Positions 1 to 38,709 of a stretch of DNA of 38,709 nucleotides are shown one piece after another. A model generated the notes under the pieces. That model searched no databases and was not told the DNA's origin. It worked only from the letters and a program-made list of their open reading frames with translations. How positions within the stretch are numbered: the stretch's first letter is position 1; every line of letters begins with the position of its first letter. The stretch is from Candidatus Hadarchaeota archaeon (GTDB taxonomy: Archaea; Hadarchaeota; Hadarchaeia; Hadarchaeales; Hadarchaeaceae). The translations under genes and the position numbers were made by a program. The stretch covers positions 4,251-42,959 of the forward strand of contig CAYUMT010000003.1 of NCBI GenBank assembly GCA_964446015.1, given 5' to 3'.

Positions 1-325
1 TGAAGACTTTATCTAAAAGCGAAATACCATTGATATCACAGGGATGGATACCGAGTATAACCAATGGCGTCGCTTCTACCTTTGCCTGTGTCTTGATCTC
101 GGCATCTATTTCGTATTCAATTAACTGCTCCTCCTGTGGAAAAACGAAAGATTTTGGAGGAGCCACCGTTTGAGGGCTTCCCCAAACTATTCCCTCAGTG
201 GATTTTATTCTCTTGAAATTACATTGGTTCTCATGTTTTACAGGGGATACGACTTCTTTACATTTCCCGATTTCATTGTTAATTAGCTCTAAAAATTCTC
301 TCTTAGCTACTAAACAATTTTTCAT
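1..325 (-). CDS. Fe-S hydrogenase beta-subunit-like / AsrA-like oxidoreductase subunit, N-terminal part only (gene runs off the left edge)
   Basis: Absent from the ORF track because it is truncated. My reverse-strand translation from the ATG at 325-323 stays open to position 1: MKNCLVAKREFLELINNEIGKCKEVVSPVKHENQCNF...APPKSFVFPQEEQLIEYE...TPLVILGIHPCDINGISLLDKVF. The PPKxFxFP and GxHxCDxxGxxxLD blocks recall N-termini of sulfhydrogenase beta (HydB) and anaerobic sulfite reductase A. The gene is divergent from hypDC. Confidence 0.5.
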   Translation of the reverse strand, partial: MKNCLVAKREFLELINNEIGKCKEVVSPVKHENQCNFKRIKSTEGIVWGSPQTVAPPKSFVFPQEEQLIEYEIDAEIKTQAKVEATPLVILGIHPCDINGISLLDKVF

Positions 326-497
326 TTTTTTCCCCTAGTCCATAATTGGTTGGTTCAGTTAAGCATCGCCCATATTATTCTTCTTTAAGGTTTTTAAATT
401 TGGCAATTTTAAGCCTCCAACATATTAATTTAAGTCTTAAATTGTCAAAGTTCAGCTTTAAATTAGAACTTATCCCGCTATATGCAGGTGTTGATTC

Positions 498-1730
498 ATG
501 GAGGCTCTGCGTTTGGATCAGAAGAGTATAAGGGAGATTTTCAGGCAGAATCTACCCATGGCTTTGAAGCTCAAGGAAACTATACGTAAGTACGTTGACG
601 CTATTAACCAGAGGGAAAAATGGGACTCTATCAAAATAATGAACTTCTGCGGCACCCACGAATGGACTACTACGCGATATGGTATCAGGGAGCTATTGCC
701 GCCATCTTTAGACTTGGTGGCTGGTCCAGGTTGTCCAGTTTGCGTTACTCCATCTTACTACGTCGACATTGCCCTGAAGCTTGCGGCGGAGGGAACCGTG
801 GTTTACACGTATGGTGATGTGTTGAGGCTTCGAAGCGTGAGGTCCGATTATCCAGCTAGCCTTGAGGAGGCTAAGGCCAATGGAGGAAAAGTTAAGGTGG
901 TATACAGTTTTTTAGATGCAGTTAAGGACGCTAGCTTGAACGGAGATACCGGCGTCTTCTTCGGAATAGGTTTTGAAACTACAGCGCCCAGCTACGCCTT
1001 GACAATGGAAGGTGAAATGGTGCCCAAAAATCTTAAGTTTTTAAATTCCCTGAGACTAACTCCTCCTGCCATGAAATATACCATCAGGCTTTATCAGGAG
1101 CTTGGTCTACTTCCGATACGTGGCGTGATTGCCCCGGGTCATGTTTCAACAGTAATTGGCGCTTCGGAGTGGGAATTCCTCCCCCGGGAGCACGGGCTCC
1201 CGACCGTCGTTGCAGGCTTTGAGCCGATAGATCTCCTGATGGCGATTGCCGAGATATTACTGATGATAAAGAATCACAGGCCTGATATAGAGATAGGCTA
1301 CAGGAGGCTCGTCAGTTGGGAAGGTAACACATACGCAAAGGAGGCGATTTATAAGGTCTTTGAGAAGGCCGATTCGGCTTGGCGTGGTCTTTGTTTTATA
1401 CCCGATAGCGGGCTCAAGCTCAAGGGCGAGTTCTTCGATAAGTATGATGCGTTGGGGTATTTTGGCCTGCCTGACATGAAGCCCAGCGGTTCCACTCTCG
1501 GGCAGGGGACTGGGGCCAAATTGGAGGGTGACATGCCCCTCAATTGCAAATGTGGTGAGGTGGTGGTGGGTATAGCGAAGCCCACTGATTGCAGGATGTT
1601 CATGAGTGGCTGCACGCCAATGAGGCCTTGGGGGCCGTGCATGGTATCATCCGAGGGAACCTGCAACGTCTGGGCAAGGCATGGTGGCATGGGTTTAATT
1701 AAATCCGAAGATCGCGGGGGAGGTGCCTAG
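498..1730 (+). CDS. hypD: [NiFe]-hydrogenase maturation protein HypD
   Basis: 410 aa. Contains CGTHE, GPGCPVCVTP, GFETTAP and the C-terminal CKCGEVVVG...PxxC...GCTPxxPxGPCMVSSEGTC blocks typical of HypD. The N-terminal FRQ..A..L...I segment matches HypD N-termini, so the start at 498 is kept. Confidence 0.95.
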   Translation: MEALRLDQKSIREIFRQNLPMALKLKETIRKYVDAINQREKWDSIKIMNFCGTHEWTTTRYGIRELLPPSLDLVAGPGCPVCVTPSYYVDIALKLAAEGTVVYTYGDVLRLRSVRSDYPASLEEAKANGGKVKVVYSFLDAVKDASLNGDTGVFFGIGFETTAPSYALTMEGEMVPKNLKFLNSLRLTPPAMKYTIRLYQELGLLPIRGVIAPGHVSTVIGASEWEFLPREHGLPTVVAGFEPIDLLMAIAEILLMIKNHRPDIEIGYRRLVSWEGNTYAKEAIYKVFEKADSAWRGLCFIPDSGLKLKGEFFDKYDALGYFGLPDMKPSGSTLGQGTGAKLEGDMPLNCKCGEVVVGIAKPTDCRMFMSGCTPMRPWGPCMVSSEGTCNVWARHGGMGLIKSEDRGGGA

Positions 1731-1731
1731 C

Positions 1732-2070
1732 ATGTGTTGGGGAGTTCCGGCAAGGGTGCTAAGCGTTGTCGGTCAAACTGCAACAGTAGATTTAGGTGGT
1801 GTAAGGAGAGACGTCTTGGTCGGCATGAGGGAGATCTCCCCTGGTGAGCTGGTGATGATTCATGCGGGCGTTGCTATAGGTAGGATTACCTCTGAAGATG
1901 TAATCGCCAATTTAGAGGTTTATAGGGATATCAGGGCGTATGAACTGGTGGACTCTGGATTGGACGAAGAGAAGGCAATTGAAACAGCAACTGATGAGAT
2001 AAATAAGTTGCTCCATGATCTTGGTATCAATGAATCGGTCAAAAAATTTAGTATTGAGAATATAAAGTGA
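1732..2070 (+). CDS. hypC: [NiFe]-hydrogenase maturation chaperone HypC/HupF family
   Basis: MCWGVPARVLSV... matches the invariant HypC MC(L/I/W)(G/A)(I/V)P N-terminus. I moved the start from the track's GTG at 1723 to the ATG at 1732, one nt after the hypD stop (1728-1730). About 112 aa, with a longer C-terminal tail than typical HypC. Confidence 0.9.
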   Translation: MCWGVPARVLSVVGQTATVDLGGVRRDVLVGMREISPGELVMIHAGVAIGRITSEDVIANLEVYRDIRAYELVDSGLDEEKAIETATDEINKLLHDLGINESVKKFSIENIK

Positions 2071-2447
2071 GATTAAAGAATAATGCACTACCTTTACGAC
2101 TAGTTCCTAAAGTTGCCCCTATAATGACTAGAGCATTATACGGTTACTTTAGTTCTCCACTCTTTATTTTTCCGGCAAGCAGGCTCCGGTTTTTGTTTTC
2201 ATTGGCGCAATACTTGCTTACTTGCTTTTGATGGGGATAACCGTAGCCGCGGGTAATAAAATACTCCGATTCTTGCGCCATTCTTATTCCAAGGCAATTA
2301 CCGGTACGTTGTTTATAATTTTCGCCCCGGTGTTTCTTTTAGGGGTTGTAGGGCTTTTAGATTTGGTTCTCTTATAAATTTAGGTCCACAACTCTCCCCT
2401 TAAGTAATACCTTTAAAAGTCAATATGGAAAATTCGTTCAAATGAAA

Positions 2448-2717
2448 TCATTTCGCCGCTGCTTCAAAAAGTCCGCAGTGGCAGTGTCCCATTGTCTTTA
2501 TCTCATCCTTGTGGTAGACGCAGGGACATATTATGCGCGAGTCCTGGGCCTTATCACCCGTAACCGTGCGGCAGGGACAATATCTGTAGCCGTACTTCTT
2601 CTCATTTTCGAGAAGTCCCTTGATTATCTCATCTAGGAATACATTGTCCGGCTGCAGCTGGAACCCCTGCTTTTCAGCATACTTTTTTAACATTTCTAGA
2701 AGACGCTCAGCGTTCAT
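2448..2717 (-). CDS. ferredoxin:thioredoxin reductase catalytic-subunit-like protein (FTR/FDR family)
   Basis: 89 aa with the CPC...CPC...CHC cysteine triad (YCPCRTV...IICPCVYH...GHCHCGLF) characteristic of the FTR catalytic domain. Divergent from the AOR gene. Confidence 0.8.
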   Translation of the reverse strand: MNAERLLEMLKKYAEKQGFQLQPDNVFLDEIIKGLLENEKKYGYRYCPCRTVTGDKAQDSRIICPCVYHKDEIKTMGHCHCGLFEAAAK

Positions 2718-2797
2718 ATTTCAAAACCTCATCTATTTAATCGCCACTTATTTAGCTAATCATTTTAATAAGAGTTTTGCTGTAAAAAGTGAGTTGA

Positions 2798-4624
2798 ATG
2801 TTTGGATACGCGAGAAAGATTCTCTACGTGGATTTATCGAAGAAAAGCATTGAAGAACGAGAGACGCCCGAGAAGCTGACCAACGGCTTTATTGGCGGTC
2901 GTGGCTTGGGAGCGGCGATCCTTTACCAAGAACTAGACCAAAGCGTTGATCCATTTTCCCCCGGCAACGTCCTTATATTCACTACAGGACCAGCTACTGG
3001 GACTTCCATCCCAGCTTGCCCACGCTGGTCAGCAGTGACAAAGTCCCCCTTGACTAACATTTACATGTGTTCGTCCGCTGGCGGGTTTTTCGGAGCTGAG
3101 TTGAAATTCTCCGGTTTCGATGGGTTGGTGATTCGCGGCAGGTCGGAAAAGCTCGTTTGGTTAAATATAGTCGATGGAAAGGCAGAGATACGCGATGCAG
3201 GCGAACTCTCTGGCTTGAACGCCGAGGAGACACAAATAGGGATACAAAAAGAGCTTAAGGATCGACGTGTTTGTGTAGCCTCGATTGGTCAGGCCGGAGA
3301 GAACTTAGTTAGGTTCGCCACGGTTCAGGTGGACATGCACTCATTGGGAAGAGGAGGCTCGTTTGGAAGATGCGGCGCCGGCGCAGTCATGGGCTCGAAG
3401 AAACTGAAAGCTATCTCGGTCAGAGGACACGGTAGATTCGAAGTTGCAGATGAAGATGGCCTAGCGGCTCTTAAGAGGGAACTCATCATCGAGATGAAAA
3501 ACAACGAAAGGGTTCAGAGGTTCACCCGCTGGGGAAGTAGTCAATTTGTCGAACCGGTGAACGAAGCCCGTATGTTGCCGACTAGGAATTTCCAGCACGG
3601 GTTTTTTGAAGGTGCTGAAAGTGTTAACGCCGAGACGTTCCGGAGGCAGCTGGTAAGGCGGAACACTGCATGTCATACTTGTACAATCGCATCAGGTAAA
3701 CTCAGCGTTGTAAACAATGGCAAATATGCGGGAACAATTGTGGATGGCCCCGAGTATGAGACCATATGGAGCTTTGGTCCCCAATGTGGTGTAGACCAGC
3801 TTGACGCGATAGCCGCTGCAAACATGTTGTGCGATCAATACGGGTTGGATACCATTTCAACTGGCAATGTCATCGGTTTTGCAATGGAATGCTATGGGCG
3901 CGGTCTTCTCCAAGAAATCAATGGCTTAAATTTGAATTTTGGTAACAATGATGCCATGATTGAGCTGATTTATAAGATCGCTCGGCGGGAGGGGCTCGGT
4001 GGGCTTCTAGCGGATGGCGTCATGGCTGCAGCCGACAAAATTGGCCATGGTGCAGAAAAGTTCGCAATGCATGTGAAGGGCCTGGAGTTGCCTGCCTATG
4101 ATCCTCGCGGGGCTTGGGGAATGGCGCTGGCATTTGCGACCGCATGTAGGGGCGGATGTCACCTAAAGGCATGGACCCTCACGGCTGAAGTTTTCGCTCC
4201 AAAGTTCGACCGATTTTCTACAGACGGCAAAGCTAAATTGGTATTTGAACTCCAAAACGCTCGCGCAGTTGTGGATTCATTAGGGGTTTGCGTATTTGGA
4301 ACTCGGGCCATAGGTGTTAACGAGATGATAAATATACTGGCTGTCACTACAGGAAGGAATCTGAGCGAAAAGAAGTTGTTGGGCATCGGCGAACGGATTT
4401 ACAATCTAGAACGTGTGCTGGCAGTTCGTGATGGAATATCCAGGGAGGACGATACTCTACCTCCCAGAGTATTTGAGGAAAAATTGCATGGTATTGAAGG
4501 GCCTAGATTGGGCAAGGAACAATTTGAACTAATGTTGAGTGAGTATTATAGCATGCGTGGTTGGGGTCAAGATGGAAATCCAAAAGGCAAAAATTTAGAT
4601 GAGTTGATTATCAAAAAAGCTTGA
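2798..4624 (+). CDS. aor: aldehyde:ferredoxin oxidoreductase family tungstopterin enzyme
   Basis: 608 aa. N-terminus G(Y)xxKILxVDLS, GGRGL, and conserved AOR-family blocks (CxxCxxxC-like region ACHTCTIA, DTIS, ELPAYDPRG, CRGGCHL). Confidence 0.93.
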   Translation: MFGYARKILYVDLSKKSIEERETPEKLTNGFIGGRGLGAAILYQELDQSVDPFSPGNVLIFTTGPATGTSIPACPRWSAVTKSPLTNIYMCSSAGGFFGAELKFSGFDGLVIRGRSEKLVWLNIVDGKAEIRDAGELSGLNAEETQIGIQKELKDRRVCVASIGQAGENLVRFATVQVDMHSLGRGGSFGRCGAGAVMGSKKLKAISVRGHGRFEVADEDGLAALKRELIIEMKNNERVQRFTRWGSSQFVEPVNEARMLPTRNFQHGFFEGAESVNAETFRRQLVRRNTACHTCTIASGKLSVVNNGKYAGTIVDGPEYETIWSFGPQCGVDQLDAIAAANMLCDQYGLDTISTGNVIGFAMECYGRGLLQEINGLNLNFGNNDAMIELIYKIARREGLGGLLADGVMAAADKIGHGAEKFAMHVKGLELPAYDPRGAWGMALAFATACRGGCHLKAWTLTAEVFAPKFDRFSTDGKAKLVFELQNARAVVDSLGVCVFGTRAIGVNEMINILAVTTGRNLSEKKLLGIGERIYNLERVLAVRDGISREDDTLPPRVFEEKLHGIEGPRLGKEQFELMLSEYYSMRGWGQDGNPKGKNLDELIIKKA

Positions 4625-4647
4625 TTAAATCTATGCACATGAAATGA

Positions 4648-4654
4648 TTTTTTT
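4648..4654 (+). terminator. oligo-T tract (T7) downstream of aor, candidate archaeal terminator
   Basis: TTTTTTT lies 24 nt after the aor stop. Archaeal RNA polymerase terminates at oligo-T runs. Confidence 0.3.
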
Positions 4655-4754
4655 AGCCTCGCCTGTTTACTTTGAACTTTAGGTCTTGAGTTGATAATAT
4701 AGATTAACGAGAGGTTTTATAGCTGGCAGTCTAAATTTATTTGGAGGTGTTGAG

Positions 4755-4988
4755 ATGGTAAATGCCTACAGTTTAATTTCGGCAGAGCCAGGAAAGACAT
4801 CAGAAGTCTACAAGAAGGTAAAGCTTATCGATGGTGTTAAAAAGGCTGAGGCCGTCGCGGGTCCTTACGACATAGTTGCTCGCATAGAGGTCGACTCATT
4901 AGAAAAACTGACTAAAGCGGTCTTTGGCGACATCCGAGGCATCCCTGGAGTCACTAACACTACGACGCTAATTGTGGTCGAGTTGTGA
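4755..4988 (+). CDS. stand-alone Lrp/AsnC ligand-binding (RAM) domain protein
   Basis: 77 aa, AYxLI...PGxxxxVxxxVxxIxGVxxAxxVxGxYDIVARIE...L...V...I..IPGVxxTxT. This is the typical AsnC_trans_reg fold with no HTH. Confidence 0.8.
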   Translation: MVNAYSLISAEPGKTSEVYKKVKLIDGVKKAEAVAGPYDIVARIEVDSLEKLTKAVFGDIRGIPGVTNTTTLIVVEL

Positions 4989-5551
4989 TGGCTCTTCAGA
5001 TCATCGGCATCGTTGGGCTGCCAGGGTCAGGCAAAACGGAGATTGCTAGAGCACTAGCGGATTTTAGTATACCCAGCGTGAGGATGGGCGATGTCGTATG
5101 GAACGAGATCAGAAGACGCGGCCAAAGGGTAACAGAGAAAAACGTAGCTAGGGTGTCCAACGAGTTAAGGAAAAAAGAGGGAATGAGTTCCGTTGCTAGG
5201 CGCTGCGTCCCATTGGTTAGGTCAGCTGGGGAGGGAAAGAAAGTTGTCGTGGTTGACGGGATAAGAGGGATAGCCGAGGTAAACGAGTTCCGAAGAGCAT
5301 TTGGTGGTAATTTTCATCTCATAGCAGTATGGGCTGGCGAGAAGGCCAGATCTTCGCGCATATCATCGCGGAAAAGAGCGGATGACACAATTACGCGAAT
5401 GGAATTCCATGAAAAGGACCTGAGGGAGCTTAGTTGGGGGCTTGGGGATGCGCTTGCACTTGCAGATGTCATGTTTATTAATGAGGGGACTCTCGACTCG
5501 CTTCATGAGAAGGTTTTAGATTTTTATAAGGTGGTCGGTGGGGAGCCTTGA
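4988..5551 (+). CDS. UPF0200-family P-loop nucleotide kinase-like protein (dephospho-CoA-kinase-like fold)
   Basis: IIGIVGLPGSGKTE Walker A, followed by MGDVVWNEIRRRG and VVVDGIRGIAEVNEFR blocks as in archaeal UPF0200. The ATG at 4988 overlaps the upstream TGA (TGATG). Confidence 0.7.
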   Translation: MALQIIGIVGLPGSGKTEIARALADFSIPSVRMGDVVWNEIRRRGQRVTEKNVARVSNELRKKEGMSSVARRCVPLVRSAGEGKKVVVVDGIRGIAEVNEFRRAFGGNFHLIAVWAGEKARSSRISSRKRADDTITRMEFHEKDLRELSWGLGDALALADVMFINEGTLDSLHEKVLDFYKVVGGEP

Positions 5552-5976
5552 GGTTGCGCGTTGAGGTAGAAGTTAAGCCTACTGAGGTTCAGGAAAAGAT
5601 CGAGGCAGCCGTGCGAAAGATATTTCCAACACTATCCCTTGAAAGATCTGGGAACTTTCTCGCTGGCGAATCAACAGATATGGAGTCTCTATCTCGATTT
5701 CATCAGCTCCTGAGGCAACAGATGATATTAGACACGGCTCGCCGTGCCATGCGTTCGAACAGGAGGGATAACTCTACACAGCTATCTTTGAACAAACAGG
5801 TCGCATTCGTCGGTAAGGTTAACTTCACAAACGGAGAATCGCCGCTTGGGCCGATTACAGTGATTTTGGAGGCACCAGATATCGAACGACTTATAGATTA
5901 TCTGGCCCCCCGTACTCGGGATGGTAAGCCTATACAAGATGTCGGATATTCAGTGGAGCGCGACTCGTCTGGATAG
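5548..5976 (+). CDS. UPF0201-family (COG1931) putative RNA-binding protein
   Basis: 142 aa, N-terminus RVEVEVKPTEVQEKIEAAVRKIFP typical of UPF0201. It has a 4-nt overlap with the UPF0200 gene, its usual partner. The start is a non-ATG (TTG) codon. Confidence 0.6.
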   Translation: MRLRVEVEVKPTEVQEKIEAAVRKIFPTLSLERSGNFLAGESTDMESLSRFHQLLRQQMILDTARRAMRSNRRDNSTQLSLNKQVAFVGKVNFTNGESPLGPITVILEAPDIERLIDYLAPRTRDGKPIQDVGYSVERDSSG

Positions 5977-6142
5977 CTTGGTTACAGCAAAGATCACGAT
6001 GCTATCAAAATAATATTTTCATTAATTTGATGTTTTATTGTGAATTTGAGCTTTCCCGGTCAGATGCTGCGTAAAGCAAGTTTAATGGGAAAAAGCTTAT
6101 TTTAAACGGCCTGTATTTTAATTCTATTAATAGGTGGGTAAG

Positions 6143-6985
6143 ATGTACAAAATAGTTGCTAAGAGCAAGCTAGCACCGGACATCATTTCTTTAGAAATTG
6201 ATGCCCCCCTGATTGCAAAGAGAGCCAAACCGGGACAATTCGTAATTTTGATGACTCATGAATGCGGGGAACGAATTCCACTTACAATAGCGGACTATGA
6301 TAGGAATAATGGATCATTGCGAATTGTTTTTGAGGTCTTGGGTAAGACAACTGCAAGGCTTTCCCGGCTAAAAAAGGGTGATGAACTATTTAGTTTGGTT
6401 GGCCCATTGGGTAACCCGTCGGATATCGGTAATTTTGGAACCGTTATAGTGGTAGGAGGAGGAACGGGCGTCGCCGCACTCTACCCGATCGCAAGGGCCC
6501 TCAAGGAAGCCGGTAATAGAGTCATAGGAATCATAGGTGCAAGGACGAAGGAGCTACTCATAATGGAGGATAAGATGAGAAAAGTCTGCGACGAGCTATT
6601 AATTACAACTAATGATGGAAGCTACGGCAGAAAGGGATTCGTGACTAACCCTTTGACTGAGGTGCTTCAGATGGAAAAGGGCGTTAAGAGGGTATGGGCT
6701 GTCGGCCCTGCCCCTATGATGAAGGCTGTCTCAGATGTTACCAGGCCGTACAATTTGGAAACGATCGTCAGTTTGAACGCCATAATGTTAGATGGAACCG
6801 GAATGTGCGGCTGCTGCAGGGTCACCATAGGGGATAAGATGAAGTTCGTATGTTTGGACGGTCCGGAGTTTAGTGGACATCTGGTCGACTGGCATGAGTT
6901 CATGAACAGATTGGCGCGGTATAAGCAACAGGAAAAAGTTTGCTTCGATATTTACAAAAAAGAATGCGGTGAATTAGATGGCTGA
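6143..6985 (+). CDS. nfnA: NfnA/SudB-type FAD and [2Fe-2S] ferredoxin-NADP oxidoreductase small subunit
   Basis: MYKIVAK..LAPDI..LEIDAP.IAK.AKPGQFVIL, GERIPLTIAD, GGGTGVA, and C-terminal CGCCRV...CxDGPxF. Start moved to the ATG at 6143 (track GTG at 6134). Confidence 0.85.
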   Translation: MYKIVAKSKLAPDIISLEIDAPLIAKRAKPGQFVILMTHECGERIPLTIADYDRNNGSLRIVFEVLGKTTARLSRLKKGDELFSLVGPLGNPSDIGNFGTVIVVGGGTGVAALYPIARALKEAGNRVIGIIGARTKELLIMEDKMRKVCDELLITTNDGSYGRKGFVTNPLTEVLQMEKGVKRVWAVGPAPMMKAVSDVTRPYNLETIVSLNAIMLDGTGMCGCCRVTIGDKMKFVCLDGPEFSGHLVDWHEFMNRLARYKQQEKVCFDIYKKECGELDG

Positions 6986-8417
6986 GATGATACCAGTTCC
7001 AGAGCGCATGAAGCGATCTCCACGCAGGATGTCCGAGCAGGATCCTAAAGATAGAATCAAAAACTTTGACGAGGTCCCGCTTGGTTACACAAAGGAAGAT
7101 GCAATATATGAGGCACAAAGGTGCTTACAGTGTAAGGATTCTCCCTGCGTGAGTGGTTGTCCCGCCGAGGTTCACATACCACAATTCATCCGGAAGATAG
7201 TCGACGAGGATTTCGCTGGTTCGTACCTAGAGATCTTAATGACAAACAACCTGCCTGCGGTTTGTGGCAGGGTTTGCCCCCAGGAGGATCAGTGTCAGAA
7301 AGCATGCGTTCTCAACAAAAAGGGAAAGCCGATAGTCATAGGTAAGCTGGAACGTTTCGGGGCTGACTGGGCAAGGAAAAATGACGTTAAGGAGAGATTG
7401 GAGACAAAAATGAAGGGCAAAAGGGTCGCGGTTGTGGGGTCTGGACCTGCCGGGATTACCTGCGCCTCAGACCTAGCTAAGATGGGCTATGATGTGACGA
7501 TTTTCGAGGCACTTCATAAGCTAGGCGGAGTTTTGACATACGGCATTCCTGAATTCAGATTGCCAAAGGAAATTGTGACTTGGGAAGTGGAAAAAATTAA
7601 GGATTTGGGGGTAAAGTTACAGCACGATTTTGTCGTAGGCCTCACAAAAAGCATCGATGAACTGGCTGAGGAATTTGACGCAATTTTTATTGCCAATGGG
7701 GCAGGTGCGCCCAAGTTCATGCAAATCCCGGGTGAAAACTTAAACGACGTATACTCCGCAAACGAATTCCTGACGAGATCAAACCTGATGAGGTCCTTCA
7801 AATTTCCAGAATTTGACACCCCTATTAAGATAGGGAACAAGGTCGCCGTTATAGGCGCAGGAAATGTGGCAATGGATGCCGCTAGAACCGCATTGAGGTT
7901 GGGGGCGAAGGATGTGCATATAGTCTATAGGAGAACACGGGAGGAGGCGCCTGCGCGTGGTGAAGAAATTGCTCATGCGGAGGAGGAAGGGATAGTCCTA
8001 GATTTTCTCACCCTCCCCGTAAGGGTTCTGGGTGATGAGGGAGGCAATGTTACGGGGATGGAATGTATCAAGATGAAACTCGGAGAACCAGATGAATCAG
8101 GGAGGCGGAGGCCAATCCCAATCGAGGGGTCTAACTTCATCATGCAGGTGGATATGGTAATCGACGCAATTGGGACATCATCAAATCCTATCGTCGCTAG
8201 GAGCGCTACTGGCGTAAATACAAACAAATGGGGATATTTTGTCGTTGACGAAGAAACATGCGCGACCTCTAGGAAGGGAATATTCGCGGGCGGAGATATT
8301 ATCCGTGGTTCAGCAACGGTTATTTCGGCAATAGGTGATGGAAAAAGAGCCGCGAGGGCTATTGATAGATACCTTTCCGAGGGCGGGAGTTTAAAAAAAG
8401 TGCAGCCGTTTAAATAA
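6978..8417 (+). CDS. nfnB: NfnB/SudA-type (GltD-like) NADPH-dependent oxidoreductase large subunit
   Basis: 479 aa. Contains EAQRCLQCK.SPC..GCP, VCGRVCPQE..C, VAVVGSGPAGITCA, VIGAGNVAMDAAR and GGD. It has an 8-nt overlap with nfnA. Confidence 0.9.
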   Translation: MAEMIPVPERMKRSPRRMSEQDPKDRIKNFDEVPLGYTKEDAIYEAQRCLQCKDSPCVSGCPAEVHIPQFIRKIVDEDFAGSYLEILMTNNLPAVCGRVCPQEDQCQKACVLNKKGKPIVIGKLERFGADWARKNDVKERLETKMKGKRVAVVGSGPAGITCASDLAKMGYDVTIFEALHKLGGVLTYGIPEFRLPKEIVTWEVEKIKDLGVKLQHDFVVGLTKSIDELAEEFDAIFIANGAGAPKFMQIPGENLNDVYSANEFLTRSNLMRSFKFPEFDTPIKIGNKVAVIGAGNVAMDAARTALRLGAKDVHIVYRRTREEAPARGEEIAHAEEEGIVLDFLTLPVRVLGDEGGNVTGMECIKMKLGEPDESGRRRPIPIEGSNFIMQVDMVIDAIGTSSNPIVARSATGVNTNKWGYFVVDEETCATSRKGIFAGGDIIRGSATVISAIGDGKRAARAIDRYLSEGGSLKKVQPFK

Positions 8418-8522
8418 TTGAAATTATCCACACAATGGCGCTGAAAAATGGCCAAAATTGGAAATATCGATTATCCTTTTTTTGAAGACAAAAATGTAAA
8501 ATAGTTTAAGATTTATTAAAAA

Positions 8523-8586
8523 GTGGGCGATGAAGAGAAGAGGGTTACGTGAGGCGAGATGAACGGAACCTTAAGCCTGAGCCCAC
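8523..8586 (+). ncRNA. candidate box C/D sRNA
   Basis: GUGGGC-GAUGA-(15 nt)-GUGA-GGC-GAGAUGA-(14 nt)-CUGA-GCCCAC. There is a perfect 6-bp terminal stem, a C box GCGAUGA (1 mismatch), D' GUGA (1 mismatch), C' GAGAUGA (1 mismatch) and a perfect D box CUGA. It sits in an intergenic region with a TATA-like GTAAAATA about 20-27 nt upstream and a T4 run downstream. The guide spacers are longer than the canonical 12 nt. Confidence 0.3.
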
Positions 8587-8641
8587 CTGCTTTTAGTGTG
8601 ATTCCTCACTAGATTTTATGAATTTGAATAACGTTCAATCG

Positions 8642-10066
8642 TTAGGATGATTTGGACCCATAAGGACAGGACGTATCAGTACCTAGCCAGTCTCCCACCG
8701 ACTCGTAGGCTGTATACCTACACCCTCCGCATATGCCGTTGTAAGTACAAAGACCACATGCCCCTTTCAACGATTGCCTGTTTCTAATGTGGTTGAGGAG
8801 CTCGCTGTTTGTCCAGATATCCTCCAGATTTTCTTCCAACAAATTACCCAATTTCATGGGCGCTGGAACACACGGCAAGAGGTCCCCTTCCGCGCTCAAC
8901 CCCGCGTATGTGAGACCTGAGGAGCAACCTCCAAATTTCTCCGCAAGGCTCTTTATGATCTTGGGAGTTTCGTTCATCCAGCCATCTTCAAATCTCCTAT
9001 CGTGTCCGGAAAGAGCTTCGCTGACCGGAAAAAAGTTACCGTTTGAGCGTTGATGGCAGAGGCGAGCGAAGTAGGTCATCCCCCTTGTATAACATGTGAT
9101 CCCATTTCCATTAGAAGCTCTAATGAATCGGTCGCAAAGATAATCGAGCACTTCCATTTTTTCTTTCGGGGAGACATCTAGGTGGGTTGCATTTTTTCCC
9201 CTACCGGCCGCTATAATCCTGTTTAAATAAAATTTCGTCGCCCCTAGCTTTTCGCAAAGGTCTACGATATGTGAAATCTCCTTTACGTTCATTTTGTTGA
9301 GGGTTGTGGCAATTGCTATATCACGAAATTTTCCAAATTTAACGCAATTTTTTATCCCCTCAATTGTCGCGTCGAAGCTTCCGGGCGTGTTTCTCAGAAA
9401 ATCATGTGTTTTTGTACTAGCCCCATCTAAACCTATTTCCACGCTCTTTATGTCGGCTCGATACAATTTTTCTGGGACCTCAGGCGTGATGAGCGTCCCG
9501 TTTGTCGCGATCGAGCAAAAAATGCCCCTATCGCTGGCGTACTTCGCGACCTCATATAAATCCGGTCTCACTAGAGGTTCGCCCCCTGAGAAGGTCAAAA
9601 TGCTCAATCCAGCATCTGCCATGTTTTCCACCACCCTAAATGCTTGGGAGGTAGTCAGTTCAGATTGATTCGGACTGGAGTGTGAGTCCTGATGGCAGTG
9701 CAAACAGTTAAGATTGCATTGGTTTGTAAAATTCCAGACTATGACCACTGGTACTCCCGTTGGCTGTGGTGTCTTGATGCCAAATTTTGCTATTCCCTTG
9801 ACAGCGTTCAACATGCTTTTTGCCATCACGGGATCGCACACAATTTGTTTAGCGACATTTTCAGAAACGAACATTTTGCTAAAGAGTCGGTGAATCAACG
9901 GCTTCATTAGATAGGAAGTTGTCCTGCAACTGATGCATTGTTTACCATTCTTCCCAGAGTAGTGGTCGAAGGCGGATATCAGTCTTTCTTTCCCACATTT
10001 ATTACATTTAACAACTAAACGTTTGGCAATGAATTTACCAAATGGTTTCAAAAGAGAAGTACGCAA
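8642..10066 (-). CDS. radical SAM/SPASM-domain protein with N-terminal Cys-rich (zinc-ribbon-like) extension
   Basis: FTNQCNLNCLHC (CxxxCxxC), GGEPL, a SPASM-like C-terminal cysteine cluster (GACGLCTYNGICGGCRYTAY...SCPYG) and an N-terminal CNKCG...CISC. The TTG start is preceded by AAGGTGATGA (SD-like). Confidence 0.85.
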   Translation of the reverse strand: MRTSLLKPFGKFIAKRLVVKCNKCGKERLISAFDHYSGKNGKQCISCRTTSYLMKPLIHRLFSKMFVSENVAKQIVCDPVMAKSMLNAVKGIAKFGIKTPQPTGVPVVIVWNFTNQCNLNCLHCHQDSHSSPNQSELTTSQAFRVVENMADAGLSILTFSGGEPLVRPDLYEVAKYASDRGIFCSIATNGTLITPEVPEKLYRADIKSVEIGLDGASTKTHDFLRNTPGSFDATIEGIKNCVKFGKFRDIAIATTLNKMNVKEISHIVDLCEKLGATKFYLNRIIAAGRGKNATHLDVSPKEKMEVLDYLCDRFIRASNGNGITCYTRGMTYFARLCHQRSNGNFFPVSEALSGHDRRFEDGWMNETPKIIKSLAEKFGGCSSGLTYAGLSAEGDLLPCVPAPMKLGNLLEENLEDIWTNSELLNHIRNRQSLKGACGLCTYNGICGGCRYTAYESVGDWLGTDTSCPYGSKSS

Positions 10067-10152
10067 CTTATCATCACCTTTGTCAACCCTAATTGGATAT
10101 ATTTTATAAATAATGCTTTTTCATTGGCGCCTGTAATACTTATTTTTAAAGC

Positions 10153-11064
10153 TTACTTTTGAAGCGGGATTTCGAGCACTAAGAGATCGCGCGCGGCTAT
10201 AGTGTTTGGGAAAATTTTCTTTGCCTGCTCAAGCAATACGGAGTCATCTTCGTAGCGGGGGCTGACATGGATGAGTACCAGTTGCTTTACCCCTGCGCGT
10301 TTCGCGACATCCGAGGCTACTTGCGGTGTTGAGTGGGAATTCTCCTCTGCCTTGTCGGCCAATTCATCGGCGAGTGTACAATCGTGGATTAGCACATCGG
10401 CCCCTTTTGCCAGCTCAATGATGTTTTCGCTCGACTTTGTGTCGCCCGTGTAGACTATTTTTCTTCCTCTACGTGATGGACCGATAACCTGCTCAGGTGT
10501 AACTGTATGCCCGTCCCGCGACTTTACGCTTCGCCCCGACCTGAGGCGAGAAAAGGCAGGGCCAGGTTTAACCCCAAGGGATTCAGCTTTTTCGGGGTAG
10601 AATCGCCCCGGACGGTCGTTCTCAACAAATGCGTAGGCAAGGGACGGTACTGAGTGCTCAACTTCGGATGTTAAAATTCGATAGTCCTTGCGTTTGACCT
10701 CATCCTTAGGACCAAGCTCTCGAACCAGAACATCGAATGTGAGGGTGTAGTGCGGCACACGGAGGTACATCTCGAGCCGCTTCCGCTCTCCTTTGGGGCA
10801 GTATACCATAAGGGGTTCAGTGCGATCCAACAGCGAGAGGGTTTGTACCAGTCCAGCTAGTCCAAGAAAGTGGTCACCGTGCAGATGTGTGATAAATATT
10901 GAGCTGAGTTTCATGGGGCTGAGGTGAGAGATGGCCATTTGCCTCTGGGTGCCCTCGCCGCAATCGAATAGGAGTATCTCCCGATCCCGCTTCAGAGCTA
11001 TCGCTGGAAGCCCCCGTTTGGTGGTCGGGATGCTGCCGGTTGTGCCTAGAAAAATTAACTCCAT
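10153..11064 (-). CDS. rnz: ribonuclease Z (tRNA 3' endonuclease)
   Basis: MELIFLGTTGSIPT..R, LLFDCGEGTQRQM, ITHLHGDHFLGL.GL, and C-terminal HDCT/THFS-like blocks. Confidence 0.93.
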   Translation of the reverse strand: MELIFLGTTGSIPTTKRGLPAIALKRDREILLFDCGEGTQRQMAISHLSPMKLSSIFITHLHGDHFLGLAGLVQTLSLLDRTEPLMVYCPKGERKRLEMYLRVPHYTLTFDVLVRELGPKDEVKRKDYRILTSEVEHSVPSLAYAFVENDRPGRFYPEKAESLGVKPGPAFSRLRSGRSVKSRDGHTVTPEQVIGPSRRGRKIVYTGDTKSSENIIELAKGADVLIHDCTLADELADKAEENSHSTPQVASDVAKRAGVKQLVLIHVSPRYEDDSVLLEQAKKIFPNTIAARDLLVLEIPLQK

Positions 11065-11119
11065 ATTATCTCCAAATTAGGAGATGAGCCCTGACTTAAA
11101 TAGCTGGGCAAAGCGAGAT

Positions 11120-11145
11120 TGTGTAAATGCCGAGGCAGTTACACA
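11120..11145 (-). other. 12-bp (one mismatch) hairpin between the Trm-G10 stop and the rnz start
   Basis: TGTGTAAATGCC-GA-GGCAGTTACACA. Confidence 0.3.
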
Positions 11146-11181
11146 GTCCACATGCATCATAATGTTGTAGGGCTCTTTTCA

Positions 11182-12210
11182 TCATTTTCTGAACACGTAA
11201 ATGGATCTGGTCAGGCTGCGATGCACTCGCTGCTCATGGCGCTCTATCTTTCGCAATCCTACATCAGCTGCTAAATCCTCAAGTTCAAGCTCAGCTGGCG
11301 TCGTAACGCAGATATGTCCCTTCGCTTTCAACGCGCTTGCCATTGAAGGAAGCGCCTCACGGTAAAGCTCATCAAGCTTGGCCCCGCCGGTAGTGGCTTG
11401 ACGTCCGTAGGGTGGGTCGGTGGCTATAGCGTCGACCTCCATCGACTGAAGCTTTCGCGCATCGCCGACCATTAGCTGAAAATCGGTCAAACCGTTAGCC
11501 TCAAGGTTTCTTCTGGCTCCATCGACCATCTCTCGCTCTATATCGACACCAACCAACTTGGCACCGATAAGTCCTCCCTCCAGCAGGATGCCGCCAACAC
11601 CGCAGAAAGGGTCAAGCAAAGTGCTGTCCCTTGAAGTCCTAGCCAGGTTTACCATGCATCTGGCTAACGTAGGGGGGAGGGTGCTGGGGTGGAAGGCCGG
11701 CCTCTTGATCGGGCGGCGTTTTGTGAACTCCCCACGTTCCACGCGCGCAGCGGTTATCCCAAAAACGCATTTGTCACCCGTCAAAACTCCTAACAACTCG
11801 ACATCGGGATTGTCCAGATTAACCTTGAACTCGATTTCGCTAGCTATCATACCCGCTAGCTTCCTAGAGAGGTCAATGGTGTCTATTTCGGCGGCGCTGC
11901 GTTTGACCCGGTTTATCCTGACCGCGAAGCTTTTACCGTGCGGGATTAGGTCTGCTATATCTGAGCTCCCCACCGCCTCAAATATCTCCCTCTCTCTAGC
12001 TTCAGAGGTACATATGTGAAGGCATATCTCCTTGCACATCGCTAGACGTGATGCCATTACATTTGCATCCGCCTTGGTTTGAACTAAGATGAGTTGATCG
12101 AGTTGTTCGATTACATTGAACTTTTTGCGTTCAGCTTTTAATGACGCAGTGACCTCGGAGTAAGGTAGCGTCTGATGCTCGCCTGAAAGCACAAACATTA
12201 GCATCTGCAT
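11182..12210 (-). CDS. trm11: THUMP-domain tRNA (guanine10-N2)-methyltransferase (Trm-G10/Trm11 family)
   Basis: 342 aa. N-terminal THUMP-like region, then DPFCGVGGILLEG and the TDPPYGR methyltransferase motifs. Confidence 0.85.
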   Translation of the reverse strand: MQMLMFVLSGEHQTLPYSEVTASLKAERKKFNVIEQLDQLILVQTKADANVMASRLAMCKEICLHICTSEAREREIFEAVGSSDIADLIPHGKSFAVRINRVKRSAAEIDTIDLSRKLAGMIASEIEFKVNLDNPDVELLGVLTGDKCVFGITAARVERGEFTKRRPIKRPAFHPSTLPPTLARCMVNLARTSRDSTLLDPFCGVGGILLEGGLIGAKLVGVDIEREMVDGARRNLEANGLTDFQLMVGDARKLQSMEVDAIATDPPYGRQATTGGAKLDELYREALPSMASALKAKGHICVTTPAELELEDLAADVGLRKIERHEQRVHRSLTRSIYVFRK

Positions 12211-12219
12211 CTACAGACC

Positions 12220-13086
12220 CTACTTTAGCATCTCTGCTATCAGGGGAGCTACTGAGACAACGCTCACGTCTTTTTCTATCGTGTTTGTGGCGATGACCTT
12301 TTTTATGCCGGCATCCTCGAGCCTTTGCATTGCGTTTCCAGATAGGACCGGATGCGCGCAGGCGACGTACACGTCGCGCGCGCCCTGTTCCCGAAGCATT
12401 TTTGTCGCCCCGATGATTGTCCCACCAGTGCTCACGATGTCGTCCACCATCACGATGTCGCGGTTTTTAACGTTTAGGTTCTTTGGATAAACAATGACGT
12501 TTTCCGGGGAGACCCTTCGCTTTTCCAAGTTATAGTGTTCGGCTCCAAGCTCCAAAGCGACTAGGGCGGCGCGTTTGATAGAGCCTTGGTCGGCACCGAT
12601 GATTATAGGTTTATTTAGCCCGAGTTCATTGAGGTAGCGGCCAATTAACGGCATCGCGGTTTGGTTGAATGCAGGTATGGAAAAGTTTCCAAGCGTTTCC
12701 TCCTGGTGAACGTCTACGGTGATTACCTCATCCGCCCCGGATTGGCTTATCAAATTACAGATGGTGCGCAGGCTTATGGCCTCCCCGGGATTGAACCGCT
12801 TGTCCTGTCGGGAGTAGGCGAGATAGGGGACAACTGCCATTACCCACTTCGCTCCCAGAATTTTTGCGGTGTCCAGCAGGAGTAAAAGTTCAATCATGTT
12901 GTCGTTTTGTGGGCGGCAGGTCGACTGTATTATTGCCACCGTTTTCTTCCGAAGATCGGCGTCTATTCTTGCGTAGATCTCCCCGTCGGGAAAGTGTTTG
13001 ATTTCCGCGTTGATGAGTTCGGCTCCGAGCATACCGGCCACCTCTGCTGAGAGCTTAGGCGATGCGGAACCGGCTATTACTATCAT
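12220..13086 (-). CDS. prs: ribose-phosphate pyrophosphokinase
   Basis: 288 aa. FPDGE, YLAYSRQDKRF, VTVD.H and VMVDDIVSTGGT PRPP-binding motifs. Confidence 0.93.
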   Translation of the reverse strand: MIVIAGSASPKLSAEVAGMLGAELINAEIKHFPDGEIYARIDADLRKKTVAIIQSTCRPQNDNMIELLLLLDTAKILGAKWVMAVVPYLAYSRQDKRFNPGEAISLRTICNLISQSGADEVITVDVHQEETLGNFSIPAFNQTAMPLIGRYLNELGLNKPIIIGADQGSIKRAALVALELGAEHYNLEKRRVSPENVIVYPKNLNVKNRDIVMVDDIVSTGGTIIGATKMLREQGARDVYVACAHPVLSGNAMQRLEDAGIKKVIATNTIEKDVSVVSVAPLIAEMLK

Positions 13087-13133
13087 GTCATCTCCAACGA
13101 AACTCTTTAGGACGGTTGTTTATTTAATTGTGA

Positions 13134-14237
13134 TTGGTGGGCTATTTGTGGCGGGTTTTCAGGCCTGACGCCGTTGAGGTGCTCCAGGACGAGAGGGCGC
13201 GAAAGTCCTTAAGCCGCTACTTCGCGGTAATGGAGGGCAAACTTCCCGCCCGCTTCCAAGTCTGCAAGCGCGTGAAGGTTAACGCAGATATTTCAGCGCC
13301 AGACGAAGAGATTTGGGAAGCCCACGAGCGAGGGATGAAGGAATTTAGCAAATTGCTCGCCGATGTAGACGGGGGCAAAGTGGAGCTTGACAGCCTGAGA
13401 AGGCCAAAACTCTCCCTTTTAGATTTTAAGGTGGAGATGGCGCGGCGTATCCTGAAATCTTGCCACTTCTGCGAGCGCAGGTGCGGCGTTGACCGATTGG
13501 CCGGGGAAACCGGTGTTTGCGGCGTCGGCGAACGATCTCGGATAGCCTCGGAGTTCATGCACCATGGCGAGGAGCCGGAACTAGTGCCAAGCTACACGAT
13601 TTTCTTCAACGGGTGCACCTTCAAGTGCCAGTTTTGCCAGAACTGGGACATCTCGCAGCATGCCGATGGAGGCGTCGAAGTTTCACCGCAAACATTGGCT
13701 AATCTTGTTGAAGGCGCTCGAAGGGAGGGGGCGAGGAATTGTAACTGGGTTGGAGGCGACCCGACCCCAGATCTGCACACAATTCTAGAGGCGCTGAACT
13801 TTTGCGATGCCAACATTCCCTCCGTTTTCAACAGCAACATGTATTGCAGCGCTGAGGCAATGGAGTTACTTTTTTGCACTCAGGATGTTTACCTTACAGA
13901 TTTTAAATACGGGAACGATGGGTGCGCGCAACGCTACTCAAAGGTGCCAAACTACTTCGATGTGGTGGCACGAAATCACAGGCTTGCATTTGAGGACGCA
14001 GAGCTGATAATCCGTCACCTTGTCCTGCCATCAAACGTGGAATGCTGCACCCGCACGGTGTTGAAGTGGATAGCCGAAAATTTGGGATCGATGGTTCGCG
14101 TCAATGTAATGGCACAGTTCAGGCCCGAGTACAAGGCTCATGAATTTGAGGAGCTTCGCCGCAGAGTGACCTCCGGTGAGATGAGTTCGGCATTAAAAAT
14201 AGCTAGAGAATTTGGGTTGGAAAACGTAATAACTTGA
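13134..14237 (+). CDS. radical SAM protein, PflX-like (COG1313, pyruvate formate-lyase activase-related)
   Basis: CHFCERRCGVDR..GE.GVCG N-terminal Cys motif, followed by FFNGCTFKCQFCQNWDISQ (CxxxCxxC). Confidence 0.85.
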   Translation: MVGYLWRVFRPDAVEVLQDERARKSLSRYFAVMEGKLPARFQVCKRVKVNADISAPDEEIWEAHERGMKEFSKLLADVDGGKVELDSLRRPKLSLLDFKVEMARRILKSCHFCERRCGVDRLAGETGVCGVGERSRIASEFMHHGEEPELVPSYTIFFNGCTFKCQFCQNWDISQHADGGVEVSPQTLANLVEGARREGARNCNWVGGDPTPDLHTILEALNFCDANIPSVFNSNMYCSAEAMELLFCTQDVYLTDFKYGNDGCAQRYSKVPNYFDVVARNHRLAFEDAELIIRHLVLPSNVECCTRTVLKWIAENLGSMVRVNVMAQFRPEYKAHEFEELRRRVTSGEMSSALKIAREFGLENVIT

Positions 14238-14253
14238 TTTCGCCATTAAACAG

Positions 14254-14910
14254 GTGAGCTGCATGCAAGTCCATCAGATCGGAGGCTTTGGTTTCGACTC
14301 CAACATCTACCTTATTGTAGATGAAATCATTACGATAATCGACGCCGGCACTGGACAGAATTTCGAGATCATAAAGCGAAACCTTGCTAAAGTTGGCCTT
14401 AAACTTCGGGATGTGGGACTGCTCATCAATACCCATTGCCACTTCGATCATGCTGGCGGCGACAAGGACTTCGCGGCCGCGGGATGTGATGTGGCGATTC
14501 ACGAGGAAGAGGCCGACCTGCTGAGGGAAGGGGATCAGGTAATCACGATACCAGGGCTTTTCGACGACAGGCTGAGAGCGGTCGATGTGGCACGCGAGCT
14601 GCATGACGGTGACCGAGTCAAGCTCGGTGAACTGGAGTTCGAGGTCATCCATACTCCTGGCCATACACAGGGGAGCGTATCACTATACGAGCACAAGCTT
14701 AAGTCCCTCTTTTCGGGCGACACTGTATTCTGCGATGGCGTCGGGCGCACCGACCTGCCAACCGGCGATACTGGGGCGCTGTCCAGCTCATTGCGGAGAT
14801 TGGCGGAGCTTGAGGTCGATAGGCTTTATCCGGGCCACGGTCCGGCCGACGAGGGAAACGCGCGAAAGCGCTTGCTTGATGCTATTGAGTTCGTGGAGTG
14901 GCCAGGCTAA
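14254..14910 (+). CDS. MBL-fold metallo-hydrolase
   Basis: THCHFDHAGG, HTPGHTQGS and GDTVF..G.GRTDLP motifs. Confidence 0.85.
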   Translation: MSCMQVHQIGGFGFDSNIYLIVDEIITIIDAGTGQNFEIIKRNLAKVGLKLRDVGLLINTHCHFDHAGGDKDFAAAGCDVAIHEEEADLLREGDQVITIPGLFDDRLRAVDVARELHDGDRVKLGELEFEVIHTPGHTQGSVSLYEHKLKSLFSGDTVFCDGVGRTDLPTGDTGALSSSLRRLAELEVDRLYPGHGPADEGNARKRLLDAIEFVEWPG

Positions 14911-14948
14911 CCTTTCAAATAGGCGCGGGTTTAATTTTTATAGGTACC

Positions 14949-15197
14949 ATGGGGGCTCGGGAAATTTTGAATCAACTCAAGTGGAGCGGCAGGGGCGATT
15001 TCGATGACGCAAGGGTGACCATCCTGCACCGAGGGGCGCCGGGTGACAAGCGTATAATTGTCGGCAGCGATGTACTTGACGTGGGTCGTGGATTTATGCG
15101 GGTGGCGTCCCCAGATGGAGTGGTTGAAATCCCATATCACAGGATTATTCGGATTGAGGCTGGCGGGCAGATAAAGTTCCGAAAACGCGGGTTTTAA
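14949..15197 (+). CDS. DUF504 (UPF0248) family protein
   Basis: AREILNQLKW...V.ILHRGAPGD...I.......GRGFM......IPYHRIIRIE matches the DUF504 pattern. The start is set at the ATG at 14949 instead of the track GTG at 14898. Confidence 0.7.
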   Translation: MGAREILNQLKWSGRGDFDDARVTILHRGAPGDKRIIVGSDVLDVGRGFMRVASPDGVVEIPYHRIIRIEAGGQIKFRKRGF

Positions 15198-15198
15198 C

Positions 15199-16371
15199 AT
15201 GGAATTTTTAATATCGATTCTCATCCTCCTGCTATTAGCAAAAATCTTAGGTGAGCTGGCGCACCGCTTTGGCCTCTCCCCCCTCATGGGTGAGGTCCTT
15301 GCCGGCATAGTCCTCGGACCGGCGCTTTTGGGATTGGTCGATGCTGGCGATGCTATATACGGTGTGGCTATGTTGGGCCTCGTCGTCATGATGTTAGTCA
15401 CTGGCATGAATTCGAGGTTCGACATCTTCACAAAAATTAGGTTCAAGGCCTTGGTTATTGCGGTGATCGGCGTTGTAGTTTCCCTGCTGTTTGGATTCTT
15501 CGTGTCATACTCGTTCGGCTACGGCCTTTTGCCGAGCCTGTTCGTCGCCGCCGCCCTGAGCAACACGGCGACCGAAGTGGCCGCAAGGGTGACGGCTGGA
15601 CACCCGTTGAACCAGCTCGTGGTCAGCGCGGCTTTGGTCGATGACATATTGGCCGTTTATATTCTGGGCATACTCTCGACATCTACGCTAAGGGGAACGC
15701 TGGATTTGGGCGTGCTCATCTGGGCGACTGTAGGGATCGTAGTATTTTTCCTCGCGGTCGGCTATCTCTCCCGCCTGCTCATAATAAAGCACGATTTGAT
15801 GAAGAGGCTGTGGAAGTACGAGGCCAGAGGGGCCCCGCTGGCGTTCGCCGTGTCATTGGCCCTCGCACTCGCCGTGATCGCCCAGAACATCGGGCTGCAC
15901 GCCATAATAGGTGCATACATGGCGGGCCTTTTCATAGGGAGATTGCGCGAAAGGCCCATAATCACCCTCCAGAGCAGGATTCGCTACAATCAGGTGTTCG
16001 ACGACATTTCCAGTTCCCTGCAGACCATACTCACCCCGGTATTCTTTGCTTACGTAGGTCTCACTCTATCTCCAAACTGGGGACAGCTGAATCTACTGAT
16101 GTTGGTCGCGCTCGCTGTTGTGGCATTCGGTGGTAAGATAATCGGGTGTGGCGGAGGGGCTGTTGCGATAGGCTTTAACCGTCGCGATAGTCTTTCAGTG
16201 GGCGCAGGGATGTGCCCGCGCGGATCGCTTGAGCTCGCGGTGCTGCACTTTGGCTTCATAAGTTTGAGGTCTTATGGTTTTACCCCCGAGCTTTTTGCTT
16301 CCATGGTGGTCGTAGTATTGATAACCGTAATTCTTTCGCCGGTCTTGTTCAAATTATCGACCGCAAGATAA
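15199..16371 (+). CDS. cation:proton antiporter (CPA2/Kef-NapA type)
   Basis: 390 aa with about 11-12 TM helices. N-terminus LLLLAKILGELAHRFGLSPLMGEVLAGIVLGP is typical of Na_H_Exchanger proteins. It starts 1 nt after the DUF504 stop. Confidence 0.85.
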   Translation: MEFLISILILLLLAKILGELAHRFGLSPLMGEVLAGIVLGPALLGLVDAGDAIYGVAMLGLVVMMLVTGMNSRFDIFTKIRFKALVIAVIGVVVSLLFGFFVSYSFGYGLLPSLFVAAALSNTATEVAARVTAGHPLNQLVVSAALVDDILAVYILGILSTSTLRGTLDLGVLIWATVGIVVFFLAVGYLSRLLIIKHDLMKRLWKYEARGAPLAFAVSLALALAVIAQNIGLHAIIGAYMAGLFIGRLRERPIITLQSRIRYNQVFDDISSSLQTILTPVFFAYVGLTLSPNWGQLNLLMLVALAVVAFGGKIIGCGGGAVAIGFNRRDSLSVGAGMCPRGSLELAVLHFGFISLRSYGFTPELFASMVVVVLITVILSPVLFKLSTAR

Positions 16372-16683
16372 AATTCACTTTAGAAGTTTGAATATAAAGC
16401 ACTTTTAAATATTTTCTGGTTTAATATTCTCAAAAATCCTTTTGATATGCTAGTGTTTGTGAATATGCTAAAAATTGGTGATTATACCAAAAGTAGATAG
16501 AATAAAGGGAAAGCTAAAAAACATTTAAATTTATGTCATGTAGGTGCGGATATATGAGAACTCAAATTTCTAGAAGGGGCGATGGTGGATAGTGACATTA
16601 CTAATTTGTCACTTGCTTCCATAGATATCTAAGGATAAGATTTTCCTTTAAGAAGTACCCGCACACAAAGGCTTGATGGGCAT

Positions 16684-17058
16684 TTGTCCAAGGGGTTGGC
16701 AGCGTCCGATGTTATAAGGTCGATGATGCGTGCTGGATTTTCGCGCGACGAAATCTATGACGTTCTCACCAGCGCGGGACTGTTTGGGGAACAAATCCAA
16801 CTTATGATTGATCGTGTGTCGGCTGAGTTCCACGAGGCCAAGATAGAATCGCGGCCCTCAAAGCTGGCTAGCGAGGTCGGATTGATATTTCGAGAGATAA
16901 TTGAAAATTTTCAGCATGAGGCACTTGCGCGGATGGACTTACTATCTCATCGACTTGGGCTTATAGAGGTGGACTTGGGGCGACTAATGAAACATGTCAA
17001 TGGGCCGCGATCGAAAATATCTCCTAAATTTTGTCGGGAAGCAAAACGCTCAAGATGA
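16684..17058 (+). CDS. hypothetical small helical protein
   Basis: 124-aa ORF with a TTG start (internal ATGs at codons 14-15). The composition looks coding, but I recognise no family. It is convergent with the pilin-like operon. Confidence 0.4.
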   Translation: MSKGLAASDVIRSMMRAGFSRDEIYDVLTSAGLFGEQIQLMIDRVSAEFHEAKIESRPSKLASEVGLIFREIIENFQHEALARMDLLSHRLGLIEVDLGRLMKHVNGPRSKISPKFCREAKRSR

Positions 17059-17118
17059 CCTTTTGAGTATCTTGATGCCAGCATCCCCATCTGTGTCCTA
17101 AGGGAAAAGGTGGAGAAG

Positions 17119-19116
17119 TCAGCCCGATGAGATTGTAAAGGGTCGAAGGCTAATTACCACCACCGTTGTCTTGAACATCCTCTCTGGAATCTCCCAGCGG
17201 TATGCAAGCGGTTTGTGTAAGTAATAGGGCCCATGGGCAAGCGGCAGCGTCGGGTTGTCGAAGTCGAAGATTTCCTCAACCGGCTGAACCTCCAATTCAA
17301 CGGCCACATCCCACTGTCCCCACCAGAGCGTGACCCCCGTGGGCCAAAGCGGGATGGGTGTGGCCATAGGTGAGCCGAGCAAACCTGCCAGGTCCCCGCG
17401 CTTGTATTTCACGTCCTTTACTCTGAATTCGTGGTAGACGGATATTCCAGGTAATTTCTTAATTGGCGGGGGCGGCAGCAATTCGTAAAATTCTTCGCGG
17501 CCGATCTTGAACGTGGGCGGTCCTGATTTTATCCTTAGTTGAAGTTCATCATCTATATCAAATTCCCTGAGTTTCTCGGTTGATGGCTCCAGCCGTTGCG
17601 ATAACTTTAGCATTCCCTCAATGTTTGTTTTTGCTCCATCAAGCACGAACCTCAGGAGGCCAATTGTTCCATCCGATTCGTCATCGGCGCAGACAGGTAA
17701 CCTATCCTCTACGAGCCGAGGTGGTTTATCGGCGTACGTTTCAACCATGACCCATCGTTTTGGGTTCGGTCTTGCTAGCAGCTGCTTGATTGAACTCTGG
17801 ATTTCCTTTAGGTGGTCTTCCAAATGACTTTCGAATCCCCCCGAGGCGAGCCTCATCAATATGCTGGCTATAGCTCCATTGATATCTAGTAATTTGTCGA
17901 GCGTCCCTCGCGTTCCCCAAAGCACCTGTTCTTCAAAAGATGGATACCCTTCGTCGATTGACCTAGATTTCAGGCTTTGGTGAATGACGGACATTAACGA
18001 GTTGTTGGATGTGGAACCGGCCATTGACTCGATCAAATGGTTGAATTGTTCCCTAACCTCGGAGACCTTATCAGTCGCACTTAGGACGCTCATTTTAGCC
18101 TTTTCGAGTGAAGTTTGAATTTTATTAACTAGGGCGCTCTTGTTTTCGGAACTATTTAATATCACGGCCGTTTCTCTCGCCACCCTAACTGACCGTTCAG
18201 CATCGATTAAAGAATTCGAAGCATCATCAAGCACCCTCACTGCACCCCCAAGATAGCCATTCAAAACCTCAATATCCGCAGCTTGAATGGGGTTAACCAG
18301 CACTCTACTTTCTTCCAAACCCAGAATCGGATTTTTCCCTGTTTTCATTCCCTGAGCTTTTTCGATTAACAACTGCGCGGCCGCCCAATAATCGGACGAT
18401 CCGAATGTATTTAGTTCGTGGAGATTCCAAGCGGCCTCGAATAAGGCCTCGGTATGGGTGTGGCTGAGCTCCACGTTCTTAGTCGCCCATGCTTCGGACC
18501 AAGATTTTACGTATTCCATCATCTGCCACAGGTTAGAAATCTCATGCTGCCTTTCCAAGAAATCGTTCATGCGCTGTTGAAGTAAAAAATATCTGGAGTC
18601 GACAAACACTTCAACATTTTCGAACATTAGCGCGAGCGATGCGGTCCCATCCCAAGATTTGAGCTCTATATAGGAGTCGTTAGGGAGACCAGCGCGTGTT
18701 AGCACGTAGCCGTCTCCGTTATCCTCGATGATTAAGTTTGGCCAATGCGATTCTTCAGAGATATCTAGGTTGATGCGCGCATCATGTTTAGGGTATGCAC
18801 GCTCTAACTCGGTCAGGCTCTCTCTAAAATACTTGGTGGCTAGGGACTCGATGGCATATTTCCTACCATTGTCATCGTAATCGCTTGCCCTTTTTCCGAC
18901 CTCCCAAAGCGCCCTGTAAACGGAGTATCTCACAGTCGACCTTAGTTCGCCATGAACTTCTGCGGTATCCGCTAGCAGGGACGAGGTAGTTGCATCCCCC
19001 GTGGTTGAAAGCGAGCGCTGGTGCCTTAACCAAGCCGTCTGGGCAACCATCCCAAGAACCAACATGACTATGAGGGCCCCAGCAGCGCTGAATGGCATGA
19101 ATCCGCTTTTCTTCAT
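17119..19116 (-). CDS. large (665 aa) protein with pilin-like N-terminal helix; last gene of the pilin-like operon
   Basis: N-terminus MKKSGFMPFSAAGALIVMLVLGMV (basic residues, then G followed by a hydrophobic helix). A long helical middle part follows, then a Pro/Trp-rich C-terminal region (LLPPPPIKKLPG, PLWPTGVTLWWGQWD). ATGA overlap with the upstream gene. Confidence 0.75.
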   Translation of the reverse strand: MKKSGFMPFSAAGALIVMLVLGMVAQTAWLRHQRSLSTTGDATTSSLLADTAEVHGELRSTVRYSVYRALWEVGKRASDYDDNGRKYAIESLATKYFRESLTELERAYPKHDARINLDISEESHWPNLIIEDNGDGYVLTRAGLPNDSYIELKSWDGTASLALMFENVEVFVDSRYFLLQQRMNDFLERQHEISNLWQMMEYVKSWSEAWATKNVELSHTHTEALFEAAWNLHELNTFGSSDYWAAAQLLIEKAQGMKTGKNPILGLEESRVLVNPIQAADIEVLNGYLGGAVRVLDDASNSLIDAERSVRVARETAVILNSSENKSALVNKIQTSLEKAKMSVLSATDKVSEVREQFNHLIESMAGSTSNNSLMSVIHQSLKSRSIDEGYPSFEEQVLWGTRGTLDKLLDINGAIASILMRLASGGFESHLEDHLKEIQSSIKQLLARPNPKRWVMVETYADKPPRLVEDRLPVCADDESDGTIGLLRFVLDGAKTNIEGMLKLSQRLEPSTEKLREFDIDDELQLRIKSGPPTFKIGREEFYELLPPPPIKKLPGISVYHEFRVKDVKYKRGDLAGLLGSPMATPIPLWPTGVTLWWGQWDVAVELEVQPVEEIFDFDNPTLPLAHGPYYLHKPLAYRWEIPERMFKTTVVVISLRPFTISSG

Positions 19117-19787
19117 GCGTACCAGAGCTCCAGCGCGACTTCAGCAATCGGGTCTATTTTGAAGTAATCAGGCAGTTCAGTTCCGAGCGCATCCTCAAGG
19201 CGTTTTGTTAGTTCATCGCCGATTTCAGGTAAAAATAGCATCAATGTTTCAGAGCAAAGTTGTTCTTTTGCCCCAACTAAATTTTCAACCTCGAACTCGA
19301 AATGAACGCGGGCAAATCCGAGTTTAATTGGCTCAGCCCTGACGCGAAGGCGATAGCAGAACCTTCCTCCGATCAATCGGTCGATGCACGACTTTAGGAG
19401 GCCCCTGAGTTTATCATCCATCATCCGGTTTGGACGCAAAAGCGTGAGATCCGTTCCACCCACCTCCAAGTACATATTCAAAAGTGTTTCCTCGACCAAC
19501 AGGTTGGCGAGGGTCTTGTTGTGAAGTCTCCGTTTCGCTGATTCTTCCACAATGGGGATGATCAAATTGTTGTCAAGGACGCTCAATTTGTACTCAAAGC
19601 CCCCAAACTGGTCGGCAGTACAGTGCTGGATGGATAGTAACGTGCTTTGCGCGAAGGTGGAGGCATAGCGTTTGCTCTCAATTTTAGGATCTATGGGGTT
19701 CACGATAAACAGAAAGGTTATCGCGATTGAAACTAACATGGCGAAGACTAACAGGTCGACAACGGTGCCCGTTCCCTTATTATTCAC
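19113..19787 (-). CDS. pilin-like protein 5 (N-terminal hydrophobic helix)
   Basis: I place the start at the GTG at 19787, one nt after the upstream TAA (19791-19789), giving VNNKGTGTVVDLLVFAMLVSIAITFLFIV. The track's 28-codon extension to 19871 would overlap the upstream gene by 83 nt. Confidence 0.7.
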   Translation of the reverse strand: MNNKGTGTVVDLLVFAMLVSIAITFLFIVNPIDPKIESKRYASTFAQSTLLSIQHCTADQFGGFEYKLSVLDNNLIIPIVEESAKRRLHNKTLANLLVEETLLNMYLEVGGTDLTLLRPNRMMDDKLRGLLKSCIDRLIGGRFCYRLRVRAEPIKLGFARVHFEFEVENLVGAKEQLCSETLMLFLPEIGDELTKRLEDALGTELPDYFKIDPIAEVALELWYA

Positions 19788-19788
19788 T

Positions 19789-20214
19789 TTACCCTCTCCA
19801 GATTCGCACTGATAACTCGCAGAGCATTGCCGATCCCCTTCCGCAAGCCACAGCTGCCGGGATGCTCGCACTGGCGCTTTGAGGCGCGTCCATAAGGGGA
19901 CCGTGTGAAAAGATTATCCTGCCATCAATGGATTTAACTTCAACACGAATTTTCACCCCTTGCACCGCTCTCGATTTTGAGTAATTTTCTAGCCTCTCGT
20001 GCGAGAGCCCTAGAAGGCCGGACTCTCCTCCCTGCGTCACTAGCACTCTGTCCCTGAGCTGCCCCGCCACATCGAGGGCCAGGTCAAAATCATCGCAAGC
20101 GTTTAGCCGTTTCGAATAGTTGTCATAGGAATTGAACAGTGCCGCCATAAACGCGGCTAATATCAGGACCACGATCATGGTCGAGAAAAGGTCTTCTGCT
20201 ACATGAAGCGCCAT
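19789..20214 (-). CDS. pilin-like protein 4 (N-terminal hydrophobic helix)
   Basis: MALHVAEDLFSTMIVVLILAAFMAALF, then an amphipathic helix and a beta-rich C-terminus. It directly abuts the upstream gene with a 0-nt spacer. Confidence 0.7.
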   Translation of the reverse strand: MALHVAEDLFSTMIVVLILAAFMAALFNSYDNYSKRLNACDDFDLALDVAGQLRDRVLVTQGGESGLLGLSHERLENYSKSRAVQGVKIRVEVKSIDGRIIFSHGPLMDAPQSASASIPAAVACGRGSAMLCELSVRIWRG

Positions 20215-20640
20215 CTAAGATAACTCCACTTCAATCCCATTTGATTTTTTTGCCAATATCTCTCGCGGGTTTTTAACAGATAGAAAGAAGTCGCCGCGAT
20301 TAACGGTTGTCGAGAGCTCTAGTAGGCGTTCAGTTTTAATATCGGACGAAACTTGGATTTGTATTAACTGTAGACCGTCAGCTAACTTACCATTTATCAG
20401 AACTTCAAATTGTCCCGAGGTTGCAGACAGCTCACGTTTCAGTTCAGCGTCCCCCAGAAACTTATCTATTTCATCAATTGTCTTGGCTATTTCGCCGGCG
20501 ATTTGCTCAAGTTCCTGCCTTTCCGCAAATCGCCTGTAGCCTGCATTTATCGAGGTAATTGCCCCAATGATGGCAATGACTGCGATAGCGAGTCCGATTT
20601 TACAGAGCAGGAAGTCAGGAGAAACTCCATAATTATCCAA
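20215..20640 (-). CDS. pilin-like protein 3 (N-terminal hydrophobic helix)
   Basis: MDNYGVSPDFLLCKIGLAIAVIAIIGAITS, then a helix and beta strands. It has an 8-nt overlap with the upstream gene. Confidence 0.7.
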   Translation of the reverse strand: MDNYGVSPDFLLCKIGLAIAVIAIIGAITSINAGYRRFAERQELEQIAGEIAKTIDEIDKFLGDAELKRELSATSGQFEVLINGKLADGLQLIQIQVSSDIKTERLLELSTTVNRGDFFLSVKNPREILAKKSNGIEVELS

Positions 20641-21046
20641 TATGGGCCCCCCTTATCCTCAAGATGTAATTTCCGTCAACACGTTCAAGTTCCACAAGGT
20701 AGCTCCCGCTCCGGATTTCTCCCATATCCGAGAGCGTTTGCAGCGGAAGGATTTCGTCTCGTACTATAGTGTCCTCCTGCATCAATCGCAGGTTTTTGCC
20801 ATCTACGAGGATCGAGCAGCTTCCCATCTCCAGTTCAACAACTTCGGTTGCGCCCGCACCTCCAGCGCTTATGAATCGAGAGGTTTCGATGAGCAAGTTG
20901 AAACTATCGATGGCTCGCTGACGTTCGCTAATCCTCTGAGCTCTTTCGAGGGTAGCGACTCCTATTGATAACGTACATACACCGAGCAAAGTTCCAAGGA
21001 GCAGCACCACTGGCAGTGACTCCACGCCACGGATATCGCGCAGCAT
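20633..21046 (-). CDS. pilin-like protein 2 (class-III-signal-like N-terminus)
   Basis: MLRDIRG|VESLPVVLLLGTLLGVCTLSIGV: RG is followed by a hydrophobic helix, then a helix plus beta-rich domain. Confidence 0.7.
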   Translation of the reverse strand: MLRDIRGVESLPVVLLLGTLLGVCTLSIGVATLERAQRISERQRAIDSFNLLIETSRFISAGGAGATEVVELEMGSCSILVDGKNLRLMQEDTIVRDEILPLQTLSDMGEIRSGSYLVELERVDGNYILRIRGAHIG

Positions 21047-21050
21047 TAAA

Positions 21051-21428
21051 TCATCCCACAGCAGCTTGACCTTGCCATGGGATGTATCCGTTTCGGGTGA
21101 CCTGAACTGTCACGACGACAGCTTTAGCGCCGTTCATGGGTATTGTAAATGTATATTGGTTGGAGTTTTTCCCCAGAGTATGTGCATCCGTGCCCCCTAG
21201 ATACTTCACAACAACAGTCGTACCGCCGAGGGCATCTCCACTCGCGGCATCGTAGACTTTTACGGTCAGGCGGTTCTTTGAGGTTGAGAACTGGATCTCC
21301 ATGTCCTTCAGGACGCTACGCTCCGCAGTCCCCACAAACTGCATGAGGATGCCCATGGTCATCGTGCCTATGACGAGCGCCATCACCAGCTTGATAGGGA
21401 CGCCCATCAGCTGTCCCTTATCGTCCAT
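21051..21428 (-). CDS. pilin-like protein 1 (class III signal peptide-like) with carboxypeptidase-regulatory-like beta-sandwich
   Basis: MDDKG|QLMGVPIKLVMALVIGTMTMGILMQFV fits the archaeal prepilin pattern [KRDE][GA][ALIFQMVED][ILMVTAS]. The C-terminal part (VKVYDAASGDALGGTTVVV...TVQVTRNGYIPW) looks like a CarboxypepD_reg-type domain. Confidence 0.75.
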   Translation of the reverse strand: MDDKGQLMGVPIKLVMALVIGTMTMGILMQFVGTAERSVLKDMEIQFSTSKNRLTVKVYDAASGDALGGTTVVVKYLGGTDAHTLGKNSNQYTFTIPMNGAKAVVVTVQVTRNGYIPWQGQAAVG

Positions 21429-21460
21429 TTTTCCCGCCGAGGCTTTGGGCGGGAGTTAGT

Positions 21461-21466
21461 TATAAA
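21461..21466 (-). promoter_or_regulatory. TATA-box candidate for the pilin-like operon
   Basis: The minus strand reads CTTTATAAC, 33-38 nt upstream of the ATG at 21428. Confidence 0.35.
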
Positions 21467-21525
21467 GGAGTAAAATTAACTTGTATGAACAACGTTTGTC
21501 AGGGCTCCAGATATCGTTATGATGA

Positions 21526-21618
21526 TGACATACGTGTATCAATCTTCAATTTACTTCATGAAATACGTGTGTCAACGATATGGTCAGGTCATCACGATAG
21601 TGCGACATACGTGTGACA
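21526..21618. promoter_or_regulatory. three phased copies of a 16-nt quasi-palindrome (consensus TGAcATACGTGTgtCA)
   Basis: TGACATACGTGTATCA (21526-21541), TGAAATACGTGTGTCA (21559-21574) and CGACATACGTGTGACA (21603-21618). The shared exact 8-mer is ATACGTGT, with spacings of 33 and 44 nt. Each copy is accompanied by a TATCGT/ACGATA flank. Confidence 0.5.
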
Positions 21619-21682
21619 TCCACCGTGGCCTTGCAGGGGAGTTCTTTATAGGCGGCCAAACTTTGGTTTAGACGTGAGCGAG

Positions 21683-21946
21683 ATGTCAGGCGCCTACTAC
21701 GTTTACATCCTGCGGAGCCTGAAGGACGGAAACTTCTACATAGGATGTACCTCCGACCTGAAGCGCAGGCTGGCCCGGCACAACGGCGGATGGGTTCGTT
21801 CCACAAAGGCAAGGCGGCCTTTCGTGCTGGTTTACTGGGAGGAACTCCAGACGCGCAGCGAGGCGATGAGACGTGAGCGAAAGCTGAAATCGTTTAAGAA
21901 AAAGGATAAGCTAAAGCTGGTCGAGGCCTTTCGTCGAACTAAATAG
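21683..21946 (+). CDS. GIY-YIG nuclease family protein (UPF0213-like, stand-alone)
   Basis: YYVYILRSLKDGNFYIGCTSDLKRRLARHN.G....TKARRPF.LVYWEE...RSEAMRRERKLK matches the GIY-YIG signature. ATG at 21683 is preferred to the track GTG at 21674. TTTATA lies at 21645-21650. Confidence 0.85.
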   Translation: MSGAYYVYILRSLKDGNFYIGCTSDLKRRLARHNGGWVRSTKARRPFVLVYWEELQTRSEAMRRERKLKSFKKKDKLKLVEAFRRTK

Positions 21947-21983
21947 TTTTTTAACTTGTTCATATTAGCTAAATCGGGATTGC

Positions 21984-22478
21984 ATGGGAGACAGGGCCTT
22001 AAAGTGGTGTCTTAGGCTGTTGGGCATCGCCTTGTTGATAGGTCCCATACTAGTCGCGCTCAGCGCTAACAACTGGGACATCAAGGCTGCAGTTCTTCCC
22101 ACCGAGGAGGAAATGAATCAAGTGATGGATTCTGTCACCGGAGTTTTCGGTGGTGGTTTCTCCCAAGACACTTTCGTTATTGGGAACCCGTCGGTAAGTG
22201 GTAATAAGGTGAGTTTGCTGGTCAGCTTTAAATCGCCGTTCAACGTGCCGATAAAGATAATCGATGTCACGATCACAGTGGCGGACAAGGGCGTACAGGT
22301 TGGCCAGCTAAGTATGCAGGATAGCGTGGTGGAGGTCCCGGTAAATGGCACTGCGAATTTAACGCTTGTCGGCACGTTAACCGGATCTTATCCAACCGAT
22401 CCGCAGTTTAGCATCCAGAGCGGAACATTCGAGGTGTACGGCGTGAGCGTACATCTTCAGATGGGTGGTCAGGCATGA
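21984..22478 (+). CDS. membrane-anchored beta-sandwich protein (possibly LEA_2/Ig-like fold)
   Basis: N-terminal TM helix LRLLGIALLIGPILVALSA, then alternating beta-strand pattern (VSLLVSFKSPFNVPIKIIDVTITV...VEVPVNGTANLTLVGTL). The family assignment is tentative. Confidence 0.6.
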   Translation: MGDRALKWCLRLLGIALLIGPILVALSANNWDIKAAVLPTEEEMNQVMDSVTGVFGGGFSQDTFVIGNPSVSGNKVSLLVSFKSPFNVPIKIIDVTITVADKGVQVGQLSMQDSVVEVPVNGTANLTLVGTLTGSYPTDPQFSIQSGTFEVYGVSVHLQMGGQA

Positions 22479-23098
22479 AAGAAGGTTCTTCATCCATGAA
22501 CTGGCTTGGCGTGGTTGCAGGTGCGTTGATGGTGGTTCTGCCTTTCCTAGGGCCATGGTGGATTGGTCAGGCCGGTGCTGGTGCTTTTGAGGTAGCGTTT
22601 TCACCTTTTGATGTATCTATAAATCTTTTGGGTAGCTCAATTCACTCCAGCATAGTAGATCTCTTCCTTCTTGCAGCGAGGATCGCGATGATATTAGGGG
22701 GAATCTTCCTAATCCTAGGCTCGCTGTTCGCGAAGCGCTGGTGGTCTAAGCGTCTGGTCAGGTTCGGCATAATGAAGCCCTTCTGGGCGGTTGTGGGTCT
22801 TTTTATCCTGCTTGTTTTGGGTGCATTTATTGTCAATTATGTACTGCCAATGTTGCTGCCGAACCTTGTAGCCGGCGCAGGAGACATTGGCGGCGTGACG
22901 ATAGATCTTAACCTACCCTATGTCGTTGGGACTTCAAACTCAACCATCCAGATAGGGACGATGGCGACCATTACGGCCCCGATTAGCTTTTCGCTAACTT
23001 GGGTCTTTTGGTTCGCCGTGGTCGTTGCTGCTCTCGCAATCGCAGCGCGAATTTACCACCGCAGGTTAACGAAAGAGCAAAAAAGCATAGTACCTTAA
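22475..23098 (+). CDS. polytopic membrane protein, unknown family
   Basis: 207 aa with about 5 hydrophobic helices. ATGA overlap with the upstream gene. Confidence 0.6.
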   Translation: MKEGSSSMNWLGVVAGALMVVLPFLGPWWIGQAGAGAFEVAFSPFDVSINLLGSSIHSSIVDLFLLAARIAMILGGIFLILGSLFAKRWWSKRLVRFGIMKPFWAVVGLFILLVLGAFIVNYVLPMLLPNLVAGAGDIGGVTIDLNLPYVVGTSNSTIQIGTMATITAPISFSLTWVFWFAVVVAALAIAARIYHRRLTKEQKSIVP

Positions 23099-23257
23099 AT
23101 TGTCTATCAGTTTTTTGAACCCGATAAAAACCCGCACCCATTATCCTCGTTTTTCCTTATTGTTGGTAATTTAACTAGACATCAGGCGAAATTACAGCGA
23201 ATGCAGTTTTGAAATGCAGTACTTGGACAGAGGCATTTTTTGGTCAAAATCGCTCCA

Positions 23258-23881
23258 TTAAGCTCTGCATAGAGTTTTTTCGAGATTTTTAAGGTTGAAC
23301 GTTGTATTGGCACATCCATTCTTAACGAGGAAACCCATCTGACCCGGCAGATTCTTCTGTCTAAATAATTCTCCAGCTTCCTTTAGTTCTTGACTGCATG
23401 CAATCCCTACGGCCCCCTCGTACCGATTTTTCGCTATTATTTGGCGTATGCAGTTGCCACCGGGCAATACGTATACGTCATATCCGTTTTCCTTTCCAAG
23501 TACGGTTGCCTTATTGATCAGACAGTCCGGGGAGCATTGGGAGCAGTAGTATGATGGAACATCAGGCTCAAAGCGCGCTTGGCACCTGTGGTCCATGTAT
23601 TTCCTCGAACAATGGGGCAGAAAGAGTGCTCTCTTTTCAGTTTCTAAGAACTTCTCCCTGTCTTCAATATTTCTAGCGTGTAAATCTATTAGATCTTCGA
23701 CGAGCAATATCACGTCAGAAATATCCAGACCCGTTAGTTCATTGATCCTGAATTTTTCACACAAGCGTCGCGCGCTTCCCCCAATTCTTCTGTGCATGCT
23801 CTTTGCGTGCGCAACCTTGATAATCTCTCCGAAAAAGGCTTGGCTTATGTGAGATAGGTCAAACCTGAACTTGTATGGCAT
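23258..23881 (-). CDS. DUF116 (COG1852) cysteine-rich protein
   Basis: LFLPHCSRKYMD.RC.A......YYCSQCSPDCLINKA......GYDVYVLPGG.C........YEGAVGIAC..EL matches the DUF116 pattern. Confidence 0.8.
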   Translation of the reverse strand: MPYKFRFDLSHISQAFFGEIIKVAHAKSMHRRIGGSARRLCEKFRINELTGLDISDVILLVEDLIDLHARNIEDREKFLETEKRALFLPHCSRKYMDHRCQARFEPDVPSYYCSQCSPDCLINKATVLGKENGYDVYVLPGGNCIRQIIAKNRYEGAVGIACSQELKEAGELFRQKNLPGQMGFLVKNGCANTTFNLKNLEKTLCRA

Positions 23882-23952
23882 ATTTTAATGACGGCGGCCA
23901 AGTTTTTAAAACTGCTAGGTAATCGCAAATTAAAGATAGTCATAAATCTAGG

Positions 23953-25197
23953 TCATTCGTAGCGAAGTGCCACTATTGGGTCTAAATTTGCAGCTTTTCT
24001 TGCTGGTAACAGTCCCGCCATCACGCCCACGAGGAAAGACAGGGCTATTACTCCCACTATTAGTTCGGGTATTATCACGATACTCGCATTGAGCGATTGA
24101 AATCCACCTCCTTGGGGAAACTGAGAACCGCTGAAGGCTAAACTGGACAAAAAGAGTAACCCTTGGCCTAACCCTAACCCTAAGGCGACTCCGATGGCAC
24201 CTCCTATGAGGCTTATGATCCCAGACTCAAGTACAAACAAAAGCAGTATGTCACGGTTTGTCGATCCTATGGCCTTCATGACACCTATCTCCCTAGTCCT
24301 CTCTGAGACGGTCACGTACATTATGTTGGTGATCCCGATCGTCCCGACAATCAGGGAGATTCCCGCTATGCCTCCCAGAAGGATGGTCAGCAAGCCGGTG
24401 ATCTGTCCCACTATGCTGGTGATGTATTCCGGTGTTATCACCGTGAAGTCCTCATTGCCCTTTGTCACTTTGTGGGAGCGGCGCAGAGCTTCCGAAATCC
24501 TGTCGGCCACTTCGCTTACGTTTGCGTCGGGCTTTACCCCCACGGTTATTGAATTCACCCTGTCCGCGGACAGTTGAAACAGATCCCTCATCTCCTTCTT
24601 TGGAATATATATTGTAGAATCCGTAGTTACGAAAAGGCCGCCGCCCTTATTTAAAATACCAACAACCTGGAATTCCGCGCCGTTTATGATGAGCTTTTTT
24701 CTTATGCCGACATCCTTCTCGTACGTGTCGTAAGCGACAGAATTGCCTATGATTGCGGCAAGGCGGTCAGAGTCCTTTAGATATCTCCCTATCTCTATGC
24801 CCAGTGTGTCTAATTTTTGAAAATCGCTGGGAGAGACACCTGCGATGGTCAAACCTTGCGCCTCGCCCCCATAATCTACGAGTACGGATGTCTGGATCTG
24901 ACCGTAAGCTGCCTGCACCTCGGACACGCTCAAAACCGTGTCGACATCCTTTTCGGTTAACACGCCTGTCGTCGCGGAGCCGCCAAAAGTTCCGCCTATT
25001 CTTGCTGTAGTGACAGTGATTCTATTTCCCTGAAGCTTTTCAAGTTGGCCGCTAATTGAGGCACTAATTCCTTGAGTCGCTGAGACCATGCCGACAATGG
25101 CCGCTATCCCTATTATAACGCCCAGCGTGGTCAGAGCGCTCCTCAACCTCCTCTGGGTTAAGTTTCTGAATATTAGGACAAGAGACCCCTTTAGCAT
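23953..25197 (-). CDS. ABC transporter permease, MacB/FtsX type
   Basis: 414 aa. N-terminal TM helix, a large MacB-type periplasmic domain, and a C-terminal FtsX region with 3 TM helices (ERTREIGVMKAIG). Confidence 0.9.
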   Translation of the reverse strand: MLKGSLVLIFRNLTQRRLRSALTTLGVIIGIAAIVGMVSATQGISASISGQLEKLQGNRITVTTARIGGTFGGSATTGVLTEKDVDTVLSVSEVQAAYGQIQTSVLVDYGGEAQGLTIAGVSPSDFQKLDTLGIEIGRYLKDSDRLAAIIGNSVAYDTYEKDVGIRKKLIINGAEFQVVGILNKGGGLFVTTDSTIYIPKKEMRDLFQLSADRVNSITVGVKPDANVSEVADRISEALRRSHKVTKGNEDFTVITPEYITSIVGQITGLLTILLGGIAGISLIVGTIGITNIMYVTVSERTREIGVMKAIGSTNRDILLLFVLESGIISLIGGAIGVALGLGLGQGLLFLSSLAFSGSQFPQGGGFQSLNASIVIIPELIVGVIALSFLVGVMAGLLPARKAANLDPIVALRYE

Positions 25198-25200
25198 ACA

Positions 25201-26406
25201 TTATTTTCTCCTCTTTCGCAAGAAATAGTAAACAATCAGAGCGGCAACCACGATGATGAGTGCTATTTGCCAAATAGGAATTCCAACCGTATTTCCAATT
25301 TCGCCGATGGAAAGTACGCTTAAGTCAACGGTTTTAGTCTCTGTGAATTCCTTACCGAATGGATCTTGATACACCAGCTCAAAACTTACGGGATAAATAC
25401 CCTTTGCAGTTTTTTCACTAACTTTGAAGGACATTTTTTCGGTGTCATAGTCATCCGACTTTAAATCGCCTATATAAATATTGTTCGGGATAATCTCCTC
25501 TAAAAATGGAGAATCCGGAATCCTTAGTTGCAGAAATTGGGCCTCAATGGTCCCAGCATTAGCTATCTTTATCTCCATAGTGCCCTTCATGCCGCTTGCC
25601 ACTTTATCTTGCGAGTCTAGCGTGACTATCAAGTTAAGTTTTCCATAAACCTTTATCCCGGCTGATTCTCTACCTGTAAAAATCTCATTCTTTGTTTCAT
25701 CCTTATAATTAAACAATATCGGGATGGAGTAAGAACCCGCGCTCAAATCTTGGCTTATGGTGAGGGAAAAAGAAACCTTGGTGGAACTGCCCACCGGCAA
25801 ATCTCCGATGTACTTCTCGCTCAAGTCTGCGGTAAAAATCCCACCAGTTTGATCTAGCGAGACTATCAAATCCTTTGCGAGTCCATCGCCGTAATTTTTT
25901 GCATCGAAGGAGATCGTCACATTGCTGCCTGGTTCAATTGTGGATGGGCTGTAGTTTATGCCTGCAACTTTCAAAAGCGGGGTTGCCCTTATTATCACAG
26001 GAACCCATAACGTAAGGTTCTTTTCATCGGCGGTAACGCTACCGACGTGGAAAGTCGAGCTTACCTGTATGTAAGATGTGCCGGATTTTGCGTTATCACT
26101 AGCTTTAATCTTTATTGAGGTATATTGGGCAGTCGTAGGGTTGATGCTGTTTAAGCTGAAGTGAGCCGGTGAAACGGTGAGGCTTGGGTCCGCATCAAAA
26201 TAAAAATGCACGTCATAGATCCTAGTGGTAAGAGGGTTTTCAATGGTCAGTAATAGTGCCGTTTCGCCACTTGGTCTTAAGAAATTATCAAGCAGTCGCC
26301 AATTTACATTCAATGAACCATCATCCGCAGAAATCGGACCCGCGCTGGCTAGAACTACCGATAGGAGTAGTATAGAGGCCAGTGCCAAGATTAATACATT
26401 TTTCAC
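25201..26406 (-). CDS. secreted, C-terminally anchored cell-surface protein with repeated CARDB/COG1361-like beta-sandwich domains
   Basis: Signal peptide MKNVLILALASILLLSVVLASA, three similar about-110-aa beta-rich repeats (..PGSNVTISFDAKNYG.., ..GTMEIKIANAG..), and a C-terminal TM helix followed by RKRRK. Confidence 0.75.
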   Translation of the reverse strand: MKNVLILALASILLLSVVLASAGPISADDGSLNVNWRLLDNFLRPSGETALLLTIENPLTTRIYDVHFYFDADPSLTVSPAHFSLNSINPTTAQYTSIKIKASDNAKSGTSYIQVSSTFHVGSVTADEKNLTLWVPVIIRATPLLKVAGINYSPSTIEPGSNVTISFDAKNYGDGLAKDLIVSLDQTGGIFTADLSEKYIGDLPVGSSTKVSFSLTISQDLSAGSYSIPILFNYKDETKNEIFTGRESAGIKVYGKLNLIVTLDSQDKVASGMKGTMEIKIANAGTIEAQFLQLRIPDSPFLEEIIPNNIYIGDLKSDDYDTEKMSFKVSEKTAKGIYPVSFELVYQDPFGKEFTETKTVDLSVLSIGEIGNTVGIPIWQIALIIVVAALIVYYFLRKRRK

Positions 26407-26407
26407 G

Positions 26408-27103
26408 TTATCTCCTCTCCTCCTTTACTATCTGACCGTCTTTTAAATAAACTGACCTATTTGTTTTTCCTGCTATATATGTATCATGGGTAACGATTAC
26501 TAAGGTCACCCCCTTTTCCTCGTTCAATCTCAGAAGCAGATCAATGATATCCCTCCCTGAGGCGGAATCTAAATTGCCAGTCGGCTCATCTGCAAGGATG
26601 ATTTTTGGCTCGTTTGCGATGGACCTAGCTATGGCGACCCGTTGTCTTTCTCCCCCGCTTAATTCAGATGGTTTATGCTTCATCCTTTCAGTCAAGTTTA
26701 CCAGCTTCAGAAGCTCCTTCCCTCTGTCTCTTCTCTCACGCTCCCCTCTGCCCGCAAACATCATCGGCAATTCGACGTTTTCCAGTGCAGTTAAAGTTGG
26801 GATCAAATAAAAGAACTGAAAGACGAATCCAACTTTATTCCTCCTTATTTCGGCCAATTTTGAGTTATTGAGCTTTGAGGTATCTACTCCATCTATAAAA
26901 ATTTTGCCGTTTGTAGGCTTGTCTAAACAACCTATCAAATGAAGGAGGGTGGACTTCCCCGAACCGGAGGGCCCTATTATTGAGAGGTTTTCCGACGGCG
27001 CTATATCCAAACTTATTTTATTTAACGCCCTAAACTCCACTTTGCCCATGTCGTAGATTTTGCTGACACCGCGTACGCTGACGACTTCGCTCATCTTGTT
27101 CAC
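26408..27103 (-). CDS. ABC transporter ATP-binding protein (MacB/LolD-like)
   Basis: GPSGSGKST Walker A, LSGGERQRVAIAR signature, ILADEPTGNLD Walker B. Confidence 0.93.
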   Translation of the reverse strand: MNKMSEVVSVRGVSKIYDMGKVEFRALNKISLDIAPSENLSIIGPSGSGKSTLLHLIGCLDKPTNGKIFIDGVDTSKLNNSKLAEIRRNKVGFVFQFFYLIPTLTALENVELPMMFAGRGERERRDRGKELLKLVNLTERMKHKPSELSGGERQRVAIARSIANEPKIILADEPTGNLDSASGRDIIDLLLRLNEEKGVTLVIVTHDTYIAGKTNRSVYLKDGQIVKEERR

Positions 27104-27110
27104 CAGATTA

Positions 27111-27362
27111 TTATTTCGTGTTACTCAAAATCATTTTTCCAAATTGCTTCCGCAGTTTTTCTAACTCTTTTTGCATATGTAACAGTGTTTCTGGTTTCAC
27201 TACTCCAAATCCTTCCCCCTTTGGCCCGCTGATGAACATCAGCGTGTCGCCTGTCTTGATATTAGAATCTTTCCTTAACTTGACAGGTATCACTATTTGC
27301 CCCTTTATCCCCACGGTGGCGGAGCCGTAGAACTTGGCCCCAAATTCTTCTTTCTTCTTCAT
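27111..27362 (-). CDS. AbrB/MazE/SpoVT-family DNA-binding protein
   Basis: The start is set at MKKKEEFGAKFYGSATVGIKGQIVIPVKLRKDSNIKTGD.LMF (SpoVT-AbrB swapped-hairpin motif). The 36 codons upstream in the track ORF cross the promoter and operator. Confidence 0.8.
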   Translation of the reverse strand: MKKKEEFGAKFYGSATVGIKGQIVIPVKLRKDSNIKTGDTLMFISGPKGEGFGVVKPETLLHMQKELEKLRKQFGKMILSNTK

Positions 27363-27386
27363 CTTACCACTCCTTAAACTTATCCT

Positions 27387-27410
27387 ACTTGTTATACATA
27401 TTATACAAGT
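27387..27410. promoter_or_regulatory. candidate operator upstream of the AbrB-ABC operon
   Basis: ACTTG-TTATACA-TA-TTATACA-AGT: 6-bp inverted arms (ACTTGT/ACAAGT) enclose a direct TTATACA repeat. It is adjacent to a minus-strand TTTTTATAC TATA-like box. Confidence 0.35.
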
Positions 27411-27483
27411 ATAAAAAGTTTTCTGTATGCGGTTTAGTTGACTTAAATTCGATTTCTGTAGCAGAATCAAGGAAGTGATAAGC

Positions 27484-27499
27484 AGAATTGGTGCGGCCG
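27484..27499 (-). repeat. distal copy of tRNA 3'-end direct repeat (att-like)
   Basis: The minus strand reads CCGGCCGCACCAATTC, identical to the last 12 nt of the tRNA at 31485-31581 plus 4 nt of flank. Confidence 0.6.
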
Positions 27500-27609
27500 G
27501 ATAGCTCTATACCGTCGTTTAAACCGTCAAAACTTTTCTGAGCAGTTTTTGGGCAAGAATTGGGCGGAATTCGGGTAGGGTTTTTGCGAGGGCTGGTCTC
27601 TTAGGAGTT

Positions 27610-27637
27610 CGGGGGCTGAAATCCCCTCCCCCGCATC
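27610..27637 (+). repeat. tRNA 3'-fragment-like repeat, copy A
   Basis: GGGGGCTGAAATCCCCTCCCCCGCATCA is 24/28 identical to copy B. It folds like a T-arm plus acceptor 3' strand, but the T-loop is degenerate. Confidence 0.5.
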
Positions 27638-27730
27638 ACGCTCAAACATCGGAAACGCATCGCAAAGTACGCGTCTGGAAATCCCGTTATCTTAAAGAAG
27701 TAGCTGGCTTATTAGTTGAAGTGATCGAAC

Positions 27731-28516
27731 ATGAGCCCAATTGACATGTTGATTTTTGCTTTTTGCTCTGTTCTGTTTCTGACGGTGTTTCTCGGCTCAT
27801 TTCGGCTGAAGATCCCGCGGAAGGTGAGCACCGAAGGAATCGAAGATCCTCGGGCAGCGGAGGCGTATGATCGCATAAGCCGCATGCCACAATTTGGGTT
27901 GATTAGGCGGAGTTTCGTGAAGAAACTGAAGATGCATGCCGTTGAGGGATCAATCACGGACGTTGGATGCGGTCCGGGGTATCTTTTGCTGGTCATGGCC
28001 AAGGATTTGCCAGGGCACAAGTTGGTAGGTGTAGACATCTCAAAGGAGATGGTGGAAAGAGCAATGGCTAACTTTAATTCAATGGGTCTCGGCGAGAGGG
28101 TTGAGTTCAAGTTAGGCTCCGCTGATCACTTGCCTTTCGACGATGACACTCAAGACTTCATAGTAAGCACCCTGTCGCTTCACCATTGGGCTGATCCTCA
28201 ATCCGCATTCAATGAGATTTACCGTGTCCTGAAACCTGGCGGACAGATGTTGATACTCGATCTAAGGAGGGACGCTCGACTGCTATTCTTTTGGTTTATG
28301 TGGTTCGTTCAAAACGTGGGGCTTAGGGTGATTGGCGCGGATGTGATGAGAAAGATCAATGAACCAAAGGGTTCCCTGATCGCCAGCTATACTAGTCAGG
28401 AGATCGAAGAAATGATGTCGAAGACTCGCTTTAAAGAGTACAAAATCGAAGGAAAGCTGGGATGGATCTACCTCTGGGGAAAAAAGGATTTGGTGGCTCA
28501 CCTCGGAGAAAATTGA
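27731..28516 (+). CDS. membrane-anchored class I SAM-dependent methyltransferase (UbiE/Methyltransf_11-like)
   Basis: N-terminal TM helix LIFAFCSVLFLTVFLGSF, motif I ITDVGCGPGYLL, VGVDIS, LPFDDDTQDFIVSTLSLHHW and LKPGGQMLILDL. Confidence 0.85.
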   Translation: MSPIDMLIFAFCSVLFLTVFLGSFRLKIPRKVSTEGIEDPRAAEAYDRISRMPQFGLIRRSFVKKLKMHAVEGSITDVGCGPGYLLLVMAKDLPGHKLVGVDISKEMVERAMANFNSMGLGERVEFKLGSADHLPFDDDTQDFIVSTLSLHHWADPQSAFNEIYRVLKPGGQMLILDLRRDARLLFFWFMWFVQNVGLRVIGADVMRKINEPKGSLIASYTSQEIEEMMSKTRFKEYKIEGKLGWIYLWGKKDLVAHLGEN

Positions 28517-28666
28517 AATAAGACACTGGCGCCACGGTGCTGGGTGCAAAACCGTTTGAAAACGCTGCGATCAAAACACATGAACCGTAATAACGCACTA
28601 TTATCGACAACGTCGTATCAAAAGTAGTCGCACCGCCCGAAGCTACAGGCGCGTATTTGGTCGGGG

Positions 28667-29740
28667 CTAAGCTATCGTCAGGCACCGTTGCGGACACTGC
28701 CGAACGCAGGCCCCACAGTTTACGCATTCGTTGACCTGAACGATTCTTGCCTTGCGACGAATGAAGTCGATCTCATAAACGCCTTTAGGGCAAACCTCAT
28801 AGCATAAGGCGCAACCATCGCATCTTTCTTCGTCTAACTGAATGCTGCCGTAAGCGCCGAGGGGATACACTCCGGTGAGGAAAGGCATTCGCCTGTAACC
28901 ACGGCGATAAAAAAGTTCGCCCAGGTCGCTTTTGTGGGTGGGCGAGGTGCCGTTGAAATCGACACCTATCACCACTGAGACCAGCGCTGAGGCTATCATC
29001 AGGTACTGCAGGCCAAGCGGGTCTCCGACCAAGACCGCTGAAAAAACAACAATACTTAGGATGGAAACTATTTCAGCCAGAATCACTTTGACGAATCCCG
29101 ATCTCACCGGGATGTGCGGGAAGGCAATATAGATCGAATAGATCATGAGCCCTGCTAATGCAACGATGGACAGATAAAGATTTGAGAAGAAGATCAGCAA
29201 CGGTAGGGAGAGAATTAGTACAATCATCGCAAAATAAATTGTGGCCATTTCGAGCCTATCTTTCAAGTTAAACTCCACAAAACGCATTTTATCAGTTTTT
29301 CGAAAGTTTCTCCTGACGTACTCGGGGATGTCTCCTGAGTAGACCGGGCCAAATTGCACGTTCCACCCGGTTTCCTCTTTCACCTTTTTGACGTCTATGC
29401 CCGGAGCACTTAATTGAGGGGCTATTAGCGTTTTGTGCTTCACCTTGTTATCGATACCGCTGGTCTTTATCGCCGAAATAACTGAAAATTCGTTGAAGTC
29501 TCCACCGCACGATCCGCACCAGACGTTTATTCCCCTTGACCCAGCAACCAGTAAGTAACAGTCTAAGTCTTGAAGATGTTTGGAAACCCGCCTGACCGTC
29601 AGGTCGTAGTTGCAGGTTAAAATAACGGGGCTGTTTTCATCGGGATTTCCAAAGACCCTCAGTCCGGGTTCAACTGGAAAAGGAACCCACCTAAGCAGGT
29701 TTTCTACGGGCAACTTGATGGCATATTTCAATTTCATCAT
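28667..29740 (-). CDS. HgcA-HgcB-like fusion protein (corrinoid-binding domain + 4 TM helices + 2x[4Fe-4S] ferredoxin domain)
   Basis: GNPDENSPVILTCNYDLT..., GINVWCGSCGGDF at the position of the HgcA cap-helix motif N(V/I)WCA(A/G)GK, APQLSAPG and FGPVYSGDIP. Four hydrophobic helices follow, then CDGCALCYEVCP and CVNCGACVRQCP. Confidence 0.8.
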   Translation of the reverse strand: MMKLKYAIKLPVENLLRWVPFPVEPGLRVFGNPDENSPVILTCNYDLTVRRVSKHLQDLDCYLLVAGSRGINVWCGSCGGDFNEFSVISAIKTSGIDNKVKHKTLIAPQLSAPGIDVKKVKEETGWNVQFGPVYSGDIPEYVRRNFRKTDKMRFVEFNLKDRLEMATIYFAMIVLILSLPLLIFFSNLYLSIVALAGLMIYSIYIAFPHIPVRSGFVKVILAEIVSILSIVVFSAVLVGDPLGLQYLMIASALVSVVIGVDFNGTSPTHKSDLGELFYRRGYRRMPFLTGVYPLGAYGSIQLDEERCDGCALCYEVCPKGVYEIDFIRRKARIVQVNECVNCGACVRQCPQRCLTIA

Positions 29741-30414
29741 CTCTCCCCCTTTAAAGCCACGATCAGCTCTAAAGAGTCTAAGAGATACCGAGAAGTGTGC
29801 TCAATTTTGAAATGTGCGGCAGTGATTTTTTGTTCTATGTTTTTTAGAGGTCTTGTAGTTGTCTGGGTGAAAAGGTAGGCCAAAGACGCTAATGGAAGCC
29901 GAATAAGATAATACAGAAACTTTTTTCCATGCGATCTAGGTTTAACCTCGTCCGCAATGATGATTTTACCATTGGATTTCAATATGCGAAAGGATTCCTT
30001 GAGCGCGAAGCGTTGCTCATCTTCAGACAACTCACTAAAAACAAGGTTACCTACCACTTTATCGAAGGAACGGTCGGGAATATGCTTGTCCATCTCAACA
30101 ACGCTCATATTTTTCAAATCGATATTTCCTGTAAGTTGCGCCTGTTCAACTTTGCTTTCAGCAATTTCTAACATCTTTTTAGAGGTGTCGATTCCCGTCA
30201 CATATGCTCCACGTTCAGCGCACAAAATTGCCAACGTTCCTGTCCCAACGCCTATTTCGAACACTTGGTCGTTTTTTGAAATGAAGCGCGACGCTATCTC
30301 CTCCTCGACCAGCCGCGCGTTTCCAAAGGTAATTAGATTAATTCCTGTATCGTAGCGTCTTTCAGAAGACTCCAGTAGCTTCATCAACACGTAACTGCAC
30401 ATGTCCCCACGCAC
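29737..30414 (-). CDS. class I SAM-dependent methyltransferase, translationally coupled to the HgcAB-like gene (CpaM-like, corrinoid-protein-associated)
   Basis: Motif I VFEIGVGTGTLAI, GIDTS..ML, FDKVVGNLVFSEL and LKSNGKIIIADE. The stop overlaps the HgcAB-like start (ATGA). The true start may be the internal ATG at 30402 or 30384 (MKLLESSERRYD). Confidence 0.8.
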   Translation of the reverse strand: MRGDMCSYVLMKLLESSERRYDTGINLITFGNARLVEEEIASRFISKNDQVFEIGVGTGTLAILCAERGAYVTGIDTSKKMLEIAESKVEQAQLTGNIDLKNMSVVEMDKHIPDRSFDKVVGNLVFSELSEDEQRFALKESFRILKSNGKIIIADEVKPRSHGKKFLYYLIRLPLASLAYLFTQTTTRPLKNIEQKITAAHFKIEHTSRYLLDSLELIVALKGER

Positions 30415-30664
30415 AACGAATTACTTTATGAAAACCAGGATTTATCGATTTCTTTAGGGCTTCCGTCTCACAGGTATTTGAGGCCTGTTTTTAACTCGGG
30501 GATATAAATGTGTGAACCAATCCCAACATGGGCTTGCTTCGTCAAATTAGGTAGATTTAAGGGGCAATGGAAATCCCATTGAACATTGTTGGAATTAACA
30601 TGGTGCATTTCCGTAAAATTGTGGGTACAAATCTAAGTGGTAAAATCCAAACTAAACCGAAAAC

Positions 30665-31237
30665 TCAAACTTTCTTTATCTTTGATAACCCTATGTATCT
30701 CGGCGTCTTTGATTGGTATGAAAGGTATTTTTCTCCAAATATGCGCTCGAGATAAGGTTCTTCTATTCGGGTAATGTAGAAATGGAAAAGGATGATGCCT
30801 ATCATTGTGTACAAAAGAGCTAGCCATGAACCGCCGATAATCGATATACCTGAGAGCACCAAGAACCAACCAAGGTACTGGGGATTCCTGCTCCATCGAT
30901 AAATACCTGTAGTAACAAGCTCTGAATTGTCCAATCCTGAGATCCTGCGCATAGAGCGGAACTCAATCATCCCCGCCAACATGACGACCACACCAATTCC
31001 AAGCATAACTGAGCCGCCTGTTAACGCAACCGCATTATCGATCGGTATCGGCCAAACAGTGTACAATGATGACGAGACCACCAAGAAAAAGTGAACCGCA
31101 TCTAAAACCCACCAACCAAATGAAATTCCTACCGGTAATGCTTTTCCACTGTCATAAGTCCTTTTAGTCTTCAAAAAAACATACAAACCTAACACCACCA
31201 AAATTCCTGAGACTACATAGAGCACATAAAACAACAT
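30665..31237 (-). CDS. ICMT/PEMT-family integral-membrane methyltransferase
   Basis: About 5 TM helices, and the C-terminal block LVTTGIYRWSRNPQYLGWFL......EEPYLER.FGE.Y..Y....PRYIG typical of isoprenylcysteine carboxyl / phospholipid methyltransferases. Confidence 0.85.
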   Translation of the reverse strand: MLFYVLYVVSGILVVLGLYVFLKTKRTYDSGKALPVGISFGWWVLDAVHFFLVVSSSLYTVWPIPIDNAVALTGGSVMLGIGVVVMLAGMIEFRSMRRISGLDNSELVTTGIYRWSRNPQYLGWFLVLSGISIIGGSWLALLYTMIGIILFHFYITRIEEPYLERIFGEKYLSYQSKTPRYIGLSKIKKV

Positions 31238-31434
31238 TTCGCAACCTCTGCTAAGTTATTTCATCTGGCACTTTTAATTTTGATTGTATATTCATGCAAC
31301 GGCATCGAGGAACTGCAAGGGAGTTCACCGATATGTTTTGTCAAGTTCTCTATATTCTAGGAGATTTTCCGTAAATCCCCTGAAGGGTACAAATCCGGGC
31401 TCAAACACAAAATACCCCAATTTTACCAGTAAAA

Positions 31435-31462
31435 GGGGGCGCGAATCCCCTCCCCCGCACCA
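31435..31462 (+). repeat. tRNA 3'-fragment-like repeat, copy B
   Basis: GGGGGCGCGAATCCCCTCCCCCGCACCA reads as T-stem/loop/stem + CCCCCGC + A + CCA. No matching 5' acceptor strand (GCGGGGG) lies nearby. Confidence 0.5.
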
Positions 31463-31480
31463 TTAAATTTGTGTGTGCTT

Positions 31481-31496
31481 GAATTGGTGCGGCCGG
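31481..31496 (-). repeat. proximal copy of the 16-bp direct repeat (inside and abutting the tRNA 3' end)
   Basis: GAATTGGTGCGGCCGG, identical to 27484-27499. Confidence 0.6.
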
Positions 31497-31581
31497 CGGG
31501 ATTCGAACCCGCGCTACAGGCTTGGAGGGCCTGAGTCCATTGGCAGCTTTTTTAGCTTTAGCCAGGCTGGACCACGGCCGC
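31485..31581 (-). tRNA. tRNA-Gly(UCC)-like gene with encoded CCA and an about 18-20-nt insertion in the D-loop (candidate non-canonical intron)
   Basis: The minus strand reads GCGGCCG-UG-GUCC-[AGCCUGGCUAAAGCUAAAAAAGCUGCCAAU]-GGAC-U-CAGGC-CCUCCAA-GCCUG-UAGC-GCGGG-UUCGAAU-CCCGC-CGGCCGC-A-CCA. The pairs are 7/7 acceptor, 4/4 D, 5/5 anticodon and 5/5 T. The anticodon call assumes a 7-nt loop, which puts C at position 33. Confidence 0.8.
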
Positions 31582-31604
31582 ACAATTTATTCGTCCATCC
31601 AGCC

Positions 31605-31612
31605 TAAAATAT
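31605..31612 (-). promoter_or_regulatory. TATA-box candidate for the tRNA gene
   Basis: The minus strand reads GCATATTTTAGG, 24-31 nt upstream of the tRNA 5' end. Confidence 0.35.
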
Positions 31613-31806
31613 GCTTTTTTAGGGACTTCCAAGCATGTGTACGATTACCCCAATCGCAGCCGAAAGTATAAATAGCAGGATTATGAGCAATGCAAAAATC
31701 GTCTTTGTCCTTTCTGAAATAACAATTCCCCCTTAGATTATTGTTTTAAGCATGTCATTATATAAGCCATTGTGCAACGGGCCGATCACGGCTAAGGTGG
31801 CATAAA

Positions 31807-32019
31807 ATGGCAATAGAGGGATACTCGGGTTATAAAAGCAGGGAATATTGCAAGGATGTGAAGTGTCCCGTGCAGCTGGAACTAAACACCAAAACGCCTG
31901 GCTCTGAGGATTACGAGAAAGTAAGGCTGAAGTGTAGAACGACATGCAAACATACCACATGGGAGTTCCACCACTGGTTGATAGAAAAAGGATATTTAAT
32001 CGTCAGACAAGAGAAATAG
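31807..32019 (+). CDS. small Cys/His-rich hypothetical protein (70 aa)
   Basis: CKDVKC...CRTTCKH..W.FHHW gives four Cys plus several His, possibly a metal site. The ORF ends about 25 nt before the aldolase start. I recognise no family. Confidence 0.45.
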   Translation: MAIEGYSGYKSREYCKDVKCPVQLELNTKTPGSEDYEKVRLKCRTTCKHTTWEFHHWLIEKGYLIVRQEK

Positions 32020-32044
32020 GTGAGGTGTTTTTGTGGAATGGGGA

Positions 32045-32833
32045 ATGAAGAACAGGCTCGCGCAGTTGATCCAGCGTGATGGCAGGGCCATGTTTTTGCC
32101 GATAGATCATGGTTACTTCCAAGGACCAACGACCAAGCTGGAGGAGCCGGACAAGACGATTGCGCCTCTTTTGCCTTACGCTGACGCAATAATGCTTACC
32201 AGAGGAATCCTTAGATCGTGTGTAGATCCCTCCAACACAAAACCAGTTATTTTGAGGGTTTCTGGCGGCACCAGCATGGTCAGAAAGGAGGAGCTCGATC
32301 AGGAGGGCATAACTACCTCAGTGAAGGAGGCCATTCGCCTGAACGCCAGCGCGGTTTCCATGTCGATCTTCGTGGGGAGCGGGCACGAGCATGAGTCGCT
32401 GCTGAACCTTTCCAATCTCGTCAACGAGTGCGAGGAGTACGGGATCCCGACGATGGCAGTTACAGCCGTAGGGTCCGAACTGGGCAAGAGAGATTCCCGG
32501 TATCTAGCCTTGGCGAGCAGGATTGCTGCCGAGCTGGGCGCGCGCGTGGTAAAGACATACTACTGCGACGAGGGCTTTGAGAAGGTCGTCCGCGGTTGTC
32601 CTGTGCCGATAGTTATAGCAGGTGGACCCAAGGTGGAATCTGAACTTGAAGTATTCAACTGGATTTACGATGCCATTCAGAAGGGGGCGATCGGCGTGAA
32701 CCTAGGCAGAAACATCTGGCAACATGATTACCCGGTAGCCATGGTTAGGGCGGTTCGTGCTGTGATTCATGAAAACGCCACGCCTAAAGAGGCGCAACAG
32801 TTGTTCGAGGAAATCAAGAAGGGCAAAAAATAA
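32045..32833 (+). CDS. class I aldolase of the DhnA/FbaB/LsrF family
   Basis: FLPIDHGYFQGPT..LE, ILRVSGG, ARVVKTYY (active-site Lys region), IAGGPK and GVNLGRNIWQ. Start set at the ATG at 32045. Confidence 0.85.
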   Translation: MKNRLAQLIQRDGRAMFLPIDHGYFQGPTTKLEEPDKTIAPLLPYADAIMLTRGILRSCVDPSNTKPVILRVSGGTSMVRKEELDQEGITTSVKEAIRLNASAVSMSIFVGSGHEHESLLNLSNLVNECEEYGIPTMAVTAVGSELGKRDSRYLALASRIAAELGARVVKTYYCDEGFEKVVRGCPVPIVIAGGPKVESELEVFNWIYDAIQKGAIGVNLGRNIWQHDYPVAMVRAVRAVIHENATPKEAQQLFEEIKKGKK

Positions 32834-33043
32834 TTAATTTAATGAAACTCAACATATAACTTGAGTCCTATTATTAAATATTCATTTTTTAACCCATCCT
32901 ATTCTTCCTAGCTTTAAGATCACTGATAAAGAGCTCGTTAATATTCATAGATAGGAACCGATAAACGTTTGACAATATCTGAAGCGGAATAACAGTTAAA
33001 GTATTTATACTATAAGCAGGACTTTAGGTGAGGAAGGTAAAAA

Positions 33044-33625
33044 ATGCCAACACAGGCTAATTCAGCTATGCAGGTAGCTCGTGCAAATCCCGCGCCTCTA
33101 GGATTGATGGGATTTGGAATGACAACGGTTTTGCTCAATCTTTACAATGCTTCGTTGCTCTCGACTGGAGCTCTAAGTATGATATTCGGAATGGGCATTT
33201 TCTACGGCGGTTTAGCTCAAATAATAGCAGGGATACTGGAGTTCAAAAACGGAAACACTTTTGCCACCGTAGCTTTTTGTTCTTATGGCCTCTTCTGGAT
33301 GTCACTTGTGGCACTGTTGGTGTTTCCCAGCTTGGGATGGGCGGCGCCTGTGGACTCGACATCTATGGGGGCATATTTGTTTATGTGGGGGATATTTACG
33401 ACTTACATGTTCGTCGGCACCCTTAAGCTCAAAAAAGGGCTACAGGTCGTTTTCTCCACCTTGGCTATCCTTTTCTTCCTTCTGGCCTTAGGTGATTTTA
33501 CTGGAATTGGTATCATAAAGACCATCGCAGGCTTGGAGGGAATCTTTTGCGGTGCCAGCGCAATTTACGTGGCTTGTGCAGAAGTTTTAAATGAAGTTTA
33601 CAAAAGAGCCGTGCTGCCAGTTTAA
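33044..33625 (+). CDS. satP: acetate/succinate uptake transporter, GPR1/FUN34/YaaH family
   Basis: [18 protein letters not shown] signature, 6 TM helices, 193 aa. Confidence 0.9.
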
Positions 33626-33633
33626 TCGATAAT

Positions 33634-33653
33634 AAAATAAATTAATTTATTTT
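33634..33653. terminator. perfect 20-bp AT-only palindrome between convergent genes, flanked by T-runs
   Basis: AAAATAAATTAATTTATTTT is its own reverse complement. It lies between the satP stop (33625) and the CDF stop (33689). Confidence 0.4.
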
Positions 33654-33688
33654 TTGTTTAATTAGAACTATAAAAGATGCATTCAATT

Positions 33689-34576
33689 TTAATTTCTTTT
33701 TCTTAAGGGCTCCACTTTCACAGTCAGTCTCTTTAAAACGGGCATTTGTTTCATAGCTTTATTTTCGATTTTTTCAACTATTTCGTTAGCGGCATAAACC
33801 GAGAGTTTTCCGTCAACTTTTATGTGCATCTCTCCCATGACGTAGGGTCCGGATTGCCTCAACAAAACCTCATGAACTTCTTTAACGCCCTTCACACTCT
33901 CGGCTATTTCCTTGATGTTGCCTCTTACTCCCTTGCAGCTGCAACCGTCCAATAGTATAAGTGAGGATTCCTTTATGGCCCCATATGATACCACAAATAT
34001 GAAGATGGATATTATCATGCCAGCGATGGACTCGACCTGATGGAACCCCATGTAGGAGAAAGCGAGTCCAATAAAAACTATAGATGATGCCATCCCCGTC
34101 TTTATAGAATTCTTAGCATCAGTCTTCAAGGATAATGAACCTAGTCTTTTTGCGACTCTGCCCTTGTATATCGCCAGCACATAAAATGATATGGCGGAGA
34201 GCAATGAGACCAACAGGGCGACCAAAGGGAAATCCAAAGCTCTGGGCGAGATAAATGACATGTATGATGAATAAAGAAACCATGCGCCCAGCGCGGTTAG
34301 AAAGATGGCCACGATCATCGAGGCGAAAGTTTCCGTCTTGTAGTAGCCGAACTGAAATCTTTCACTTGGATTTTTCTTTAACAACTTCAACCCGATTAAC
34401 ACTATTACCGAAACAAAAGCGTCGGCCAGCGTGTGGATGCCGTCGGCCCTCATCGCCACGCTGTTAGATAATAGGCCTACGGAAAATATGAGTATCCCTA
34501 GTGCAACCAGCACTGTAATTGATATCTCGGTAATTCTTTCACCGCTTTTGAGGGGAGATTCCGCCTGCATTTTCAT
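33689..34576 (-). CDS. cation diffusion facilitator (CDF) family metal efflux transporter
   Basis: 6 TM helices, ADGIHTLADA in TM2, HxxxD-like motif in TM5, and a C-terminal cytoplasmic domain (VKEVHEVLLRQSGPYVMGEMHI). Confidence 0.9.
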   Translation of the reverse strand: MKMQAESPLKSGERITEISITVLVALGILIFSVGLLSNSVAMRADGIHTLADAFVSVIVLIGLKLLKKNPSERFQFGYYKTETFASMIVAIFLTALGAWFLYSSYMSFISPRALDFPLVALLVSLLSAISFYVLAIYKGRVAKRLGSLSLKTDAKNSIKTGMASSIVFIGLAFSYMGFHQVESIAGMIISIFIFVVSYGAIKESSLILLDGCSCKGVRGNIKEIAESVKGVKEVHEVLLRQSGPYVMGEMHIKVDGKLSVYAANEIVEKIENKAMKQMPVLKRLTVKVEPLRKRN

Positions 34577-34683
34577 CGTATTCTTATCAGAAGTTATTAA
34601 ATAAACTCATTTTGTTATTTCAAAAATCCACATGAGTCGTGAGTTTAAAAAATCATTTAAACAAGGAATAGTTAAAGCCGTTC

Positions 34684-35709
34684 ATGCGCGTCGCCATGTA
34701 CTATAACAACAGAGACGTAAGGGTCGAGGAGATGCCCGTGCCCAAGATAGGCACCGGTGAATTTCTAATGAAGGTCATGGCATCCGGCATATGCGGTACC
34801 GACGTGCTCGAATGGTACCGGATCAAGAAAGCCCCACGAGTGTTAGGCCATGAGGCAACCGGGGAAATCGACGAGGTAGGGCAAGGTGTAAAGGGGTACA
34901 AAGTGGGTGATAGGGTTTTTGTTTCTCACCACGTTCCATGCGGAACTTGTCGCTATTGCAGAATAGGACACGAAACAGCGTGCGAAACATTGCACTCGAC
35001 AAACTACGATCCAGGTGGATTTGCCGAATACATCCGCGTTCCAAAGATAAACGTGAAACTGGGCGTCTACACTCTCCCCAAAGAGCTGTCTTTCGAGGAT
35101 GGGACTTTTATCGAGCCCTTAGCATGCGTGGTGCGGGGGCAAAGGTTGTTGGATGTCAAAGCCGATGACACTGTCATTGTACTGGGAAGCGGTCTTTCTG
35201 GCCTGCTTCACATGCAACTAGCTTCAATTAAGGGCGTTGAACGAATACTCGCCACCGACGTAAACGAATACCGTTTGAATGCCGCAAAGAAATTTGGCGC
35301 ATATGGGGCGATAAATGCCGAAGAAGACTTGCCCAAAAAACTCCTTGAGCTCAACGATGGCAGGCTCGCGGACAAAGTTATAGTATGCACCGGCGCTCCA
35401 TCAGCCAGCAGACAAGCCCTACAATGCGTGGACCGCGGAGGCAAAATTCTATTTTTCGCGGTACCCGAACCCGGAGTCGACATCCCATTGCCATTAGTCG
35501 ATTTCTGGCGTAATGAAATAGCTGTAATGACTTCCTACGGTGCTGCCCCGAGGGACTTGGAGGAATCATTGAGGCTGCTGACCAAACAAATGATAAACGT
35601 GCGGGACATGATAACGCACCGGCTGGACCTGGCTCAAGTGAGGCTCGGTTTTAAGCTTGTGGCCGAGGCTAAGGATTCCCTTAAGGTTATAATCGAGCCG
35701 CAGAGATGA
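34684..35709 (+). CDS. zinc-dependent alcohol/polyol dehydrogenase (MDR family)
   Basis: ICGTD, GHEATGEIDEVG..V..YKVGDRV, structural-zinc CGTCRYCRIGHETAC, and GSGLSG Rossmann motif. Confidence 0.9.
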   Translation: MRVAMYYNNRDVRVEEMPVPKIGTGEFLMKVMASGICGTDVLEWYRIKKAPRVLGHEATGEIDEVGQGVKGYKVGDRVFVSHHVPCGTCRYCRIGHETACETLHSTNYDPGGFAEYIRVPKINVKLGVYTLPKELSFEDGTFIEPLACVVRGQRLLDVKADDTVIVLGSGLSGLLHMQLASIKGVERILATDVNEYRLNAAKKFGAYGAINAEEDLPKKLLELNDGRLADKVIVCTGAPSASRQALQCVDRGGKILFFAVPEPGVDIPLPLVDFWRNEIAVMTSYGAAPRDLEESLRLLTKQMINVRDMITHRLDLAQVRLGFKLVAEAKDSLKVIIEPQR

Positions 35710-36466
35710 AGTCATTTACGAACTTTGATCCACTGTTAAAATCCTCAATTATATCTGAGCCGGGCTTGTACTCCAGACAGATTAACCCATTGAATTTTTC
35801 CTTGACAATTTTCATGATAGGCCCAAATTCTATCGAACCTTGTCCCGGAGGTCGAGAATCGGTGTCTCGGAGCTGCAGCTCTGAGATGTCATTGATATGA
35901 TCTTTGATAACTTCTGCGACATCTTCTTCGTTGTCATGTATGTGCATGGTGTCTGCCATCAAGCGCAAATTTCTGGAGTCCAAATCGCTAACCAATCTAT
36001 ATACGTCAGAAACGCTGGGGAGAAATGAAGTCCTGTTTTTGCCCAGAGGTTCGATTGAAACCGTAATGTTCAGTTTTTCTCCCAGCTTGCCTAGTTTTTT
36101 GTAGGTCTCCAGACATCTTTTTAGTGGGGTTTTAGTTAATGGTTCACCATAAACAATAGTAGTCACCGCGTTTTTTGCCCCAACCGCTGATGCCATTCTT
36201 ATCGTCTCCTCAGCGTGGCGCACGGCAGCCTTACGCTCCCCGTCGTTGTCGCTCAACATGTTGAGGCTGTGCAGTCGATATGCCTGTACCGACCAAATTG
36301 GCGCGTTAAAACTTTGCAAAGTGTTAATGATTTCCCCCAATTTCTTTTTTTCATCGTTGACCAATTCCAACCACATGACGCGAGACTCCAGCACGCTTAG
36401 TTTTTCCCTTAGATTGGCGCCAGGTACAGCAGGTTCAACACAGCCCAACGGTAAATTTTTATCCAC
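35687..36466 (-). CDS. sugar phosphate isomerase/epimerase (xylose-isomerase-like TIM barrel)
   Basis: 259 aa. VSIEPL, MADTMHIH and LQL.D....PG.G.I.F blocks of the AP_endonuc_2 fold. Its 3' end overlaps the ADH 3' end by 23 nt (convergent). Confidence 0.8.
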   Translation of the reverse strand: MDKNLPLGCVEPAVPGANLREKLSVLESRVMWLELVNDEKKKLGEIINTLQSFNAPIWSVQAYRLHSLNMLSDNDGERKAAVRHAEETIRMASAVGAKNAVTTIVYGEPLTKTPLKRCLETYKKLGKLGEKLNITVSIEPLGKNRTSFLPSVSDVYRLVSDLDSRNLRLMADTMHIHDNEEDVAEVIKDHINDISELQLRDTDSRPPGQGSIEFGPIMKIVKEKFNGLICLEYKPGSDIIEDFNSGSKFVNDFISAARL

Positions 36467-36513
36467 CTAAGCGACCGACCCTCAGCTAGATTATTTCCTT
36501 CGTGTTTAAAGTG

Positions 36514-36529
36514 TACATATGTAGCTACA
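36514..36529. promoter_or_regulatory. two overlapping perfect 10-bp palindromes upstream of padR (candidate operator)
   Basis: TACATATGTA (36514-36523) and TGTAGCTACA (36520-36529), immediately upstream of TTTATATA (36537-36544). Confidence 0.4.
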
Positions 36530-36536
36530 CTACACA

Positions 36537-36544
36537 TTTATATA
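36537..36544 (+). promoter_or_regulatory. TATA box candidate of the PadR-ABC2 operon
   Basis: TTTATATA lies 23-30 nt before the ATG at 36567, implying a leaderless or near-leaderless transcript. Confidence 0.4.
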
Positions 36545-36566
36545 GGAAGGCTACATAGGGGGTAAG

Positions 36567-36950
36567 ATGCTCGTGATAAGCGAGGATAAGAAATTACAGG
36601 CAAATGTAGGCAGGGAAATGAGGCGCGGCTTCCTGAGCTGGTGGATACTTTGGATACTAAAAAAGAGTGGGGCCCGGATGTATGGTTACGAGATCATCCA
36701 GACTATCGATAAAACCACACATGGCAGATGGGCGCCTAAAGCGGGCACGATATATCCTATACTTAGGAGGCTCGAGGGCAAGGGTTACGTGAGAAGCGAG
36801 TGGAGCTCTTCCAAAGCCACCGGGCCAAGCCGCCGATATTACAAAATAACTCCCAAAGGCAAACTAGCTATTAAAAGGATATTTATGGAGTGGAAGAGGC
36901 TGATGGGTGGATTTAAGGGGTTTCTCAATGAACTCTTTGGGGTCGATTAG
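36567..36950 (+). CDS. PadR family transcriptional regulator
   Basis: ILWILKK...MYGYEIIQTI.......W.PKAGTIYPILRRLEGKGYVRSEW winged-helix motif. Confidence 0.85.
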   Translation: MLVISEDKKLQANVGREMRRGFLSWWILWILKKSGARMYGYEIIQTIDKTTHGRWAPKAGTIYPILRRLEGKGYVRSEWSSSKATGPSRRYYKITPKGKLAIKRIFMEWKRLMGGFKGFLNELFGVD

Positions 36951-37943
36951 ATGGGCAAAAAATACGCGATAGAAACCGATAACGTCACGCGGAATTTCGG
37001 AGACTTGGTGGCGGTGGATCACGTTAACATAAAGATAAAGTACGGGGAAATTTTCGGTTTACTGGGTCCCAACGGCGCGGGAAAGACAACGCTGACCCAC
37101 ATGCTTTCCACTATGTTATGTCCGACCTCTGGAACTGCAAACGTGATTGGCTACGACATTTGTAAGGACCCCGATAAGGTTAGGGCATCAATCGGGATCG
37201 TCTTTCAGGAGCCATCGCTCGACGGCAACCTGACTGGCAGGGAAAACTTGGATTTCCACGGCAGGATGTACGGCATGACGAAGGAGAACAGGGGAAAGCG
37301 GATAAGTGAGGTGCTCAATATTGTAGGCCTTGAGAATCGCGCAGATTCCTTGGTCAAGACCTACTCGGGCGGCATGAAGCGGAGGCTGGAAATTGCCAGG
37401 GGGCTGATGCACCGTCCGAAAATTCTATTTTTGGACGAGCCAACGCTTGGCCTAGATGCCCAAACTAGGCGAGTTGTTTGGGAGCAGGTGGAGAAACTTA
37501 ACAAAACGGAGAAGATTACCATCCTCCTCACCACCCACTACATCGAGGAGGCCGACTATCTTTGTGATCGCGTCGGTATAATCGACAGCGGCAAGATAGT
37601 GGCCCTCGACACACCCAAGGCGCTGAAGGACAAGCTCAAGGGGGATGTCGTTTACCTGAAGGTCACGGACCTAAAAAAGTTCCTATCAATTTTCCAGAAG
37701 AGCAAACTAGTGAACGAGGCAAAAACTGCCAGAGATAGTATACAGCTACAGGTAGTGGATGGTAGTAAGACAATCCCAAAAATAATCGAAATCGTCAGGA
37801 AAAATGGTGGTCAGGTTCAAGAGGTCAGCTTGAAGAGGCCGTCACTTGAGGATGTCTTCATTAAATACACAGGAAAGACGATAAGGGAGGAGGGCCCTGA
37901 CGTAAGCTCCAGGTTCAGGATGCACGGTCCCATGAGGAGATAA
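36951..37943 (+). CDS. ABC transporter ATP-binding protein (ABC-2/DrrA-like exporter)
   Basis: GPNGAGKTT, YSGGMKRRLEIARGL and LFLDEPTLGLD. It starts directly after the padR stop. Confidence 0.93.
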   Translation: MGKKYAIETDNVTRNFGDLVAVDHVNIKIKYGEIFGLLGPNGAGKTTLTHMLSTMLCPTSGTANVIGYDICKDPDKVRASIGIVFQEPSLDGNLTGRENLDFHGRMYGMTKENRGKRISEVLNIVGLENRADSLVKTYSGGMKRRLEIARGLMHRPKILFLDEPTLGLDAQTRRVVWEQVEKLNKTEKITILLTTHYIEEADYLCDRVGIIDSGKIVALDTPKALKDKLKGDVVYLKVTDLKKFLSIFQKSKLVNEAKTARDSIQLQVVDGSKTIPKIIEIVRKNGGQVQEVSLKRPSLEDVFIKYTGKTIREEGPDVSSRFRMHGPMRR

Positions 37944-37944
37944 A

Positions 37945-38706
37945 ATGCCAGCGACTCAGGTTATCTACACTCTCTGGCTCAGGGAGATAAAATGGTTCAT
38001 CAGGGGCAAGATGAGGATAATCCAGTCCGTGGTCCAGCCGTTCTTGTGGTTGGCGATCATCGGCGTGGGTATGAGCTCATCTTTCAAACTGCCACTACCG
38101 GGCGGCTTTAGCTACTTGCAGTTTATGGCTCCCGGGATAGTCGGGATGACTCTTTTATTTTCATCTACTATGTCGGGCGTTTCCGTGCTCTGGGACAAGC
38201 AGTTCGGTTTTATGAAGGAGATATTGGTTGCCCCAGTCTCAAGAACCCATATAATGCTTGGAAAAGCTTTAGGTGGCGTGACGACCTCGTTGTTTCAAGG
38301 AATATTGCTCCTGCTCGCAGCTGGAATAATTGGCGTTTGGCCGCCGAACATCGGCGCGTTTGTACAAGTTTTGCTGTTCATGATATTCATCTCCCTTAGC
38401 TTTGTATCACTTGGTCTTGCAATGGCCTCTAGAATGTCGGATCCAATAGCTTTTCCCATGGTAATCAACTTCTTGATTATGCCTCTTTACTTCCTATCCG
38501 GTGCTCTATTCATACTCGGGATGGCCCCGGATTGGATGAAAGCAATAGCTTACTTCAATCCACTCAGGTATGGCGTAGACGGTCTAAGAGGAGCGATTTT
38601 GGGGATCTCGGATTTCTCGCTTTTGTTAGACTTTGGCGTGTTGTTCTTTTTCTCCTTAGCAATGGTACTCTTAGGCGGTTATCTATTTAGAAAGACATCG
38701 GCATAG
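37945..38706 (+). CDS. ABC-2 type transporter permease
   Basis: 253 aa, 6 TM helices, typical ABC2_membrane pattern. It starts 1 nt after the ATPase stop. Confidence 0.88.
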   Translation: MPATQVIYTLWLREIKWFIRGKMRIIQSVVQPFLWLAIIGVGMSSSFKLPLPGGFSYLQFMAPGIVGMTLLFSSTMSGVSVLWDKQFGFMKEILVAPVSRTHIMLGKALGGVTTSLFQGILLLLAAGIIGVWPPNIGAFVQVLLFMIFISLSFVSLGLAMASRMSDPIAFPMVINFLIMPLYFLSGALFILGMAPDWMKAIAYFNPLRYGVDGLRGAILGISDFSLLLDFGVLFFFSLAMVLLGGYLFRKTSA

Positions 38707-38709
38707 GTT

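Follow-up and report, generated by a model that had tools for sequence, protein, structure and literature searches.

Archaeal pilin sets that rely on an ATPase/TadC pair encoded in trans have been described, as have split loci and loci that combine at least five minor pilins with large adhesin-like proteins (PMC4858521; bioRxiv 10.64898/2026.04.22.720090). Close known systems are the euryarchaeal clade 2 or 'System 2' type IV pilus loci, which have a multi-pilin set of their own (PilB4 type, Haloferax volcanii), and the related halobacterial subclades 4C and 4F. Like the Hadarchaeota locus analyzed here, these encode several class III-type and pilin-like proteins, not all of which show a canonical motif, and a large adhesin-like protein within one operon; subclade 4F also includes a cytoplasmic coiled-coil component, comparable to the protein we call c3 below (PMC4858521; 2026 preprint). 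The Epd pilus of Methanococcus maripaludis (clade 1 or System 1) likewise has about five minor pilin-like proteins, large proteins inferred to sit at the tip, a place that g6 may also take, and some pilin genes away from its core locus (PMC4858521; preprint). In the split locus of Thermoproteales subsystem 4E (Pyrobaculum), pilin genes lie apart from the membrane machinery genes, as they would here. Within the Hadarchaeota, the genus Ca. Melinoarchaeum is reported to encode no PilA-type pilin, which would speak against a pilin set, but the statement is based on annotation and refers to bacterial-type e-pilins (PMC11297162).

The Hadarchaeota locus differs from each of these systems. Unlike clade 2, 4C and 4F loci, it has no ATPase or TadC in any genome examined, and neither their signature minor pilin, arCOG02911, nor major pilins of the PilA family were detected. 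Epd loci carry an ATPase, two platform genes, and a dedicated peptidase, whereas the Hadarchaeota locus has none of these; the major pilin of Epd has only about 70 aa and no globular domain, whereas g1, the first gene of our set, encodes 125 aa with a modelled beta-sandwich. Profile scans of the Hadarchaeota set for DUF2341 and Class_IIIsignal were negative. Subsystem 4E belongs to another phylum, uses PilA-family pilins (arCOG03739/03740), and has no six-gene set.

The window, by which we mean the whole 38,709-nucleotide stretch of DNA analyzed, comes from an uncultured archaeon of the subsurface and contains six consecutive, tightly coupled ORFs on the minus strand (21428-17119), g1 to g6, separated by spacers of +4, -8, 0, +1, and -4 nt, with a T-rich stretch after g6. 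These coordinates and spacers match the original prediction, which had also moved the start of g5 to the GTG at 19787. That choice is borne out: the codon lies 1 nt past the g4 stop with GGAGAGGG upstream, and in a 24-sequence alignment of the window protein and its orthologues the g5 N-termini align at this position as M-x-E-[RQK]-G. The features of the locus are:

21429-21475, minus strand: g1 promoter and leader, TTTTA-CTCC-TTTATAA-N10-CCCAAAGCCTCGGCGGG-AAAA-ATG
21428-21051, minus strand: g1, 125 aa, helix and beta-sandwich, candidate principal subunit
21046-20633, minus strand: g2, 137 aa, pilin-like, putative minor subunit
20640-20215, minus strand: g3, 141 aa, TTG start, pilin-like, putative minor subunit
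20214-19789, minus strand: g4, 141 aa, hydrophobic N-terminus, no charged residue at -2
19787-19113, minus strand: g5, 224 aa, GTG start, distant DUF7284 member
19116-17119, minus strand: g6, 665 aa, putative large subunit
16684-17058, plus strand: c3, 124 aa, convergent with g6, putative cytoplasmic coiled-coil protein
16641-16683, plus strand: c3 promoter and leader, TTTTCC-TTTAAGAA-N11-CAAAGGCTTGATGGG-CAT-TTG, same type as the g1 element

Tight translational coupling suits a fixed-stoichiometry complex and a filament with one abundant subunit equally.

The six genes are found in identical order, within the same housekeeping neighborhood, in 35 of 35 related loci examined (27 genome loci and 8 further contigs, the most divergent clade included), and all named records carrying this order are Hadarchaeota. 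Across the phylum, identity is 75-82% for g1 and about 30-55% for the remaining genes. No relatives of g1, g2, or g6 were detectable outside the Hadarchaeota, and there is no detectable paralogy among the six families. The layout recalls the bacterial T2SS GspG-H-I-J-K set and the T4aP minor pilins with PilY1: in both, the small subunit with the highest conservation is encoded first, several distinct small ones follow, and the largest is last; the middle subunits have acidic residues near +1 to +6, and the largest has none near its mature N-terminus. The original prediction had drawn this parallel, and for layout it stands; for homology it does not, given that the sole match was GspJ (E 0.13), over the N-terminal helix. 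In contrast to the bacterial systems, there are no secretin or inner-membrane platform genes at the Hadarchaeota locus. We treat the comparison as an analogy of layout and function, with no sequence homology.

An alternative that we consider unlikely is that g1-g6 form only a priming or tip complex, made up of minor pilins and one large tip protein, with a stand-alone major pilin elsewhere. Translational coupling suggests near-equal stoichiometry, and six distinct families lacking paralogy are what is seen in bacterial minor-pilin sets; moreover, several euryarchaeal systems as a rule keep the major pilin gene by itself, away from the minor-pilin loci (PMC4858521), examples being the small stand-alone major pilins of Methanococci and Thermococci. 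However, the high conservation of g1 and its promoter-proximal place better fit a repeating core, and the window holds no further class III-like ORF besides g1-g6.

In all six proteins, a short polar leader precedes a hydrophobic helix of roughly 20 residues. As predicted, each of the six has, close to its N-terminus, a hydrophobic 19-mer with a Kyte-Doolittle mean of 2.1-2.8; of the 40 other window ORFs, 7 have one. In orthologue alignments the hydrophobic stretch directly follows the -1 residue, 4-7 residues from Met1, and the cleavage sites that had been proposed fall on this conserved residue. Of 121 sequences (the window proteins plus orthologues of the six families, also used for the -2 counts), 116 have Gly at this position and 5 have Ala. 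The N-terminus of g1 reads M-D-D-K-G/QLMGVPIKLV..., with G or A at -1 in 17/17 sequences; g2 reads ...I-R-G/VESLPVVLLLG... (G or A in 21/21), g3 M-D-N-Y-G/VSPDFLLCKIG... (G in 18/18), g4 M-A-L-H-V-A/EDLFS... (G in 17/19, A in 2/19), g5 M-N-N-K-G/TGTVVDLLVF... (G in 24/24), and g6 M-K-K-S-G/FMPFSAAG..., where RG/FMPF is conserved among orthologues. The -2 residue is K or R in 15/17 g1, 16/21 g2, 11/18 g3, 15/24 g5, and 17/22 g6 sequences. In the g4 family it is V, I, or T in 19/19 sequences and never charged. Some window proteins themselves depart from the motif: -2 is Y in g3, V in g4 (with A at -1), and S in g6. Read across orthologues at the level of sequence, Gly at -1 with K/R at -2 is the class III (prepilin) signal pattern. 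The class III fit, clear for g1 and looser for the others in the original prediction, thus holds as a conserved [KR]-G/hydrophobic motif in five of the six families, g4 lacking the charged residue.

By the positive-inside rule, an uncleaved signal anchor would also be expected to carry K/R here, which leaves the invariant Gly as the one specific feature. This bears on a second unlikely alternative, in which g1-g6 are uncleaved bitopic (N-in, C-out) proteins of a hetero-oligomeric envelope complex, for example a membrane/S-layer anchor or spacer, with no relation to type IV filament machinery. The K/R ahead of the transmembrane helix and the missing charged -2 in g4 would suit such proteins, as would the operon's place within a conserved housekeeping neighborhood, the lack of an assembly gene in cis at any locus, and the results with pilin HMMs: Pilin_N, Class_IIIsignal, and Arch_flagellin gave no match up to E = 1 in the six window proteins and none in scans of g2-g5 orthologues. 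What argues for pilin-like subunits instead is that Gly (rarely Ala) occupies one fixed position in six otherwise unrelated families, that in g2-g5 the first six residues of the putative mature protein include acidic ones, and that the model of g1 is similar to a known filament subunit.

The AF2 model of g1 (pLDDT 83.6) has a helix at 12-38 (27 residues) followed by a seven-strand sandwich. Its best Foldseek PDB match of 1656 is 9eq7, the Halobacterium salinarum archaellum subunit, aligned over the whole length, though marginally so (E about 1e-3, TM 0.47); the other matches are mostly generic FN3/Ig domains. The CarboxypepD_reg-like domain noted earlier in g1 was confirmed by matches in 18 of the 30 orthologues scanned, the strongest at E 1.9e-6. 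The proposed helix-then-beta-rich build of the small proteins is supported for g1, the modelled set being g1 and g6. Overall, the pilin or pseudopilin reading is sustained by the conserved signal motifs and by the helix and sandwich of g1 with its archaellin match, but not by pilin HMM matches. Residue +1 of g1 is Gln, which is typical of EppA substrates, a further likeness to the Epd pilus.

Three of the other small proteins are linked to families of their own. Orthologues of g3 weakly match DUF7283 (3/16), those of g4 match DUF7285 (4/16, best E 2.4e-4), and those of g5 match DUF7284 (15/18, best E 1.6e-7; window protein E 0.017), with a precomputed PF23955 match in eight g5 relatives. Consecutive genes match consecutive Pfam accessions. 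These families were probably built on haloarchaeal proteins, and the matches are a possible point of likeness to the clade 2 and halobacterial loci. Profile scans found no Pfam family for g2 and no consistent one for g6, whose own family has about 70 members in a set of 1.84 billion representatives. The AF2 model of g6 (pLDDT 73) starts with a helix and runs on through a beta-sheet and long helical hairpins to a beta-sandwich at the C-terminus; it has no recognizable fold, with no PDB match at E<1e-3.

At every related locus, the surrounding stretch of about 10 kb is free of genes for a secretion ATPase, a platform, or a prepilin peptidase. The claim that the window itself has no such machinery holds: Peptidase_A24, T2SSE, and T2SSF were unmatched among 36 ORFs scanned, and Walker A motifs occur in just three proteins, two ABC ATPases and one small AAA protein of kinase-like type. 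Of the ORFs of at least 110 aa outside that scan, two were read: one looks like a cytoplasmic enzyme, the other like a polytopic membrane protein of the ABC-type permease kind.

The TATA/leader element of g1 is kept upstream of g1 in 17 loci and the divergent clade, and its core has one exact match in the window. The c3-type element is found in the divergent clade too. In about 400 kb, the TATA-linked motif has 28 matches, of which 12 precede g1, 15 precede c3, and one lies elsewhere. The c3 gene adjoins g6 at all loci that extend past the g6 3' end, except L023 and L028. Its product has a UBA-like three-helix domain and a coiled coil, no predicted transmembrane segment, and weak matches to UBA_2, DUF1421, and FlaC_arch (the last in 3/16, best E 0.004). 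Because c3 and g1 have this promoter element in common, c3 is probably a seventh, co-regulated component.

The FlaC_arch matches, like the archaellin match of g1, could point to part of an archaellum (motility) locus, but we regard this as very improbable. The FlaC matches fall in the generic coiled coil, Arch_flagellin is unmatched, no arlC-J-type gene lies near any of the loci, and g1, at about 125 aa, is shorter than the 177-181-residue chains of 9eq7.

We favor, with moderate confidence, the reading that g1-g6 are subunits of a type IV filament-like structure in Hadarchaeota, either a pilus or a short pseudopilus. Each would be made with a class III leader of 4-7 residues, which a prepilin-type (A24) peptidase would cut after the conserved Gly. 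An ATPase/platform pair encoded elsewhere in the genome would then pull the mature N-terminal helices from the membrane and pack them into a helical core. Since g1 heads the operon, is the smallest of the six, and is far more conserved than the rest, it may be the repeating or principal subunit; g2-g5 would be low-copy subunits that nucleate or cap assembly, and g6 could serve at the tip or periphery as a functional head, in adhesion or binding, through its large novel ectodomain. In the cytoplasm, c3 would act as a co-regulated accessory or regulatory partner. Most likely, the set is a lineage-specific variant of the subunit sets of archaeal type IV filaments, with a function that we infer; c3 and the promoter element it shares with g1 are new here and go beyond the original prediction.

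Six adjoining minus-strand genes, g1 to g6, make up one conserved transcription unit. Their six products have class III-like N-termini, and all are annotated as hypothetical. In operon order they are:

21428-21051, minus strand: g1, 125 aa
21046-20633, minus strand: g2, 137 aa
20640-20215, minus strand: g3, 141 aa, TTG start
20214-19789, minus strand: g4, 141 aa
19787-19113, minus strand: g5, 224 aa, GTG start
19116-17119, minus strand: g6, 665 aa

The six ORFs lie where the original prediction had placed them, and the spacers it described (+4, -8, 0, +1 and -4 nt) are reproduced when g5 starts at 19787. The longest g5 ORF begins at 19871; the GTG at 19787 is the N-terminal alignment point (M-x-E-[RQK]-G) of the g5 family in a 24-sequence alignment, lies 1 nt past the g4 stop, and has GGAGAGGG ahead of it. 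The hydrophobic N-terminal helix that had been read in all six products is also there, as a strongly hydrophobic 19-mer near the N-terminus of each (6/6). Such a 19-mer is found in 13 of the 46 non-overlapping ORFs of the window; given that six of these 13 are adjacent as g1-g6, their clustering is not due to chance. A scan of the window revealed no further class III-like ORFs outside the operon.

In the class III signal, a brief N-terminal leader closes with [KR]-[GA], and a hydrophobic helix some 20 residues long begins immediately after it. We applied this pattern by motif to the aligned N-termini of 121 sequences (the window proteins and their orthologues). The conserved N-termini, with a slash at the putative cleavage point, are:

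g1: M-[DEN]-x-[KR]-G/QLMGVPIKLV
g2: ...[KR]-G/VESLP
g3: M-[DN]-x-[RH]-G/LLADF
g4: M-x-L-S-V-G/EDLFS
g5: M-x-E-[RQK]-G/xGYIADMLVF
g6: M-K-E-R-G/FMPFSAAG

Each family has a very short leader and a fixed Gly just ahead of the hydrophobic stretch; position -1, the last residue before the cleavage point, is Gly in 116/121 sequences and Ala in 5/121. K or R is the majority residue at -2 in g1, g2, g3, g5, and g6, and in g4 this position is V, I, or T, never K/R. The comparative evidence is decisive here: the leaders follow the class III (prepilin) signal pattern, and the window's own g3 (Y), g4 (V-A), and g6 (S) are just weak representatives of their families. The signal, read at first as a good fit in g1 and a loose one elsewhere, holds for five of the six families once orthologues are aligned, and fails for g4, which lacks K/R at -2. 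A rival explanation, that g1-g6 make up an uncleaved bitopic envelope complex, has to be weighed at this point, with the uncharged -2 position of g4 on its side and the Gly or Ala fixed at -1 in all six families against it.

The predicted structure of g1 bears on what kind of protein carries such a leader. An AlphaFold2 model built from a 30-sequence alignment (pLDDT 83.6) has a 27-residue helix (residues 12-38) followed by a seven-strand beta-sandwich. Its best match in the PDB is 9eq7, the Halobacterium salinarum archaellum filament subunit (E ~1e-3), which is alone below E = 0.001 and aligns over helix and sandwich together; the other matches are generic FN3/Ig domains. This model shows a filament-subunit-like fold for g1. 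The CarboxypepD_reg-like sandwich proposed for this protein is borne out by matches to CarboxypepD_reg in 18 of 30 orthologues.

Of the two proteins modelled, g1 fits the architecture of a helix plus beta-sandwich, and g6 is made of helices, beta-sheet, and novel domains. In the g6 model (pLDDT 73), helices at the N-terminus lead into a six-strand sheet, and long helical hairpins and a C-terminal beta-sandwich complete the protein; a Foldseek search of the PDB yielded no fold match, and there is no consistent Pfam family among the matches listed. What Foldseek returned were generic helical bundles, including low-probability ClyA/Hbl/Nhe-type toxins, which we treated as noise. Residues ~279-475, comprising the hairpins and a beta-hairpin, draw many low-probability Foldseek matches to ClyA/Hbl/Nhe/AhlC/XaxB-type alpha-pore-forming toxins (E 0.1-1, TM ~0.1-0.3). 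In this model they probably reflect generic helical-bundle similarity; they do offer a lead towards a head-domain function.

Scanned against Pfam and NCBIfam, none of the six window proteins gave a significant match; Pilin_N, Class_IIIsignal, and Arch_flagellin did not match up to E = 1 in these six proteins or in the g2-g5 orthologues, and no pilin or archaellin HMM is among the matches listed for g1 and g6 orthologues. PDB sequence searches with profiles of g1, g2, g5, and c3 (a 124-aa gene convergent with g6) found no relatives, and comparison of the g2, g3, and g4 profiles with hhalign detected no paralogy.

Scanning orthologues singly, with the gathering threshold as pass mark, linked three of the genes to uncharacterised Pfam families. 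DUF7284 (PF23955) is matched by 15/18 g5 orthologues (best E 1.6e-7), and a precomputed PF23955 match is present on eight g5 relatives; the window g5 itself scores 15.5 bits (E 0.017), below the gathering cut-off of 27. DUF7285 (PF23956) is matched by 4/16 g4 orthologues (best E 2.4e-4), with no match for the window g4, and DUF7283 (PF23954) weakly by 3/16 g3 orthologues (best E 0.11). That three consecutive accessions match three consecutive genes suggests that DUF7283-7285 were built from a gene cluster elsewhere that is equivalent to g3-g5, presumably a haloarchaeal one. A tblastn search of plasmids with a g5 orthologue, aimed at haloarchaeal DUF7284 genes, returned chance matches only, and the literature searched for DUF7283-7289 held nothing usable.

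Every g6 relative belongs to a metagenome-assembled genome of Hadarchaeota (Hadesarchaea), with 35-51% identity. When one genome per GTDB species was scanned, 27 loci came up; their records are labelled Hadarchaeota, Hadesarchaea, or 'Hodarchaeaceae', with a single 'Methanobacteriota archaeon' record as the sole exception. Wherever a locus is long enough to judge, the genes run g1-g2-g3-g4-g5-g6. One carrier of the operon is the 1.03 Mb contig CAZETV010000001.1 (GCA_964514965.1). An exhaustive profile search with the g6 alignment recovered about 70 family members among 1.84 billion representative proteins, with coiled-coil noise only beneath them; the most divergent members that could be placed on contigs (565-589 aa; one of 757 aa) still belong to six genes in unchanged order. 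Identity is 75-82% for g1 (187 matches) and about 30-55% for g2-g6. The g6 side of the operon has a conserved neighbourhood (a small convergent gene, a Na+/H+ exchanger, an MJ1316-like gene, a metallo-beta-lactamase, a radical SAM gene, and PRPP synthase), a pattern that speaks for vertical inheritance in a fixed place on the chromosome.

Individual genomes depart from this picture in detail. The MAG CSMAG_2768 has the operon on two contigs (L009, JAUXAS010000071.1, and L019, JAUXAS010000029.1), which may be a true duplication or a bin mixing two strains. At locus L024 (JASEGJ010000001.1, 10001-12026), g6 is broken into two ORFs of 422 and 268 aa, and a 419-aa protein, P0042, is the counterpart of the first half; a frameshift, a pseudogene, or faulty assembly could account for the split. 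Also peculiar to this genome is a tandem array of five paralogous ORFs (186-301 aa, cluster c11) at ~700-7000, a few kb upstream of g1.

Divergent from g1 in the window is a trio of plus-strand genes:

21674-21946, plus strand: small GIY-YIG nuclease-like gene
21984-22478, plus strand: 164-aa protein, one N-terminal transmembrane segment, the rest beta-rich
22475-23098, plus strand: 207-aa polytopic membrane protein

The whole trio recurs beside g1 in the window and in three related loci (L008, L012, and L025); beyond these, L015 and L023 have the 207-aa protein, and L018, L024, and L028 have the GIY-YIG gene. Neither membrane protein matched a Pfam family. These two proteins might belong to the same envelope system as g1-g6 or be merely syntenic. 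An ABC export module (23953-27103, minus strand), 2.5 kb upstream of the operon, consists of an ABC ATPase, a MacB/FtsX-type permease, and a 401-aa secreted CARDB-domain protein; nothing was found that ties it to the pilin-like genes, and other loci do not keep it beside them.

Assembly machinery had been reported missing from the window, and our scans agree: Walker A motifs occur only in a small kinase-like protein and two ABC ATPases, and no scanned ORF matched T2SSE, T2SSF, or Peptidase_A24. Two larger ORFs outside the HMM scan were read directly, one as a cytoplasmic enzyme-like protein and the other as a polytopic membrane protein resembling an ABC-type permease. The 207-aa membrane protein at 22475-23098 was considered as a cryptic prepilin peptidase and rejected, its GAGD motif not being conserved in orthologues. 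Across 28 loci (~360 kb) there is no secretion-ATPase-type Walker A; the T2SSE, T2SSF, and A24 families are missing among genes called around the operon on five further contigs; and loci with long flanks have no secretion ATPase or platform (T2SSF/FlaJ/TadC) within up to 10 kb. Given that machinery is missing near the operon across loci, the separation is a conserved property and not an accident of this window. A role as an archaellum part was rejected, there being no Arch_flagellin match in the window proteins or among those listed for the orthologues, and no arl genes (F, G, H, I, J) in any neighbourhood. The literature searched on T4P or archaellum genes in Hadarchaeota yielded nothing usable; a preprint states that type IV filament (TFF) systems are present in most archaeal phyla except Asgard (bioRxiv 10.64898/2026.04.22.720090), an indirect hint that Hadarchaeota may encode the machinery away from the operon.

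A seventh gene appears to belong with the six. c3 (16684-17058, plus strand) encodes a cytoplasmic protein that combines a coiled coil with a UBA-like three-helix domain and has weak matches only (UBA_2, DUF1421, and FlaC_arch); the gene adjoins g6 at all loci running past the g6 3' end except L023 and L028. It shares a promoter/leader element with g1:

21475-21429, minus strand: g1 element, conserved; TTTTCC-TTTATAAA, ~12 nt, CCCAAAGCCTCGGCGGG, then 4-5 nt to the ATG
16641-16683, plus strand: c3 element, of the same kind

A pattern consisting of a TATA-like hexamer at most 30 nt upstream of C[AT]AA-N3-9-G[GA][CA]GGG-N1-8-start has 28 matches on both strands of ~400 kb: 12 ahead of g1, 15 ahead of c3, and one elsewhere. 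In the divergent clade, too, the element precedes both genes. From this we infer that c3 is co-regulated with the g1 operon and functionally linked to it, and probably a seventh component of the module. The window's g1 leader also contains a perfect inverted repeat, CCCGCC-N9-GGCGGG (21433-21453, minus strand), just upstream of the ATG; since the left arm is CCACC in most orthologues, a hairpin is not clearly conserved, and the element may instead be a protein-binding site. The element common to g1 and c3 offers a practical starting point for identifying the regulator. There is a likeness here to halobacterial subclade 4F systems, which have a cytoplasmic coiled-coil component (PMC4858521) in the way that this module has c3.

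Together these observations suggest a working model. An A24-type peptidase would remove the leaders after the conserved Gly, and an ATPase with its platform, both encoded in trans, would assemble the hydrophobic helices into a helical core. The repeating subunit would be g1, because it is the first, smallest, and most conserved; g2-g5 would be low-copy initiating or capping subunits, g6 the distal functional head, and c3 would act on the cytoplasmic side. There are precedents for such an arrangement: clade 1 and clade 2 loci encode at least five minor pilin-like proteins along with large adhesin-like proteins, Haloferax PilB3/C3 serves PilA pilins encoded elsewhere, and the Pyrobaculum subsystem 4E is split between loci (PMC4858521; bioRxiv 10.64898/2026.04.22.720090). 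A rival is that g1-g6 serve purely to prime or tip a filament whose major pilin is unlinked; against it stand the high conservation of g1 and its first place in the operon.

In this filament model, the type of system is familiar, namely an operon of archaeal type IV filament subunits with machinery possibly in trans. The particular set is undescribed, with six families, three of which have no relatives outside Hadarchaeota; it is also distinguished by being permanently uncoupled from machinery, by a promoter element common with its cytoplasmic partner, and by being fixed phylum-wide. The layout resembles GspG-H-I-J-K in having the most conserved subunit first and the largest last, the latter lacking an acidic residue near its mature N-terminus. 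We regard this parallel as analogy, not homology: searches for homology to GspG-K, N_methyl-type pilins, and PilY1 gave only NCBIfam GspJ at E 0.13, over g2 residues 15-48 (the hydrophobic helix), and PilY1 and DUF2341 had no match among g1-g6, nor were they among the matches listed for g6 orthologues.

A bolder reading, which we hold to be improbable, sees a pseudopilus-type apparatus that is inherited vertically throughout the phylum and has no counterpart described in archaea. Its GspG-to-GspK-like layout would comprise a most conserved small subunit first, four distinct small ones, and a large subunit of novel fold last, together with a cytoplasmic coiled-coil partner of its own (c3) and a promoter element private to it. 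Such an apparatus would work as a type II-secretion-style piston or envelope-spanning device, not as an adhesive pilus, and in its radical form might be assembled without a canonical T4P ATPase, should Hadarchaeota lack one.

The Hadarchaeota, archaea of the subsurface, are widespread and uncultured, and their genomes measure about 1 Mb. That a seven-gene module, six secreted or anchored subunits and a cytoplasmic partner, occupies the same genomic place across the phylum indicates that it is likely a core part of the cell envelope, serving attachment, cell-cell contact, or uptake. It adds g1, g2, and g6 as new families to the archaeal type IV filament repertoire and gives the Pfam families DUF7283-7285 their first context. 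Annotation-based claims that pilins are absent from Hadarchaeota can overlook lineage-specific pilin families.

Follow-up and report, generated by a model that had tools for sequence, protein, structure and literature searches.

A corrinoid protein-associated methyltransferase gene and an HgcAB-like fusion gene form an obligately coupled, already catalogued two-gene module at a Hadarchaeota locus

The window analysed here is a stretch of 38,709 nucleotides from a Candidatus Hadarchaeota archaeon (contig CAYUMT010000003.1). Four ORFs that a sequence-only reading had proposed were all confirmed, and the E-values for their domain assignments are far beyond chance. The genes and domains are as follows.

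27731..28516, plus strand: UbiE-like class I methyltransferase with an N-terminal transmembrane (TM) anchor, 261 aa (Methyltransf_11, E 4.3e-27)
28667..29740, minus strand: HgcAB-like fusion protein, 357 aa (matches to NF043039, PF03599 and Fer4)
28670..28852, minus strand: HgcB-like dicluster ferredoxin domain, residues 297-357 (Fer4_10, E 7.3e-10)
28955..29266, minus strand: membrane domain with four predicted TM helices, residues 159-262 (DSSP on the AlphaFold model; hydropathy)
29300..29686, minus strand: corrinoid-binding domain of the CFeSP type, Rossmann-like, residues 19-147 (PF03599; phmmer)
29495..29527, minus strand: cap-helix segment NVWCGSCGGDF, with C75 the presumed cobalt ligand and C78 the second Cys of a CxxC pair (translation)
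29737..30414, minus strand: CpaM, class I SAM methyltransferase (NF043040, 271.3 bits; Methyltransf_25, E 2.6e-17)
30665..31237, minus strand: membrane methyltransferase of the PEMT/ICMT superfamily, 190 aa (PF04191 PEMT, E 3.5e-17; PF04140 ICMT, E 1.3e-7)

From the N- to the C-terminus, the product of 28667-29740 consists of the corrinoid-binding domain, the four TM helices and the ferredoxin domain with its two [4Fe-4S] clusters. It matched NF043039 (NCBIfam HgcAB_like, 'HgcAB-like fusion protein') over residues 12-354 with 388.5 bits (curated cutoff, 285 bits), PF03599 (CdhD) over residues 19-141 (E 1.4e-20) and Fer4 dicluster models over residues 300-355. It remained under the cutoffs of the curated models for HgcA (NF040863, 167.7 bits for a cutoff of 275) and HgcB (NF040864, 49.6 bits for a cutoff of 99). 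These searches bear out the earlier proposal of a fused HgcA-HgcB-like layout with a retained corrinoid pocket. The sequence blocks on which it was based (GNPDxxSPV..T.NY.L, APQLSAPG and FGPVY), the four TM helices and the two CX2CX2CX3CP clusters were all recovered by translation, alignment and AlphaFold modelling, the blocks being invariant or nearly so in the family alignment.

The CFeSP large subunit 4djd_C matched residues 19-146 (phmmer, E 1.5e-11). Residues T42, T48, V73, C75 and S135 are each numbered 18 below their counterparts T60, T66, V91, C93 and A153 of ND132 HgcA, which contact B12 (PMC7305189), and are conserved in the HgcAB-like family. Both the residues that contact the corrinoid and the Cys ligand are retained, and the identity of the domain is established. 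For the AlphaFold model (pLDDT 86.9, pTM 0.82), Foldseek ranked the HgcA model 9a0b_A first (E 2e-11, 292 columns) and CFeSP large subunits next (E-values for all of these matches, 2e-11 to 3e-7), in keeping with a corrinoid pocket. The helices assigned by DSSP (159-184, 186-209, 215-238 and 245-262) agree with a single continuous hydrophobic stretch spanning residues 162-265, which is bordered at either end by loops rich in K and R. Four TM helices with such loops at both ends place the corrinoid and ferredoxin domains together on one side of the membrane. The two cluster motifs (C307/310/313/317-P318 and C339/342/345/349-P350) are invariant in an alignment of 36 family sequences. The protein ends 7 residues past the second CP and has no Cys-rich tail.

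The cap-helix segment translates as the sequence-only reading had it, with the Cys kept and a CxxC pair created. The altered cap helix is not peculiar to this gene, NVWCxxCG being the majority state of the family. N72, V73, W74 and C75 are invariant, and a Cys at +3 of the cap Cys is present in 183 of 279 non-identical family domains, about two thirds. The position is occupied by G, K, V, A, S, T, E or R in the remaining third. The exact variant CGSCGG (7 of about 220 sampled) is rarer than CASCGG or CGACGD. The segment is non-helical and modelled at low confidence in the window protein (pLDDT 63) and helical (H309-315) in the model of a triple fusion described below. C78 is a trait that is widespread in the family but evolutionarily labile, and is therefore accessory to the core chemistry, outside the core.

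The stop codon of cpaM overlaps the start codon of the fusion gene by 4 nt, as read directly (...GGGGAGAG ATGA TGAAA). The CpaM ORF opens at a GTG at 30414, and the gene call in public data (P0121, 215 aa) opens at an ATG at 30384, which is the probable start. CpaM was found directly upstream on the same strand (71 loci) or fused in-frame (6 loci) at 77 of the 77 informative loci, three further loci being cut at a contig edge. These loci span Archaea (Asgard, Bathyarchaeia, Baldr-, Heimdall- and Odinarchaeota) and Bacteria (Dehalococcoidia, Anaerolineae, Aminicenantia, Desulfobacterales, Planctomycetes and Acidobacteriota). Single-polypeptide CpaM-HgcA-HgcB fusions of 580-660 aa form more than 90 clusters, and the model of one is a single compact unit (pLDDT 89.6, pTM 0.87). 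Fused and separate states interchange about 5 times on a rough NJ tree of the family, indicating that fusion or fission occurred repeatedly. Thus, the tight coupling to a SAM methyltransferase that had been proposed from the overlap holds across Archaea and Bacteria, and CpaM is obligately coupled genetically to the HgcAB-like protein; this linkage and the triple fusions are among the new results of the present analysis.

The pair is of a known kind, since both NF043039 and NF043040 ('corrinoid protein-associated methyltransferase CpaM', NCBIfam, cutoff 180 bits) were passed, the latter family having been correctly named in the sequence-only reading. Its suggestion of an undescribed system is contradicted by the existence of these two models and by the description of the 'fused HgcAB' clade since 2015 (PMC4646819). 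cpaM and the hgcAB-like gene form an already catalogued two-gene module, the families of which are both curated and functionally uncharacterised. The name CpaM was not found in the literature searched, and NF043040 is classed as a 'hypothetical equivalog', from which the window gene, with the defining adjacency to a corrinoid protein, differs in no respect that was found. Likewise, the fusion protein shares with the fused clade (Podar et al. 2015; Lin et al. 2023) a full-length match over the cutoff of NF043039, a single chain that joins a corrinoid domain to TM helices and a dicluster ferredoxin, the invariant NVWC and the partner gene. The taxa are also the same (Bathyarchaeia, Asgard, Chloroflexota and others). 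Nothing substantive differs apart from the rarer cap variant, and the window copy is typical of the family. The closest named homologues, from one Bathyarchaeia MAG, are annotated 'HgcAB-like fusion protein' (75% identity) and 'CpaM' (79% identity).

Genuine HgcA and HgcB have a homologous corrinoid domain with a cap-helix Cys ligand, a membrane domain and a 2x[4Fe-4S] ferredoxin, but are two polypeptides with five TM helices rather than one polypeptide with four predicted helices. Unlike genuine HgcAB, the fused clade has an obligate class I SAM methyltransferase, separate or fused. The corrinoid-binding fold is shared with CFeSP (AcsC/CdhE), which Foldseek aligned with an rmsd of 2-3 A over about 131 residues (E about 1e-7). 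With MeTr in the Wood-Ljungdahl pathway, CFeSP also follows the same logic of a corrinoid carrier, Fe-S reductive activation and a partner methyltransferase. In contrast to the window protein, CFeSP is soluble, has a Thr in place of the cap Cys, a single N-terminal [4Fe-4S] cluster and a TIM-barrel domain, and it receives its methyl group from methyl-tetrahydrofolate via a TIM-barrel MeTr rather than from SAM via a Rossmann-fold methyltransferase.

Together, these features suggest that the CpaM/HgcAB-like pair is probably, though far from certainly, a methyl relay from SAM to Co(I) to a non-mercury acceptor at the membrane. We infer which way the methyl group flows, what the ferredoxin domain does and all that concerns the acceptor. 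The C-terminal 2x[4Fe-4S] domain would use low-potential electrons to reduce the corrinoid to Co(I). SAM-bound CpaM would methylate Co(I), and in the resulting methyl-Co(III) the thiolate of Cys75, on the cap helix, would be the lower axial ligand. The methyl group would then pass to an acceptor other than Hg(II), probably a soft electrophile that is membrane-associated or transported and that the four-helix membrane domain handles. A relay of this type, with electrons from the fused ferredoxin, had been put forward in the sequence-only reading and is the most reasonable interpretation. Methyl transfer from SAM to Co(I) has chemical precedents in cobalamin-dependent radical SAM enzymes, TsrM and MetH reactivation, cited by the HgcAB authors for cob(I)alamin (PMC11588087). 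The folds of these enzymes are unrelated, since the window protein has no radical SAM domain and both of its clusters are four-Cys-ligated; SAM would here bind to a class I methyltransferase. Purified genuine HgcAB takes the methyl group from SAM via methyl-Co(III), with Co-thiolate ligation (PMC11588087), a route that is probably common to both proteins. Since genuine HgcAB needs no additional methyltransferase for this step (PMC11588087), it is not obvious that cobalt loading requires a dedicated CpaM, and CpaM may have another role.

A more specific version of the relay, with As, Se, Te, Sb or a similar metalloid or soft metal as the methyl acceptor and the CxxC as the pair that binds it, is unlikely. 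A CxxC at a helix N-terminus has the geometry of heavy-metal-binding motifs. Genes for metal transport are scattered near the module: the window has one for a CDF transporter (33689-34576), six Asgard loci have ZIP, and relatives have a P-type ATPase and a YHS domain. Cys-ligated methyl-cobalamin is also argued, for HgcA, to favour soft electrophiles (PMC7305189). However, the transporters belong to different families in each lineage, no ars or mer genes were found nearby, and ArsM-type models match CpaM only at the generic class I level (54 bits for a cutoff of 510). The absence of the second Cys from one third of the family and the high variability of its position also argue against a substrate site and, by homology to the cap helices of CFeSP and HgcA, the CxxC would face the corrin from the lower, ligand side, away from the methyl group. 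No conserved third gene hinting at the acceptor was found across the module loci.

The sequence-only reading had grouped all four genes, PEMT/ICMT, CpaM, HgcAB-like and TM-anchored methyltransferase, into one relay with three methyltransferases around one corrinoid protein. We regard such a system as quite improbable, since CpaM is the only universal partner. The two additional methyltransferases are present as described. The PEMT/ICMT gene lies 250 nt upstream of cpaM on the same strand; its product passes both superfamily Pfams (PF04191/PF04140, which include isoprenylcysteine methyltransferase and MddA) and none of the curated equivalogs (38 bits for 160 and 21 bits for 270, respectively). 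The TM-anchored gene, with one N-terminal hydrophobic helix (residues 1-28), is convergent with the fusion gene across a 150-nt gap. The order PEMT-CpaM-HgcAB-like is kept at the locus of the closest relative, L084 (79% identical; PEMT counterpart, 72%), and a PEMT-family gene occurs within 6 kb at 14 of 39 informative CxxC-type archaeal loci versus none of 30 others (Fisher p 1.3e-4), an enrichment that is confounded by phylogeny because the CxxC loci are archaeal and the others mostly bacterial. Eight Promethearchaeota/Thorarchaeota loci carry two PEMT paralogues and an additional UbiE-like methyltransferase of 227 aa, about 30% identical to the TM-anchored one of the window. Against a single system, the PEMT gene was not found at L081 (75% identity) and L086 (71% identity), the TM-anchored gene has no counterpart at these loci or even at L084, and neither was found near the module at any bacterial locus. 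The position and strand of PEMT vary among Asgard loci, where the cases may represent a single inherited synteny block, and the gap that separates PEMT from cpaM in the window holds a TATA-like TTTATAT. The link of the PEMT/ICMT gene to the module is only statistical, making it at most a lineage-specific accessory, and the TM-anchored methyltransferase is probably a bystander unrelated to the core pair. The location of the genes on a probable islet was not corroborated either: the GC content is flat and no integrase was seen. A tRNA gene is located nearby.

It is very unlikely that CpaM methylates an ordinary small molecule or lipid directly from SAM, a reading in which the HgcAB-like protein would serve as membrane anchor, redox partner or regulatory partner and the corrinoid would carry no methyl group. 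The CpaM domain does resemble Coq5 (TM 0.74), a bacterial PE N-methyltransferase (TM 0.73) and UbiE-type models (profile search), and the independence of genuine HgcAB from a methyltransferase would fit, but this likeness to Coq5 and PmtA is at the level of the generic fold (14-23% identity). The family-wide invariance of the Cys ligand and of the residues that contact the corrinoid argues that corrinoid chemistry is under selection, and strict 1:1 coupling with repeated fusion is typical of consecutive reaction steps.

Least of all is the fused protein expected to be a functional mercury methylase: it has homology to HgcA and HgcB along its whole length and keeps the cap-helix Cys and both clusters, but it scores below both curated cutoffs, departs from the N[VI]WC[AS][AGS]GK motif that defines true HgcA (PMC10087281) with CGSCGG in place of C(A/S)(A/G/S)GK, and lacks the N-terminal CU/CC extension of HgcA (10.1101/2022.07.06.499078). 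As it ends 7 residues past the second cluster, it also lacks the helix with the essential Cys73 of HgcB and the pair of C-terminal Cys residues for which a role in Hg delivery has been proposed (PMC7305189). The biochemical data on the family consist of negative Hg-methylation tests in culture: as the sequence-only reading had stated, neither of the tested carriers of fused genes, P. furiosus and M. methylutens, produced MeHg, unlike organisms with genuine HgcAB, although a negative culture result is no proof of an inability to methylate (Podar et al., PMC4646819). The mercury-methylase reading is already largely refuted.

All four open reading frames claimed in the sequence-only reading were found where they had been placed. 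They are listed here together with the adjoining operon and a nearby tRNA gene.

23953-27470 (-): operon for an AbrB/MazE-like small protein, an ABC ATPase, a 401-aa CARDB-domain surface protein and a MacB/FtsX permease
27731-28516 (+): TM-anchored methyltransferase gene, convergent with the following gene
28667-29740 (-): gene for the HgcAB-like protein (357 aa); in the translation, cluster motifs CX2CX2CX3CP at C307-P318 and C339-P350
29737-30414 (-): cpaM, assigned by model NF043040; ORF of 225 aa; the public gene call begins at the ATG at 30384 (215 aa)
30665-31237 (-): PEMT/ICMT-superfamily gene; PF04191, 63.2 bits (cutoff 25), E 3.5e-17; PF04140, 32.3 bits (cutoff 24)
31488-31581 (-): tRNA gene; Rfam, 55.2 bits, E 2e-9; 250 nt upstream of the PEMT/ICMT gene

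The protein encoded at 28667-29740 had been read as a fusion of the HgcA-HgcB type, and curated models support this assignment. It scored 388.5 bits (cutoff 285) against NF043039, the NCBIfam equivalog HMM for 'HgcAB-like fusion protein', in a nearly full-length alignment (residues 12-354 against profile positions 5-349 of 350). The CdhD/CFeSP corrinoid domain model PF03599 matched residues 19-141 (E 1.4e-20), and several 4Fe-4S dicluster models matched residues 300-355. A single chain combines the corrinoid domain, TM helices and two CX2CX2CX3C clusters, the arrangement that characterizes members of NF043039. With 36 family sequences as input, AlphaFold gave a confident model (pLDDT 86.9, pTM 0.82) in which four long helices lie within residues 159-262; these coincide with the sole hydrophobic stretch of the protein and have K/R-rich loops on both flanks. 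From this topology, the corrinoid and ferredoxin domains are predicted to share one side of the membrane. Among PDB structures, Foldseek ranked the published integrative HgcA model first (9a0b_A, E 2e-11, over 292 aligned columns), followed by the large subunits of CFeSP (2h9a, 2ycl, 4c1n, and 4djd; E ~1e-7, rmsd 2-3 Å). At the sequence level, residues 19-146 matched the CFeSP large subunit 4djd_C (E 1.5e-11). The outcome that the sequence-only reading named as refuting it, an N-terminal domain without a match to corrinoid models or without a pocket, was thus not observed.

In HgcA from D. desulfuricans ND132, B12 is contacted by Thr60, Thr66, Val91, Cys93, and Ala153 (Cooper et al., PMC7305189). 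T42, T48, V73, C75, and S135 of the HgcAB-like protein are each located exactly 18 positions below these residues, a correspondence deduced from the published ND132 numbering and the constant offset of 18. N72, V73, W74, C75, and T42 are invariant in the 36-sequence family alignment, and T48 and A/S135 are nearly so. The corrinoid pocket, as judged from these residues, appears to be retained, including the equivalent of the cobalt ligand Cys93 of genuine, mercury-methylating HgcA (C75). The cap segment translated from the DNA reads NVWCGSCGGDF. The description of this helix as altered with retention of the Cys is correct, but the alteration is not special to the gene of the window since CxxC is the commonest state in the family. 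It was present in ~85 of the best 117 matches and in 183 of 279 non-identical domains, with variants such as CASCGG, CGACGD, CAACGG, and similar sequences. Proteins lacking the second Cys have G, K, V, A, S, T, E, or R there. On a rough NJ tree of the 279 domains, ~16 changes of state are required. These many replacements and changes indicate that the second Cys is frequent but dispensable, and it is not essential to the family. C78 is expected one helical turn past C75, on the ligand face. A role of C78 as a thiol/disulfide relay aiding the return of cobalt to Co(I), or as a soft-metal site, is speculation.

Placement relative to genuine HgcA was based on curated HMM scores and published trees. 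The searches proposed in the sequence-only reading matched PF03599 but fell short of the cutoffs for both genuine HgcA (NF040863, 167.7 bits, cutoff 275) and genuine HgcB (NF040864, 49.6 bits, cutoff 99). The high-stringency criterion for genuine HgcA is the cap motif N[VI]WC[AS][AGS]GK (PMC10087281), which the window protein, reading NVWCGSCG, fails. Genuine HgcA contains five TM helices (PMC11588087), and most members also carry a CU/CC extension at the N-terminus (10.1101/2022.07.06.499078). In contrast, four TM helices are predicted in the HgcAB-like protein and the extension is absent: the first Cys does not occur before residue 43, and the overlap of the start codon with the cpaM stop codon leaves no space for an extension. 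In genuine HgcB, Cys73 is essential, and the C-terminal cysteines have been proposed to deliver Hg(II) (PMC7305189). Cys73 lies ~12 residues past the second cluster, with the C-terminal cysteines beyond, whereas the HgcAB-like chain ends (...CPQRCLTIA) 7 residues beyond the second CP. Thus, the Cys73 helix and the C-terminal cysteines are both missing. Neither a C-terminal Cys pair nor an N-terminal Cys was found among the sampled family members. The likeness to the CFeSP large subunit (AcsC/CdhE) is restricted to its C-terminal corrinoid domain (PF03599 positions 264-386 of 387; PDB chain residues 317-444), the N-terminal [4Fe-4S] domain and the TIM barrel being unmatched.

Sequence variation was also observed around the second cluster. 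In the Asgard subclade (e.g. P0038, P0049, and P0063), the motif of this cluster has CL or CQ in place of the final CP (CINCNACVNRCLAQC) and is followed 3-4 residues later by an additional Cys. The window protein also has such a residue, C353, 4 positions after C349.

The methyltransferase encoded directly upstream scored 271.3 bits (cutoff 180) against NF043040, 'corrinoid protein-associated methyltransferase CpaM', and matched the class I SAM-methyltransferase models Methyltransf_25/11/31 (E 1e-15 to 1e-17). The claimed ATGA overlap between its stop codon and the start codon of the HgcAB-like gene was read in the window DNA. The nearest named relatives of both proteins (75% and 79% identity) originate from a single Bathyarchaeia MAG, which makes a bathyarchaeial origin of the window probable. 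Conservation of the gene pair was evaluated in 80 loci, with one genome per species. In 71 loci, cpaM immediately preceded the HgcAB-like gene on the same strand, mostly with a 4-nt overlap or a spacing within a few tens of bases, and in 6 more it was fused into the same ORF. Since the remaining 3 loci were cut at a contig edge, CpaM was upstream or fused in all 77 informative loci. These represent at least six archaeal and at least six bacterial lineages; the cultured Promethearchaeum syntrophicum MK-D1 (L025) is among them.

A homology search seeded with a CpaM-HgcA-HgcB triple fusion retrieved more than 90 clusters of such proteins (580-660 aa) from Asgard archaea, Desulfobacterales, Calditrichota, and others. 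The fused state changes ~5 times on the NJ tree of the 279 domains. One triple fusion, modeled on 70 homologues, formed a single compact body (pLDDT 89.6, pTM 0.87) with a helical cap segment. Foldseek analysis of this model returned generic class I methyltransferases and the HgcA model, and provided no clue to the substrate. The natural fusions are Rosetta-stone evidence of the classic type for CpaM and the corrinoid protein working as a single machine. Some CpaM-HgcA-like fusions with a total length of ~535 aa (P0306, P0315, P0344, P0346, and similar proteins) had no Fer4 Pfam match and thus appear to be devoid of the ferredoxin domain; these may be truncated gene calls or a variant with a separate electron donor.

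The two other methyltransferase genes do not share this conservation. The PEMT/ICMT product passed no curated equivalog, including isoprenylcysteine O-methyltransferase (38.1 bits, cutoff 160) and MddA (21.4 bits, cutoff 270). An orthologue (72% identity) is found at the equivalent position in the closest relative (P0002, 79% identity); the P0006 (75%) and P0007 (71%) loci lack the gene. In an iterative search, 14 of 39 informative loci of the CxxC type, all of them archaeal, had a PEMT-family ORF no more than 6 kb away, versus 0 of 30 others (Fisher p = 1.3e-4), a contrast confounded by phylogeny. The Asgard cases belong to one recurrent synteny block. The 250-nt spacer between the PEMT/ICMT gene and cpaM contains a TATA-like TTTATAT, suggesting that cpaM may have a promoter of its own. 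The TM-anchored methyltransferase had no counterpart in any of the three close-relative loci. Its ~30% identity to an Asgard 227-aa UbiE-like enzyme is within general class I similarity. On the CpaM model, it scored 68.7 bits, below the cutoff of 180, a value on which it may be a distant CpaM paralogue. Residues 182-202 of this protein form a second hydrophobic, aromatic-rich segment, ARLLFFWFMWFVQNVGLRVIG, located where CpaM has a conserved lid helix, FLYYLIRLPLASLAYLF.

The proposal of three methyltransferases acting as a system around one corrinoid protein is not upheld, as the PEMT/ICMT gene is missing from two of the three close relatives and the TM-anchored gene from all three. Conservation of the neighbourhood is confined to CpaM, which is the only core partner. 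The PEMT/ICMT enzyme may be a lineage-specific accessory, and the TM-anchored methyltransferase is most likely a bystander.

The proposed location on an islet also found no support. The GC content was flat across the window, with no sign of an islet in the composition; no integrase-like ORF was seen among the neighbours, and apart from the nearby tRNA gene nothing marks an insertion. The neighbours are ordinary housekeeping genes (MacB-type ABC transporter operon, DeoC-family aldolase, GPR1/FUN34 channel, CDF transporter, and alcohol dehydrogenase). The anticodon loop of the tRNA, CCUCCAA, reads as Gly(UCC). The tRNA was detected by Rfam, and ARAGORN with default settings listed none for the whole window. 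The gene contains ~23 extra nt in the D-arm region, with the appearance of a non-canonical archaeal intron. Riboswitches and other Rfam families were not detected in the region. Scans for sigma-70 promoters and terminators gave no more matches than shuffled sequence, these models not being applicable to an archaeon. The operon at 23953-27470, which adjoins the convergent TM-anchored methyltransferase gene, looks like an export/efflux system unrelated to the cpaM/hgcAB-like pair.

The fused clade was reported in 2015, when the carrier P. furiosus was found to make no methylmercury (PMC4646819). A second carrier of a fused gene, Methanococcoides methylutens, was also negative for Hg methylation (PMC5893877). 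Lin et al. (10.1101/2022.11.21.517362) recovered the fused genes, those of Asgard archaea among them, as a well-supported clade of their own, and survey protocols advise leaving them out (PMC10087281). Our literature search found no paper using the term 'corrinoid protein-associated' or discussing CpaM; the link between CpaM and the corrinoid protein appears to be recorded solely in NCBIfam curation. Since both core proteins pass curated NCBIfam models and the fused clade has long been in the literature, the locus is not an undescribed system. It belongs to a family pair that is known, curated, and functionally uncharacterised, and in itself adds little beyond one more member. The observation made in the sequence-only reading was confirmed and its interpretation stands for the fusion and the CpaM coupling, but not for the islet, the multi-methyltransferase system, or the novelty.

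Purified genuine HgcAB uses a methyl group originating from SAM to form methyl-Co(III) with a Cys thiolate ligand, and the HgcB clusters give the electrons that make Co(I) (PMC11588087). From this homology and from the obligate coupling to CpaM, we infer every step of the following mechanism. The ferredoxin domain would reduce cobalt, CpaM would deliver the methyl group of SAM, the methyl-Co(III) formed would be ligated by Cys75, and the methyl group would depart to an acceptor at or in the membrane. A putative participation of the corrinoid protein in methyl transfer by CpaM is supported by the genetic coupling and by the compact fold predicted for the natural fusion (pTM 0.87). The role of CpaM could differ, since genuine HgcAB manages without a separate methyltransferase; in a rival reading, the substrate methylated by CpaM would be a small molecule, and the corrinoid protein would serve as a partner in this direct reaction. 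For transfer through the corrinoid, the loss of all Hg-handling Cys motifs and the negative culture tests argue that the acceptor is not Hg(II).

In a more specific scheme, which we consider improbable, the archaeal CxxC-type HgcAB-like proteins (Bathyarchaeia and Asgard) would be a functional subtype. C78 and Cys75 would form a Co(I)-regenerating thiol/disulfide relay or a soft-metal site, and the PEMT/ICMT and UbiE-like methyltransferases often encoded nearby would take part in one membrane methylation pathway with them, the substrate being a lipid, quinone, thiol, or metalloid. If true, this would be a new SAM- and B12-dependent route of membrane methyl transfer, possibly the ancestral job, mercury methylation being a side reaction. 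What the HgcAB superfamily does naturally is a long-standing question, and mercury methylation may be accidental. The SAM result obtained for genuine HgcAB renders the functional question of the family more tractable. Together with the obligatory, often fused CpaM, it makes the fused clade an attractive and less hazardous model for establishing how SAM loads a Cys-ligated membrane corrinoid. This clade is widespread in sediment Archaea, including MK-D1, and in several anaerobic bacterial phyla, and is routinely discarded from environmental hgcA surveys as a 'non-methylating paralogue'. For estimates of Hg risk, exclusion criteria are provided by the lack of Cys73 and of the C-terminal Cys tail, the CxxC or variable cap helix, and adjacency to CpaM.

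All-against-all clustering of neighbours and Pfam tallies of 147 flanking proteins revealed no conserved third gene, only lineage-specific synteny. A Promethearchaeota/Thorarchaeota block was observed downstream of the HgcAB-like gene in L006, L007, L009, L013 (for example L013:7178-10629), L018, L020, L021, L041, L042, L055, and L074. Directly downstream of the HgcAB-like gene, this block has a gene of the PF04075 F420H2-dependent quinone reductase/deazaflavin nitroreductase family (PF04075 in 10 loci). It also comprises a PNPOx-like gene, a 140-150-aa multi-TM protein, a ZIP transporter, the 227-aa UbiE-like methyltransferase, and two PEMT/ICMT paralogues of ~200 and 290 aa. The block may be a functional cluster or inherited synteny only. 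Different genes for metal handling were present no more than a few kb from the module in different relatives, namely the CDF transporter gene in the window (33689-34576, minus strand), a P-type cation ATPase (L086:3053-5485), a YHS-domain peptide (L081:4100-4219), and ZIP in Asgard loci; these are too heterogeneous in family to count as evidence. The synteny specific to Chloroflexota is a TetR-like regulator: in Anaerolineae, Dehalococcoidia, and some other bacteria (L039, L056, L059, L063, L071, L075, L077, L079, and L080), an ORF with a TetR-family-like N-terminus, as judged by eye, recurs upstream or downstream of the cpaM/hgcAB-like pair. If this ORF encodes a regulator dedicated to the pair, as it could, the ligand would offer a clue to the substrate.
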